64,000 bases of DNA, taken from positions 376,650,001 through 376,714,000 of the forward strand of contig CM097882.1 in assembly GCA_044892505.1 (NCBI GenBank), in the 5' to 3' direction. A program made the translations under genes and the position numbers. The notes under the pieces are model-generated. The model saw only the letters and a program-made list of their open reading frames with translations. It was not told the DNA's origin and did not search any database. Positions 1 through 64,000 of this stretch are shown in pieces. Each line of letters starts with the position of its first letter. The stretch's first letter is position 1. The stretch comes from Schmidtea nova (taxonomy: Eukaryota).

Positions 1-2450
1 ATCCAGAATATTAAAAACCGATATTAAAAAGTAAATCGTTCGAATTAATGCTCAAATCCGATGGAATAATAATGAAACCGAAATTAACTTTATTCGATGT
101 CGAAAAAATTTCGTTGAAAAATTTATAACTTATTTTTATTTTATTTTTATTTAGCATATAAAATTTTTTAGATTAAATGCTTATTTAGATTTCGGAAAAT
201 ACGGATGAAAAATTTACTATTATGTGAATTTCGTTCCGATCAAAAAATGAAAATTTACTTTTTATTATATTGGAAAAATTTTTATAATGAAAAATTGTGA
301 ACCAAAAATTCTCCGAATATTGTTATGATATAAAAGATTTGGTTATTTTATAAAAATCCTAAGAATTTATAAATCAAAATTTATATTTGAAACCCATAAA
401 ATTTTTTTTAAAATCAAAAATATTATTATTATAATGAAAATTTTATCATTTCAGAAAATCCAAAATTTCAAAATTTTATAGGAAAAATTTTTACTATGTA
501 TATATATATACATAAAATATAAAAATTCGAATATAAAAATTCATATTATAAAAATTAGAAATGGTATTATTATATTATTAAAATTATAAAAAGCATTATA
601 AAAATGTATAATATAAAATTGGGAATTTTATTAGTATATCATTTTCATAAAATTATAAATTTAAAACTTATAAAAAGTATTGTAAAAATTTATATTATAA
701 AAATTAGAAATTTTATTATTATATTACTTTCATAAAATTATAAATTAAAAAAAAAAAAATTTATAAAAAGTATTATAAAAGTGTATATTATGAAAATTAT
801 AAATTTTATTATCATATTCATAAAATTATAAATTATTGTAAGAATGTGTATTATAAAAATTAGAAGTTTTATTATCATATTTTTATAAAATTATTTATGA
901 AAAGTATTATAAAAACTTATAATATAAAAATTGGAAATTTTATTATTGTATTATTTTCGTAAATTTATAAAAAGTATTATAAAAATTATTATTATTATTT
1001 TAATATAAAAATTATTATTATTATTTTAATTTTAAAATTATTTTATATAATTTATATATATATATTATAAATACCCCCACGATATCTCAAAAATCATATT
1101 GCATCCCTATTTGCAAAAAATTACATCCATTTCATTCAATAACATTTCCCATACTAATACACAAGCAACATATATTTAAAATACAATATACACACATACG
1201 CAGTATCATTTATTAGCATTCAATAGTTATATACACACAAGCCAACAATACTGAAAATTCTACACTGTTAAGTTAGTCGGCAACATACATCTAGAAAAAC
1301 CATACAAAAATTTCTATCATTCAAACCTACCATATAAAATTGAATTTACCCAGCCAAATAGGCCGTTTACATTACAGTTTATTTTTAATTTACAAAAATT
1401 TCATAAAAATAATAAAAACTCAAACGAAAAAAAGTAAAGACGAAAAAATTGTTATATAAAGATTTATTGATAAAAATTCAGTTTGAGGGATAAGAGTCCC
1501 CGGCAAGGATTTTTTCCGGTTTACAATGCTGGAAGGGCCAGTTCCAACATATTCTCTTCAAGAAATTTTCTAAAATTGATCAAAATAAATTATAATTCTG
1601 AAATAATCAAAATTTTACTTGGTTGGTAGAGCGGGCTATTTTGCTTCATAGGAGCTCGAGTTCTAATTGGATTGACCCGTTTGGGGTGGGAGAATTTTCC
1701 TCTGGTATCGTAGTTTCTGGAAAGGTCCATTTCTTGTTGATCTGAACTATAGTAATAGTTAATTTATCAATTTAGCGAAAATTTCAGGAAATTACATTTA
1801 AAATTAATATAAATTTTAAATTGAGTAAATTTGTCCTTTTGATTAAATTAGCAATTTTAAACAAACGGAAATTTTATTTTTATTATTTCTAAACTGGATT
1901 AAATTACGGTAATAATTAAAATTTTTCTTAAATTTCAAATGTAGATTAAATTTTTACTATAAAAATATAATATTTTATGTATTAATTATCATAAAATGCA
2001 ATATTGATAAAATATAGGGTTACATTAGTGTTTTGATGCTCGGAATAATTTATTTGGATGTATTAATGGATTTATAGTTATGTAGAGTGTTTATGTTGAA
2101 TTTCCGATAAAATTTTGTTGAATGCTTATAGATAAATCGTCGAAGAAGGGACAAAACGGGCAATAAACCTTCTATCGGTAGCCCTTGGACCCAGGAGATA
2201 TTCGGTCAATCATAGTTTCGTATTGACGACGCTCACTGATTGCGAATACCCACCCACTTGTTACAGTACCAACGTTACATAGTGACGGGTAACAAGATGG
2301 TAGCTTAAATGTTTTATGTGTTGAGTTGTTGATGCGAGCCATAGCAACGTCAAGGTCATATTGACGATCAACAACCCACCAATACTTAAAATTATGCAGC
2401 AATAAATATTCAAATAATCCTGATATTGATGGCAACATTCTTTTCAAAGA
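1..2450 (-). repeat. Copy A of a multi-kb degenerate composite repeat (AT-rich block, CA-rich block, exon-like pieces, conserved ~230-bp block)
   Basis: 31-420 aligns by eye with 4329-4860, 1074-1270 with 5151-5350, and 2030-2395 with 6445-6795. Strand is given from the exon-like and ORF orientation. Confidence 0.8.
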
Positions 2451-4328
2451 ATTAAAAATTCAGTTATGTTTTATAAAAATGATATTTCTGCTTGATTTAT
2501 TGAATATTTTATATGAAAATACATTAAGTGAAACATTTCTTAACGGTTCAATTATTTTAAAAATTTACCTTAAACTACCAGTATCCGTGGCTACTGGGGA
2601 AATAAGTTTTTCTTAATTTAAAACAATAAAAAGTTATTTAAGATGCATAATTACTCAAGAATGTTTGACGGATTTTTCTATAAAATCTATAGAAAACTTA
2701 TTATTGTTGGGCCAAAACGCAATTTGTTTTAATAAAGCGATAACCCCATAGGTAGAGGACGCGCAAGATTCCATTTTTAACTTTAGCTGCCATTAAAAAT
2801 CCAACAATTAAGTGGAAAACACCAAAAGGTGAAGTGGAATCAAAACACATCAACCGGTAGAGTAAGCGCTAACTGCGAATTTGTAAGTCTTTTCACTGAA
2901 ATCTCGAGAAAAATTAAAAGCAGAATGTTTGGAAGCTAGAATAGGCAAAAAACCCATGGAGAATGCCCATAAAGAACAGAATTTTGTCATAAACCTTCAA
3001 GTGCAGAAAAATTAACACAATTCTAGAGGAAAATTGTGAATTTATCACAAAATTTCACATATAACAATAGAAAGAATTAATATGGATCGAAAATCATAAA
3101 TTAAATCAAATCGAACAAATTTCGATTCAAACATAAAAATTTTGAATTAAAATAAATTATTTATAGTTTATAAAAAATTATTATACACAAATATGGAATT
3201 AATTTTCAGAAAATCATTAGAATTAATTTAGAAAAAATTAAGAGAAAATTCTAGAACAATTTGTTTTATTGCACTACTGAAGATAGAGAAAATTTGATGG
3301 TATATATACCGCCATCAAAATGGCAGAAGTCAGATTTTTGTGGAAGAATTTTCGTTTTTAACTAAGAATTGTGTAGAATTTTGTGAAAATTTTTCATTTT
3401 TGAGCAGATTTTGTGAAAGAGAAAGAATTTTTTTGATTGAAGCAGAATTTGAAAGAAATCTTTTCGTTTTTTACAGAAGATACTTCGAAGTTTAAAGAAT
3501 TTAAAAGAAGAATTCAATAGAATTTTTGGGAAAATAAAGATTTTGAAAGACGTTATTAGAATTTGAGAGCCGCACTAAGCAAAAGAAAACCAAAAGCCAC
3601 ATTATTAATTTATTTGGATCAAGATCAGAATCTCTCCGGAAACTAGAACCGTAAGGGTTAATTTGATTGTTTATTATTCTTATTTGTATTAGGATTGGAA
3701 TGATCGTTATCATGCCTAACGATCCTTCCATTCCTCGTCTTTTATTATTTAACATGTCAGTTATTATTTTATTAATTCTAGTGATTTATTAAAATATTTT
3801 AATGATTAGTTCTTTTAAATTTTTCTGGTAGAATAATTTTTGTTACAAAATCCCAATACATTCCAAAAAATTTCATTGTAAGTAGCAAACTAAATAAAAT
3901 TATGAAAATAAATAAAATAATTTTTTTTTCTCCCATATCTTCTGACGATCCGTCCAGCCTTGGTTGTGCGGATCTGTTAGTAGCCTGGGTGGATCGTTGT
4001 CTGATTGGTAATCGGCCAGCCCATATTTCCACTTTAAGGTGAGGCTCATACATCCAAATTCTCGTCATCCCAACTGGGGAATCGTGGTTTGGCCAAGAGC
4101 AAGGATTTGTTATATTAATGATTTTTATTATAATAAAGTAGCATATTTTTATTATCTACATAAGCAATTTCGTAACACAATATAAAATCTTCTAATTCAC
4201 GTCTTGAAATCTAAAATAGGAAATATTATTGATTAAAAAATCGACTCGTACTCACCTTCACCTTCACGCTCTCAATCGACGATCATCTTATGGGAAAACA
4301 CAAGAAAATTGGAAGCTAATGATGAAAG

Positions 4329-6800
4329 GCAAATCGTTCGAAATAATGCTCAAAGCTAGAATAATGCTCCTGAAATGAAAACGAATTGTGAAACAAGTAT
4401 TGATTTGATCTGAATTAAAACTCATTATGGTCTAAATAAGTTTTCCTGTGAATTTTGTTTTTCGAGAGCCTGAAATTCCTAAGTGAAGTGCCCCGAAAAA
4501 TTTGCGTGTACTTTGATTGGGAAATTCATGTTCAACAAAACCGAAATTTACTTCACTTGATGTTAAAAATATTCGTTGAAAAATGTATAACTTATTTTTT
4601 ATTTTATTTTTATTTAGCATATAAAAACTCTTTAGATTAAATGCTTATTTAGATCTCGAAATTTATGGATAAAAATTTATTATCATTTCATTTTGATCAG
4701 GAATAAAGATTTGCTTTTTATTATGCTGAAAAGATTTTATAATGAAAAATTGTAAACCAAAAATTTTCCTAATATTGTTAATATAAAAAAGATCTTATCA
4801 TTTCATAAAATTCCAGAGAATTTGAAAATCAAAAGTTGTACTAAACCCCATAAAAATTATAAATTGAAATTTTATTATTATATTAATAAATTTTTATCTT
4901 TTAATAAAAATCTGGATTCGAAATTCTATAGAAAAAATTTAAGATTAATATAGTTATTTCTTAAAATATAAAAATTTAATTTCAAAAACCTATATTATCA
5001 AAATTATAAATTTCATCATCATTTAATAAAATTGGAACATTAGAAACCCAAAAAAGTAATATAAAAATTAGTATTATTATTTTAATTTAAAAATGATTAT
5101 TATTATTTTAATTTAAAAATATTTTATAGTTTATTTAAATTATAATATAACCCCCCACGATATCTTAAAAATAATGATACATCACTCATTGCAAGAAATC
5201 ACACCCTTTACACTCAATAGCATCATCCATACTAATACCCAACCAACATAAATATAAAATACAATACACACACATGCACAGTATCATTCAATAACATTCA
5301 ACAATCACATACACACCCACAAACCATACCAAAAATTTCACCCAGACATGCTAGTTAGAATCGTACGTCCAACCACACTCACAAGCATTCAATTGTTTTA
5401 AATCACCTATTCACAAATCACACACAAACATAACAGTAACAATAGAACACACAGTCATTATACTACACCTCATCCAACTACCACGACATACAAACTGACA
5501 ACCCCTACATCTTCATCATATATCATCACCATTCATCTCAAAATCACCTTATATAAAAATTCCACACTTATCACCACAAGATTCACCAAGTTGAACATTA
5601 TGGATAATCTACATCTATATGTAACCACATCATGCATATTGGACCCCCCTCACGGATAAAATGTCAATTGTTTTATTTATAAAATAATCTCAGTTGAGAT
5701 AAAATAAAATAACTAGGAATACACTAGGTTATTATTATAATTCAAGCATTTGATAGAAATAAATTCAACGAATATTTATTATTAGAAAATTAGAAAAAGA
5801 AAATTAAAATCACGAATATTTATTGTTGTAGAATTATAATAGAATCAACAAATACTTATTGTCATAGTGTTCAAGTTTTTGATTATAGAATTTTTTTTTT
5901 GAGAAAATTGGTTTGGGTTTCGAATTCGGCATTGACCTTGCAGGGCGGAATTTGTTGAAGTCACCGGATCCCAGTTTCTATACTATAAAAGTAATTAATT
6001 TCAATTTACCATTTGATTTTCAAACTAACTTGTTGGAAAATTTGATTAGCCGTCAACCTTTTAACAGCATGGACCATGGCAGTTAATTGATGGGATTTAG
6101 ATTCGTCTCTTTTGGAATGACTGATTATCCGCATTTGGTCCTGAATTTGCTGGCTGTAATGCAACATAATTGTAAAATATATTAATTTGAAATAATTAAC
6201 TTACTTTTGATAGATTATTTAAATTTAGATTGTTAAATTTTGAATACATTGAAAGATTTAAACAATGTATTTTACTTTCCTAATACTATTATTTAGGAAA
6301 TGAAAATTATAATATTATTATTTAGAAAATAAAAATTAAAGTTTAAAATTTTAAATACAGGATTAAAATTTTTTTTTTAAAAAATGTTCTATCTATTATT
6401 ATTTTTAAATTGTAATATTAGTGAAATATCATGAACAATTGGTGTTTTTGATGCTCGGAATCATTTATTTGGGTGTAATAATAAATTTAAAGTTATGTAG
6501 AATATTTAGGTAAATTTCTGATAAAATTTGTATTGAAAGCTTATAAGTAAATCATGTAAGAAGGGACAAAATGGGCAAGAAACCTTCTATCGGTAGCCCT
6601 TGGACCCAGGAGATATTCGGTCAATCATAGTTTCGTATTGACGACGCTCACTGATTGCGAATACCCACCCACTTGTTACAGTACCAACGTTACATAGTGA
6701 CGGGTAACAAGGTGGTAATTTCAATGTTTTATGTGTTGAGTTGTTGATGAGAGCCATAGAAACGTCAAGGTCGTATTGACGATCAATAACCCACCATTAT
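4329..6800 (-). repeat. Copy B of the composite repeat
   Basis: Same block order as copy A. 6587-6710 is identical by eye to 2165-2290 (aaaccttctatcggtagcccttggacccaggagatattcggtc...). Confidence 0.8.
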
Positions 6801-8436
6801 GGATAAATTAGACTTGCGTACATTATTCAAAAATAGTGTTACTTTTAAAGCCAGAACAAAAATTTTGTAATTCTTTGTTTTATTAAAATTTAATAAATGT
6901 ATAATAAATACTACGTGGAGGGTGGAAATTTTGCAAAATGGTGACTCAATTGTAAGCAGCGATACGGTTAGTAATGTATATAGAAAAAATCAAAATCATC
7001 TTGCCACTTAATGTATGACTATTAAATCTTTATATAATGATAATTTTTATAAAAATAGGCTTGATAGTTCCAAAAAAGATAGAATTCTATTAAAAACAAA
7101 TATACAATATTTGGATTATTTGTAATAATTCATGACTATTAACTCGAAATTAGTAACTGTTGAACATTGATAGTTCATTAAGTAATGATATGATTTTTAA
7201 GGGCACATAGTTACGACAAATACTTCATGTTGTGTTTGCTTGCAGTATTTTTTTTATTATTTAAACTTTGTTCTAGGATGAACAGTACGACTTCCTGGAC
7301 TCCCAGAGAATAATGCGAGATCTGTGTTAGAGCCTTAATAGTGGGCCGTCATCGGACCGAAGAAGAATATGCATCATAGATCTGTTGTTATGTGGGTTGT
7401 TAAAATTTATTGTCAGTAGAGTTGCCGTAACCCACTTTTATGAAAATGCTAATTTACTTCACTCGTATGCACATAGTTACTCATTGATAATTTTCACATT
7501 GATACGAGAATTCAATAAGCATGTGAGTTTTGTTGACAAAACAACTCCTCATAATATTCTTTTTTTCCGGGTACCTGGCTGCCAATGGAAGGTCATACTC
7601 ATTAGATTTCTTTACATTTTTTCCTAACTTATCAACAAATAACTTTCTATAATATCGGTTTATGCTATCTAACATCTATACACAATTAGTCTACTTCAAC
7701 TAACACAAGATAACACCTTACACCCAGTGACCCTTCGACGATTCAGCAGCTTCCCTTCTATATTTCCAGATTTAAGTTCAAAATTCTTTTGTTTTTAATC
7801 GCTTATTAAAACTTGCAGATTTCTTTCTATATTTCTCAATAAATACTCTTTACACATTGATTCTATTTCCTCATCAAATTAGACACTAGGTAAGTTCACA
7901 GAACCACGTCAAGGGCATTCCATATACTTGAGACTTACAAAGTCCCCGAGAGGCCTCTGAAGACTCAGTTTATTTAATTTAATCCATTCGAGTTAAGTAT
8001 TATCACAATAATAAACAAAAAACAAAATTCTCCTTAAAATCTTTTATTAGCTTACAAATACAACTTCAAAGTTTCCATTACACAAAATGCAACAAAAACA
8101 AATGTTTCGTCCTGTTAGCATGCTCTGTCAAAATAACAAACCTTTCCTCTAAAATAATCAATTTCAATAAACTGATTTGGTCTGGTGAGTGAGAAAATAT
8201 TTGATCAACATGTTGGGTAAACACTGAGAATTATTTGAATGAAGCGGTAACACAGCGCGTAAAGAGCGCGCAATAATTAAATTTAAAATTGTATGAGCTA
8301 AAACACCAAGTAAAATATAGTAATCGCAAAACACCGAAATAATTAAATAAAACACGTATAAAAATTTAAATGAACAAAAGCGCATCAAATATACTCGTGA
8401 AAAACACATATATAACATAAAAACATCAGTCATATA

Positions 8437-8925
8437 ATGAAATTACAAATTAAAAATATGGCAGTAAACTATCACTTGAAGATTGTTTATTCAAGTCCTT
8501 ATCATCATCAATCTAATGGACAAATTGAAAGGCAATTTAAAACGCTAAGAGACTGGATTTCTTGCTGTTTGGAAGAGAAACAATTTAAGACATGGGAAGA
8601 AGCATTGCCCCATATAGAATTTGCAATGAATTGAACAATGCAGTCAAGTATAAAAGTTAGTCCTGTTGAAGTAATTTATGGAAGGGAATTTCGCAAAGAG
8701 CGTTTTACTAATGGTCCAGAAATTAATGCTAAAGAACGAAAGAAACATGAAATAGCATTGAATATTAAATCATTGAACCGTATAAATAATTAAAATCAGG
8801 AAAATCGAATACATAGATCTTTCGGAGTAGGTGAATTGGTATTCGTCAAGGAAGATCTCAGAAACAAGCAAGATAACAGGTATTGCGGACCTTTTGAAAT
8901 AATGGAAAAAATATAATAAAAATAG
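8437..8925 (+). mobile_element. Ty3/gypsy integrase C-terminal fragment (pseudogene)
   Basis: SSPYHHQSNGQIERQFKTL (integrase core E motif), LPHIEFAMN, SPVEVIYGRE, F.VGELVFVK and RYCGPFEI (GPY/F motif). Contains stops. Confidence 0.85.
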
Positions 8926-10368
8926 TTATTTAATAAGAAATGCTAATAATAAATGTATTACTAGAAATTTATTGTGTAATGCCTGCATGTGTGATTGATT
9001 ATGCTTGATTGACTGGGTCCTCAGATGACATCATTGATTATTATTTCCCATGAAGCTATTGCTGATTGTGCTGGTGTTGGCACACCGGGTACTATAAATA
9101 GTTTCAGAACTTCAAAAGTTATTCTTATTCTTTACAATGTGAAAAGCTGAATTTAATTTACAAATTCTGAATCTAAAATTTCTATCATCTTACAAAGATT
9201 TCAGTTAAAAATTGGAAATTAGAAATTTCATCGTAAATTATATATTATCGTAAATTTGATTTTTTTTATTTATTTTAGAAAATTTAAATCATAATGTATA
9301 AAAATTTACTTTATTATTTTAGAAATTGTATAAAAATTTAAATATCTTCAATTTCATAAATTAAAAAATTCATCATAATATGATTTTATTAAATTCTAAA
9401 TTTAATTATTTAAAAATAATTTAATAAATGAAAACATCAGTTTATTAATTTACAAAGGTATAAAGTTCTGAATCTAAAAGTTCTATCATTTTATAAATTT
9501 TACAAAGATTTCAGTTAAAAATTGTAAATTAGAAAATTTATCGTAAATTTTATATTATCGTAAATTTGATTTATTTTTGATTTATTTGAGAAAATATAAA
9601 TTATATTGTATAAAAATTTATTTTATTATTTTAGAAATTGTATAAAAATATAAATTTAAATATCTTCAATCTTACATAGAGAAATTATAAATCAAAAAAT
9701 TCATCATAATATGAAATTATTAAATTTTAAATTAAATTTTTTAAAAATAAATTTATAAATGAAAACATCAGTTTATTATTTTGCAAAATTGGAAAATTTA
9801 TTTTACCTATGTATTTATTATATCACAAATTATCCCTCTAATAAACTAGTAATATCCAATAAAACACTCTTTGCAAATCAATACATCAATACCTCTCATT
9901 AACACTATCTATATTTAATACCACACCAGACAATCTATTCATTTACCAATACACACATACTGCATCATTTCATCGATAAACACCCATCAGCATAACACGT
10001 CCAGAAAATCCACACAAGCGTTCACTTATTCACACTCATCATTGAATTACCTATTTTATCCAATATCATTTCTTACATACAATCACCACAGAGAAATATT
10101 CGCAATAAGCCTATAAAATTATTTATAATTATAAACTTGCAGATACGACATCCCATATCACAAATTCATAGCACAACACGACATCCCTTAATATAAACAC
10201 CTGCGCATCACAACATTCATTGATACAATCCCCTTGCATTTCAAAAAATATCGCCAATCACAAATTCATTAAATCAGCTTAGTCAGCAATCCACATCCAC
10301 ATATAATGCTACACCTGAGAATTCATTTAGCTAAACATCTATACAAATTACTTCATCTCATTCATTAA

Positions 10369-13152
10369 CGGTTGTCCTCTGTTATGGGTATGGCATACCC
10401 ATTGAAAACTTATATCTTGTGTGTTCAATAGTCCTGAACTGGAATTCTCACGAATCTTCGTGACTTTTATTGTTTCTCTGGGTACTATTTAAAACAGAAA
10501 AAACTCTGGAAAAAAAATGAAGAGTAACACTTGTGCATCCGAATCGGTGTCTATCTATGTTATGGGTATGACATACCCACCTATTAATTAGCAAAATGAA
10601 AACGATAAATGCACAAAAACTAATTTTGTTTTTAATTTCTCATACTCAATTGTCCTTGACATTATCAGACAGTCACCCGCACACACATATACCGACACCC
10701 ATGCACACACACACAGAGAAAGAGAGTTTATCAGTCACGAGCACAGGTTTTGCAGATGTCTGCTTGGTGATCAATGCATCGGGGCTTTTTGCAGGCAGGA
10801 CATCCCCATGAATTCGTTTTATCTTTTTCTGCCGGACAGAAGGCGCATCGCTTGTTTTTTTTGCAATTTGAGGGGCTCCAGTTCTTCATTCACAATTGAA
10901 TTCACTTCATAGCCCAAGAGCTCCATGGAGTCTTTTATCTTAAAATTTAGTCTCTCTGACTGAATACGACGCTTGATTTGATTATCCACGAGCTGGTAAG
11001 CTGCCTTTTTCAAGAAATCATAATGAGACTCATGCTGTTGGACTGCACTGTGGCCTCGTTGAGTGAAGATAATGCAGCCATTATTGGTTGAAATGTCGAT
11101 GAGGTTGGAAAATATGACATACGGCCAACGTCGACATTTTCGTTTGCATGAAAACCCCTTGACTCTTTTGACGAAAGTGTCAACACCTGACTTGGTGCAA
11201 TTGTACAGTAAAACCGTGGTTGGCTTTTGATTGACAGAAGGAATGGTCACAACGCGATGCAAAATATAAATCATTAAAACCGGCTTTGTTCCCTTATCTC
11301 AAAAAGATACAAGCACTGCTCCGTTACCATCGTAATAAACCTTGGTATCCTTTCGGGTTCTTCCCTTCATTGACCACGCATCTGGTGGCACTCCGCGATT
11401 GTTATGGCGTATTGTTCCAATATACGATATTCCTTGTTGATTCAATTCATGAGCCAGTTCCAATGATGAAAACCAATTGTCACCTATGTAAAAGAAAAGT
11501 GGAATATAATCATGTAGAAATTGAAAGTGATTACATGACTTACCTGTGAGGTGACGTCCCGTGTTGAGATAAGGCTTGATGAGATGAAAGGTCACGGATT
11601 TTGCTGTGACATTTTGATTTGACAGGATAGTACCTTTGCCAACATAAATGATTGAATTCAGAGCATAGAAAGTCTCTGCATCACAAAGCCACAACAGTTT
11701 GATGCCGAACTTCCCAGGCTTCGTCCCAATATACTGTTGAAACTGAACACGGCCATTGAATTCAAGCAGTTGTTCATCTACAGTAAGATATTCACTAGGA
11801 ACATATATGTCTCGGAGCTTTCTGTTGAAGACTTCAGTAATACTTCTGACAGAAGCCAAGCGATCTTGTTTATCTCTCCGCTAAGGATCATCAAAACGAA
11901 GCATTGATTTTATTTGCAGAAAATGTTTCATCGTCATGGTTGCCCTAAATATTGGAAATCCATCTCAAACAGACCATAATTCCTCAAAATCTCTGTATCT
12001 TGCACGAAATGCTCCCATAATAATTAGCAGGCCAATAAATGCTTCAGTTCGTCCCTGTCGACCATTTTCCAATTCTTCTTAAAACTGTGATGGCTGTTGT
12101 TCCATTTCTGAATACGTCTGCGACCTTGCAAATTGGTGTAGTGCAATATGTCCTGAAAAGTGATATCCAAGAACATAAGCACTGCTTCTCTTTCATTGGT
12201 TGGATTTACACCAAGAGCGGGACCCGCATGGAAATTCATTACATTGTGCATTGCATGGCGACCACGGTTTGATGGAGCAATAGTTGACCAAACTGTACGT
12301 GAAAATGAAATAAACTCAAGATCTTCTTCCACTGTAGACCTGGATTCATCTTCCATGCTTTCGTCCTCACTGTTGCTAGATAAATTTGTTACTGCATCAC
12401 TATCTAGTGGATTCATCTTCTAGTGTATCGTCATTTGACTCCACATTCTCCTCCATTTCAATGCTCTGATCTTCATCGTTTTCAGAAGCATCATCATGAA
12501 TATCACCACTACCATCTGACTCAAAACCAATGGCCACATTTACAGCATGTTTGCAGACTCTATTTGGACTAGAGCTCATTTCTGAAATAAAGCAAATACC
12601 AATTATATAGTAATGTAGTAATGAAAACAAAGTTCATGATACGCTAATTGTAAATAGGACGAAATTTAAAACTGATTGAAATAACAAAGCCCTGAAAAAT
12701 GCGTAGTGCCTGGCGACAACTTCACCTAGGTGGGTAACATTTGTTTTTTATACAAGAACTGAAAATGTTTTTAGACCACTCAATACTAAAAATGTAACTT
12801 CTCGTACCTTATTGCCAATTTTTTAGTAATGTTTCCTTGTCGTAATAAATACACGCTTTGATAAAACAAGAAATTGACTTTTGACAAACGTTATTGTTGT
12901 TAACAAACACTTACTTAAAATGTATCGAAACACTTCAAAACCGCAGCAATAATTGTTTTTATTAAAACAACTTTATGTTAAAAAATGGAATCTACACTAA
13001 ATTATTCATCGTAGAAGTATTTTTACCTTACTAAATCACTTCTGTGATAAATAAAGTACGTATCAAACAAATTAAATAGAATTATTACATGTGTTGGTAT
13101 GCCATACCCATAACATAGACAACGCCTGATTTATTTTCACATAGGACAACCG
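10369..13152 (-). mobile_element. Full-length degenerate piggyBac DNA transposon (2784 bp)
   Basis: TTAA at 10365-10368 and 13153-13156. 10-bp TIR CGGTTGTCCT / AGGACAACCG. Subterminal repeat (c)tgttatgggtatg(g/a)catacc at ~10379-10399 and ~10556-10577, inverted at 13096-13118. Internal transposase homology. Confidence 0.93.
10731..12579 (-). pseudogene. piggyBac DDD transposase with C-terminal Cys-rich domain, disrupted, with one 60-nt intron (11484-11543)
   Basis: Acidic N-terminus, RFDD, YLTVDEQL (D1), GRHLT|GDNWFSS (D2), YNCTKSGVD (D3), RRWP, and CRD RCAFC...CPACKKPRCIDHQADICKTC across frameshifts. In-frame TGA at 11299-11301 and frameshifts near 12410, 12040, 11870, 10855 and 10810. Confidence 0.9.
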
Positions 13153-13397
13153 TTAACCACACTCACCAACAACATACTACACCCAGAGAATTTATACAAA
13201 ATCCATTTATCAATCACTTCACTCAGTAAATTCCCATAAAAATGCATCCATTCATATTGCCAAATCAAATCCATAATTGCATCAAATAACATCCCATACC
13301 TTAACTTATCACATTCAAAATTCTCTCATCTAGCCTAACTCTTAGAAAACCATTTAGATAGTGATCCGTATCGTCATACAATTCAATTTTTACTTAA

Positions 13398-13629
13398 CCC
13401 TTTCGCACCGACTTTCCGCTAATGACACTATGCTAAATTTATATATTGGAACTTGTTAATATTGACCTAAATATGAAATATTCTCATTTTTGTAATCATG
13501 GCGCTTCTGAATATATAGAACAATGAAACACTGAAAATAAACTTTAACACCGCAAATTGCTTTGAAAATATCCCAGTAGGATCATGATGAAAGTTTCTGG
13601 GACGTATTGTCCCAATAGGGGCGAAAGGG
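13398..13629. mobile_element. piggyBac-type MITE (232 bp)
   Basis: TTAA at 13394-13397 and 13630-13633. TIR CCCTTTCGC(A/C)CC. Confidence 0.8.
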
Positions 13630-14762
13630 TTAAAACTTCTCAAACATAGAAGGTAGTATTGATAATTAGTGAAAGGTAGTTTATTAGGCGTCTAGATCTA
13701 TTTTACCCAATATAAAATTCAATCAATTTATCTTAGTTTATCTTGATAATTTTCGTATTATTTGGAAATGTATTTGGAAATGTAAATTGAAAATTTAAGG
13801 TACATGAGTTAACATACGAATAGATATATAAATCATTAAAATAAAAGATACCACCAAAGGGCAACACGAAGTTGAATTTATTTAACAACAACATTACAAC
13901 ATCAAACCCGAGTTCGATCGACAAGTTTTCCTTAAATCACATCCCATAATGGGCTGAATCTCATCGCAGGATAGGGAGCCGAATTTTGCAATATATTTTC
14001 CAATAAAACTCCCATTCATCGCCAATTAATTTCTTTAGTTTTGTTGACCAAAATTGTGCAAGTTAATTAAAAATGAAATCCCCGGCGAAAAACTTGTGGA
14101 TCCAATGAAGATAAAATTTCCTCAATAGGGGAAGATTTCCAAGATGGCAGTGTATCATTCACTGCATCGTTTTTAATCGCAGTGTAGAATTTGCGATCCA
14201 TTGAAGAAGAGGTTTGTCACTCCGAAGAAAAGTGTCTGGATAGAAGATTCCGACGGTTTGATAAACTGTTTCCATAAACTCCTTGAATAACTATGGTCGA
14301 GCCAAGAAATCATAACCATCTAAATAAATTTATGGAATAAAATGGAATTAAAAAGAAAAGATAAAAACGCTTACTCTAAATATTGAAACAGGAAAATAAA
14401 TTCCAGAAATTCTAAAATAGAAAATAATCGATAATAATAAACTCTAAATAGGACCGGCAATCAAAATTAAATAATTAAATCCACTAAACGCATTTCAAAA
14501 TTACTATATAGCGTATTTCTAATTGCGATAGTAGAAAGGTAGGGTCCTTGAGTTTTCTGGATATTCCTAAAAAAATTTTATTTGATAATTAAAATTTCAG
14601 TAGAGGGGGAGTAAAATGCTCAAATCAACCGATCATCAAAAATTTATAAATCTCAATCCGTTGTCAATGACTACCAACTTGGCGAAGATTTAAAAGTTAA
14701 AATATTAAATTTTTAATAAAAATTGTTATTATTATTTATAAGAAGCAAGAAAGACACTAGGT

Positions 14763-15232
14763 CAGCGGTCGGGGAACTTTTTTAACCATTACCCCAAAAT
14801 ATTTTTGCGTAAGTCGATATTATCCCCCCTTCTGAAAAGAAAACAATCAATTTAAATTTAAATAAACATTATTTATTAATATTATTATCAATAATTCTCA
14901 TAATGACTATAGATCAAAATTTTTTTTTATAAACAATAACACAATATTTCGGCACAGCCTTTATCGGCTGTGCCGAAATATTGTGTTATTGTTTATAAAA
15001 AAAAATTTTGATCTATAGTCATTATGAGAATTATTGATAATAATATTAAAAAAAGATCAAAGGTGAAAAAAGATAATTATGATATTATTTATTAAATTAA
15101 TTTACATTTACATATTTATAAAAAAAAGTTGCACGAAATAGCAATTTAAATATTAGAAAAATTTCCCTATTACCCAAAAAATTTTCATTTTTACCCCATT
15201 TGGGGTAATTTACCCTGGTTCCCCGACCGCTG
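14763..15232. mobile_element. hAT (Charlie-like) MITE (470 bp)
   Basis: 15-bp perfect TIR CAGCGGTCGGGGAAC and 8-bp TSD CACTAGGT (14755-14762, 15233-15240). The paralogous repeat copy at ~23800 has the empty site (acctagtg). Confidence 0.92.
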
Positions 15233-16106
15233 CACTAGGTAATAAAATATAAGTGAAGTTTAGTCAAATATATCCATAAAAATTCCAACAATTTAAAAAG
15301 CATAAAAATAATAATTAAGTATATTGGGATAATAAAAGCTGTACATACCCGAGTAATTACGTTTCTAAACGAATGTTTGAATCCCGAATTGAGTGGTGAT
15401 ATTTTAACATTTGAAGTGTTTTGAGTAACTTGGAAACTCGAAAAGTTTTCATAATACCATGTAACCTTAAAATGAAGATCTCAGATTCAAGGGTTATCAG
15501 ATCCTGCTATATTACTGTCGTTGCCGGATACTAAGACCTCGAAGGAAATTTGAATATATTTAAAATTTTTTTTGAATTTAGTGAAATTGTAATTAAAATC
15601 ACGCAGACTACTCCTCTTAATTCAAAAGATCAACCAAAATTTTTTTATTACACTGTAATTTCAAACTTATCACTCAATGACATTAATTGCCGTTCAGATC
15701 CTGTAAACATAGGAGTTAAATACGGTTGAATAATGAATAACCTTACAGATAAATAAGCGTTCCCATCGCATAACAATTGTATCTATACAATGCATTTTTG
15801 CTTTTGACTTGTGTGAATGTTGCTGTATTGTAAATTAAAAGTTTGTGTACAAATTGATTTCCTTTATCATGTCATAGTATAATATAAGTAGTTATCTTCA
15901 CCTATATTCATATTATATTCTAATGGAACATAGAGATTAAATTTCCTTCTAAACACAATACAAGTCAGAGACATAATAATTAAAGCAAGGGCCTATAAGA
16001 GTGCAATAAACTTTCTACCGGTCGCCCTTGAACCCAACGATATGTTCGGTCATTCATAGTTTCGGTTTTTTGACGCTCACTGTTTGCGAACATTCATCCA
16101 TCTGTT

Positions 16107-17821
16107 TGATTTAAAAGAAGCCCTGATGAAAACACCTATACTGGATTATCCTAGGATAGACAGGGTATTTGTCTTAGATACGAATGCTTGTTTTGAAGCT
16201 GTAGGTGCCGTTCTGAGTCAAATCACAGAGGAAGGTAAAGAAGTAGTAATTCCGTATGGGTCGAGACATCTCACAGCACACGAAAAAGGGTATTGTGTGA
16301 CCAGAAAGGAATTGCTGGCATTACATGAGTATGTTACTTATTTTCGTCAATACTTATATGGGAAGGAGTTCATAGCGATTACCGACCACAAGGCGCTTGT
16401 ATTTATGAATACGACAAAGAAAGCGATAAGTCCACAATTCCAAACATGAATGGTGAACTTATCAGAATATAATTTTAAATTGCAGTATCGGAAAGGAGTA
16501 GAACATGCGAATGCCGATGGATTGTTGAGAATTGGAGGAATGTTGTGCGCACAATGTCAAACACAACACGAAGAGCCGAAGAAGGAGAGAGCTAGGGTAC
16601 GATATATTAATTCGATACAAAAAACTGGCACCATGATGAAAATTATGGAAAAACAAAAGAAGGACAAGGGGTTTCAAGGAGCATGGAATTATATCAATGA
16701 AATTTTGAATGAGGAAGAAGTTTTTTTCAAGAAATCTTTCCTATATGCTCACAAAGACAGATTGAAGATCAACGATGACCTAATTACCGTAGAGAGAGAA
16801 TCCAGTGATTTAGTAGCAGTTCCAGAGAGCCATCAAAAACAACTGGTTAAGAAGATTCATGAAGAATTATGTCATGTGGGGGAAAAAAGTCTTTCATTAC
16901 ATGGAAAATAGTTTTTTCTGGCCAAAGATGTGTGAAACAGTAAGACACGTTGTAAAAAAATATAGTATATGTGCGAGAAGGAAAATAGATCAAGGAAGAA
17001 CGAAAGAACTTTTTATTCCACGCGGAAGTAACGGGTTTTTGGAACAAATCGTAGTTGATGTAGCACACATGGAAAAGACATGGTCCGGAAAGAGATATGT
17101 AGTTGTCATAATAGATCGGTTCAGTAAATTAGTATGCCTAACTGCGACAGAGAAGCAAGACGAAATGACGATATTCCGGATTATACTTCATAATTGGATT
17201 TATAAATATGGAAAGCCAGAAAGTATTCTTTCAGACAGAGGAAAAAATTTTGAAGGCAGATATATGAAAGAGAATTTCGAAGTTTTAGGGATTCATCAAG
17301 AATTCTCAGCACCATATCAACATTAATCAAATGGATTGGTAGAAAGAGTAATTCGCACGATGAGAGATCTACTGGTGACTTCAATTCTTAGTAACAAGAG
17401 GCGATATGAATGGTGCTAGATACTTCCAAGGGTGGAATTCAGCATCAATGCGACGTTTCAAAGCACAACTAAATATTCTCCATTTGAGATTGTGTATGGA
17501 CGGAAAGTGTCACTTCATGCCAATGGACAAGGATCAGAGATCAAAGGCCAAAGAGTTGACGAGAAAGTGGTTCAGAATGCTAAGTTAGCGGCGGATAGAA
17601 TGAGAATTTTAGAAAAAGATCGAAGAGGTAAACGTTCTTTTGAAGTGGGGGAGGAAGTATTGGTTCGGCGGGAGCCATACAGAAGGAATAAGAATGACAT
17701 GCAATACGATGGACCATATAAGATTGTTAGATTTTTGTCGGAACACCAGGTCGAGCTACAATTTCCGGATGCTAGACGACCGAGACGGATAGAATGGCTG
17801 AAGAGATGGCATCAAAGTTGA
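16107..17821 (+). mobile_element. 5'-truncated Ty3/gypsy pol (RNase H and integrase), pseudogenised
   Basis: FVLDTNAC..AVGAVLSQ, ELLAL, ITDHKAL (RNase H), IHEELCH (IN zinc finger), VVDV/IIDRFSK/ILSDRGKNF/PYQH*SNGLVER (core) and YDGPYKIV (GPY/F). Stops at 16449 and 17324, plus frameshifts. Confidence 0.93.
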
Positions 17822-17960
17822 GGAGGGGAAAGTAATGTAATGATTATTAAAAAACAATGTTGTTTACATAATCAACAAGAAGGAGTTGTTTTTAAAAATA
17901 AATATTAAGTTGTTCAATTGTTCAATTGTTTATTCTTGATGTCTGATATTAAGATAGTTA
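17820..17960 (+). mobile_element. Polypurine tract and probable start of the 3' LTR of the gypsy remnant
   Basis: GAGGAGGGGAAAG right at the integrase stop, followed by TGTAATG at 17836. The LTR end could not be defined. Confidence 0.6.
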
Positions 17961-18108
17961 CTAATTATATGCATATTTAAAATTTTATAATATATTTTTA
18001 AATAATTATTCACTAGCATATTTTAAATTTTTTATCGTTGACAATTTTAATATTACTTCTATCATCTTTGTTTAAATAATCACAAAAAAACTTTATTATC
18101 ACACTAAA

Positions 18109-19872
18109 ATGAATAATGAACAATATACGATATTTGACGAGAATTCCTTGAGAAAAATAAAAAGCTCTCAAGCACAGGGAAAACTGAAAATTGTATCGAG
18201 GTATTTACAGGATATTCCATGTAAAGTTAATTGCACCCATAATTGCAATAGAGATTTTGATGGTAATTTAAATAATTTTTAATAATTATTTCAATGAAAA
18301 ACGGCACCATTTATAGGTCTCAGAATTTCTCCAGATGTTTTCAATTATGTTATAATCGATACAGAATATTTGATTAATTTTTCTGAAGTTTTAGATTTAA
18401 TTGATAATATAGGTTTCATAATAACACTATCTACGATGAGATATGTATGGAACTATTTTTTAAATAAATTATTTATTTTCCAAATAGATACAAAACTATA
18501 ATCGCAGGCTTTATTATAAATTGAAAAAACTATTTGAAGATCCAGCTAAATCGATAATTTTATTCCAAAATGAATTTCATAGAGAATGTTTCATTACCCA
18601 GAAAGAAAATGAAGAAACACTCAATTATATCACCCGTTTGAATTACTTTGCTGCACAATTTTACCTTGGTCATCTTGATTATCATCCAACTGTTGTGCTG
18701 CTGACAGCCAATACCGATGTTGCGATGCTCCAATACAGCAACTGTGTGAGAAAATCTGGAATGGATTCGTCAGTAAATGTGGAAATTATGAAAATTAAAC
18801 AATATTTATCGAATTATCACAAAGATAATTTTTCAACAATGGAATTAGTCGACAGTCTTGAAGCTGCTTTCGATTGCATTAAGAATTCTGATGTAAATAT
18901 TCCACAAGGTATTTTATTATTTACTTGACATTTTAAACGATTATTAATCTTATTTTAATTATATTTTAACTCATTTATTGAATTTAATTAATATCAGCAT
19001 CTTTAATTTCTGAAGAATTTATTCATTTTTTTACATTTTCATTAATTTAAGACAATAAATCAAAATATTTTCATTCGAATATAGCTGTATACACTCTCTT
19101 TATAATAGGATTCATAAAAATTGTTAATACCACATGTCCACAAAATGCTCCAATTTTAATTTTTTTACCTATATCCATTTACTGTTTGCATCGAGCTAAC
19201 TCGTCCAATATAAATGAAAGACTGTTGAAGGACGGTCGCACTGAGGATTTGGAAATCAAGGGCTCTTTCTGCCCATGTCGAAATTTTTTTAAAAGAATTG
19301 ATTTTAAATTTTGTATTCACTGCATTTCAATTTTTTTCATAAGTGCTTGCACTTATTTTCAATCGATTTATAGCTTATTCGATTTACAATTTAATTCTCT
19401 ACAAGATTCTGTTTAAACTTTTGTTATAATAATGATTTTGATTTTTAGCACACTGTGCACTTCAACTTTTTAAATGGTGCTCAAATAATATTTTAACATT
19501 TTATTACATCAATCTTTTTGAAAAGTTATTCTCTATAATATGCTATCTCAATTTGGGTTATAATAATGATTTTGATTTTTAGCACACTGTGCACTTCAAC
19601 TTTTTAAATGGTGCTCAAATAATATTTTAACATTTTATTACATCAATCTTTTTGAAAAGTTATTCTCTATAATATGCTATCTCAATTTGGGTTATAATAA
19701 TGATTTTGATTTTTAGCACACTGTGCACTTCAACTTTTTAAATGGTGCTAAAATAATATTTTAACATTTTATTACATCAATCTTCTTGAAAAGTTATTCT
19801 CTATAATGTGGTAACTTAATTTAGGTTATAATATTGTTTTCAATTTGTGTGCAAGTGTTGGGTATTATTTTC

Positions 19873-19934
<62 letters not shown>

Positions 19935-22900
19935 CCCATTGAAGTCTATGGGGGTAGAATACGATTCGCTATCCATTTTAGTTTTCGTATACCCTTAACT
20001 TAAATTACTCGACTTTGTTTAAAACAGGAGCTTCGATAGTATTGCTACGCAATATTAAACATCAAAAACGGGAAACTCTTTTTATATTGTAACTATTAAT
20101 ATTATGCTTATTATAAATAATGTTAAAATTTAAACTTAGTAATTTATTAAAAATTAATTAATTAGAAAATTATAAACATAGTGAAGCGGTTAGTTGAATA
20201 TATTCACAATAGCACTTAATATTGATTTCTCAATTTTGCTATTTATACATAATAATGACGGCACTAATACCTTTTTTATTTATATTTTTAAACTCATCAC
20301 AGAAATCTAATTTAATTATTAGAAATGCGTATTGATGCAATGCAAGAATACCTTTCGGATGAAGTATTAGCTCGTTCTGTAAATTCCGGTGATTTTCTCA
20401 AAGGTATTATTCGAGTGAATAAATTCAAATCGAGAGATGAAGCAATAGTTGTACTGTCAGAGTAAATTCCTATTTCCATAGCAGAAACAAAATTCTTTAA
20501 TTTTTCACAGAGGAAATTCCACAAAACAAATGATGGCAGTACACAGCGAGGTTTTAATTCAAGGCCAACTCAACCGAAATCGTGCTATTGATGGAGACTG
20601 TGTCGCTTTGATGATTCTCCCGGAATCTCAATGGGCCAGCAAGAAATTGGAAATATCGGGATCGGAAGCCAGTGCTGAATTAGCGCTTCCCGTAGCAGAA
20701 ATAGCCGAAAATGAAGCAATCGAATCAGGCAGCACAAGAACACCAACCGGTCGCGTTGTGGGAATCATAAGAAGAAATTGGAGGGATTACGTGTGCAGCT
20801 TTGAAAAGAGTGATCTCAATGTCGGCCAATACGTGCTGGTCACCCCGTACGACAGACGGATTCCGAGGATCAGAATCGGAATCACTAGTGCCGATAAATT
20901 GATAAATCATCGATTTATCGTTCGAATTGACGGCTGGCCTTTGAGTTCCAAATATCCGAATGGGCATTTTGTCGAATCGATTGGAGTTATCGGTGATTTA
21001 GAAACGGAAACCAGAACGTTACTCATTGAGTACAATCTATATAACCGACCATTCACTGCCAGCCAATTGGCCGAGTTGCCAATAAACACCCCGGATAAGC
21101 CCTGGAAAATGAACCCCGATGAAGTGTCGAAGAGGAGAGATCTGAGAGAATTGCTAATTTTCAGTATTGACCCAATCGGATGCCAAGATGTCGATGATAC
21201 GCTGTCGATACGGAAACTACCGAATGGGAATGTCGAGCTCGGTGTTCACATTGCCGATGTTACGCATTTCGTGAAGCCGCACTCGCTGTTGGATCTGGAA
21301 GCAAGGAAACGGTCGACGAGTATTTACATGGCCGACAGACGGTTTGACATGTTACCCCATGTTCTCAGCGGGGATTTGTGCTCATTATGGAGCGACGTGG
21401 ATCGATACGCTGTCAGTGTTGTCTGGGAACTCACGTCGGATATTGAGGTCGTCTCTGTCGAGTATTTCCGGAGTGTCATTCGGTCGAGTTATAAATTACA
21501 CTACGAGCTCGCACAGGACATTTACGATAGCAAAATCGATTTTAAATCCTCGCTTGAACTGATACCGGAATTGGCAAAGAAGCACAAAGCATTTAAAGAT
21601 GGCGCCGAACGATTCCAGCAGTTGAAATCGGCAATTACAATGCTGATCAACGTGTCATCTATCCTGAAAACGAGGAGAATCGAAGCCGGCGGGTTGGAAT
21701 TGGAAGGAATGGAAGTCCAGGTGAAATTTTCCGACCCGGAAAGAACTCAGTTAGAAGATCTCCATCAAAAGGAACCGCTGGAAGTCCACGAAACGATTGC
21801 CGAATGCATGATATTCGCCAACCATTGGGTGGCGAAGAAATGCCTAGAGAACTACCCGACTCGGTCGTGCTTGCGTCACCATCCGTCACCGAGAATGGAC
21901 CACTTTGTGGAACTGATTCATTGCGCTAACACGAAAGGATTCACGATTAACTTCTCATCGAATTTAGAGCTCGCTAAATCGTTGGATTTAGCGGTCGATA
22001 AAGACGATTTGGAAACCAACAAAATCCTCCGAAGTCTCGCTACAATGGCCATGTCGAATGCGCAATATTTCTCCACCGGATCCCTGAAAGCCGAAGACTA
22101 TTACCATTACGGATTGGCATTGCCGACTTACACGCATTTCACCTCACCGATCCGTCGGTATGCCGACATTCTCGTCCATCGGATTCTGCTCTGTTCCATT
22201 GAAGGCGTTCCAGAGGAGAGTTTGTTGACGAATTCTTCACTGGCTGACCAATGCAACATCATGAACAATCAGTAAATGGATTTTTTATTTATCTCTCTCT
22301 CTCTCTCTTTACATTTTTCCAAATACTTTTTTTCGTTTTTATTGCAAAACAATTTAGGCACCGACAAGCACAACTGGTACAACGGGCGAGTATCGAGCTG
22401 TTCCAGGCAATGTTTTTCAAGAATAAAGAAACGAATGATATTGCACGATATACTGAAGGGGTTATTGTGAAATTACGCTCGAATGGATTCGTTGTTCACA
22501 TCCCTAGATACGGCATCAAAGGTTCCGTGTTCCTCAAGAAGCAAGATAACTCGATCGCCTGGTTGAAATCTCGTCCGAAACCGTTATCGAATATGAAGGA
22601 GGTTTATCACGTGGAATGGCTCAGTGAAAATGACATCAGGTTGGAGACTGAATGCTATCAGCAACTGATCAATAAGCTAACGGTTATCCGGGGAGCCAAT
22701 CAGAAGAAACAGATCTATAAGTTATTCGATCGAGTTTTCCTGAGAATTGATGCATCAGAAAGTCATTCTCACGGGTTGTCATTGCAATTGGAATATGTTG
22801 GACAGTTGAGATCATCAAAACAGAACGTAAAGCAGCTCGCAGTCGTCGATTTGTCTGATCGTTTGTCGAAAGATGATTTATTTCAGGTTTTTGCATTTTA

Positions 22901-23105
22901 GATTTTTATATGAGATTTATGAGAGAAAAAACTTTTCTTTTAGAATGTCAGAGAAGCAAATGATGAAAAGGTTAAGAAAAGAAAATATGTAGAAGAGGAG
23001 GAAATCGATGAATCTGTACTCATTGGCAGTCTCCATTCAAGTTCGTCTATGTGCAATTTATTTCGGCAGTTTAAAATTCGAAAATTGGGAATTAGTCTTC
23101 TATGA
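18109..23105 (+). CDS. DIS3L: DIS3-like exoribonuclease 1 (PIN-CSD-RNB-S1), 7 exons, ~1097 aa
   Basis: Exons 18109-18262, 18317-18444, 18488-18908, 20323-20461, 20511-22271, 22358-22886 and 22944-23105. All introns are GT-AG with consistent phase (3294 nt). Motifs: GKLKIV..YL..IPC, YVIIDT, LFQNEFH, NRAIDGD, PTGRVVGII, IFSIDPIGCQDVDDTLS (DIS3L-type RNB catalytic motif), HYGLALPTYTHFTSPIRRYAD. AATAAA at ~23159. Confidence 0.92.
19425..19830. repeat. 134-bp tandem repeat, 3 copies, in DIS3L intron 3
   Basis: aatgattttgatttttagcacactgtgcac recurs at 19431, 19565 and 19699. Confidence 0.92.
19877..19932. repeat. (TA)n microsatellite
   Basis: Direct reading. Confidence 0.97.
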
Positions 23106-23339
23106 GAATAAATTTTTTGCATTTTATTTGTCTGATTTGTACAAATGTTTTGATTATTAAATAAAAAATCGGTTTGACTCTTAAATAACCCAGTTGGGGA
23201 TATTTTTAATGTTTGTTAGTTAATTTTTGTATTATCTATAATTTCCACTGAATTTCCAAAGTTTCGTTTGAAAAGGAATTCGGAAAAATATTAATTTATT
23301 TAGGGTGGGTATAATTATATTTTCACTTTTTTAGAAATT

Positions 23340-24700
23340 GTTTCGGTAGCTCAGCATTAGTGGGTTGTTGACCATCAATATGACCTTGACGTTGCTATGG
23401 CTCACATCAAAAACTCAATTTACAAAACATAAGATTAACCATCTTGTTGCCTGTCACAATGTAACGTTGGTAATGCAACAAATGGGTGGGTATTCGCAAT
23501 CAGTGAGGTCTAAAATTGGAAACTAGATCAAGTAATTAAATCAATCGATTTTTGCAACGTCTACAACGGATATGACTTTTATTTGTAGTTACTAAAACAT
23601 TTATTTCAAGCAAGCAAAAGTTAGTGATCTCAGAAATACAAACATTTTTTTATGTATTTATTCATGCAACATCATTCTCAGGTAGAATTGATCACTACTC
23701 AATTCGGGGATCAAATATTTCTTTAAAAACGCTTATGTTCGGGTTATTCGATCGCTGTTGTTCTGTAATTTTATGTTTGACAATTTAACTAAACTTATAC
23801 CTAGTGCCTATCTTGTCCCTTAAATTTTATTAAAATCTTTATTAAAAATTTAACATTTAAATTTGAAAATATAAATAATTGAAAAATTTTCATGCAATTT
23901 TGTAATTTTAGACCTTTTAGGCTATATAAAATTTTTAATAAGTTAAATTATTATTAATGCCTAAACTCTCGGTGGATACCCCCCTTTAAATCAATTAAAT
24001 TAAGATAATTTATTTTTCTATATAGAAATAAAAATTCCAGGCTGTACACTTTTCTAAAAATAACTTGCAACCTAATTGGTTGTTTTATAGTATGTAAGCT
24101 ATTTTTATCTAACCAGTTTATCGATTTATTTATTTTATTTTCAGAAGAGGAATTTCCCAATAAAAATTAATCTTCCACTAACGAGTGGGAAAAATCGTTA
24201 ATTATTTAGATATATTTTTCTATTCCGGTTTATAACTTGTATTTTATGTTTTAAGTAACAAGGTGTATTAACAGCAGCGCTAAACTCCCGGTTCAGTTGT
24301 CTCTTCAAAACTTTAGGCTGCTCCGTTCAATACTTACCCAATATGCTTTCAGAAAAATTGGAAATTTCAAAATGAATTCTCCTTCCGTTTAATAAAAATT
24401 CTAATAAAAAACTTTTCGATGAAAGTTAAAATTCGGTTTTTTTCTATTAAACCATGAGATGGTTAAAATCTTCATAGGTTTTTGATCGACATCTGCTTTT
24501 GGTATCTAATAAAATGGTCTAAGTTGGTTCAATAAATATTTAAGTTACCATCTGATTTTTTACACATGCTGTTAATAAATGCGAATATAGATGAACTAAT
24601 GGAATATGTGTTATTAATTGCAGATAGAGAAGTTAGGTTATAGGATGCTCTTGAGTGAGATGATCATCTTAATTTTGATTATAAATGAATAGTTTTACAC
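23340..24700 (+). repeat. Copy D of the composite repeat, inverted relative to A-C
   Basis: 23360-23508 is the reverse complement of the conserved block (gggttgttgaccatcaatatgaccttgacgttgctatggctc). 23690-23860 matches the reverse complement of 14700-14760 plus 15240-15420. Confidence 0.75.
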
Positions 24701-26440
24701 GAAATACTTTGGATATAACATGCTGCATAGGTAACATATGTGAATGTAATTAATGTTTTATGTTTTATGTAATTATAAGAGTTATGCAATTTTATATAAA
24801 TAAATATAAATACGACACTAAAATTAAAATATTCATTTGCGTTTTGTCTTCCGTATTGCACTTTAATAAAAATGTAATAGGATTCTAGACGTTAATTATT
24901 TTGAACAGACCTTGCGCTTGGAAAATCCACTACTCCTCATATAGCCAGGTATGAGATGAAGCGTTCTTGGATGTTTGCGCTCACTTCGATGAAAATATAG
25001 ATCATAACACTGAAAGAACTCCACCAAAAGCACTTCACCAAAGCGACTAATGACGGTACAACGACTAGGTAGACCATCATCAGACGTATGGAAATAGTTT
25101 TAATGAGAAAAAATATAAATTTGCATATGTTAGAAGATGGGCGAAATATTACACAATAGGGACAGATAGATATAGAATAAATATGTTGGGTTATTAGTGT
25201 TAAGTCGGTAGTTTCTGACTCCGGTGTTCTCTTTCAATTACAAAATAAACAAAACCCAACACAATAACTTTCTTTATTTTTCAAATGATCACAACTCTTT
25301 TTATCACAAAAAGTTACTCAGGTTCTGCACTCTTCGCGTGAGGGTAGAACACCCAATGGGATATCTCTCTCTCTGATACGCAAAAGATTAAGTGTAAATT
25401 CTACTTTTGATTTCCTTTCAACGTCTCCTTCAAATATCTTCTAACGGTTTGCTTCACTTTACGCCTAAATTTTATCTTCGATCAACTGGCTTCGAAAAAT
25501 TAACTTTGACCCAATGGCCATATCGGCAATTTGCGCTCTGTTTATATACTACTTTTTGTTGTCATCCTGTCAGCTTAATTGGATCTGGAGAAAATGAAAT
25601 AATTAAATTTGTTTGACCGCCGCCTAATTGAGTTTCGCCGCTAATGGTTTTTCGTCTCTTCCCGGGGCATTAAATTTATTTCGATTAAATGATTTAATTA
25701 AATGATTTTGTTGATGCCCCGGGTTTCCCACATCGCTCGGGTTTCCCATAAGCTCGGGTTTCCCATTGGCTCGGGTTTTCCATTAGACGATTAATTATTT
25801 TTTAATTAATTTGTATTTTCTTAATTTATCTTTCTGGGGGTCCTATTTCAATTTTATATACCCATATTTGAATTCGTCTCATCATTTGGCATCTTCCCAT
25901 ACCAGTTTCAAACTTTATTTTAATTTTTTGTAAATTTTTAATTAATGTTTGAACATCAATTATTATTTTTCCAATTTTTATTGATTTGTGCAATTTTAAA
26001 TTTATTTTCTGTGATTATAACAACCCCAACAAATATACATATCCAGAAATAAATATAATCTACAGAAAATGGATTGATTCGATAAACAACAATTGTGACA
26101 ATATTCATGATAATTATTATGATGACAATTTTGTGATTTATATTGATCATGACAATTATGACTATATTGATGATGACAATTTAATTTGATCGATTAATTA
26201 TATTTTATTGATTAAGTATAATTTTGGGGATTTTTATTTTTTTTGTGAACAATAAATTTTATTTTAATTGATATCAATTTGTGATAAATTGTTACAGGAA
26301 CGATTTTTGTAATTAATGAGTCAAATTTTTGTAATAGACAAAGTAATATAAAAAACAAAAACAAAAGAACAACCCTTATTATAATTATAATATAATTATA
26401 ATTATAATAATAATAATAATAATAATTATTATTATTATTA

Positions 26441-26580
26441 TTAACAAGTAAAGCTTGTGATTTTTTGTGATACCCAGTACAAATCCCCAATAGCAGACTA
26501 GTTTCGAGCTTTTGGCTCTCATCAGTGCTATTGGGGATTTGCACTGGGTATCACAAAAAATCACAAGCCTTACTTGTTAA
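26441..26580 (-). ncRNA. Minimal type I hammerhead ribozyme with 55-bp helix I (Penelope-like element type)
   Basis: The minus strand reads ...AATAGCA CTGATGA GAGC CAAAA GCTC GAAA CTAGTC TGCTATT..., with all core nucleotides present. Predicted GUC cleavage is between 26496 and 26495. Helix I arms are 26441-26495 and 26526-26580. Confidence 0.88.
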
Positions 26581-26602
26581 AAACAAATAAGTCATCCGAC
26601 AA

Positions 26603-26776
26603 NNNNNNNNNNNNNNNNNNNNNNNNNNNNNNNNNNNNNNNNNNNNNNNNNNNNNNNNNNNNNNNNNNNNNNNNNNNNNNNNNNNNNNNNNNNNNNNNNN
26701 NNNNNNNNNNNNNNNNNNNNNNNNNNNNNNNNNNNNNNNNNNNNNNNNNNNNNNNNNNNNNNNNNNNNNNNNNNNN
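26603..26776. other. Assembly gap
   Basis: N run. Confidence 0.99.
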
Positions 26777-26793
26777 AACAGTTAAAGCAAAAT

Positions 26794-26934
26794 GAGCACT
26801 TAGTGCTCAATAAACTAAATAGAAAGGCACTTAGTGCCAATATAGGTAAACAAAAAGGCACTTAGTGCCAAGTTCAAAAAAATAAAGCACTAAGTGCTTA
26901 TTATTAACAATATTTTAAAAGCACTAAAAAGTGC
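26794..26934. repeat. Array of five phased GCACT-N-AGTGC palindromes
   Basis: GCAC starts at 26796, 26827, 26858, 26887 and 26921, with unrelated A-rich spacers. Confidence 0.8.
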
Positions 26935-28059
26935 AAATTTTAATTTTTATAATTAATATATTATACAATTTTTATAATAAAATTAAATATAATTTATAAA
27001 TAATAAATAATAATTTTTATGATTTTAATGATTATAAATTTTTAAGCATTGATAAAAAAAATTTAACACAAATCATCTAATATCTAATAAATTCATATTC
27101 TACCCAAGATTTATAAAACATTTTACAAATTTATAAAATACATGATCCGACCAACTCAACATATAATAATAAAACAACACAGATTATTACTTTGATTGAA
27201 TTTTAAATTATATTCAAGTTTATATCAATAAATAATTAAAATTAAAATATGATAATTAAAACAAAAATTATATAATATTAATAAAAGACAGTTAAAGATA
27301 ATATATATGAAAATTAATATAACTTGTGATGTATAAGTACTAATTAAAGGTAGAGAACCAAACTTTTAACCTCGGGGATGCTGGGAAAAGGGAGGATACC
27401 AAAAATAGTAACTGCGTATTGTACTTTAAAAAAATAATGGAAATTTCGCTGAGTAAACGGCATAATGGGCAAATAAAATGTGTTGACATATAAATTAATG
27501 GGTGACATAGATTTTACTATATATACGGACTAATTTTTCAGCCAGAACACCCAAAAAATCAAAAGCTTTAAAGAAGAATTGCAAATTCAGTAGTTGATAT
27601 TGCAATATAATTTTGAACATACCTATTTACACATCCGAGCTCAGGAAGCTGCAAACATTTACACAAAAATTTCACTTTTGTAGAAAATTCCCAAAATTTT
27701 CGAGCAAATACTGATCACTTCCATTTTGATGGCGGTATATATAGTTGTTCAAACTGTTATTTCCATTGATGCATTAGAACAAATTGTTCTAGAAGGAATT
27801 TTCGATTCTTTCAAACTTAATTTTAATAATTTTACTCAAAATTGATTTAATATTTTTGCATAAAATTATAAATAAACTTTAAATAATCTATTTTTGATCT
27901 AAAATTTTATTTTTAAATCAAAGTTTTTCTAATTTAGTTTAATTTACCAAAATATTTAACCAAAACAATTTTCTTTCATATTTTTTGAATTTTTATGCTA
28001 AAAATCGAAATTCTCCTTCTAAAATTTGTTAATTTTTCCTAATTTGTTGTTTTATTGCA

Positions 28060-28200
28060 TAATTGGTGTTTTTATGTTATATATGTGTTTTCACGTGTAT
28101 ATTTAATGCGCTTGTGTTCATTTTAATTTTTAAACGTGTTTTAATTAATTATTTATGTGTTATGTTATTTATGTGTTTTACTTGGTGTTTTTCTCATTCA
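28060..28200. repeat. Dispersed ~140-bp repeat, also at 32205-32330 and inverted at 8290-8430
   Basis: Shared ttttatgttatatgtgtttt.acg.gtata.tt.atgcgctt.tgttcattt.aattttta.acgtgttt. Confidence 0.75.
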
Positions 28201-31200
28201 TATTTTAAGGAGTCTACATTGACTAGTAAAAATAAAATGAAATATATGCCTAAAGCGGCGTGCATAAAGTTCGATGTGAGTCTACAATGACTTAGATCAA
28301 AGTTTAATAAAGTTTATTTAAATTTTACTTTTTGGACCTGTGATGGATTTTATTTTGAGAAATGATGCCTATTTACCATGCTTGTTCTAAATACAAAGTT
28401 TTGTGTTGATATCTTAAGTCTTTCTATTTTAGTCTCACGACTTATTGGGCGCACCACGTATATTGAATTTATTTTCAATTATTATTTTCAGTGTTGAATT
28501 AAATATTTAATGAATTTTAATTAATTTAGTTTTTAATATTGATATTACTTTTTCACTAAAATTAATGGACACAATGTATTTTAACTGCTGGATACATTTT
28601 AAATAAAAACTGTTAACTGTGGAATATAGTATTAATAACTATTCTGAGTCATGAATAAAATTGTAAAAGAACTTTAATTAATTTAAGATTATTTTTATTA
28701 AATCGCATTTTTATGTTACATTGGCTATAAAATGAGTTAATTATTAGAAATTTTAATTATTTCAATAAATATTTTATTTTAATAACCATTTTATTAATAT
28801 ATTTACATTATTTCTAAAAGCAAACTTATTTATTGAATCTAATTAGTAATTATTTTAGAAATTTAATTAAGTTTTAGTAATAAAATTTTTAAATTTTCGC
28901 ATTTCAAGGAAAACAATAAAAATTAAACAGATAGTTTTTAATAATAAATTTAAGTAATTTCTCTTTTTTTCCTAAAACTTTAAATTTAATTTTAGATAAT
29001 AATTTTCGTATTTCAGCGAAAACAAATAATTCAAACAAATAAGTTTAGTAATCATTTTAGATAATAAATAAATTTTTATTTTTTGTAATTAATTTATTTA
29101 AATTATAGCTTTAATTTTTGAATAATCGGATTTTAATGAAAAAAATTGATTTAAACAAATTAGTTTAGTAATTTTGTATAAATTTTGCAAAAGTTAATAA
29201 AGTAATTTGAAATAAAATATATTTTAATTATTTATTTATCAAATTTAAATAACATTTTATTATGATTTACATGATAATTACTATAAATTTTTATATTAAT
29301 TATCTAAAATTAATAAAATTCGAATTTCTAAGCTAATTTATGAAAATACACAATTTTATTGCTAATATGTGAGTGACTTTATTTTATGTTCCATTTGACT
29401 AAACGTATTGCTAATTTTTTGTTTTAGGCTGCAAATCTAAATAAACTTAATTTTATGATAATTTTATTCCAGTATTGCTAGTAAATATTGAAATAATATT
29501 TTCATTAACTAAAGTAAAATTGTGATATATTTAAAAGATATTAAACTAAAATGAAGATGAATAAATGAAATAAAAATATATATAAAATTTATTTTTTTTG
29601 ATTCGAAATTTTATGTTACAGTCCGGTCAATATTCAATATTAATACAATTTGAATGCTGTAAACTCTTTCTTAATAAATTTATTTATTTGTCGTTAATTT
29701 CTTGGATTCAAATTTTTATAATAAAGTTGCATGTGTATAAAATATATAGTGAACATAATGAAAATGTGTAAATTATCGATAAAGTTTGGTATAGATCAAT
29801 GCTAAAATATGAAGAATCATCAGTACTTGAAAGAAATTACGAAATTCAATAAGTTTTTATCAATTAATTAGGATAATAAAACAATTTATTTTTGCTTAAT
29901 TATCATTTTGATGAGATTTATTGCTACTTACTACAATGTCTTTAGAAGACAATGTAAAGTATTCAATATATTCTGGTAAAACTATAGTAATGAATTTGTA
30001 ATTTGTTTATGAATTTGTAATATAAAATTAATATCACAGGAGATTTTCATGTATTTTTTGCAGTTTTAACTAAATGTTAATCTATTATTACATTTTTGTC
30101 AGTAAATTATTTTAGAAATAATAATAAAGATTGGAAAACTATCTACTTTTAAATAATTATTTAACAAAGATTTCTTGTATTTAGAATAATTTATGAAAGA
30201 ATATTTATAATTTGGTATGAATTGATTATTTAATAAAGAAATTTAAGTAAAGAATTTATAAAATTTTATATTTTAACATAATTAATTCATAATAACAATT
30301 ACATGGTAATTTTAAAGTCAGAATATAGTAAAATGCATAGATTTTACGATTTCGACAAGGATAAATAATTAAATTAATGCATAAAGTATATAAAAATGTT
30401 TCATATTTTTATTTGAATATTTAGTAATAATTAGTTTTAAATAAAGGAGTATTTTAATTCATTTTAAGAGTGTAAGGATTTGAAATAGCACTTATAATAA
30501 TATCTGAAAATTAAGATCAATGGATACTTTAAATTATTCAGTTAATGATCTGTTATTGTCAGGAAAATGTGGTCAATAAAAATGAAAGAGAGAAACACTA
30601 AAAATAATGGAAATAAATTAATCAAATAATTTCAATTATCAGGACATAGAAATTTCGTTTTAAATTATTACCATACCCGTCTTTTATTGAATAATAATAT
30701 TAATAAGAAAAATAAAGATATAAATATTAATAATGATAAAGAAAGATAATAAATAGGAACAAAAATAAATTGAAATGATAATATAAATAAAGTAAACAAA
30801 AAATAAAATTAATACAAGTATTAATTACAATTTAAATAAATAATGAAATAAAATAATATTTAAATAAAAAGAAAATACCGAAATTAATATAAAAATAATA
30901 ACAGGAAATACTAAGAAAATAAATTAGGATGAAACAAAAATAATGTAATTGATAAAGTAATTAAATAAAATTAGTATATTACATTTAATAAAAGGAAACA
31001 GACAGACAAACAAATAAAATAATACTGTCTTAAAAAATAAAGTAAACAAAATAAATAAATATAAATTATCATTAAAAAATAAGAAATAAGATGTTGAGGT
31101 CTCAAATATTTCTATTTGAAACTCCAACCTACGGGGGTGTTCTCTTATATAAATAAATAAAACAAAGTTAATTCAATAAAAATTTATTTAATAATCAAAA

Positions 31201-31439
31201 TGTTTACCTTTAAAATTTACAAATTTATTATATCACTTTCAATTTCAATCAATAAAAGATTTAAACATATGAATGCTGTGTAATTTATTGTGTACGTGTT
31301 ATCTTATTCATGCAATTTTTTAAAGGGACCCCCACTCAGGATCTTCTAAAATATCTAAAAAGTAAAACAAAACACAAATTCAAAATGGCGCCAAAAACGC
31401 GTGATAACTCATACGGATCCAGACAGGACATATCTTCCT

Positions 31440-32100
31440 AATCAAAGGCATAGTCCATAATTAGCAATACTTTGAGTGGAAGATTAATTTTTAAACGGTA
31501 TTTTTTTCACTGTAGGACCGAAGACCTCATTGATCCACTCAACAAACAAGATGCGAGTGACCCAATTTTGCTGTTGGACCTCCACATAACGTTTAACTAA
31601 CTTTCCTGTACCTTGCATTTCTTGAAGGCTCGTGGATTCTCGGAATGATACACCAGCAAGTTTTAATTTTAAAATCCCCGCTTGCAATAGCACAACACAA
31701 GAGGGTAAGATGGTCTTTCATGGGCTTGTGACTTGTCATTGCATTCTCTTCTATAGTAATGTAAGTCCTCTTTGGCATCTTTTTTCAAAAAAGCCCTGTC
31801 TCATGACAATTAAAAACTTGCTGTGGTAGGTAACCATAGGAAATCATTAGTTTCGGAAATTCAATGGCAAACGCCTCAGTTGCCTTATTTTCCGAACTCG
31901 CAGCTTCTCCGTGTCGCACAACTCTATAGATACCACTTCTCTTCTTAAAGCTGTCAAACCAGCTTCTGCTCGCTTTGAAGCCTTCTTCGTATCTTATCGA
32001 CGTATCTGGAAGTTTGCTTATAAGGTCGGCGTACAAAATCTTTGCCTTCTCGCCGATTCAGTTTTTACTAATTTAGTTAAATTTGTTAAATTTTTATTCA
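31440..32100 (-). mobile_element. Tigger/pogo transposase fragment (pseudogene)
   Basis: FKASRSWFDSFKKRSG..VVRHGEAASS, QQVFNCHETGLF, MPKRTYIT, KPMKDHLTLL.CA.ASGDFKIK and WVTRILFVEWINEVFGP, with frameshifts. Confidence 0.92.
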
Positions 32101-32379
32101 TACCAATTTTCTTATATATTTTAAGAGTTTATAAGGTAAAAATATAAAAACATTTCCCGAAAATATGTAAATTTTACATTATTTGTAATTTTATTCTGCA
32201 GTTAATGTTTTTATGTTATATGTGTTTTAACGTGTATACTTGATGCGCTTTTGTTCATTTTAATTTTTAAACGTGTTTAATTTAATTTTTCCATGTGTTC
32301 TGTTATTAGTTCGTTTAATTGGTGTAATTTCGTTTAATAATTTCTGTAGTCAAACCATTATGGAAATTATTGTTATTAA

Positions 32380-32599
32380 CCCTTTCCTATCCTGTGTCTA
32401 TAAAAATATGACAAAAAAATTAACCATTCTATCCGCTGTCTGTAAAAAATGACATTATTTTTGAATAGTTTATTTCCAATGCACTGTCGATTATATCATG
32501 ACCAACTGTTTATAAAGCGAACATGAGAGCGAAATTTTTTTGAAATTTTATTAAAATTGGAACGGGCGGGACACATAAAATAAAGAAGATAGGAAAGGG
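32380..32599. mobile_element. piggyBac-type MITE (220 bp)
   Basis: TTAA on both sides and a perfect 12-bp TIR CCCTTTCCTATC. Confidence 0.85.
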
Positions 32600-33081
32600 T
32601 TAATATTTGTTAAAAAATATTTACACATTATATAGTGGAAAAAATAACTATTTAATATTTTAATTAGATAAACCAATATAACTTTCAGTTTAAATGCCAA
32701 ATGAAATGACATAAAACAAATGTTAGAATTACTATGGAACGGAGGAATGAAAATAAATTTGCATAAATATAGGTGGTCCACAATTAAATATTAAAGATAA
32801 AGAATTATGAATTTTAATAAAATATTTTTTTAGAAAACTGGAAACGGTATCGGTTTCCGGTAAATAGAACCGTGAAAACTCTACATATAATCTCATTTTA
32901 TCTTTATTGTCTGCTTTCTATCACTCTTGTAATTATTTTATTGTGGGAAATATAAATATAAAAAGAGAAACCAAATCGAGAGAGTATATTGTATAGAACA
33001 TCACCTATTATTTATATCAAAATATCGCGTATAGATCAATAAGAAACTCATTTCCATTTTCAAGAATAGAAGATATCAGTT

Positions 33082-33112
<31 letters not shown>

Positions 33113-33218
33113 CCGTCACTCAAAGCAAGTGAAAGAAGCATTGTTATTTAAATCTCAGTAGAAGTATTAATAGCAATAAAATTGTACATCAGGCACCTTT
33201 GAGAAATAATTAAACGAT

Positions 33219-33638
33219 TTAAGTAAATTTAACATAATTCAAGTCAGCAGGAACAAATTTTTGAATAGGAATAACATTGAATGCGGGAATTTCTGATGGG
33301 AATGGTACATATTGCTGACGATTATGGGAGAACCTTCCATAATTGATTGTCTGAGGCTGGCATGGCATAATCTGTGGATTACATTGAGGGAAGTTATTGG
33401 GTCTGATTAACAATGGCGGACTAAAACCGTTACACATTTGGAGATTTCTGAAATTCGAGTCTCCTTCAACAACCGGTCGGGGACAGAAATTGAAATTTTC
33501 ACTTTTTGCCTCTACTCCAGGAGAGAAATTATCATAAGTATGTTTCAATCCGTAGGGGCTATATTCACACTGTAAACTTGAATCAGAGCATTGATTACGT
33601 TGACAGAATGGCGAAGAGACCGGATTCCTTAAGTTCTG
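33219..33638 (-). CDS. Probable terminal coding exon of the SIK-family kinase
   Basis: Acceptor tttttatttctcag, then open frame QNLRNPVSSPF...LNYVKFT-stop (P/Q/N-rich). The phase is compatible with the 35530 donor. Confidence 0.6.
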   Translation of the reverse strand, partial: QNLRNPVSSPFCQRNQCSDSSLQCEYSPYGLKHTYDNFSPGVEAKSENFNFCPRPVVEGDSNFRNLQMCNGFSPPLLIRPNNFPQCNPQIMPCQPQTINYGRFSHNRQQYVPFPSEIPAFNVIPIQKFVPADLNYVKFT

Positions 33639-35529
33639 CTGAGAAATAAAAACTGTATAGATCTTGTGGTTAAAAGAAATATTTTAAATATAAAAGTAAT
33701 TAAAGGATTTTAGAAAAATTGTAGAAAGCTGTCACCATAATTATAGATATTTCTAACACTATTCCAAGGCACAATGGTCAGGTATTTAATTTCGGATACA
33801 TTTCCAGATCATTTAAATCCATTTTACACCAACAATGAAATATAACTAAGAAATTTCATAAATATGTTGGGATTGTACTAAGACAAACGTGAATAAAATT
33901 TGCTGGCTTATTGGGTTGTTGGTGAAATTGAAATTTACTAATTAATTCTCTGACCCCAAAGCGTGCTTTATCTGATCCACAATAACCCTTTATTGATTAC
34001 ACAATTTACAATGATACGACCAATTCAACATTAAAATAGGAATATATACAGAACTTATTACAACACTTCGTGAGGAACAGCTCGAATGTATAATACCTAG
34101 AATACAACAATCACTGAACACTGATTTAGATTCGATAATTAGCAATAGATTTCAGTTGTTTTCGAACTTTGACTTGCTAATTTATTCAATATACTTTGAC
34201 TCTTATAATTCTCGTTTTCTTCGTTCTCTATATCTTCTCAATACAAATTTTCCAATTATATAACTTATCCAATGTAAATTATGTAATTAATTCAAACTTT
34301 TAATTTTTCTCCCGATCTAAACCTCTCAATAAATCTTCTGATTCAACTACTGTGGCTTTCCATTTTATATCTCGTCCTTTTTGGCTATCGAGATAAATTT
34401 TGTTATTCCCGTTTGTAGCTCCAGAATACCTCATATTTCTCTCCTAGCTTCCACATTATCTATGAAAACTGTCAATATATGCAATGTTTCCTTTTTTTAT
34501 TTCGACTTTTTCTCCTGCAGTCCTAATATCTTTGAAAAGCTGCCAAGATATAATTTTTCTTGCTTTTGTTTTTCGATTTCGGAATTCCTTTTCGATTTTT
34601 GTACTTCTTAATTAGGAATGGCCTTTTCTGACTAATTGTTCGATTTCTCTTATTTCGCTGCCATCTCATTTCTCAATTTTTGCGTTTCCTTCACCCTTCT
34701 CCAAATTTCAGAACACTACATCATTTACTCTATCCATTTCCCCCCAATCATTTTATTTATTTGTGATAATATCCAATTTATTATTTAGGTATCCACAACC
34801 AATTCGAGTGTGAATTAAATTAATTCCAAAATCTCCAAAATAGAAAAATCAATATTTCCAAAGGAAATAGCATTAACATGTGGCAAATGGAAGATAGAAC
34901 CGATAAAAATAATTTCTACTTGGATAGATGGCTGAAAAACAGCGGTCATCGACCTTTTTATTGTTGTGTCACTATTTAAAATATTAATAGTTTGGATACC
35001 CGACAGAAAATAACTTGTCGGAAAAAGACTTTTTTTAGCAAATTTAGTTGATTTAGTAATAATTTGTTTACGTCTTTTGTATATTTCAACAATTATGTTA
35101 AATCTTTTTTTCTCTTGTACTCGCGAGAAGAACACATGCCTCTGATTGAGAACCTCAACTATAGTGTATATTATCATAATTATCTTTTGGTTTCACCTTT
35201 GATATTTTTTTATTTATATCAATAATTTCCATAATGGTATGACTATAGATTAAAATATTTTTGGTTTTTAAGTACACGATATTGAAGCTGTGCAAATGTT
35301 TGACTTTTGATGTTCAGAGAAATGCAATTAAGTTTTTGTGATCAAATTACATTATTATTTTCTAAAGTTTATTGATGAGGCTTATTCATTTATTTATTGG
35401 GAATATAAGGAGTCAAATTTAAAATAGTACGACTGACAATTCAAATAAACCCCAAAAATATAAATAACACGCATAAGAAAAATGAGCTGCAAATATTAAC
35501 AATGAATAAAACAAAATCTGTTTACTAAC

Positions 35530-35909
35530 CTGAGAAGTATCACTATTAATTTCATTATATGAACTATTGTTTATACTGGACGGCGCATGTATGGACTGTG
35601 CTGCCATCATAATTGGTCTAGTTGGGGATACTGATTGTGGGTGGATACCGTGTGATGCAGGTTTATGTTGTTGATAATTTCCATCTGTTTATTATAAAAA
35701 AGAATGTAGGGAAAATGATAAAGAAGTAATATATTTTTGTTCTTACCACAGGAAAAAAGTGAAGAAATCGGACGAACTGGATATAAATTGGAATATGGAT
35801 TACAATTATCTGGAAGTTGAGTGGTTTGATCATTATTTAATTTTACTCCTTTAGATATATGAGGATCTTTCAATGTTCTGCATGGATCTAATACTATACA
35901 TGTTTGAGG
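35530..35909 (-). CDS. Two SIK C-terminal-region exons (35747-35909 and 35530-35684) with a 62-nt intron
   Basis: GT-AG boundaries give a continuous frame PQTCIVLDP...LFSC|DGNYQQ...SDTSQ, joining ORF-track entries 35607-35924 and 35419-35610. Confidence 0.7.
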
Positions 35910-38018
35910 CTGAATGAATGACAATAAATTAATTCCACACAGTAATATTTATATATAGATTGTATTTTAAGTTACAGCAAGGTTATCGAAAAATATTAAA
36001 GAGATAGATATCATAGAAGCGCAAAACATTAAAAACATTAAAAAAATTAGTTATATATTTATGAAAACTCGAAATTCAATTCACGAAGTGAAAATACAAC
36101 AGAAATTTAAGTTATAAATAACAAATAGAAAAGACTTATTAATTAACACGGAGGTTCTTAAACTTTTTAAAATTTCCTGAGTGGGGGTCCCTTTAAAAAT
36201 TGTTCGATAACTCGCGGACCCCTTTAGTCAGTTATATAATATAAATAAATATGGGTTCGTTTTCGCAGACCCCATTTTGAGAACCACTGAATTGACACGT
36301 TAACAGTCATAGAATAGCTAGCTGGATTGAGCTCTCACCTAATTCATATAACCACATCTTTTAATATTCCCTAGTTAATACGATGTCAGTGCTATCAGTT
36401 CCATAATACTGTATAGAACTCGGATAAATATTAAGTTGAATGGTAAGACAAATTCTTTCAAAAATTCGGCTCAAGTTAATTATTTCAATAATATTAATTC
36501 ATATGTCGTACGCCAAAGTAATTTATAAATATTGTTTCCGGCTCTTGTCTGCATTAAAATAAACTTTCCCAAAACAATGCTTTTATAAGCCAAGAACCAT
36601 TACTGGAAATGAATAAATTTGAAACTTATCTAAAAAAGAAAACTAAGTAAAATTAAACATTTTTTAGAATAAATAAAACGGCATTTTGAAAAAGTTTGTA
36701 CTTTCAAAAAAATTAGTTTTCATGCATTTTTAAAATGAAATGCACTAGAAATTGCAATCCGTTTCACAATTTATCAAACAAAACATGTAATTTGATTTTA
36801 ATTTACTTATTTAAGAAATAGTTATTATTTTCTTTTCTTTTTTTATTCTATTTATACTATAAAATTTTAAAATGAATAATCGTATTTATTTTCTATTATT
36901 TTCTATTAAATAAATTTCGTTTGTTTTATAGCATCAATCATCTCAGTGGAAATCTAGCGCTAAATTCGGCCAATCAATTTTCACATTTTTAATTAACTGT
37001 GACATTTTTCAGTTCAATAACGGTTAATTTATGGATATGTTTCTTAGAAATATGTAGTTTATATTATTTAAACATAAACCGATTGAAATTATTTATATCA
37101 TTTATCATAACTAATTTGTCAGGTATACCGTTAATAATACCTTATTAGGTTATTTATTCTGTAAGCTAACAACTCTGAATTCAGGTGAAGGAAAATATTC
37201 AAGAAGAAATTATAAGCAATTGAAAAGAATTTCGTATTGGGGTGATCAGGATCTTTTTAAGATCGAAATATTTCATCAAATAAACATTACGGAAAAAGTT
37301 TAACACATTTACCTTATTATTATAATTTAACAATTATTTCAAAATTTTCATTATTATAATATAAGCAACTGTTCCGTGTTGTTCCCAATTAGACACCTGA
37401 GTAACCTGTATAACTAATTATTTACCGTAATTATTTATTGCAACTATTGTCTATTCAATAAATAGTAAACAAAATAATTCTTTATTTGTGGTTAACCAAG
37501 TTTCTCGAATTATTGTTACGGAATTAGAACTAACCGAATCAAATGCTGAAACCAAATACTTCACGATAATATTTAATAAATCTTATAATAAAAGATTTTC
37601 GCTTGTAGAGATTTATAATTAATTAAAAAACATTAATCAAATATTAAATTATAAAATAAAATTTTAGGACATTTATAAAATTAATTTTATCACGTGGTAT
37701 GTATAAATTAAATTGTTTGATGTAATTTTTAATGTTTCATTCACTTTCACCAGGTTTATAAATATTTTCTTGAATGACGATTAAAAGTTAAACAAGATAC
37801 TAAATTGAAAAACTTAGCGGATCCAACCTAGAAAAATTTTATGAATGAATATATTTATACGTAAAATGAGATTAAATTTTTTTTATTATTTTGTTATTAT
37901 AAAGTACAGAATAAACGTCATTCAACAATGTCGTAAATAATTGAGATCTCGTTTCAATTCAATTTCGAGAAATAAATATTTACAACCGTTAATAATTTAA
38001 GAACTTTTAAATTGAATA

Positions 38019-38249
38019 NNNNNNNNNNNNNNNNNNNNNNNNNNNNNNNNNNNNNNNNNNNNNNNNNNNNNNNNNNNNNNNNNNNNNNNNNNNNNNNNNN
38101 NNNNNNNNNNNNNNNNNNNNNNNNNNNNNNNNNNNNNNNNNNNNNNNNNNNNNNNNNNNNNNNNNNNNNNNNNNNNNNNNNNNNNNNNNNNNNNNNNNNN
38201 NNNNNNNNNNNNNNNNNNNNNNNNNNNNNNNNNNNNNNNNNNNNNNNNN
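38019..38249. other. Assembly gap (truncates a SIK exon)
   Basis: N run. Confidence 0.99.
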
Positions 38250-38910
38250 TTTGTTTTCTGGAAGTGAAATATTTTTGAGGATAAGAGATAATATATTCTG
38301 GCGATTTAAATGCCTCATATTTTGAAAGAGCATGTAAATTTTCGTTTATTTGGAAAGGATGAAAAGAAGTCTTTTGATTTGGATTAAAAATTTCTTGTAA
38401 AGCCTGCTCGTGGGGAATCGTAACGTCAACGGTAACTGAAGAAGTATTTCTTCTGCGGGCACTATGTTGAGCGTCTTGAAAATCTTGCAATTCATTCGAT
38501 TGATTGTCTAGATTGCATTGTAGAAAGCTATCTCTGGCATCACTTTTTGGAGAGTTAAAAAAGAAATTATTCCTAATACCATCTCCACCGAAATTGTTTG
38601 TAATGTTTTCATAAGGAGAACGTCTGTTGTTCTGAGGTGAAATCTTTTTCTCTGTAATAGTGACTCTTTTAAAATCAGAATTAATATTTTCTATTAAATC
38701 TGGAACTCCCAGTTTAATTGAATTGTTGTCTGATAGAAATTTGATATTATTTAATGTATCTAAGTTGAAGTCGGTTTGTGGCATGCAATTACATTTGCTA
38801 CTAATGTAATCCTGCTTGAGAGGTGGGTAGCTCTGTCTATGAATTCGTAATCTTTCACTCAGTAAAAGATAAATGGCAGTGTGTGGTCCAAAATTTTTAT
38901 TAATCAATTC
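38250..38910 (-). CDS. SIK-family exon: end of the UBA domain plus linker
   Basis: Acceptor at 38911-38912. ELINKNFGPHTAIYLLLSERLRIHRQSYP matches the SIK UBA end ([29 protein letters not shown] in SIK2, from memory). PKA-type site RRRNTS. The exon runs into the gap. Confidence 0.82.
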
Positions 38911-39993
38911 CTGAATATTAAAATTGAATTAAATAAAAACCCAAGTAAAATTGATAATTTAAGAGTTAATAAATTCAGAAAAATAAAAATTGATGAATAT
39001 TTATTGTACGCTTTTTAAATGCTGGGTTCTCAATGAATGATATTCTATATAAAATTGATTTCCATAAAAATATTAAATCAAAAATCTCAATAGCACCATA
39101 ATAATATTTGGAACACGCAAAGAACACATGAACTATCATGCCAATTGAAAAAACCAATCAAATTTTTATTAGCATTAGCAAAAATTTGTCACATGTTTTG
39201 CCTGCAACTTATAATGGAATATTATTGTTGAAGGGAAAAAAGTAAATATTCCCGTTCATATCGAAAATAACAATATCAAATCGGAATCACAGATAATTTA
39301 ATTCAAAATTCATTTATTTAACAATTTTATTTGACTTTTCAATAAAAATACTGACCAAATATCAAATAATTCATATAATAAAAATATTTACAATACATTT
39401 TTTATAACTATCCAGCAAATTTTTAATTTATTTTTCATTTCTCTAGAGAAAAAATCAAATATTTCCAAAATTTGAAAAATTCAGTGTCTAAATTTTGTGT
39501 TGAATAGAAGGAAAATTTATTCTTGATCTATTGACTAAAAAATGAAATTGAAGACGAAAAATATTTTAAAATAAAGGTTTTAATGATATTATTAATTTAA
39601 ATAAAATTTTTAAAAAACTAACAAATTTTACTGAATTTAAATTACTGAAATAAAATATTAAAAAAATTTTCATTAATAAAAAAAGCACATTCGCTATCAA
39701 ATGCTTTTTAACAGGTTACACGTAACATTCATTATGTGTACCTTTTATTATAATAATTACTATTTAAGCCAATGATCATTTAATACAATTAAATCCTTTA
39801 GTGAACCTCATACCGGATCGCCAACTCATAATGGTCTTGACATCGAATGCTTTAGGCAATAATAAAAATTTTATATAGGATGTAGAAATTGAAAATTTCA
39901 CATCAAAATTATTAATTCCGAAATTCATATTGAATAATTTATCAAGAAAATTTCGAGACAATTTTCGAAAGAAAATTATCTCGAAATCTATTA

Positions 39994-40237
39994 CAGGGTT
40001 ATTCCAAACCATATATTCATTTATTCAAAACTATATATTCATCTATTCAAAACTATATATTCATTTATTTTTGAATAAATGAATATATAGTTTTGAATAA
40101 ATGAATATTTAGTTTTGAATAAATGAATATATGGTTTTGAATAAATGAATATATAGTTTTGAATAAATGAATATATAGTTTTGAATAAATGAATATATAG
40201 TTTTGAATAAATGAATATATGGTTTTGAATAACCCTG
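39994..40237. mobile_element. Tc1/mariner-type foldback MITE built from 22-bp subrepeats
   Basis: TA on both sides and TIR CAGGGTTATTC(C/A)AAACCATATATTC. About 3 left and 7 right inverted copies of ttttgaataaatgaatatatag. Confidence 0.82.
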
Positions 40238-40614
40238 TAAGTCACAGCAATAAATCAATATTAAATATTTAAAAACCAGAGCTGTCATTTACAATTCATT
40301 GTTTTACCATTTTAATATCAATGAAAATCTAAGCAACAGAAATGAAACTAACTCACATCTGAAAATCAATTAATTTATTAACAAAGCCTTTCAATGAGTC
40401 TGCAAATTATAGAAAATTCCACAATCACATGACATTTGTAAGTATATTTTGCCAAAAGTCACATGATTAATTTAAAGGCAGTAAAATATATCTAAATATA
40501 GTAGCAATTCTTTGTGCAAATTGTTTATTTTGAATCCAATATTAGAAAATAAACAGAATTGTTGTTTAACTAGTAAATTCCATTTCAATAGTTCTTTCCG
40601 AACTACTGATTTAA

Positions 40615-40816
40615 CCTTTTGCACTCCGTTGGCGACTAAATGCCGCCACTATGTATACATGTACAAACCAAATTCACCAGTTACTAATATATCTAGTGTT
40701 TTGAATGCACATTTGAATGATACCATTTTTAATTAATTTAGTCTTAAGTCTACATTTTTGTTTGAAATTGCAAAAATGTATGCTGGGGTAACAGGTATGT
40801 CATACAAAAAAAAGGG
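40615..40816. mobile_element. Probable piggyBac-type MITE (202 bp)
   Basis: TTAA-CCTTTT ... AAAAGGG-TTAA. Carries a subterminal GGTATGTCATAC like the full-length piggyBac. The TIR is short and imperfect. Confidence 0.5.
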
Positions 40817-42023
40817 TTAATAAGAAAATAGAATAAAGATGATAAATTATTTTCAAATCTGCTTCACAAATGATTTTTTTCCTCTATTGCCTTTATCCTC
40901 ATTTATCACTTTAGATTAATGATCAATATTTAATTTTATATTTAAATACTGATCGAATTAAACCCCATAAATGTCGTTCTACTAATTTGCACGCAAAAAT
41001 AATTTCCCCGGCACATGCCTGACATCTCCAAAAACTGGTGAACTTTGAAACAGAATGATATATCGATTTTTAAACAATTATTATTTTCCTCTTCAACATA
41101 GTTAGATCAGTAAAAATATTTAAAGATATATTTTGACGTATTTTGAAACATTAACTAGTTTCTTACATGATTACCATGAATTTTCGGCAGTCTTTTTAAG
41201 CGTTTTTTAAATTTGAAAGAAATTCCAAAATGAATGAAAATTAAATTTTCAATTTAACACAACATTATTGGATTGTGGAAAATTCTTTTATTTTCGTCCT
41301 GTGTGTTAATTGCGGGCATTGAATAATTCAAAATTTATCATTTGTTAGTGATATCTCTTGAAACGAATAAGAACTACAAAATTATTTAATAAAATTTTTT
41401 TAACTACGTCACATTTTTCTAAAAAAATCAAACCGCAAATCAACTGTTAATTAGGTTTTACAAATTTAGAAAGAGCATTTTCAATAAATCAACAAACTTA
41501 TGTGAAATGCTAACAGAACAATGATACCAGTAAAAGAATATTTTGTTGATTAAAATGTTACAATCTTATTTACAATTTATTCATTGATATCATTCGGAAA
41601 ATGTGAAATTTATAGTGATATTAAGGAGATGTTTGCACCAATTGTTTGGAAATGTTTATAATTGGCTGTGATTAACGTTGATACTGACGTTTTCTCGGCT
41701 TAGAAATGGAAAATATTAGACAATGTTTAAGTTCATTTTAAGTAGAAAAAATTATTCCCTAATTTTCTTAGTTCATCACAGATATTTATTAGTACATTAT
41801 AATTTAGCTTTAGAATATCTGCTTAATAGAATACAGTACGCATCATCATATCGTAAGTTGCTTGGTTGAATTCTACTGTCCAAAACTAAATTCCTCAAGT
41901 ATTGTGCACAATCCCGAGATGCAGAACATTTACTGTTATCAGTATTTAGGTATTGTGATATCAGTATAATTATTATTTATATTTGTTTTTATTGGAATTT
42001 TGGATTTTATTATTTTAAAATAC

Positions 42024-42072
42024 TTATATTCAATACCATTATAGTGCGGAGTTGAAGCATTGTTTTCCGGAT
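42024..42072 (-). CDS. Candidate SIK micro-exon
   Basis: Acceptor tttttag, frame .PENNASTPHYNGIEY, two possible GT donors (after 42037 or 42024). No homology support. Confidence 0.3.
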
Positions 42073-42599
42073 CTAAAAATACTGTAACCGACAGTATATC
42101 ATTACTAAAATATACTTGGGTGACGACAGTTACCGCATAGACCAATAAGCGCAAATTTTCCGTAATTCGACGATTAAGTGTTAAATTGAAAATTTACGAT
42201 TACATTTTAAGACAAAAAATCATAACATATTGAAAACCTTTGACAATTATGTCCCATGTGGTTCTAGTTAATTATCGGTTATTACGAATATATTCGCTTC
42301 GTTCTAATTCTTGCAAATATATATTATTATACTTGATCTCTCTCTCACACACACACATAATATTTTTCGCAAATATATCTAACTTACAGCCAGTTATTTG
42401 TACTTAGAAGGAATAAATTCTTGCATTTCACTGAGATAACCACATAATAACAACAAAACAGGAAACCAATCAGTCAAACAAAGTGATATAAGGTTGAATA
42501 CACGAAATACAATAAGACACACGAAGAATCCACCTTTCGCTTATATCACTGTCTGCATCAATGATATAATACGTGCTCGAGTCACTAGTGTCCGTGATA

Positions 42600-43174
42600 A
42601 TATGTTTGCTTGCTTGGGACATCGAACACTCCACTTCGTCTCATGTTGATTTGTCCTTTTCTCAAGTCTTTTTCTCAGATGAGTGGAAGTACCAGTGTCA
42701 GTTTCAATCCACACCACGAGTATGACACAATTCAAACAGGCCGGCACCCGTTAAAACCTCCGTAAAATTTCTCGCGAGGTCATGGTGTGATTCATGATGT
42801 GTCCAAAAGGCGCCACCCAACTGCACTTCGTTGAAGGGACTATGAACTCTTATATGCAGCGAATTACACCACAGGCAGATGGAGGTACTTGTAACACTTC
42901 TTAGCGGTCTATGGGATATCTCAGTTTGTCAAATATTACCGCATTACCATGGCCGAGCAATAGTTTCGACATTAATTTGATAGAAACATTATAAGGCATT
43001 GCATAGAGGCGCCTCCGAGTGAGTACAGTGACAACCAAACAAGGTTTCTGTGCTGTCATCGCAGATGTTTGATTGTAGAACGTTTTACTTTCTAAGACAT
43101 GTCAGAAAACTGTGGAATTGCCTGATCGAGTACAGACAGTGATACGGGCGAGAGGTGAACACACCAAATATTAG
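42600..43174 (+). mobile_element. Tc1 transposase C-terminal remnant
   Basis: FFSDE, PWPSNSFDINLIE (degenerate WPxxSPDLNPIE) and LPDRVQTVIRARGEHTKY-stop. Many lesions. Confidence 0.85.
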
Positions 43175-43971
43175 TAATTTTTCATGTTCTAAAAAACCTT
43201 ATTGAACTTAATGCATCTAACCATGACCTTGTTCGATTGATTTATTACATGAATTGTGTAACCATATTGTTCTTTCATTAAACTGCAAGGATTTAATGCT
43301 CTACAGTTCAGAAAACTGACTGTTACTTATATACTTATTCGTGGGAAAATCAACAAGCATACAACATAAGTACTTTATACAAGAATGTCACTGAACACGC
43401 TATTATATTTGGTTATCAAAAATATACATAGGTAGAAATAAATTCAACACAAAAAAACAGAACTCGATTCTGGTTAATAGTTTGCACCAATTATTTTCTT
43501 GATTTCCACCTTCCAATGGAGTAGTAATTACGTCTCACTATCCTAATGGTGATATTGTGAAGTAAACTCATGTCGTATTCTAAATTTCTGCATAGTCTCG
43601 TATCATTTTTCCCTTTATCAGCTGACATACTATCTTGATTGCAAAAATTTAATTTACTGATGAATTGTCATTAAAAAAACAACTTCCAATCTCATGTAGT
43701 TTGATTAAATAGTTTTATTATTTGTATTAGTTATAAATTTCCTCTATACATTGAATAATTATATAATTCAGGACAGATATTTTTTTAATGAATTGTACCT
43801 AATATAAATAGACAAATAATTAGTTTTCTCACTTCACAAATTTCAGCACGATTTATACCACATCTTTCCATTATTTGAATAGCATGCTCATTGAAATCAA
43901 ACTCCTATAAAATAAAAAATAGCCTTTAAATATAATTACAAATACTATTTTCAGCCTCATAAATTATATTC

Positions 43972-44108
43972 NNNNNNNNNNNNNNNNNNNNNNNNNNNNN
44001 NNNNNNNNNNNNNNNNNNNNNNNNNNNNNNNNNNNNNNNNNNNNNNNNNNNNNNNNNNNNNNNNNNNNNNNNNNNNNNNNNNNNNNNNNNNNNNNNNNNN
44101 NNNNNNNN
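43972..44108. other. Assembly gap
   Basis: N run. Confidence 0.99.
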
Positions 44109-47100
44109 AAATGGCGCTAAGACAAAATGGTAACGAAAAAATATAAGATGAAATAGCCATAGTAAAAAATTAAATAACTTATTTATTAAAATTAACGTTT
44201 TGTCCATGTAATTTTGTCCAGTCACCCAATAAATTAAATATAACTACAAATCTTTGATCAATAAATGGACAATAAAATCAAAGTAACGATTTATCTAATA
44301 ATTGATTTGATACAGAATTTCATATATTTTCATTTTTTCAAACAATAGTTCAAATGATTTTTCGTTTTCGATTCAACACAGATTTTTGGCACTGCCTTTT
44401 TTTCTTTAAATAAAAATTGGAAAAAAATCAGTGTCGAAGTTTGTGTTGAATTGAAAAAGAATTTTTTCTCAATATATTGTTTGAAAAATATCGAAATTGT
44501 AAAAAGATCAAAGGTGAAGAAAATTAAAGATTTTAATAATGATAAAAATAAGTGTTTTGACTAATAACACTTTTTTAAGAAAGTTATGATTATTTAAATT
44601 AACTGAATTTTAAAATAAAATCGCTTTAATTCCGACACTTTATTAAGAATGGTCTCTCTTTACCCGATTTATCCATGAACGTAACATATTTTAATGCTAA
44701 AACTTTAAATTAAAGCATATACTTAACAATTGATTAAATGGTTTATTTTGTTTTCTATCAACAAACGCTATATATCAAAGTTTGTTTAAAGGTCTACTTT
44801 AGAATTATCAGTTGTAATCAGTTGTCATATCACCTTATTTTTAATAATTCGCATTTGAAAGTACAGAAAAACTGGAAACAAACTCAAATTTATGAAAATT
44901 GTAATTCAAAATTTAGATTTGACTTTTATAATTGCAAGCCTTGTCATAATGCAGGTACGAATTTAGAGGAAAGGAATAGTTAATCACGTTATAATAAAGT
45001 AATTATACAAATATAAATATAATAAACTTAAGTGGTTAGCCTTCGCTGCAGTATTTATTTCAACGAAATATTTCGATTTAAAAAATATTCTGTTCACTCC
45101 AATACTAAATTTTTTCCAATTGATTTTTCACTTCTTCATGCTTTCCTCTCCTTCCTTCAATTCTGATTTTATTATCAAAATTTAAACAAATTAAAATTAT
45201 TGATTTAGATATTAAAATTTTGAAAAATCAAAATATTGAAATTTATTTTGGTGGTATTCAGAAATAATTTTATTGGAAATGAATTTTAAATTGTTTAAAT
45301 TTTTATATTAAAAACGGGACTGAGCGAAAGGAAAGAAAGAAGGAGCGAAAAATCAATTGGAAATAATTTAGAATTGGAGTGATTAGGAATTTTTAAAAAT
45401 CGAAAGATTTCATTGAAATAGACATTATAGAAGAGTAACCATTTTTATTTCTTTTATTAAATAATAAAGTGATTGATTAGATGAATTATGACGGTTGCTG
45501 TACTTTGACAGATATTTCTCCTTGTATACAATGACAAATTAATTCTACACGATTTCATGTTTTTCAGACAATATATCAGAGTTTGCCTGCATACTGATGA
45601 GATAAGTTGATTTTGTTTACAAAAATGCATTGTTTATAACTGCGTACTGAAATAGAAAAAGTTCTTTCAGTTTCCAATTGTGAAACTGTTGTCAATTACT
45701 AAATTTTAAGTGCTACAAAATTAAGCATATCACCAATACACATAATTAAAATATGGGCGGAGTGAAAATGTAAACATATTCTTTAATAAAATAATTTCTA
45801 CATTTCAATAATGAATTTTAACATATTTTTTTGCAAAAAAACCATTTCCCAATGGAATCCGTATAAAGAACTCGCTTATATTCAAATTGAACCAGAAGAA
45901 ACAAAAGGGATAAATATAATTATCTAAAAAATATTTGCATCTGTAATAAAAAATAAAATTTCGTTCAAAATTATAAAATAGTTTATAAATTCTCGATTTT
46001 AGTCTGGAAAAATTCCAATAAAAAAAATTTGAGCACGATGAAATATTTTTAAGTTTATATGATTAAAATTTCTTTGGAAACGCATTAAAACAACAAAAGG
46101 ATATTTTATTTGAAAAGTTTCATAGTTTGTTTAAATGTATTCTGATTTATGATTTAGAAAATTCATTTCAACAATAACAATTGTCAATGAACTAAATAAG
46201 ATGCAGAGAATCAATTTAAGCAGACATTAATTCACATTTGTGCAACTGACATAAACAGCTAAAATTTCACCGTGAAATTTCTTAAAATATTTACACCGTT
46301 TGTGACGCACTAAATGATTCTATTACATCAGCAAAATGCTGCAATAACAAACATTTTGAAAACAAAGTAAAATTTACTTTAAAAAATTGTCTTTAATATT
46401 AATAAATCTTAAAACTTGTACATTAATTATAATAAAATTCCGGAATGAACCCTCCACTGTAAACAATACCCGATTTTGCACAATTAGATTTTAAATTTTC
46501 GATCATTCCATCCGATAAAATTGATGAAAGAACGCTTATAAAAAATTTATCCTCAAATGATAAAATCCTAGCTGTAACATTGGCTATATGAGGAGGGCGC
46601 CAATACGTTTGTAGCAGTACATCTGATCTTAGGGGTACAATGGGATAAAATGGATAATGAAAAAATAAATTAGTTAAATCAGTAGATTAAACCAATGAAA
46701 ATGAATAAAGATTTTTATCAATTTTAATTTAAAATTTATTCTATTTAATTCACTTTCCAAGCCAGTATTTCTTAACCTTTATCGTTATTTGCATCTCTTT
46801 GGGATTGGAAAAAGATTATTGCACCCGTTCAAAAAATAATAAACTTTATTACGATATTAATTAAAAAGCTCGACTAAAATAGTGATTATCATCCATATAT
46901 TCAGTCTGAATAAAAATGGGGCCTATTTTCCATATTTTTTATATGTAGATCTCCGACCGAGTTGAGAATAATTTTTAAACATAAAATCTTTGATTTAAAA
47001 TATTATGACATTAGATGGAAATCAAGCCTCTTTTCTAGCATGCCTAAGGAGTGCGTATACCTCGGGTTAAGAATCACTGTTCTACGGAATAAAATATCAT

Positions 47101-48094
47101 TAAAATTTTACTTTTTTTATGAAATGTAAAGTAAATTGATCCATTGAAATTTTATTGAAATAAAAAACAAATGTATATTGTGACGAGAAAAACAATGCAA
47201 CTTCTGAAACTGATAAATAAAAAAATAACAAGACGAGCGACAAAAATATTGAGAACAAAATGTTGCTAATGACTCACAAGACCCGGATTGCAATGTCAAA
47301 TTGTGAAATATAATATTTGCCACGACAAATCCAAACTACGCAAGCGTGCCGCCGGACAGCCAAATGTTACCGTATGCCTTATCACATATAGTAATTACCA
47401 GTCTGTTCCACTAATTATATTTCTGCTTTTTATTATAGGCAAATTCATCAGTCCATTTGACTGTATATTAATTATAGGATAAATTTTCCAGACATGAAAT
47501 TAATAGGCGACATTAAAGTAAACTAGTACATCTACTACTACAAATCAGAGTAAATCAGTAAATGAGAAACATTCATTAGAAATCCAATTGCAACATGATA
47601 TAATGACTGGCCCCCACAGCCAGGAAAGTACAACATTGTCACATGCATTAGATTATTACATCTGCTGCTACCGGCTTTGGTGTAAGTCGCTTTGCATTTC
47701 ACATTGACAAATGTGATTGATTTTAAATGCAGAAAATAAATGTTATTGTTTTTCAACAAGAAACTTTTAGAATTTTTACGTCTCGAATTATAAATCTCGC
47801 GAGAATCACTGAAAATAAACCAAAAATATTTGCAGGATATGGAAATAACTGGTATCCGTGTAAATAGAGATTTTAATTAAACTAAATTGAATAAAACTAA
47901 ATTTTTCAAAAATATCAATCTATTCTTTTAAGGAATAGAATAATTGGGGTGAATTAACAGACAAGTACCGATTAAATGTTAAAATAAGGAAATTCCTTAT
48001 TTAATATAGACGATGAAAAAGAGGACCGTTTTAGAAATTTAAAAGTACAACAAAAAAATTTCAAATTTTATTTATAAAATTTTAACCTTTAATC

Positions 48095-48466
48095 GGTACT
48101 TTTCTGTTAATTCACCTCAATTATTCTATTTTTATTTTTCAAAGAAATGAATAAATTTATTCAAATATAAAACAACATCAAGCGTATTCTGTTGATCTGT
48201 CAGCGACAAAGTCATGATATGATAGTTTGAACAGCGACGCAGGCTATGCACAATTCCATGTTGCTGAAGGAACTGCAGACTACTTCTTTTATCATTACAT
48301 AAAACGGATAATTGTAACAAACTTATATTAATATTTTAATATTTATTTTGTTATTTATTTGTGCAACTTCAGCTAAACACTATAAAGGTTATTAAAAAAT
48401 TGAATAATTTAACTGAATTAATTTAAATGATTAAAAATAATTGAGGTGAATTAACAGACAAGTACC
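48095..48466 (-). mobile_element. Merlin (ISXO2/IS1595-like) internally deleted element (372 bp)
   Basis: TIR GGTACTT(T/G)TCTGTTAATTCACCTCAATTATT and 8-bp TSD CTTTAATC (48087-48094, 48467-48474). The internal LQFLQQHGIVHSLRRCSNYHIMTL resembles the Merlin N-terminal Zn-ribbon region. Confidence 0.78.
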
Positions 48467-49057
48467 CTTTAATCTTTTTTATTTCAAAAATTTAATATTT
48501 GTTTTAGTTACTATTCTTTTTGTTTTAATTTTTCGCTACTCACAAAAATTAAATGATATACTTACTTATTTAATGTGAGCATTGTTTAATAAAAACACAT
48601 AAATATAAAACGCAAATATAAAACAACATCAAGCGTATTCTGTTGATCTGTCAGCGACAAAGTCATGATATGATAGTTTGAACAGCGACGCAGGCTATGC
48701 ACAATTCCATGTTGCTGAAGGAACTGCAGACTACTTCTTTTATCATTACATAAAACGGATAATTGTAACAAACTTATATTAATATTTTAATATTTATTTT
48801 GTTATTTATTTGTGCAACTTCAGCTAAACACTATAAAGGTTATTAAAAAATTGAATAATTTAACTGAATTAATTTAAATGATTAAAAATAATTGAGGTGA
48901 ATTAACAGACAAGTACCCTTTAATCTTTTTTATTTCAAAAATTTAATATTTGTTTTAGTTACTATTCTTTTTGTTTTAATTTTTCGCTACTCACAAAAAT
49001 TAAATGATATACTTACTTATTTAATGTGAGCATTGTTTAATAAAAACACATAAATAT
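48162..49057. repeat. 451-bp near-identical tandem duplication covering most of the Merlin element and its right flank
   Basis: Identical text at offset 451 (TIR ends at 48466 and 48917). Confidence 0.92.
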
Positions 49058-49652
49058 CATTAAAATTAAAAAAAATTTTAATTTCTTAATTGAAATCCAA
49101 CAATGTTCATAAAATATTATTTATTTTCAGCCGTCATCAAATATTCAATGACAAGACTTATGTCATTAATAAGTTTGACAGAAATTTAGAAAAACTTACT
49201 ATTTAATAAGGATGTCATAAACAGTAAAAATAAGAACAAATTAGTTTATTAAAGAAGATTATAATATAACAAGTCCGATTTCTAAAATCACAAATCAGAA
49301 CGGCTGGCAACTCAATTCCGCAGATTCAAAATAAAATTGTTCCGTCATATTCATCATACTATTTTATCAAAAAATATAGAAATATATAATATTTAAGAAA
49401 TTTTATCAGAAATATATAATATTTAAGTTTTAAATTCCGAAAGCAATTGCCAATGTTAAAAAACAATTTTAGTCAACTTTAGATCTACAAATTTCTGTAT
49501 TCGTGTTGAATTTTGAATATTGTGCTAAGCAGAAAATTACAATTTCAAATTACCATTGAAATAATAAATTGCACTTTTAGTTGAAACACAAACAATATTT
49601 ACTTTGTTTTCTGAATTTGTTAGTATTGGCATTTTGACCTGAATGGGCTTAC

Positions 49653-49769
49653 AAAAATCATTGACTGGCTCGTCGAATCCTGAATCTGCTCCCAATGTAT
49701 TACATCGCTGAGAATTATGGACAAGAGTTGACGAATGCCATAATTCTTTGTCAGATTTGTGTAATGATT
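49653..49769 (-). CDS. Candidate SIK exon between the kinase and UBA domains
   Basis: ttttag acceptor and gtaagc donor, 117 nt open frame, phase 1-1 (ESLHKSDKELWH...DEPVNDF), compatible with the upstream exon phase. Confidence 0.45.
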
Positions 49770-49783
49770 CTAAAATTGCATGG

Positions 49784-49789
<6 letters not shown>

Positions 49790-49849
<60 letters not shown>
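49790..49849. repeat. (TA)n microsatellite
   Basis: Direct reading. Confidence 0.97.
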
Positions 49850-49852
<3 letters not shown>

Positions 49853-50151
49853 GAATGGGTTGGAGCCGGCTCGGTCCGGCTCGTGCGAGCCGGTCGTTAA
49901 ATTACCCCTTAAACCAAAAATTAAGCCATTTTAATATTAAGAAAAGGGCACGATAATGATGTTTCTGCAAATAAACAAGGCATATGGACTCTACATCAGC
50001 GTTTCCCAAAGTGGGTTCCGCAAATTTTTTGTAAATAAATATATTTATAAAAAAAAAGATTTATAAATAAAGATTAATAAATAATTCTCGATTTTATTCG
50101 ATCCAATTTAAAATTCTTTTTCAATTCCATTGATATTGCCTTCAAAAATGC

Positions 50152-50153
<2 letters not shown>

Positions 50154-50233
<80 letters not shown>
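50154..50233. repeat. (TA)n microsatellite
   Basis: Direct reading. Confidence 0.97.
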
Positions 50234-50238
<5 letters not shown>

Positions 50239-53200
50239 GCGGATTATTTTGAAATTGGAGTAAGTCCATTTAGTTACATCAGACTTTTAATTTTTTTAGA
50301 CATCTATAATAAACATTATCGGATAATACAATTACATTATCTGAAACTACAAAATACACAAAAGTCGGCTACTAGACTTTATCAACATTTTTTAATTTAT
50401 TGAAATGCAAATCTTTAAATATTTCGTTAAAACAAAAATTTAGCTTTCCGCAATTTCAAAATAAATAGTTCAAATTTAAATTTATCATAACTTTTGTGAA
50501 CAGCTTTATATGTTGTGTTGGTTAAACTTAGCTTTATTTAGAAATTTATTTTACTTTTATTTAAACGATTTAAGTGATAAAGAAACGTCTTTAAGTAGCA
50601 CTTTAAAAAGATGGTAATATTATAAATCAAGTGAAAATAAAAATAGCACAAAACTAAATCGACGTGCTTGATCACCAACCGAGATTGGATTTTGCTAGAC
50701 TTTTGAATTTTTGTTTTTTAAAATCTATCTTAAATTTCAAGATTTTAACATTTCAAGAAACATTGGTCCAAAAATTTCTGCCTTGTAATTTCATTTATAA
50801 AAAAAAACCCTTTTTATCAATACTCTGAAATTTAATAATTTGATTATAAATTTCATTAATTTCTCCTAGATTTATTATGCAAATGAGTCGTAAGAAGTAC
50901 ATTCAATAAATTGCTGCGAGATTATAATTATCAATTTAGATATTTTCACATTCCAGATAATATTTCCCCTAAATTTTAAGTCAATGAAACAGAGAAATTT
51001 GATACATGACCATGAAACTGAACATCAATGCTACCATAGGTTGTATGCAAGATAATGCGTTAACAAGTGAAATAATACCTAAAAATCACAAGGATTCTAT
51101 TTATCTCAAGGCCCTAAAATATATCCCGACATCTATATTATTGAGAACGCACGGGAAATTCATTCAGGCACAGTGTACAAAAAAATATTACAGAAAAATG
51201 TATGCAAACTAAGAAACAATGTGCAAAATATATCACATTTAATTAAAATTAATTTTGCTATAACAATAAATCATATATAAAAAGTATATTGGGTCATTTA
51301 GTATTGATAGACTATTGACAAGAATTGAAAAAAATATTTATTTTCATATTTATGAAAAGAAAAATTAAATTTTAAATGTATAATTATGATTTAAGATAAA
51401 TTCCAATTTCTAAATATTCATTATTTAAAAGATTCTTTAAAAAGATTCTTAAAAATGATTATTTTTTCCCAGAATTCCTCTGTTCATATATTATTCGTTA
51501 TATCAATTTATTTATCCAATGAAACTGAATTCTTTGATATATTATTTAAATAAAGTATCAAATATGCCAAGCAGTTTTATTAACAGATCCGATATAAGTC
51601 TGTGTATGAGACAAGGCAATAATAAGAATCTAGAATAAAATGAACAAAAAGAAAACTGAAACGCTTTGTGGCACATTATACATAGCACCGGAACCTAACA
51701 CGGTTGAATTATATTTCTTAATGAACTATTAGTAAGTTAAAATGAGACATATATTTATTACATTATAATTATGGGATATTATATTATATGAATGACTGTT
51801 GTCGGTAGAATGTGATACAATTACACGACCACTAATCATTGTATTGGTTTCAATGAGACAAATAAACTGGATTATTACTAGTAATTTACAAATTCATAAG
51901 TTCAAATACTACATTCAAACAAGCATATAATCATTTAAATTTAGTTATTATCATTATTCCTTGGTAAAAAATTTATTTTCAATCGATCTTCCTTAAAGAG
52001 ATTGTCTAAAAAACATTGTACATAATCCAACAATCGGCACTTGTCAATAATGATTTGAAATTTCCTAATGTTCATCTATAGAGTTGTCTATTTCTAACTG
52101 ATATTTAATAAGGGAGAAAACTTTCTAATTGATACATATTCTGTTTTTGTATATATTCTACATTTAACAATCAATTCATACATCAAACAAGCATGCTGCT
52201 ATTCATAGGCAATAATTATAAGGGATCACATTAAATATGTTATGGTAATCAAATATCACATTACAAATACATCACTAAGTGTTTGATCCACTTTAAAAAG
52301 GTTGCTAAAAATTTGTATGCATCTTTTAAATTAAATTGAATTTATTATTGAATTCATTTTAAATTTAAATATAATTTAAAATCATAATCAGTTAATATTA
52401 TCAAATATTATTTATAAATCTTAAAATAAAAATTGAAAACTATTTTAACAATTCCTATGAATTAAGTTGGCAGGATATTTAAAAGATTAAGTCTAATAAA
52501 TATTCTGCAATTATGAATAATTAAAGTGAGCTGTGAAAGGGCAAAGCACGAGAATAGCATGATACAATGATCCAGATTTTTTGACTTCACACATAACGGA
52601 AAGCAGGATTCTATTCAATTTACACACACACACATACACACACACATATATATAAGCAATAATAGGTTATAGTGGGAATATTTGTGGGCAGAAACCTCTG
52701 GACAAACTTGAATTATATCAATATAAAAAATAATATTCAAAATAATGACTTTTATTGATTCTGATCAGTACTAATTTTCTTTTAATTATTTTTTGTTTCT
52801 TAATTTTAATTTGTTTTTTAGACTCTCAATCAATATTATGTATAATATGTTATACAAATTTTAGGCACTGTGTTTTTTCAAATCGGTCTAACATATAATA
52901 ATAGAAAATATTGATTCGATATTATAAAAAAGAAATGAACCATTAATTTTGAAATTTTGACACGCAAAAACTCGCGACATGACGTTGTAACAACATAATG
53001 AAACAGGACTGAAACAGATTGTAGCGCGTTGTATCAAAGACAACTGTAGCTAGATAGCAAGCTGATGTTGGAAGCCAAGTTCAGGATTTATAATAGGTCC
53101 TTCAAGAATGATCTATGAGATTTTTGTATATTTCTAGTTCAAGCCAAATTACGGGCGCAATTGGTTTTCTTAATTTATTATAAACGCTGATGGTGCTGCT

Positions 53201-53787
53201 TTATTAGAAAGAAACCAATAATTGCTTATTTTAATATAAATCAATGGCATTCTTATCGATTTCCATTCCATTGTGAAATTGATGTATAAAATTTTATCAT
53301 TATATATTTCAAATAATTAATTTTAGTACAAATTCTTAGACAATCGTCAGTATTTCGATATATATCTAAAGACTTGTGATCCGTTGTGATACGTTGAGAG
53401 ATTAATATCTCACGTATATCCATAATTTATTAGTTTCAATCGACTAACCCCATCAACTTCAAGCGATAAATCAACAACCGATAAGATAGAGATTAAAACT
53501 CGCTACAGGTTGAAGCTTGTATTCAGGAAATGTTAGCAAAACCATCATTTGTAAAATGAACCAAATATATTAGACAAAATATGTTTTAATGTAAATTATT
53601 TTATCGTTCAATTTACGCTTTAAGAATTTAATAATAATTTTCATCGTACAATTTTGAAGGATATGAAAATAAGTTCAAGGGTCAAAATTATTTGGCTATT
53701 TCATTTTTTATAATTGTTTATCAAATTAATTAGAAAACAAAAATTCAACTAGCTAAATATACTTTTAAATAATAAGAAAAAGAAAAA

Positions 53788-53872
53788 TTTATTATAAAAA
53801 TAAGATTTGTGTGTCTGTCTGTCTGACCGCTTATAACGAAGTAAATAAACAATATTTTATAATATAATATTT

Positions 53873-53929
<57 letters not shown>

Positions 53930-54029
53930 TAAAATTTTGTATGTATTTTTTACTTTTCTATTCAAGAGTCATTAAAAATCGTGTAATAAATGTATTTATC
54001 CACATTTAAGGGGCGGGTAACGAACTAGT
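53788..54029 (+). mobile_element. Possible non-autonomous Helitron remnant containing a (TA)n tract (53877-53926)
   Basis: 5' (GTCT)n microsatellite and 3' GGGGCGGGTAACGAA-CTAG|T, followed by (TAA)n. No clear terminal hairpin. Confidence 0.35.
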
Positions 54030-54064
54030 AATAATAATAATATTATAATAATATAATATAATAG

Positions 54065-54108
<44 letters not shown>

Positions 54109-55099
54109 CAATAAAAAACATTTGAGGGTCACAGGATTCATCAATATTATTATATATCTGACCTTATGAATCTAATTGTCATTTAGATTAATTATTATGT
54201 TGATCATCAATAATAAATTTTTTGATTTCTAAAACTAATAAATTGGTGAAAATATAAAAAGGATAACTATAAAAAGCGGGTATAGATTGTATTTTTTGAA
54301 TACTCAAAATATTTCAATAAAACTTTTTATATTGTTTCATTTTTAACGATTTTTAAGGATAAATATTAAAAAAATTACAAATTTTTTAAATAGTCATTGA
54401 TAAATTTAAAAACAGTGAAATGTTGGTCCTCTATCGATATTTTTGTGAAACTATAATATAGGAGTAAATTTATTATTTTAATTATTGGTATTTAAATGAT
54501 AAAAAGTATATATTTGAAATCTCATACTTTTGAAACCAATAAATAAAACGATGTTAAATTTCATTTTATGATAAAATATAATTTTTTGATTGGTCAATTA
54601 ATTACTAGTCTTATTTAAATATTTTCGTCAAATAATTACCTATTTAAGTAATATTATTTATCCATTAATTCTTGTGAAATCTATTTCATTGCACAATGTT
54701 CGCAACACATAATTGCAATTCATCAAATTTGAGTTCAACAGATTTTTCTAAGCGACAAAGTATGATATTTTGGCGTCGATGCACATTATTTCTCAATAAA
54801 GATTAACTTCAAGTTCATCAAAGTTTCTTGGTAAAACAAAATAATTGTCACAAGAATTCACAATCATGGAATTTTTAACATTTAAAATATACAAATCGTA
54901 AAAAAATCTAAGGTTAAAAAAATCAAATGATACCAAAAATTATACATATATTAGACCATTTTAAAATATAATATTTTTCAGAATTTTATAAAAAAAAGAT
55001 TTAAAGAATTTTATATCGACCACATCGAATACCACTGTTCTAAAAATATTTTTAAAGAGTGCTAAAACGACTCCCTTGTGTAAGTTGCTACATATTTTA

Positions 55100-55438
55100 N
55101 NNNNNNNNNNNNNNNNNNNNNNNNNNNNNNNNNNNNNNNNNNNNNNNNNNNNNNNNNNNNNNNNNNNNNNNNNNNNNNNNNNNNNNNNNNNNNNNNNNNN
55201 NNNNNNNNNNNNNNNNNNNNNNNNNNNNNNNNNNNNNNNNNNNNNNNNNNNNNNNNNNNNNNNNNNNNNNNNNNNNNNNNNNNNNNNNNNNNNNNNNNNN
55301 NNNNNNNNNNNNNNNNNNNNNNNNNNNNNNNNNNNNNNNNNNNNNNNNNNNNNNNNNNNNNNNNNNNNNNNNNNNNNNNNNNNNNNNNNNNNNNNNNNNN
55401 NNNNNNNNNNNNNNNNNNNNNNNNNNNNNNNNNNNNNN
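55100..55438. other. Assembly gap
   Basis: N run. Confidence 0.99.
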
Positions 55439-55679
55439 ATTTATTATCGAGTTCAAATGGAAATATTTTAAATGGGCTACCGTTCATAAAAAATAATAAT
55501 CATTAAAACAAATTTCAACGATAAATTCCTTCACCAAAATTGTTCAGCGCTTGAAATTAAATTCACATCGTTTAATATTAAAATTTTGAATTGATTAACT
55601 TTTGATAATTTGACCTTTTTAAATACAATATTGATAAAAACAAAACAGTAACAGAAAATAAAAATATAAATATAAATAC

Positions 55680-55778
55680 CAAATGTTGGTTGCATCCATT
55701 TGTGATGTTTAATAGTGGCTATTGTAGGACGTTTCATGGGAGACCGATTCAAAATCATTCGAATTAAATTTTCACATT
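55680..55778 (-). CDS. SIK-family kinase exon (subdomain XI)
   Basis: AG/GT bounded, phase 1-1: ECENLIRMILNRSPMKRPTIATIKHHKWMQPTF. Confidence 0.88.
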
Positions 55779-56558
55779 CTGGAAAACATTTATATTTTTA
55801 ATTTATATCTCACTTTCTACAAATTAACATCAATAATAAAAAAGCAAGTAATAAACTGATAGTTTGATAATTAAAAAAAACTTAAAATCAATTATTCTTT
55901 AAAACATCCCCTTTGAATCATAATAGATTTAAAAATAAATAAACGGATCCCTAAAAGAAATTGTGATTAAAAACACTATTTAAAATAAAAATTAGGAGTA
56001 CATTTCTTTGAAAGTTTTCGCTGTATTCAAGTCAAAAATATAAATAAAAAATGTTATTTTTTATTATTTTATTATAAATTTTAAAATTAAATTATAATTC
56101 ATAAAACAGTAATTTAATATAAAGTGAACGGAAACATACATTTTTTTAGTAAAAAATAAATATATGATAATAATAATATTAATAATGGTTTATAAAATAT
56201 TTTTGAAAAATATATTTGAACATATTATAAATTAAATCATATTAAAGTTAAATCTTATGGATACAAAGTGAAACAAATGCAAAATATAGACTATTAAAAA
56301 TTATAAAGATTTATACAAACAACAAAAAATTATTAATTTAAGAGTAAAACGATGTAAATTAATTTTATCTAACAAACAATCACTTAAGAAACTTAGTTTT
56401 TACAGCATTATTCACACCATTTTACTTGGTGAAATTTGATAATGTGATGTGTAGAAAAACTACTGTGAGAATAAACATATTTATTATAACATCAAATTCA
56501 AACACATTTATATTGAATAGAATTAAAATTAATAAATTTGTATTAATATATGACTTAC

Positions 56559-56685
56559 CATATGACAGAAAGTAAGGAAATCGCACCCAACCACTTAGAA
56601 CTTGTTCTCTTAGTTTGACAATATTTGTAGGTTCATCAAACGGCAGAGTTCCGCAAACCATTGCATAGAGGATGACTCCTAAACT
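56559..56685 (-). CDS. SIK-family (AMPK-related) kinase exon (subdomains IX-X)
   Basis: AG/GT bounded: SLGVILYAMVCGTLPFDEPTNIVKLREQVLSGWVRFPYFLSY, matching SIK SLGVVLYVLVCG.LPFDG..L..LRQRVL.GRFRIP.FMS. Upstream kinase exons were not found in the window. Confidence 0.9.
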
Positions 56686-57809
56686 CTGAAAATATATTTA
56701 TTTTTCAATAAAACAACAATTTATTTCCAAATTAAATGTAGCAGAATTTTAAATAAATATTGTAATATTTTCATTAGCAATTTGTCGTTGCTATTTGTCA
56801 TCAAAATTTCAACGAAATCTTTTGCAGAAAATCGAAATGAGAAACATTTAAATAAATTTATATTCATATGAAAAAATGAAATATTTAATATTAGACAGGA
56901 TTATTATTAGAATAGTCAATTGATTGGCAAAATGGTAACATAGGAAACTCTAATACCACAATTTGTAAAATTGGCGTCACAACCATTTCGATACAACATT
57001 TTATTTTTATTTTTACTTTAATTTTTAGGAATATCAAGTAAATTTAGCAATAAAAAATGTATCAAAATAATAAAAATGCAACAGTAAAATATTTTTTTTC
57101 TGTCACCCTTGATCTATTTTCAATTTTGTTTATCTTCATTTAAGCCGTTTCTTTGGAAAGTGTGTCGATTCCATTTTTTTCTTCAGATAACTTTAATAAG
57201 CATTATTAGACAATAAATTTATATTACCTAGAACTACAAAACACACAAAAGTTGGCTGCAAGAGCTTATTAATATTTTTCAATTTATTGAAGCGTAAATC
57301 TTTAAATATCTAATTATAACAAAAAATGGCTTGCCCAAATTTCAAAATTAACTGTCCATTTCTTTTTTAGACTTCGGAATCAATATTCTCTATTATTAGA
57401 TGTCAGACTGATTTAAAAAATTACATCGCCTAAAATTTATATAATAAAATTTACATAATACATAATATTGATTGAGAGTCTAAAAAAGAAATTAAGATTA
57501 AAAGGAATAAAAAATAACTTTGAATTCTCGAATTTTAATTTTTAATTCATTGAAATTTTTATTATACATACAATTTTGATTACCCAAATGGTGATTCAAA
57601 CTAACTCTATTTGATAAATATTATTAATTTCTAAAAATATTTGTTACTGACAATTGCTTTAATGCAGGACATGTTACTAAGCCGTTGAATATATCTCAAT
57701 TTTCTTAAAAAAATATTATCATATTGAGATTGGAAGTTAATCATAGAATCATTTATTGGAGTGCTTTAAACCTTTTTTTCATTTTCATTCCTTTCAGATA
57801 TTAATAGAC

Positions 57810-57939
57810 NNNNNNNNNNNNNNNNNNNNNNNNNNNNNNNNNNNNNNNNNNNNNNNNNNNNNNNNNNNNNNNNNNNNNNNNNNNNNNNNNNNNNNNNNNN
57901 NNNNNNNNNNNNNNNNNNNNNNNNNNNNNNNNNNNNNNN
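57810..57939. other. Assembly gap
   Basis: N run. Confidence 0.99.
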
Positions 57940-59223
57940 ATGATTACAATGTAGATTTTCTAATGAATGGAATATTTAAATATTCAGATTAGGAAGAAAG
58001 TACAATTGAAATTTTAACTGTGTTGTCATATTTTTATAATTATTATGTGACTATAGCTTATTTCCATATATAACACATAAATATGTTTAAAAATATGTTT
58101 TAGAAAAATTACCGAAATTAGGCGTGTTGTTGCAAGAATATTTATAGTTAACCATTGAAGTAATAGTAAAAATAGAAATCTTTAAAAATTTATTAAACAT
58201 AAGGCGATAGGTATAATAATTTTAGAATGTCGAATCTGAAAGAATGGTTATAATTAACAAGCATACAATCTATTAAATACCCCTAACAAAAATAATACAC
58301 ACAAAATAAATAATATTTTTCATTGAAATTATTCTATCCTAATATGTAAAGCAAGTGATTTTTTCAGTTTATTCCCGGTCCTTTTATTTTATACATATTA
58401 TTTGATTGATTTCGTAAATTAATAACATCCATAATTTCTCAAAATATATTTTAAAAACAACACAAATTTCTGCTATTATTAAAACAATATTTTTTTTATC
58501 TCTGAGGATATTTTCGCAAGCATGAGTTAATAATTGAATAGGGAAATTTACATGAAATTTACAATCAAGCCAATTAATAACTTCAATATTTATATTTAAT
58601 TTATTATGCTAATTTATAATTTTACATAATTTTATTATATCCATTAAAAACTAAAAATTAAATACCGTTTCTATTTAATTATTCTCACAAAACAGAAATT
58701 AGAAATTTGTTATATGTTATGATTCAACCCTATACTAGCGAATATTACAGTTTTGTAAAGTAACTTGTTCTGAAAATATTATTTTTGAGAGAGTGTTAAT
58801 GGATTATAGTAATAAAACCCCATAAAAATAGTGTGAGATAAAAAATAAACTGCATAATGTATGATTCAGCTGGATCAATGAATCTAACATAACTTTTCTC
58901 GTTGAAAGTTTGGATGTCAGTCTTATATAGTTTGAAAGAGAGTGGGGCGTTGAACTCTTTCCTAATTTACAATATCGTAGAAAAATCAGAAATATTGCAT
59001 AATAAATAAATCCTTGAACAATTATTACTGTTAACAAAACAAATAAACCGATCTATCAAAGTTGACATTTCTGCATCGATAATAAACACATGAACCGTTT
59101 TATGGTAATTATAAAAAATAAGTGCTGAAATTACTATTTGAGAAGTTTAATTATAATTGTATCTGGAAATTGTGATTATCATCAGACATACAATCGTATT
59201 GTATAATTCAATTACTTTATTAA

Positions 59224-59447
59224 CCCACCAGTACGGTCGTCTACTATACTAACGTGATTCAGGTCGCTTGGTGTCGGACATGCAGCATATTTGTTTATTG
59301 TTTTTATTGAACGTAACTTTTATTTTTAATTAAATTTTACTTAATATCTAATTTCAATATTTATTTTATACATGTAAAATTATAAAAAAATATTGCATTT
59401 CCAAAACACTCCGGATATCAAAACACCCAAGCGACCGTACTCGAGGG
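59224..59447. mobile_element. piggyBac-type MITE (224 bp)
   Basis: TTAA on both sides. TIR CCCACCAGTACGGTCG vs CCCTCGAGTACGGTCG (2 mismatches). Confidence 0.75.
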
Positions 59448-62400
59448 TTAAAAAAGTTTAATGCAAAAAAATCTACATATTTTTATACATGTAAGTTCAT
59501 TAGAATTAATTTCATTAACTACAAACACGCAAACATGATTTTAGTAAATGAGAAGGGACGAAAAAAGTTTTTATGTTAAAATTTATTTTTGAAATTTCTC
59601 CACTAATTTTTATTAAAAATTATTTAAAAATTGATTTGATTTATTATAATAAAAAATGAAGCACTTATTGGCATAATAAAAATAAATAGCTATCATATAA
59701 TCAACAACGAATGAAAGGTATAATACTTTTGCTACAAAGTTCAAATATTTATTTTACAACAATGTTTTTCACAACTTGAAAATAATAATTTCAATTAATC
59801 TATACCAAATTAGTTCAATTTACAATATATCGTGTTTAAAGCCACGGAAATAAATAATAGAACCCTCTAAAATCTATTTATACACTTCATATTTAAAAAC
59901 TGCAATCCATAGAACTTAAGGAGCAATTTTTTTGTGAATCTAATGAAGGAAATTTGTTTTGTACAACTTAGTTGTAGACTTGATTAAATATATTTAATGT
60001 AAAATTAACTAAGTGATTATTATTATTTAACATAAATAATTAAATCAGAATTTGTGGATGTTAAAATATCTAGAACTACAACTTTCCTACTTTTTTAGTT
60101 TATTGTTTATGAAGCGCAGTTAACAATGAGAAAAGCAATACAATAAGTAGAATTTAACAATTCATTAAATATTTTCCCTTTTTAGAACTTAATTAGAATA
60201 TTATTTACATTATAAAAGAAATTGTGATATGATCAATATACATAGGTTTATAAACAAACGCCAATCCAAATATATATATTCTGCACAATATATTTTGACA
60301 ATTTCATTCTCATGATCAGATGCTATTCATTCTACCATTCCAATATAAATCAAATAAATTGATTTTCAAACAAATTAATCATAATATTTAAAAAAATGAA
60401 TATTATAATTTTATAAAATAGCCAAAACATTTAAAGCGATAAAATTATTTTTTAATTTAAATAAATTAATAATTTCTCGTTATTTTTTAAAGAATATTTT
60501 ATAAATATTCCCATATTTTTAAACAACAGTATAATTGAAGACGAAGTCCATAATCATCAATTGAAAATGCTCTAAAACTCGAGTACAGAAAAGACTGTCA
60601 GTCTTCTCCAAAGTATGTGGAATTTCGCCCATGACATTTGAAAAATTAAACAAGTATAGAATAAAGATCAAAGAAAAAATAAGAATCGTCAACAATCACA
60701 TCAGTTAATTTACTTAAATACATAGGTTTATTTCACGTTTTAAATAAACAGAAGGAATAACAATACATTTAGAAGTGTTTCCAATCTAGGATCAATGTTT
60801 GAGAACGAAAATCGAGTATACGAAGTCCCTCAAATTGACGAAATCTGTTTTTGATTCATTGTAATTTAAATGCGCTAATTTGAACCTTAAAGAAACGAAT
60901 CCCATCAATATTCAAATGCAAAACCAGTTAGAGATTTTTGAGGAAATTCGAGTAATATATATTATGTCTAAAAAAAGTATGACCAATTTATCAAATTAAG
61001 AAAAAGAATAATAGAATTCGTTTTTGAACCTATTATTGGTAATTTAAATTATAAGTGATTTGGTGTTTTGCTGTTGATTAAAATTGTCAAATATTATGCT
61101 TGATCCAGAATAAATATAAATAAATTACAGTTTGTATAAACCCTTTAAACCTTTCCCACTAAAAAAACGGTGTTTAGTCCACCAACGTGAAATTAGTCAT
61201 AAACCACAAACTACCTTGAGATGATGATTAATTATCCATTAATTAAATACCAACACAATTAAATCTAACATTTCATTTTCATCGTACATTTTTACTATAT
61301 TCAACGTTTTCAAAATTTTAAAAGCAAACAAATACTGTATTTTATAAGACAAAATGTGTTTTATTCATCATACCATGGGTTAAAAAATTTTGAAATAGGT
61401 TGATTTATTATTTTGTAATAAGATTTTATATTATATTAACATGAAAGTTTTACGTTGTGTCGATAAATTTTATAAAGAAAATGATAGCGAGTCTTTAAAA
61501 GAAAGCCTGGAAAGGCCTTGAAGGCCAACATTGAACAGCTATGTTTCTCCCGTTTAAGATCCTATGAAAGTATAAGAACAAATCAAATAAATGGTAATTT
61601 CGCAAAAATAAAACACAAAAACTAGCCACGATTTAGACCTGCTTCTAGTTATTTTACCTATTCGATTCAAACGGGAACTTCTATAATTAATTCATAACAA
61701 TCAGAAATTTTTATTGAGCCGATGCCAATTTTCACTAATTTCACTGACGAACTCAAATTAGTAATTGGAATGAGAGCAAATAAATTCCACAAATAATCGC
61801 TTACAATTTACAGCCATAAATAAAATTTAAGCGATTATTATTTCTTAATTAAAATATTCGTTAAGAAATATCAAAAAAACAGAATTGATGAAATATTAAA
61901 ATTTTAATGAAATACAAATTGAATATGTTTTTAAAATTTTCTTTGAAAAAAAAATAATGAACACTTCAGTTCTCACTTGAACCAAAGTTAAAAATATTAG
62001 TTGACATGCATAAAATATAGAAATTAATTAGGAAATTTTATCGAAAGTCCATAAGATTTTCTTATTTCCAACAAATCCAATGCCAATCAAAATTTATAAT
62101 TAAATGTGGAAAACATTTTACCACGTGATGGATTAATATGCATGACAAAAGCTAAAAGTTCAAATAATAAATTATTTATTGCATAAACATAACAAATTTG
62201 TTTATAATTAAAAAAAATATTTGAAATAAATGAGATTTAAATCTTATAACGATTGACGGCCAAAATTTTATTAACAATCGCAATAAAATTTTACTAATTT
62301 TGAAAATTGGCTTGGATAAACTTTTCTTTTCCTTTCTAAAATTTTCAATAAAACAAGCAGTAAACAAGGATTTATAAATCGAAAATGCATTTTAATTCAA

Positions 62401-62780
62401 ATTATATTTTTATTTAAATTAATTTAATGTCAGTAAAATCTTTAATTTTATTTGTTTTGTATATATCAAAGTCTGATTACAATAATTTGAGAGCAGTGGT
62501 TAAAATCCAAATGCCATAACAAAATAAGTGGCCCTTGCTAAATCAGCATTCAAACTGACCTAAAGAAGATTAAATATTCTAATTTTCTAAGTTTGGTAAA
62601 AACATAGTTTATTTTCCTTTTTGTTCAGACGATAGATCTGAACAATTTTTATTTTAATTCGACACATATTTTAAGCACTGCCTTTTAAAAGTATAGGAAA
62701 CATTTTTTGACTAATTATCTAAAAAAATGCAGAAAAAAAATTCTCGAAATATATTTTTTGGAATATAATTTTTCATTGGC

Positions 62781-62783
<3 letters not shown>

Positions 62784-62867
<84 letters not shown>
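62784..62867. repeat. (TA)n microsatellite
   Basis: Direct reading. Confidence 0.97.
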
Positions 62868-62874
<7 letters not shown>

Positions 62875-63143
62875 GGATGTCTTGTTTTATGTTTATTTTA
62901 TGTAATTATTCTTTTAAGAGGTTGTAAGCGCCGTCATTACTATGGACGGTGCCCTTGCGGTCACCAGGAACCCCCCCTTTTTATTTTTATTTATTGTGAA
63001 ATAATTAGATAATTAAATAATTTAAATGATAAAATTTAAATTCTGAATTCAAATAGCTTACTATAGGAAACTATAGTAAGCTGAATTCAGAATTAATAAA
63101 AAATTGATTTTAAAAAATTAAACTATTATTATATAATTCATCT

Positions 63144-63625
63144 GAAGACTGAAAAGATATTCTGAAATATTTCGTAAACGAAGAGTGAAAAGAGAAAGCC
63201 AAGACATTGAATTTCCTATTCTGAAATATTTTGTAAACGAAGACTGAAAAGAGAAAGCCAAGACATTGAATTTCCTATTCTGAAATATTTTGTAAACGAA
63301 GACTGAAAAGAGAAAGCCAAGATATTGAATTTCCTATTCTGAAATATTTTCTAAACGAAGGCTGAAAAGAGAAAGCCAAGACATTGAACTTACTATTCTG
63401 AAATATTTTGTAAACGAAGACTGAAAAGAGAAAGCCAAGACATTGAATTTCCTATTCTGAAATATTTTGTAAACGAAGACTGAAAAGAGAAAGCCAAGAT
63501 ATTGAATTTCCTATTCTGAAATATTTTGTAAACGAAGACTGAAAAGAGAAAGCCAAGACATTGAATTTCCTATTCTGAAATATTTTGTAAACGAAGACTG
63601 AAAAGAGAAAGCCAAGACATTGAAT
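63144..63625. repeat. 59-bp minisatellite, about 8 copies
   Basis: ga(c/t)attgaa starts at 63203, 63262, 63321, 63380, 63439, 63498, 63557 and 63616. Confidence 0.95.
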
Positions 63626-63733
63626 AATAAAGTAACATTTTCGTGGTTTTACTATTACCTTGTTTTTAATAAATTTTTGTAATCTAATAATCGTTCTGTT
63701 TATTTAATTGCAACTATTTATTTTTATTATCCT

Positions 63734-63887
63734 TGTAATCGCACTACATAGCACACACCCCGAGTGTCGGCACATAGTTAACGTCTGACTCTCTCGGGAT
63801 CTACAATTCTCCTCTACATCACACATTCAACAAACAAAAATCCAAATTGGAACTACGCATTGACTTATAATAACTGGTGTCAGAAGT
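63734..63887 (+). mobile_element. Possible LTR end plus tRNA-Leu(CAA) primer-binding site
   Basis: TGGTGTCAGAAGT (63875-63887) is complementary to the 3' end of tRNA-Leu(CAA), ...ACTTCTGACACCA. A TGTAAT possible LTR start lies at 63734. No pol sequence in the window. Confidence 0.4.
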
Positions 63888-64000
63888 CAACACACACACA
63901 CTCGCCGTTTTTTTCAAGCGTTAACGCCTTTAGAATACCTATTATAGAGGTATAAGGATTAACGTTACTTTTAGCCGAACACAGTAGGCTATATCCTTTT

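What the first reader, a model, noticed from the sequence alone, without database searches (positions are those of the whole stretch)
26441..26580. Hidden hammerhead ribozyme closing a 55-bp hairpin on the minus strand
Seen: the minus strand reads 55-nt arm, CTGATGA, GAGC-CAAAA-GCTC, GAAA, C-TA-G, TC, then the complementary 55-nt arm. That gives the intact core (C3-A9, G12-A15.1, U16.1, C17), a 4-bp helix II and a 2-bp helix III inside the palindrome ACTAGT. The only two arm mismatches are G-U wobbles on the minus strand and A-C on the plus strand, which independently points to a minus-strand RNA fold. Known: minimal type I hammerheads with a very short palindromic helix III occur in pseudo-LTRs of Penelope-like retroelements and cleave mainly as dimers. 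Inference: this is a Penelope-derived or retrozyme-like unit beside a (TAA)n/(TTA)n tract. A dimer partner could lie in the adjacent gap (26603-26776). It has the same polarity as the SIK gene ending 6.7 kb upstream, so SIK read-through RNA could be cut here.
Basis: partly seen in the sequence, partly recalled or inferred. Interest (0 to 1): 0.82.

Follow-up and report, generated by a model that had tools for sequence, protein, structure and literature searches.

The report
Penelope retroelement scar with hammerhead ribozyme
A real hammerhead ribozyme motif closes a long DNA hairpin that is most likely the small leftover of a Penelope-type retrotransposon insertion, a common thing in invertebrate genomes, though the way the two halves are joined may hint at what the ribozyme fold does for these elements.

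Summary
The minus strand has an intact type I hammerhead core (26525-26496) closed by 55 pairs (53 Watson-Crick, 2 G-U), far beyond chance. The long stem is probably not an evolved ribozyme helix. It fits a head-to-head inverted insertion of a Penelope-like element (PLE) end, with the two copies joined through helix I, beside a (TTA)n target. The window holds an internal control: an unrelated palindrome at 14876-15049 is joined at a hammerhead-like helix II and has a 34-nt one-sided tail and a 12-bp target-site duplication, and it has two older relatives. PLE hammerheads, head-to-head inversions and tails are all published. The monomer is predicted mostly misfolded. No relative of the hairpin itself was found, and no eukaryotic genome could be searched, so PLE origin is inferred from architecture. 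Verdict: new member of a known kind. One testable lead: PLE inversion junctions may form through hammerhead helices.

The parts
26496..26525 (-). Type I hammerhead core: C3-A9, 4-bp helix II with 5-nt loop, G12-A15.1, palindromic helix III, C17; predicted cut 26496/26495
26441..26495 (-). Direct copy: 3' strand of helix I and the element's 3'-terminal 52-55 nt; last 3-4 nt overlap the (TTA)n tract
   Evidence: cut-to-end distance lies within the 30-355 nt of 24 Hydra-clade PLEs; role inferred
26526..26580 (+). Inverted copy of the same 55 nt, starting at the cut position; joined head-to-head through helix I; 2 transitions relative to the direct copy
   Evidence: role inferred from PMC8557442 and PMC3846280
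26581..26602 (+). One-sided 22-nt A/C-rich extension up to the gap; candidate visible part of the 30-40-nt PLE tail
   Evidence: no other copy in the window (best 16 of 22); inferred by analogy with 15050-15083
26376..26443 (.). (TAA)n/(TTA)n tract, its last ~36 nt self-complementary; candidate target site
26603..26776 (.). Assembly gap (174 N); would hide the tail end and any target-site duplication
14876..15049 (.). Comparison element (other family): perfect 84-bp head-to-head palindrome; centre is a 9-bp stem-loop followed on each arm by GAAA-TA-T-T, the 3' half of a minimal hammerhead
   Evidence: 100 of 200,000 arm shuffles give this start
15050..15095 (+). Comparison element: 34-nt one-sided tail (15050-15083) and 12-bp target-site duplication (15084-15095 = 14868-14879)
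   Evidence: 0 of 1203 AT-matched windows; tail recurs at 35.2 kb and 44.5 kb
44334..44551 (.). Older head-to-head palindrome of the comparison family, joined at the same stem-loop, tail on the right arm only
35168..35262 (-). Older single copy of arm plus tail of the comparison family, ending at the same point
   Evidence: (80.6%, E 1e-19)

Best explanation
It is the ORF-less scar of an insertion made by Penelope-like retroelement (PLE) machinery, from the hammerhead-bearing 3' end of a PLE pseudo-LTR or of its non-autonomous retrozyme derivative. Shown: core, arms, junction position, AT-microsatellite flank, one-sided extension. Inferred: the endonuclease cut both strands of a (TTA)n target and both 3' ends primed cDNA on element RNA. 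One started at the inner start site and copied 55 nt, the core and the 5' strand of helix I. The other started about 35 nt further out (the tail) and stopped at or near the cut site. Their 3' ends are the two complementary strands of helix I, so they annealed and were filled in. That gives a head-to-head inverted repeat whose arms continue a natural 4-6-bp helix I to 55 bp. The copy is now most likely inert. If transcribed it would be a long dsRNA hairpin that cleaves weakly at best, and more likely feeds small-RNA or editing pathways.
For: Head-to-head 5'-truncated inverted copies, one-sided 30-40-bp tails and microsatellite targets are PLE hallmarks (PMC8557442). Palindromes at the inverted junction, and an inverted pLTR that overlaps the direct one by 15 bp and is 37 bp shorter, are described in PMC3846280, whose table lists ORF-less -/+ pairs such as 1..40 with 1..69 or 1..76. 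A PLE protein cuts and extends both strands, prefers ATT, and starts at two sites separated by the tail (PMC11167929). Cut-to-end distance 52-55 nt against 30-355 (median 79; 12 of 24 at most 80) in Hydra-clade PLEs. Helix III appears the same as in an Adineta PLE hammerhead (PDF layout lost). Internal control at 14876-15095 has the whole anatomy: arms, hammerhead 3' half, 34-nt tail, 12-bp duplication, and a 20-codon frame from an ATG through the tail that the 35.2-kb copy keeps across 3-nt indels. The tail matches the right arm but not the left in both palindromic copies (0 of 1000 shuffles against 940 and 314 of 1000).
Against: No second copy of the arm, core or extension in the window (best 30 of 55, 19 of 30, 16 of 22). 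No RT or GIY-YIG frame beside it (12 other frames scanned gave none). Peptide searches for a parent ORF found nothing (weak tests). Tail end and duplication are hidden by the gap; the best visible direct repeats are 5 nt. The control family is unrelated in sequence (37-438 of 500 shuffles reach the score), its 5' core box is absent or decayed, and it has no linked ORF either, so its PLE identity also rests on architecture. Self-priming on an antisense template (PMC3846280) would give the same hairpin. Published inversions also occur away from the hammerhead.
Confidence: 0.75

Rival explanations
1. The 140-nt hairpin is a self-contained mobile unit copied as a whole: a MITE with 55-bp terminal inverted repeats and TTAA or TA ends that carries a hammerhead core, or a hairpin-shaped retrozyme. 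The two G-U pairs could then be A-to-I editing fixed by reverse transcription.
For: Both ends read TTAA. Two copies of the control family are palindromes centred on the same stem-loop. Both mismatches are A-to-G on the ribozyme strand relative to a perfect complement.
Against: A palindromic end of an inverted repeat looks like a duplication automatically. The control palindrome also ends in TTAA, yet its real duplication is 12 bp and lies beyond the tail. Arms within a control copy score higher with each other than between copies (168 and 54 against 41), as expected if each hairpin was made anew from one arm; arm homogenisation would do the same. Single copy in the window. Two transitions are also ordinary mutation.
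Confidence: 0.13
2. An assembly or library fold-back chimera at a contig end created the inverted arm next to a genuine hammerhead.
For: The hairpin ends 22 nt from a 174-N gap in a gapped assembly with five gaps in the window.
Against: The arms differ at 2 of 55 positions and continue into different sequence on each side; a fold-back would copy on into the (TTA)n flank. Similar palindromes mid-contig carry a target-site duplication.
Confidence: 0.06
3. The host uses it as a ribozyme that cuts read-through RNA of the SIK gene, alone or with a partner hidden in the gap.
For: Intact core; same strand as SIK.
Against: Orientation match is 50% by chance; 31 AATAAA hexamers intervene; probability that the catalytic core is unpaired in the monomer is 0.011, because C3-G5 pair with the helix III strand; helix I has no internal loop for the loop 1-loop 2 contact; a hammerhead with a 1-bp helix III and palindromic tetraloop cleaved 6% in 1 h as a monomer (PMC7229834). 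No conservation data.
Confidence: 0.04

Closest known systems
Head-to-head inverted pLTR insertions of EN+ Penelope elements (Adineta vaga Pen2/Pen3, related to flatworm Perere10; PMC3846280)
   Same: Inverted copy shorter than the direct one by about 30-37 nt and overlapping it at a self-complementary junction; one-sided tail; AT-rich (AAT)n targets; ORF-less remnants.
   Different: That paper's text does not relate the junction to a hammerhead. Here the whole remnant is 140 nt, and tail end and duplication are unseen.
Type I hammerheads of PLE pseudo-LTRs (PMC4209133; Hydra-clade list in PMC8557442 File S2)
   Same: Core, G10.1-C11.1, palindromic short helix III, position 52-55 nt from the 3' end.
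   Different: No extra nucleotide after A9 and a 4-bp helix II, unlike most minimal variants but like some Hydra-clade and shrimp examples; helix I is 55 bp instead of 3-11.
Canonical metazoan type I hammerheads of non-LTR retrozymes (PMC7229834; Rfam Hammerhead_HH9 as best model)
   Same: 4-bp helix II with a C/A-rich loop, 1-2-bp palindromic helix III.
   Different: No tandem 150-450-bp repeat; no internal loop in helix I, which the inversion would have erased; score 28.9 against 52 bits.
Poseidon element of Anolis (PAc; PMC11167929)
   Same: An ATG 27 nt before the cut opens a frame through the arm; ATT-rich target; A/C-rich extension.
   Different: The ATG here is part of the conserved core and the frame is open by chance in 1660 of 20,000 shuffles, so this is only a resemblance; no sequence comparison was possible.

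Membership tests
Type I hammerhead ribozyme | Conserved core C3-A9, G12-A15.1, U16.1, H17 with helices I-III, open helix I | tested here: met
Type I hammerhead ribozyme | Rfam hammerhead model at gathering score | tested here: not met
   HH9 28.9 of 52 bits; only the best model of the clan is shown, so Hammerhead_1 was not seen separately
Type I hammerhead ribozyme | Site-specific self-cleavage | not testable with these tools
   folding predicts core unpaired with probability 0.011
Canonical type I (retrozyme-type) | Internal loop in helix I contacting loop 2 | tested here: not met
   55 continuous pairs
Minimal PLE hammerhead (PMC4209133) | G10.1-C11.1 pair and palindromic 15.2-16.2 and loop 3 | tested here: met
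Minimal PLE hammerhead (PMC4209133) | Extra nucleotide between 9 and 10.1; enlarged helix II | tested here: not met
   (bulge 0, 4 bp); exceptions occur among PLE-linked motifs
Penelope-like element | RT plus GIY-YIG ORF linked to this sequence | tested here: inconclusive
   none in the flanks; short-peptide searches empty; parent copies could not be searched
Penelope-like element | Head-to-head 5'-truncated inverted copy | tested here: met
Penelope-like element | One-sided 30-40-bp tail | tested here: inconclusive
   22 nt visible before the gap; met in the control family
Penelope-like element | Target-site duplication | not testable with these tools
   expected position is in the N gap; 12 bp in the control element
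Penelope-like element | AT-rich or microsatellite target | tested here: met
   weak in a window of about 19-41% GC per 2 kb
Non-LTR retrozyme | Tandem 150-450-bp units each with a hammerhead | tested here: not met
   in the visible sequence; the gap could hide one short unit
Non-LTR retrozyme | Circular RNA | not testable with these tools
   no RNA data
MITE | Many uniform copies with family-specific TIR and independent TSD | tested here: inconclusive
   one copy in 64 kb; TTAA ends are part of the inverted repeat

The most novel reading that the evidence does not exclude
Head-to-head inversions of Penelope elements are sealed through the hammerhead's own helices: two cDNAs primed from the two ends of the target break anneal by the complementary strands of helix I or II. 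The ribozyme fold would then serve insertion as a built-in joining site, with or without cleavage. That would explain the one-sided tail, the junction palindromes and why the motif is kept although it cleaves poorly. Three inversions in this window fit (one at helix I, two of another family at a helix II-like stem). A bolder form is that such hairpin remnants are themselves re-copied as minimal RNA parasites.
Probability: 0.3. Interest if true: 0.68.

Novelty: new member of a known kind. Interest (0 to 1): 0.36.

Why it matters
As a locus it matters little: such motifs number in the thousands in many invertebrate genomes (PMC4209133). The junction is the useful part. The role of hammerheads in endonuclease-bearing PLEs is stated to be unclear (PMC8557442), cleavage was not needed for insertion in vitro (PMC11167929), and how the inversions form is open (PMC3846280). 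Mapping inversion junctions against hammerhead helices genome-wide is a cheap test of a structural role. Practically, these scars mimic MITEs and microRNA hairpins (mir-7 and mir-31 sub-threshold hits) and can be misannotated.

Tried and rejected
Rfam at gathering score: no match. microRNA matches are below threshold and follow from the long stem. Other copies in the window: none. Exact core pattern in bacterial and archaeal genomes: 0; phages and plasmids: no match; these collections are not where relatives are expected. Parent ORF by peptide: no candidate, 0 hits, 0 of 659 candidates for the control family; queries were 25-52 residues, so weak. Two 10-nt motif spellings and two planarian genus names in the PMC8557442 supplement: 0. 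TTAA/piggyBac-type ends rejected as evidence (see rival 1). Both arm differences are synonymous in one frame, which happens by chance one time in three; not used. A bacterial promoter and terminator scan is not relevant to this host. Literature searches for a link between hammerhead helices and inversion junctions: hammerhead+Penelope+head-to-head gave 0 papers; at least 3 of Penelope, twin priming, hammerhead, microhomology gave 1 unrelated by its listing; hammerhead+MITE+TIR+hairpin gave 1 review, listing only; Penelope+self-priming+inverted gave 4, one relevant. Two key papers (Lunse et al., RNA Biol 14:1499; Arkhipova et al. 2017, MBE 34:2245) are not held and were seen only through reviews, so novelty of the junction idea is not established. 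Unchecked: any eukaryotic genome, viral and metagenome contig collections, raw reads, RNA data.

Full report
Observation. The minus strand carries a 30-nt type I hammerhead core at 26525-26496 between two 55-nt arms, 26580-26526 and 26495-26441. All 55 positions pair, 53 as Watson-Crick and 2 as G-U. None of 200,000 shuffles of the spacer placed the core boxes, and a type I descriptor hit 3 of 200 simulated windows and only this site in the real window. Rfam gives Hammerhead_HH9 at 28.9 bits, below its gathering score of 52. The motif is real.

Setting. The host is an AT-rich animal. A DIS3L-like frame at 20482-22275 groups with Schistosoma in a quick tree of 23 rows (22 named proteins chosen from the 120 listed; SH-aLRT 99, both branches long). 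A flatworm, perhaps a planarian, is likely but not shown. A kinase exon best matches SIK3. The hairpin lies between the 3' ends of these convergent genes, about 3.5 kb and 6.6 kb away, among transposon remnants. Left of it is a (TAA)n/(TTA)n tract; right of it are 22 unique bases and a 174-N gap. No other copy of arm, core or extension is in the window.

What the long stem is. In 24 of the 26 Hydra-clade rows of PMC8557442 File S2 (dropped: one minus-strand duplicate and one 5' copy), helix I is 3-11 bp and the cut lies 30-355 nt from the 3' end, median 79. Here the cut lies 52-55 nt from where the sequence meets the microsatellite. So core plus 3' arm has the shape of a PLE 3' end, and the 5' arm is an inverted copy of its last 55 nt that begins at the cut position. 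Inverted 5'-truncated copies, one-sided 30-40-bp tails and microsatellite targets are PLE hallmarks. In Adineta the inverted pLTR overlaps the direct one by 15 bp and is 37 bp shorter, palindromes mark the junction, and ORF-less inverted pairs are listed.

Internal control. A second palindrome, 14876-15049, has 84 of 84 pairs. Read outwards from its 9-bp central stem-loop, each arm gives GAAA, a palindromic dinucleotide, T, T. This is the 3' half of the published minimal hammerhead consensus; 100 of 200,000 arm shuffles start this way (I looked with this pattern in mind). One arm continues into a 34-nt extension followed by a 12-bp repeat of the left flank (0 of 1203 AT-matched windows, 23 of 19,593 random ones). 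A single older copy at 35262-35168 includes the extension and ends at the same point (80.6%, E 1e-19). Both keep a frame of about 20 codons from an ATG through the tail, as described for Adineta pLTRs (12 residues, 22 with the tail). A third, decayed copy at 44334-44551 is again a palindrome joined at that stem-loop, with the tail on one arm only. Of the 9 nearby inverted-repeat rows, three are these junctions (the finding and two control copies), one (45016-45458) keeps a decayed hammerhead-like motif in both arms, one is a 22-bp satellite, and four were not examined. The control family is not related in sequence to the finding, lacks a recognisable 5' core box and has no linked ORF, so it supports the reading by architecture only.

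Mechanism. A purified Poseidon protein cuts and extends both target strands, prefers ATT, and starts reverse transcription at two sites separated by the tail; ribozyme cleavage was not needed. From this I infer that both ends of the cut (TTA)n target primed cDNA. One copy ran through the core into the 5' strand of helix I; the other began in the tail and ended near the cut site. Their ends are complementary because they are the two strands of helix I, so they annealed and were filled in. A fold-back of one sense-templated cDNA would copy on into the flank rather than into a tail, which is not seen. Self-priming on an antisense template remains possible. The junction at the cut site does not prove that cleaved RNA was the template: helix I homology makes the crossing point ambiguous, and the control family joins at helix II, upstream of its cut site.

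Activity. In the predicted monomer fold, C3-G5 pair with the helix III strand and the catalytic core is unpaired with probability 0.011 at any helix I length; the double hammerhead is only 1.6-1.8 kcal/mol better than two monomers (the model ignores tertiary contacts and forbids 2-nt loops). It also needs helix I strands to swap, which a 55-bp stem should hinder (inference). A comparable weak-helix III hammerhead cleaved 6% in 1 h as a monomer; minimal PLE motifs showed none as monomers and low activity as dimers; 8 of 9 Xenopus dimers tested showed none. I expect an inert copy. The G-U argument is worth a factor of four at most. SIK read-through would have to pass 31 AATAAA hexamers (such hexamers are common in AT-rich DNA).

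Against my reading. No parent element, relative or ORF was found, and no eukaryotic genome could be searched. Tail end and duplication are in the gap. The core has canonical sizes (4-bp helix II, no bulge), so the source may be a retrozyme rather than an autonomous PLE; a preprint derives retrozymes from pLTRs. Published inversions often keep both hammerheads or join elsewhere, so joining at a helix is at most one route.

Sources seen. PMC8557442: passages, sections 10-11, supplement parts 1-2 of 59 and one supplement search. PMC3846280: parts 1-4 of 5, table part 1 of 2; its alignment file was unreadable and could bear on junction positions. PMC11167929: parts 1-2 of 4 and passages; supplements not seen. 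PMC4209133: parts 1-2 of 4, supplement parts 1-2 of 3. bioRxiv 10.64898/2026.07.22.740005: parts 1-3 of 5; supplements closed. PMC7229834, PMC6431247, PMC6765202, PMC2377424: passages. Lunse et al. and Arkhipova et al. 2017: not held, known through reviews. Hammerhead numbering, the strand-swap geometry of the double hammerhead, A-to-I editing, hAT and piggyBac end rules and the term twin priming are recalled knowledge.

Verdict. Observation confirmed; interpretation partly supported. It works like a PLE head-to-head insertion scar (0.75); family membership is likely but not proven. New member of a known kind, interest 0.36. The junction-through-helix idea (probability 0.3, interest 0.68 if true) was not found in four searches of a library that lacks two key papers.

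Noticed in passing
14868-15095: Young, perfect head-to-head palindrome with hammerhead 3' half, 34-nt tail and 12-bp duplication; the cleanest PLE-type scar in the window. Scores 48 bits against mir-31 (cut-off 51), a likely false microRNA.
   Followed up: yes
14755-15240: MITE with short terminal inverted repeats and an 8-bp duplication (14755-14762, 15233-15240), hAT-like by recalled rules; hosts the palindrome above.
   Followed up: partly
44334-44551 and 35168-35262: Two older members of the same family, one palindromic with a one-sided tail, one single and inside a SIK intron.
   Followed up: yes
37200-37375, 45016-45458: Repeat family with three copies, two head-to-head; each has a hammerhead-like motif with G3 and, in two, C8 (swapped 3-8 pair), a stem and GAAA, but only a 2-bp helix I. 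The left 45-kb arm matches the 37-kb copy about 43 nt beyond the inverted repeat. A relaxed descriptor hits 17 of 150 simulated windows, so weak.
   Followed up: partly
26783-26934: Five short GC-rich palindromes of one motif, about 30 bp apart, each beside an A/T run, right after the gap; no other copy in the window. Possibly subterminal repeats of a DNA transposon.
   Followed up: no
26408-26443: The microsatellite flank is itself a (TAA)n/(TTA)n palindrome; whether it predates the insertion is unknown.
   Followed up: partly
39991-40240: 22-bp tandem array that switches orientation at about 40069, forming a long inverted repeat.
   Followed up: no
20482-22901: DIS3L-like gene with a 597-codon uninterrupted frame on the plus strand.
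   Followed up: partly
10819-12633; 16060-17821; 8416-8634; 31484-32057: Broken mobile-element remnants: piggyBac-type DDE_Tnp_1_7 transposase, LTR retrotransposon RNase H and integrase pieces, a further integrase piece, and a Tc5/pogo-type DNA-binding domain.
   Followed up: partly
48162-49057; 63158-63625; 19423-19840: Tandem repeats: exact 451-bp duplication (possibly an assembly effect), 59-bp x 7.9 and 134-bp x 3.1 arrays.
   Followed up: no
45695 (minus strand): Relaxed hammerhead descriptor hit with U3-A8 and 2-bp helix I; probably chance.
   Followed up: no
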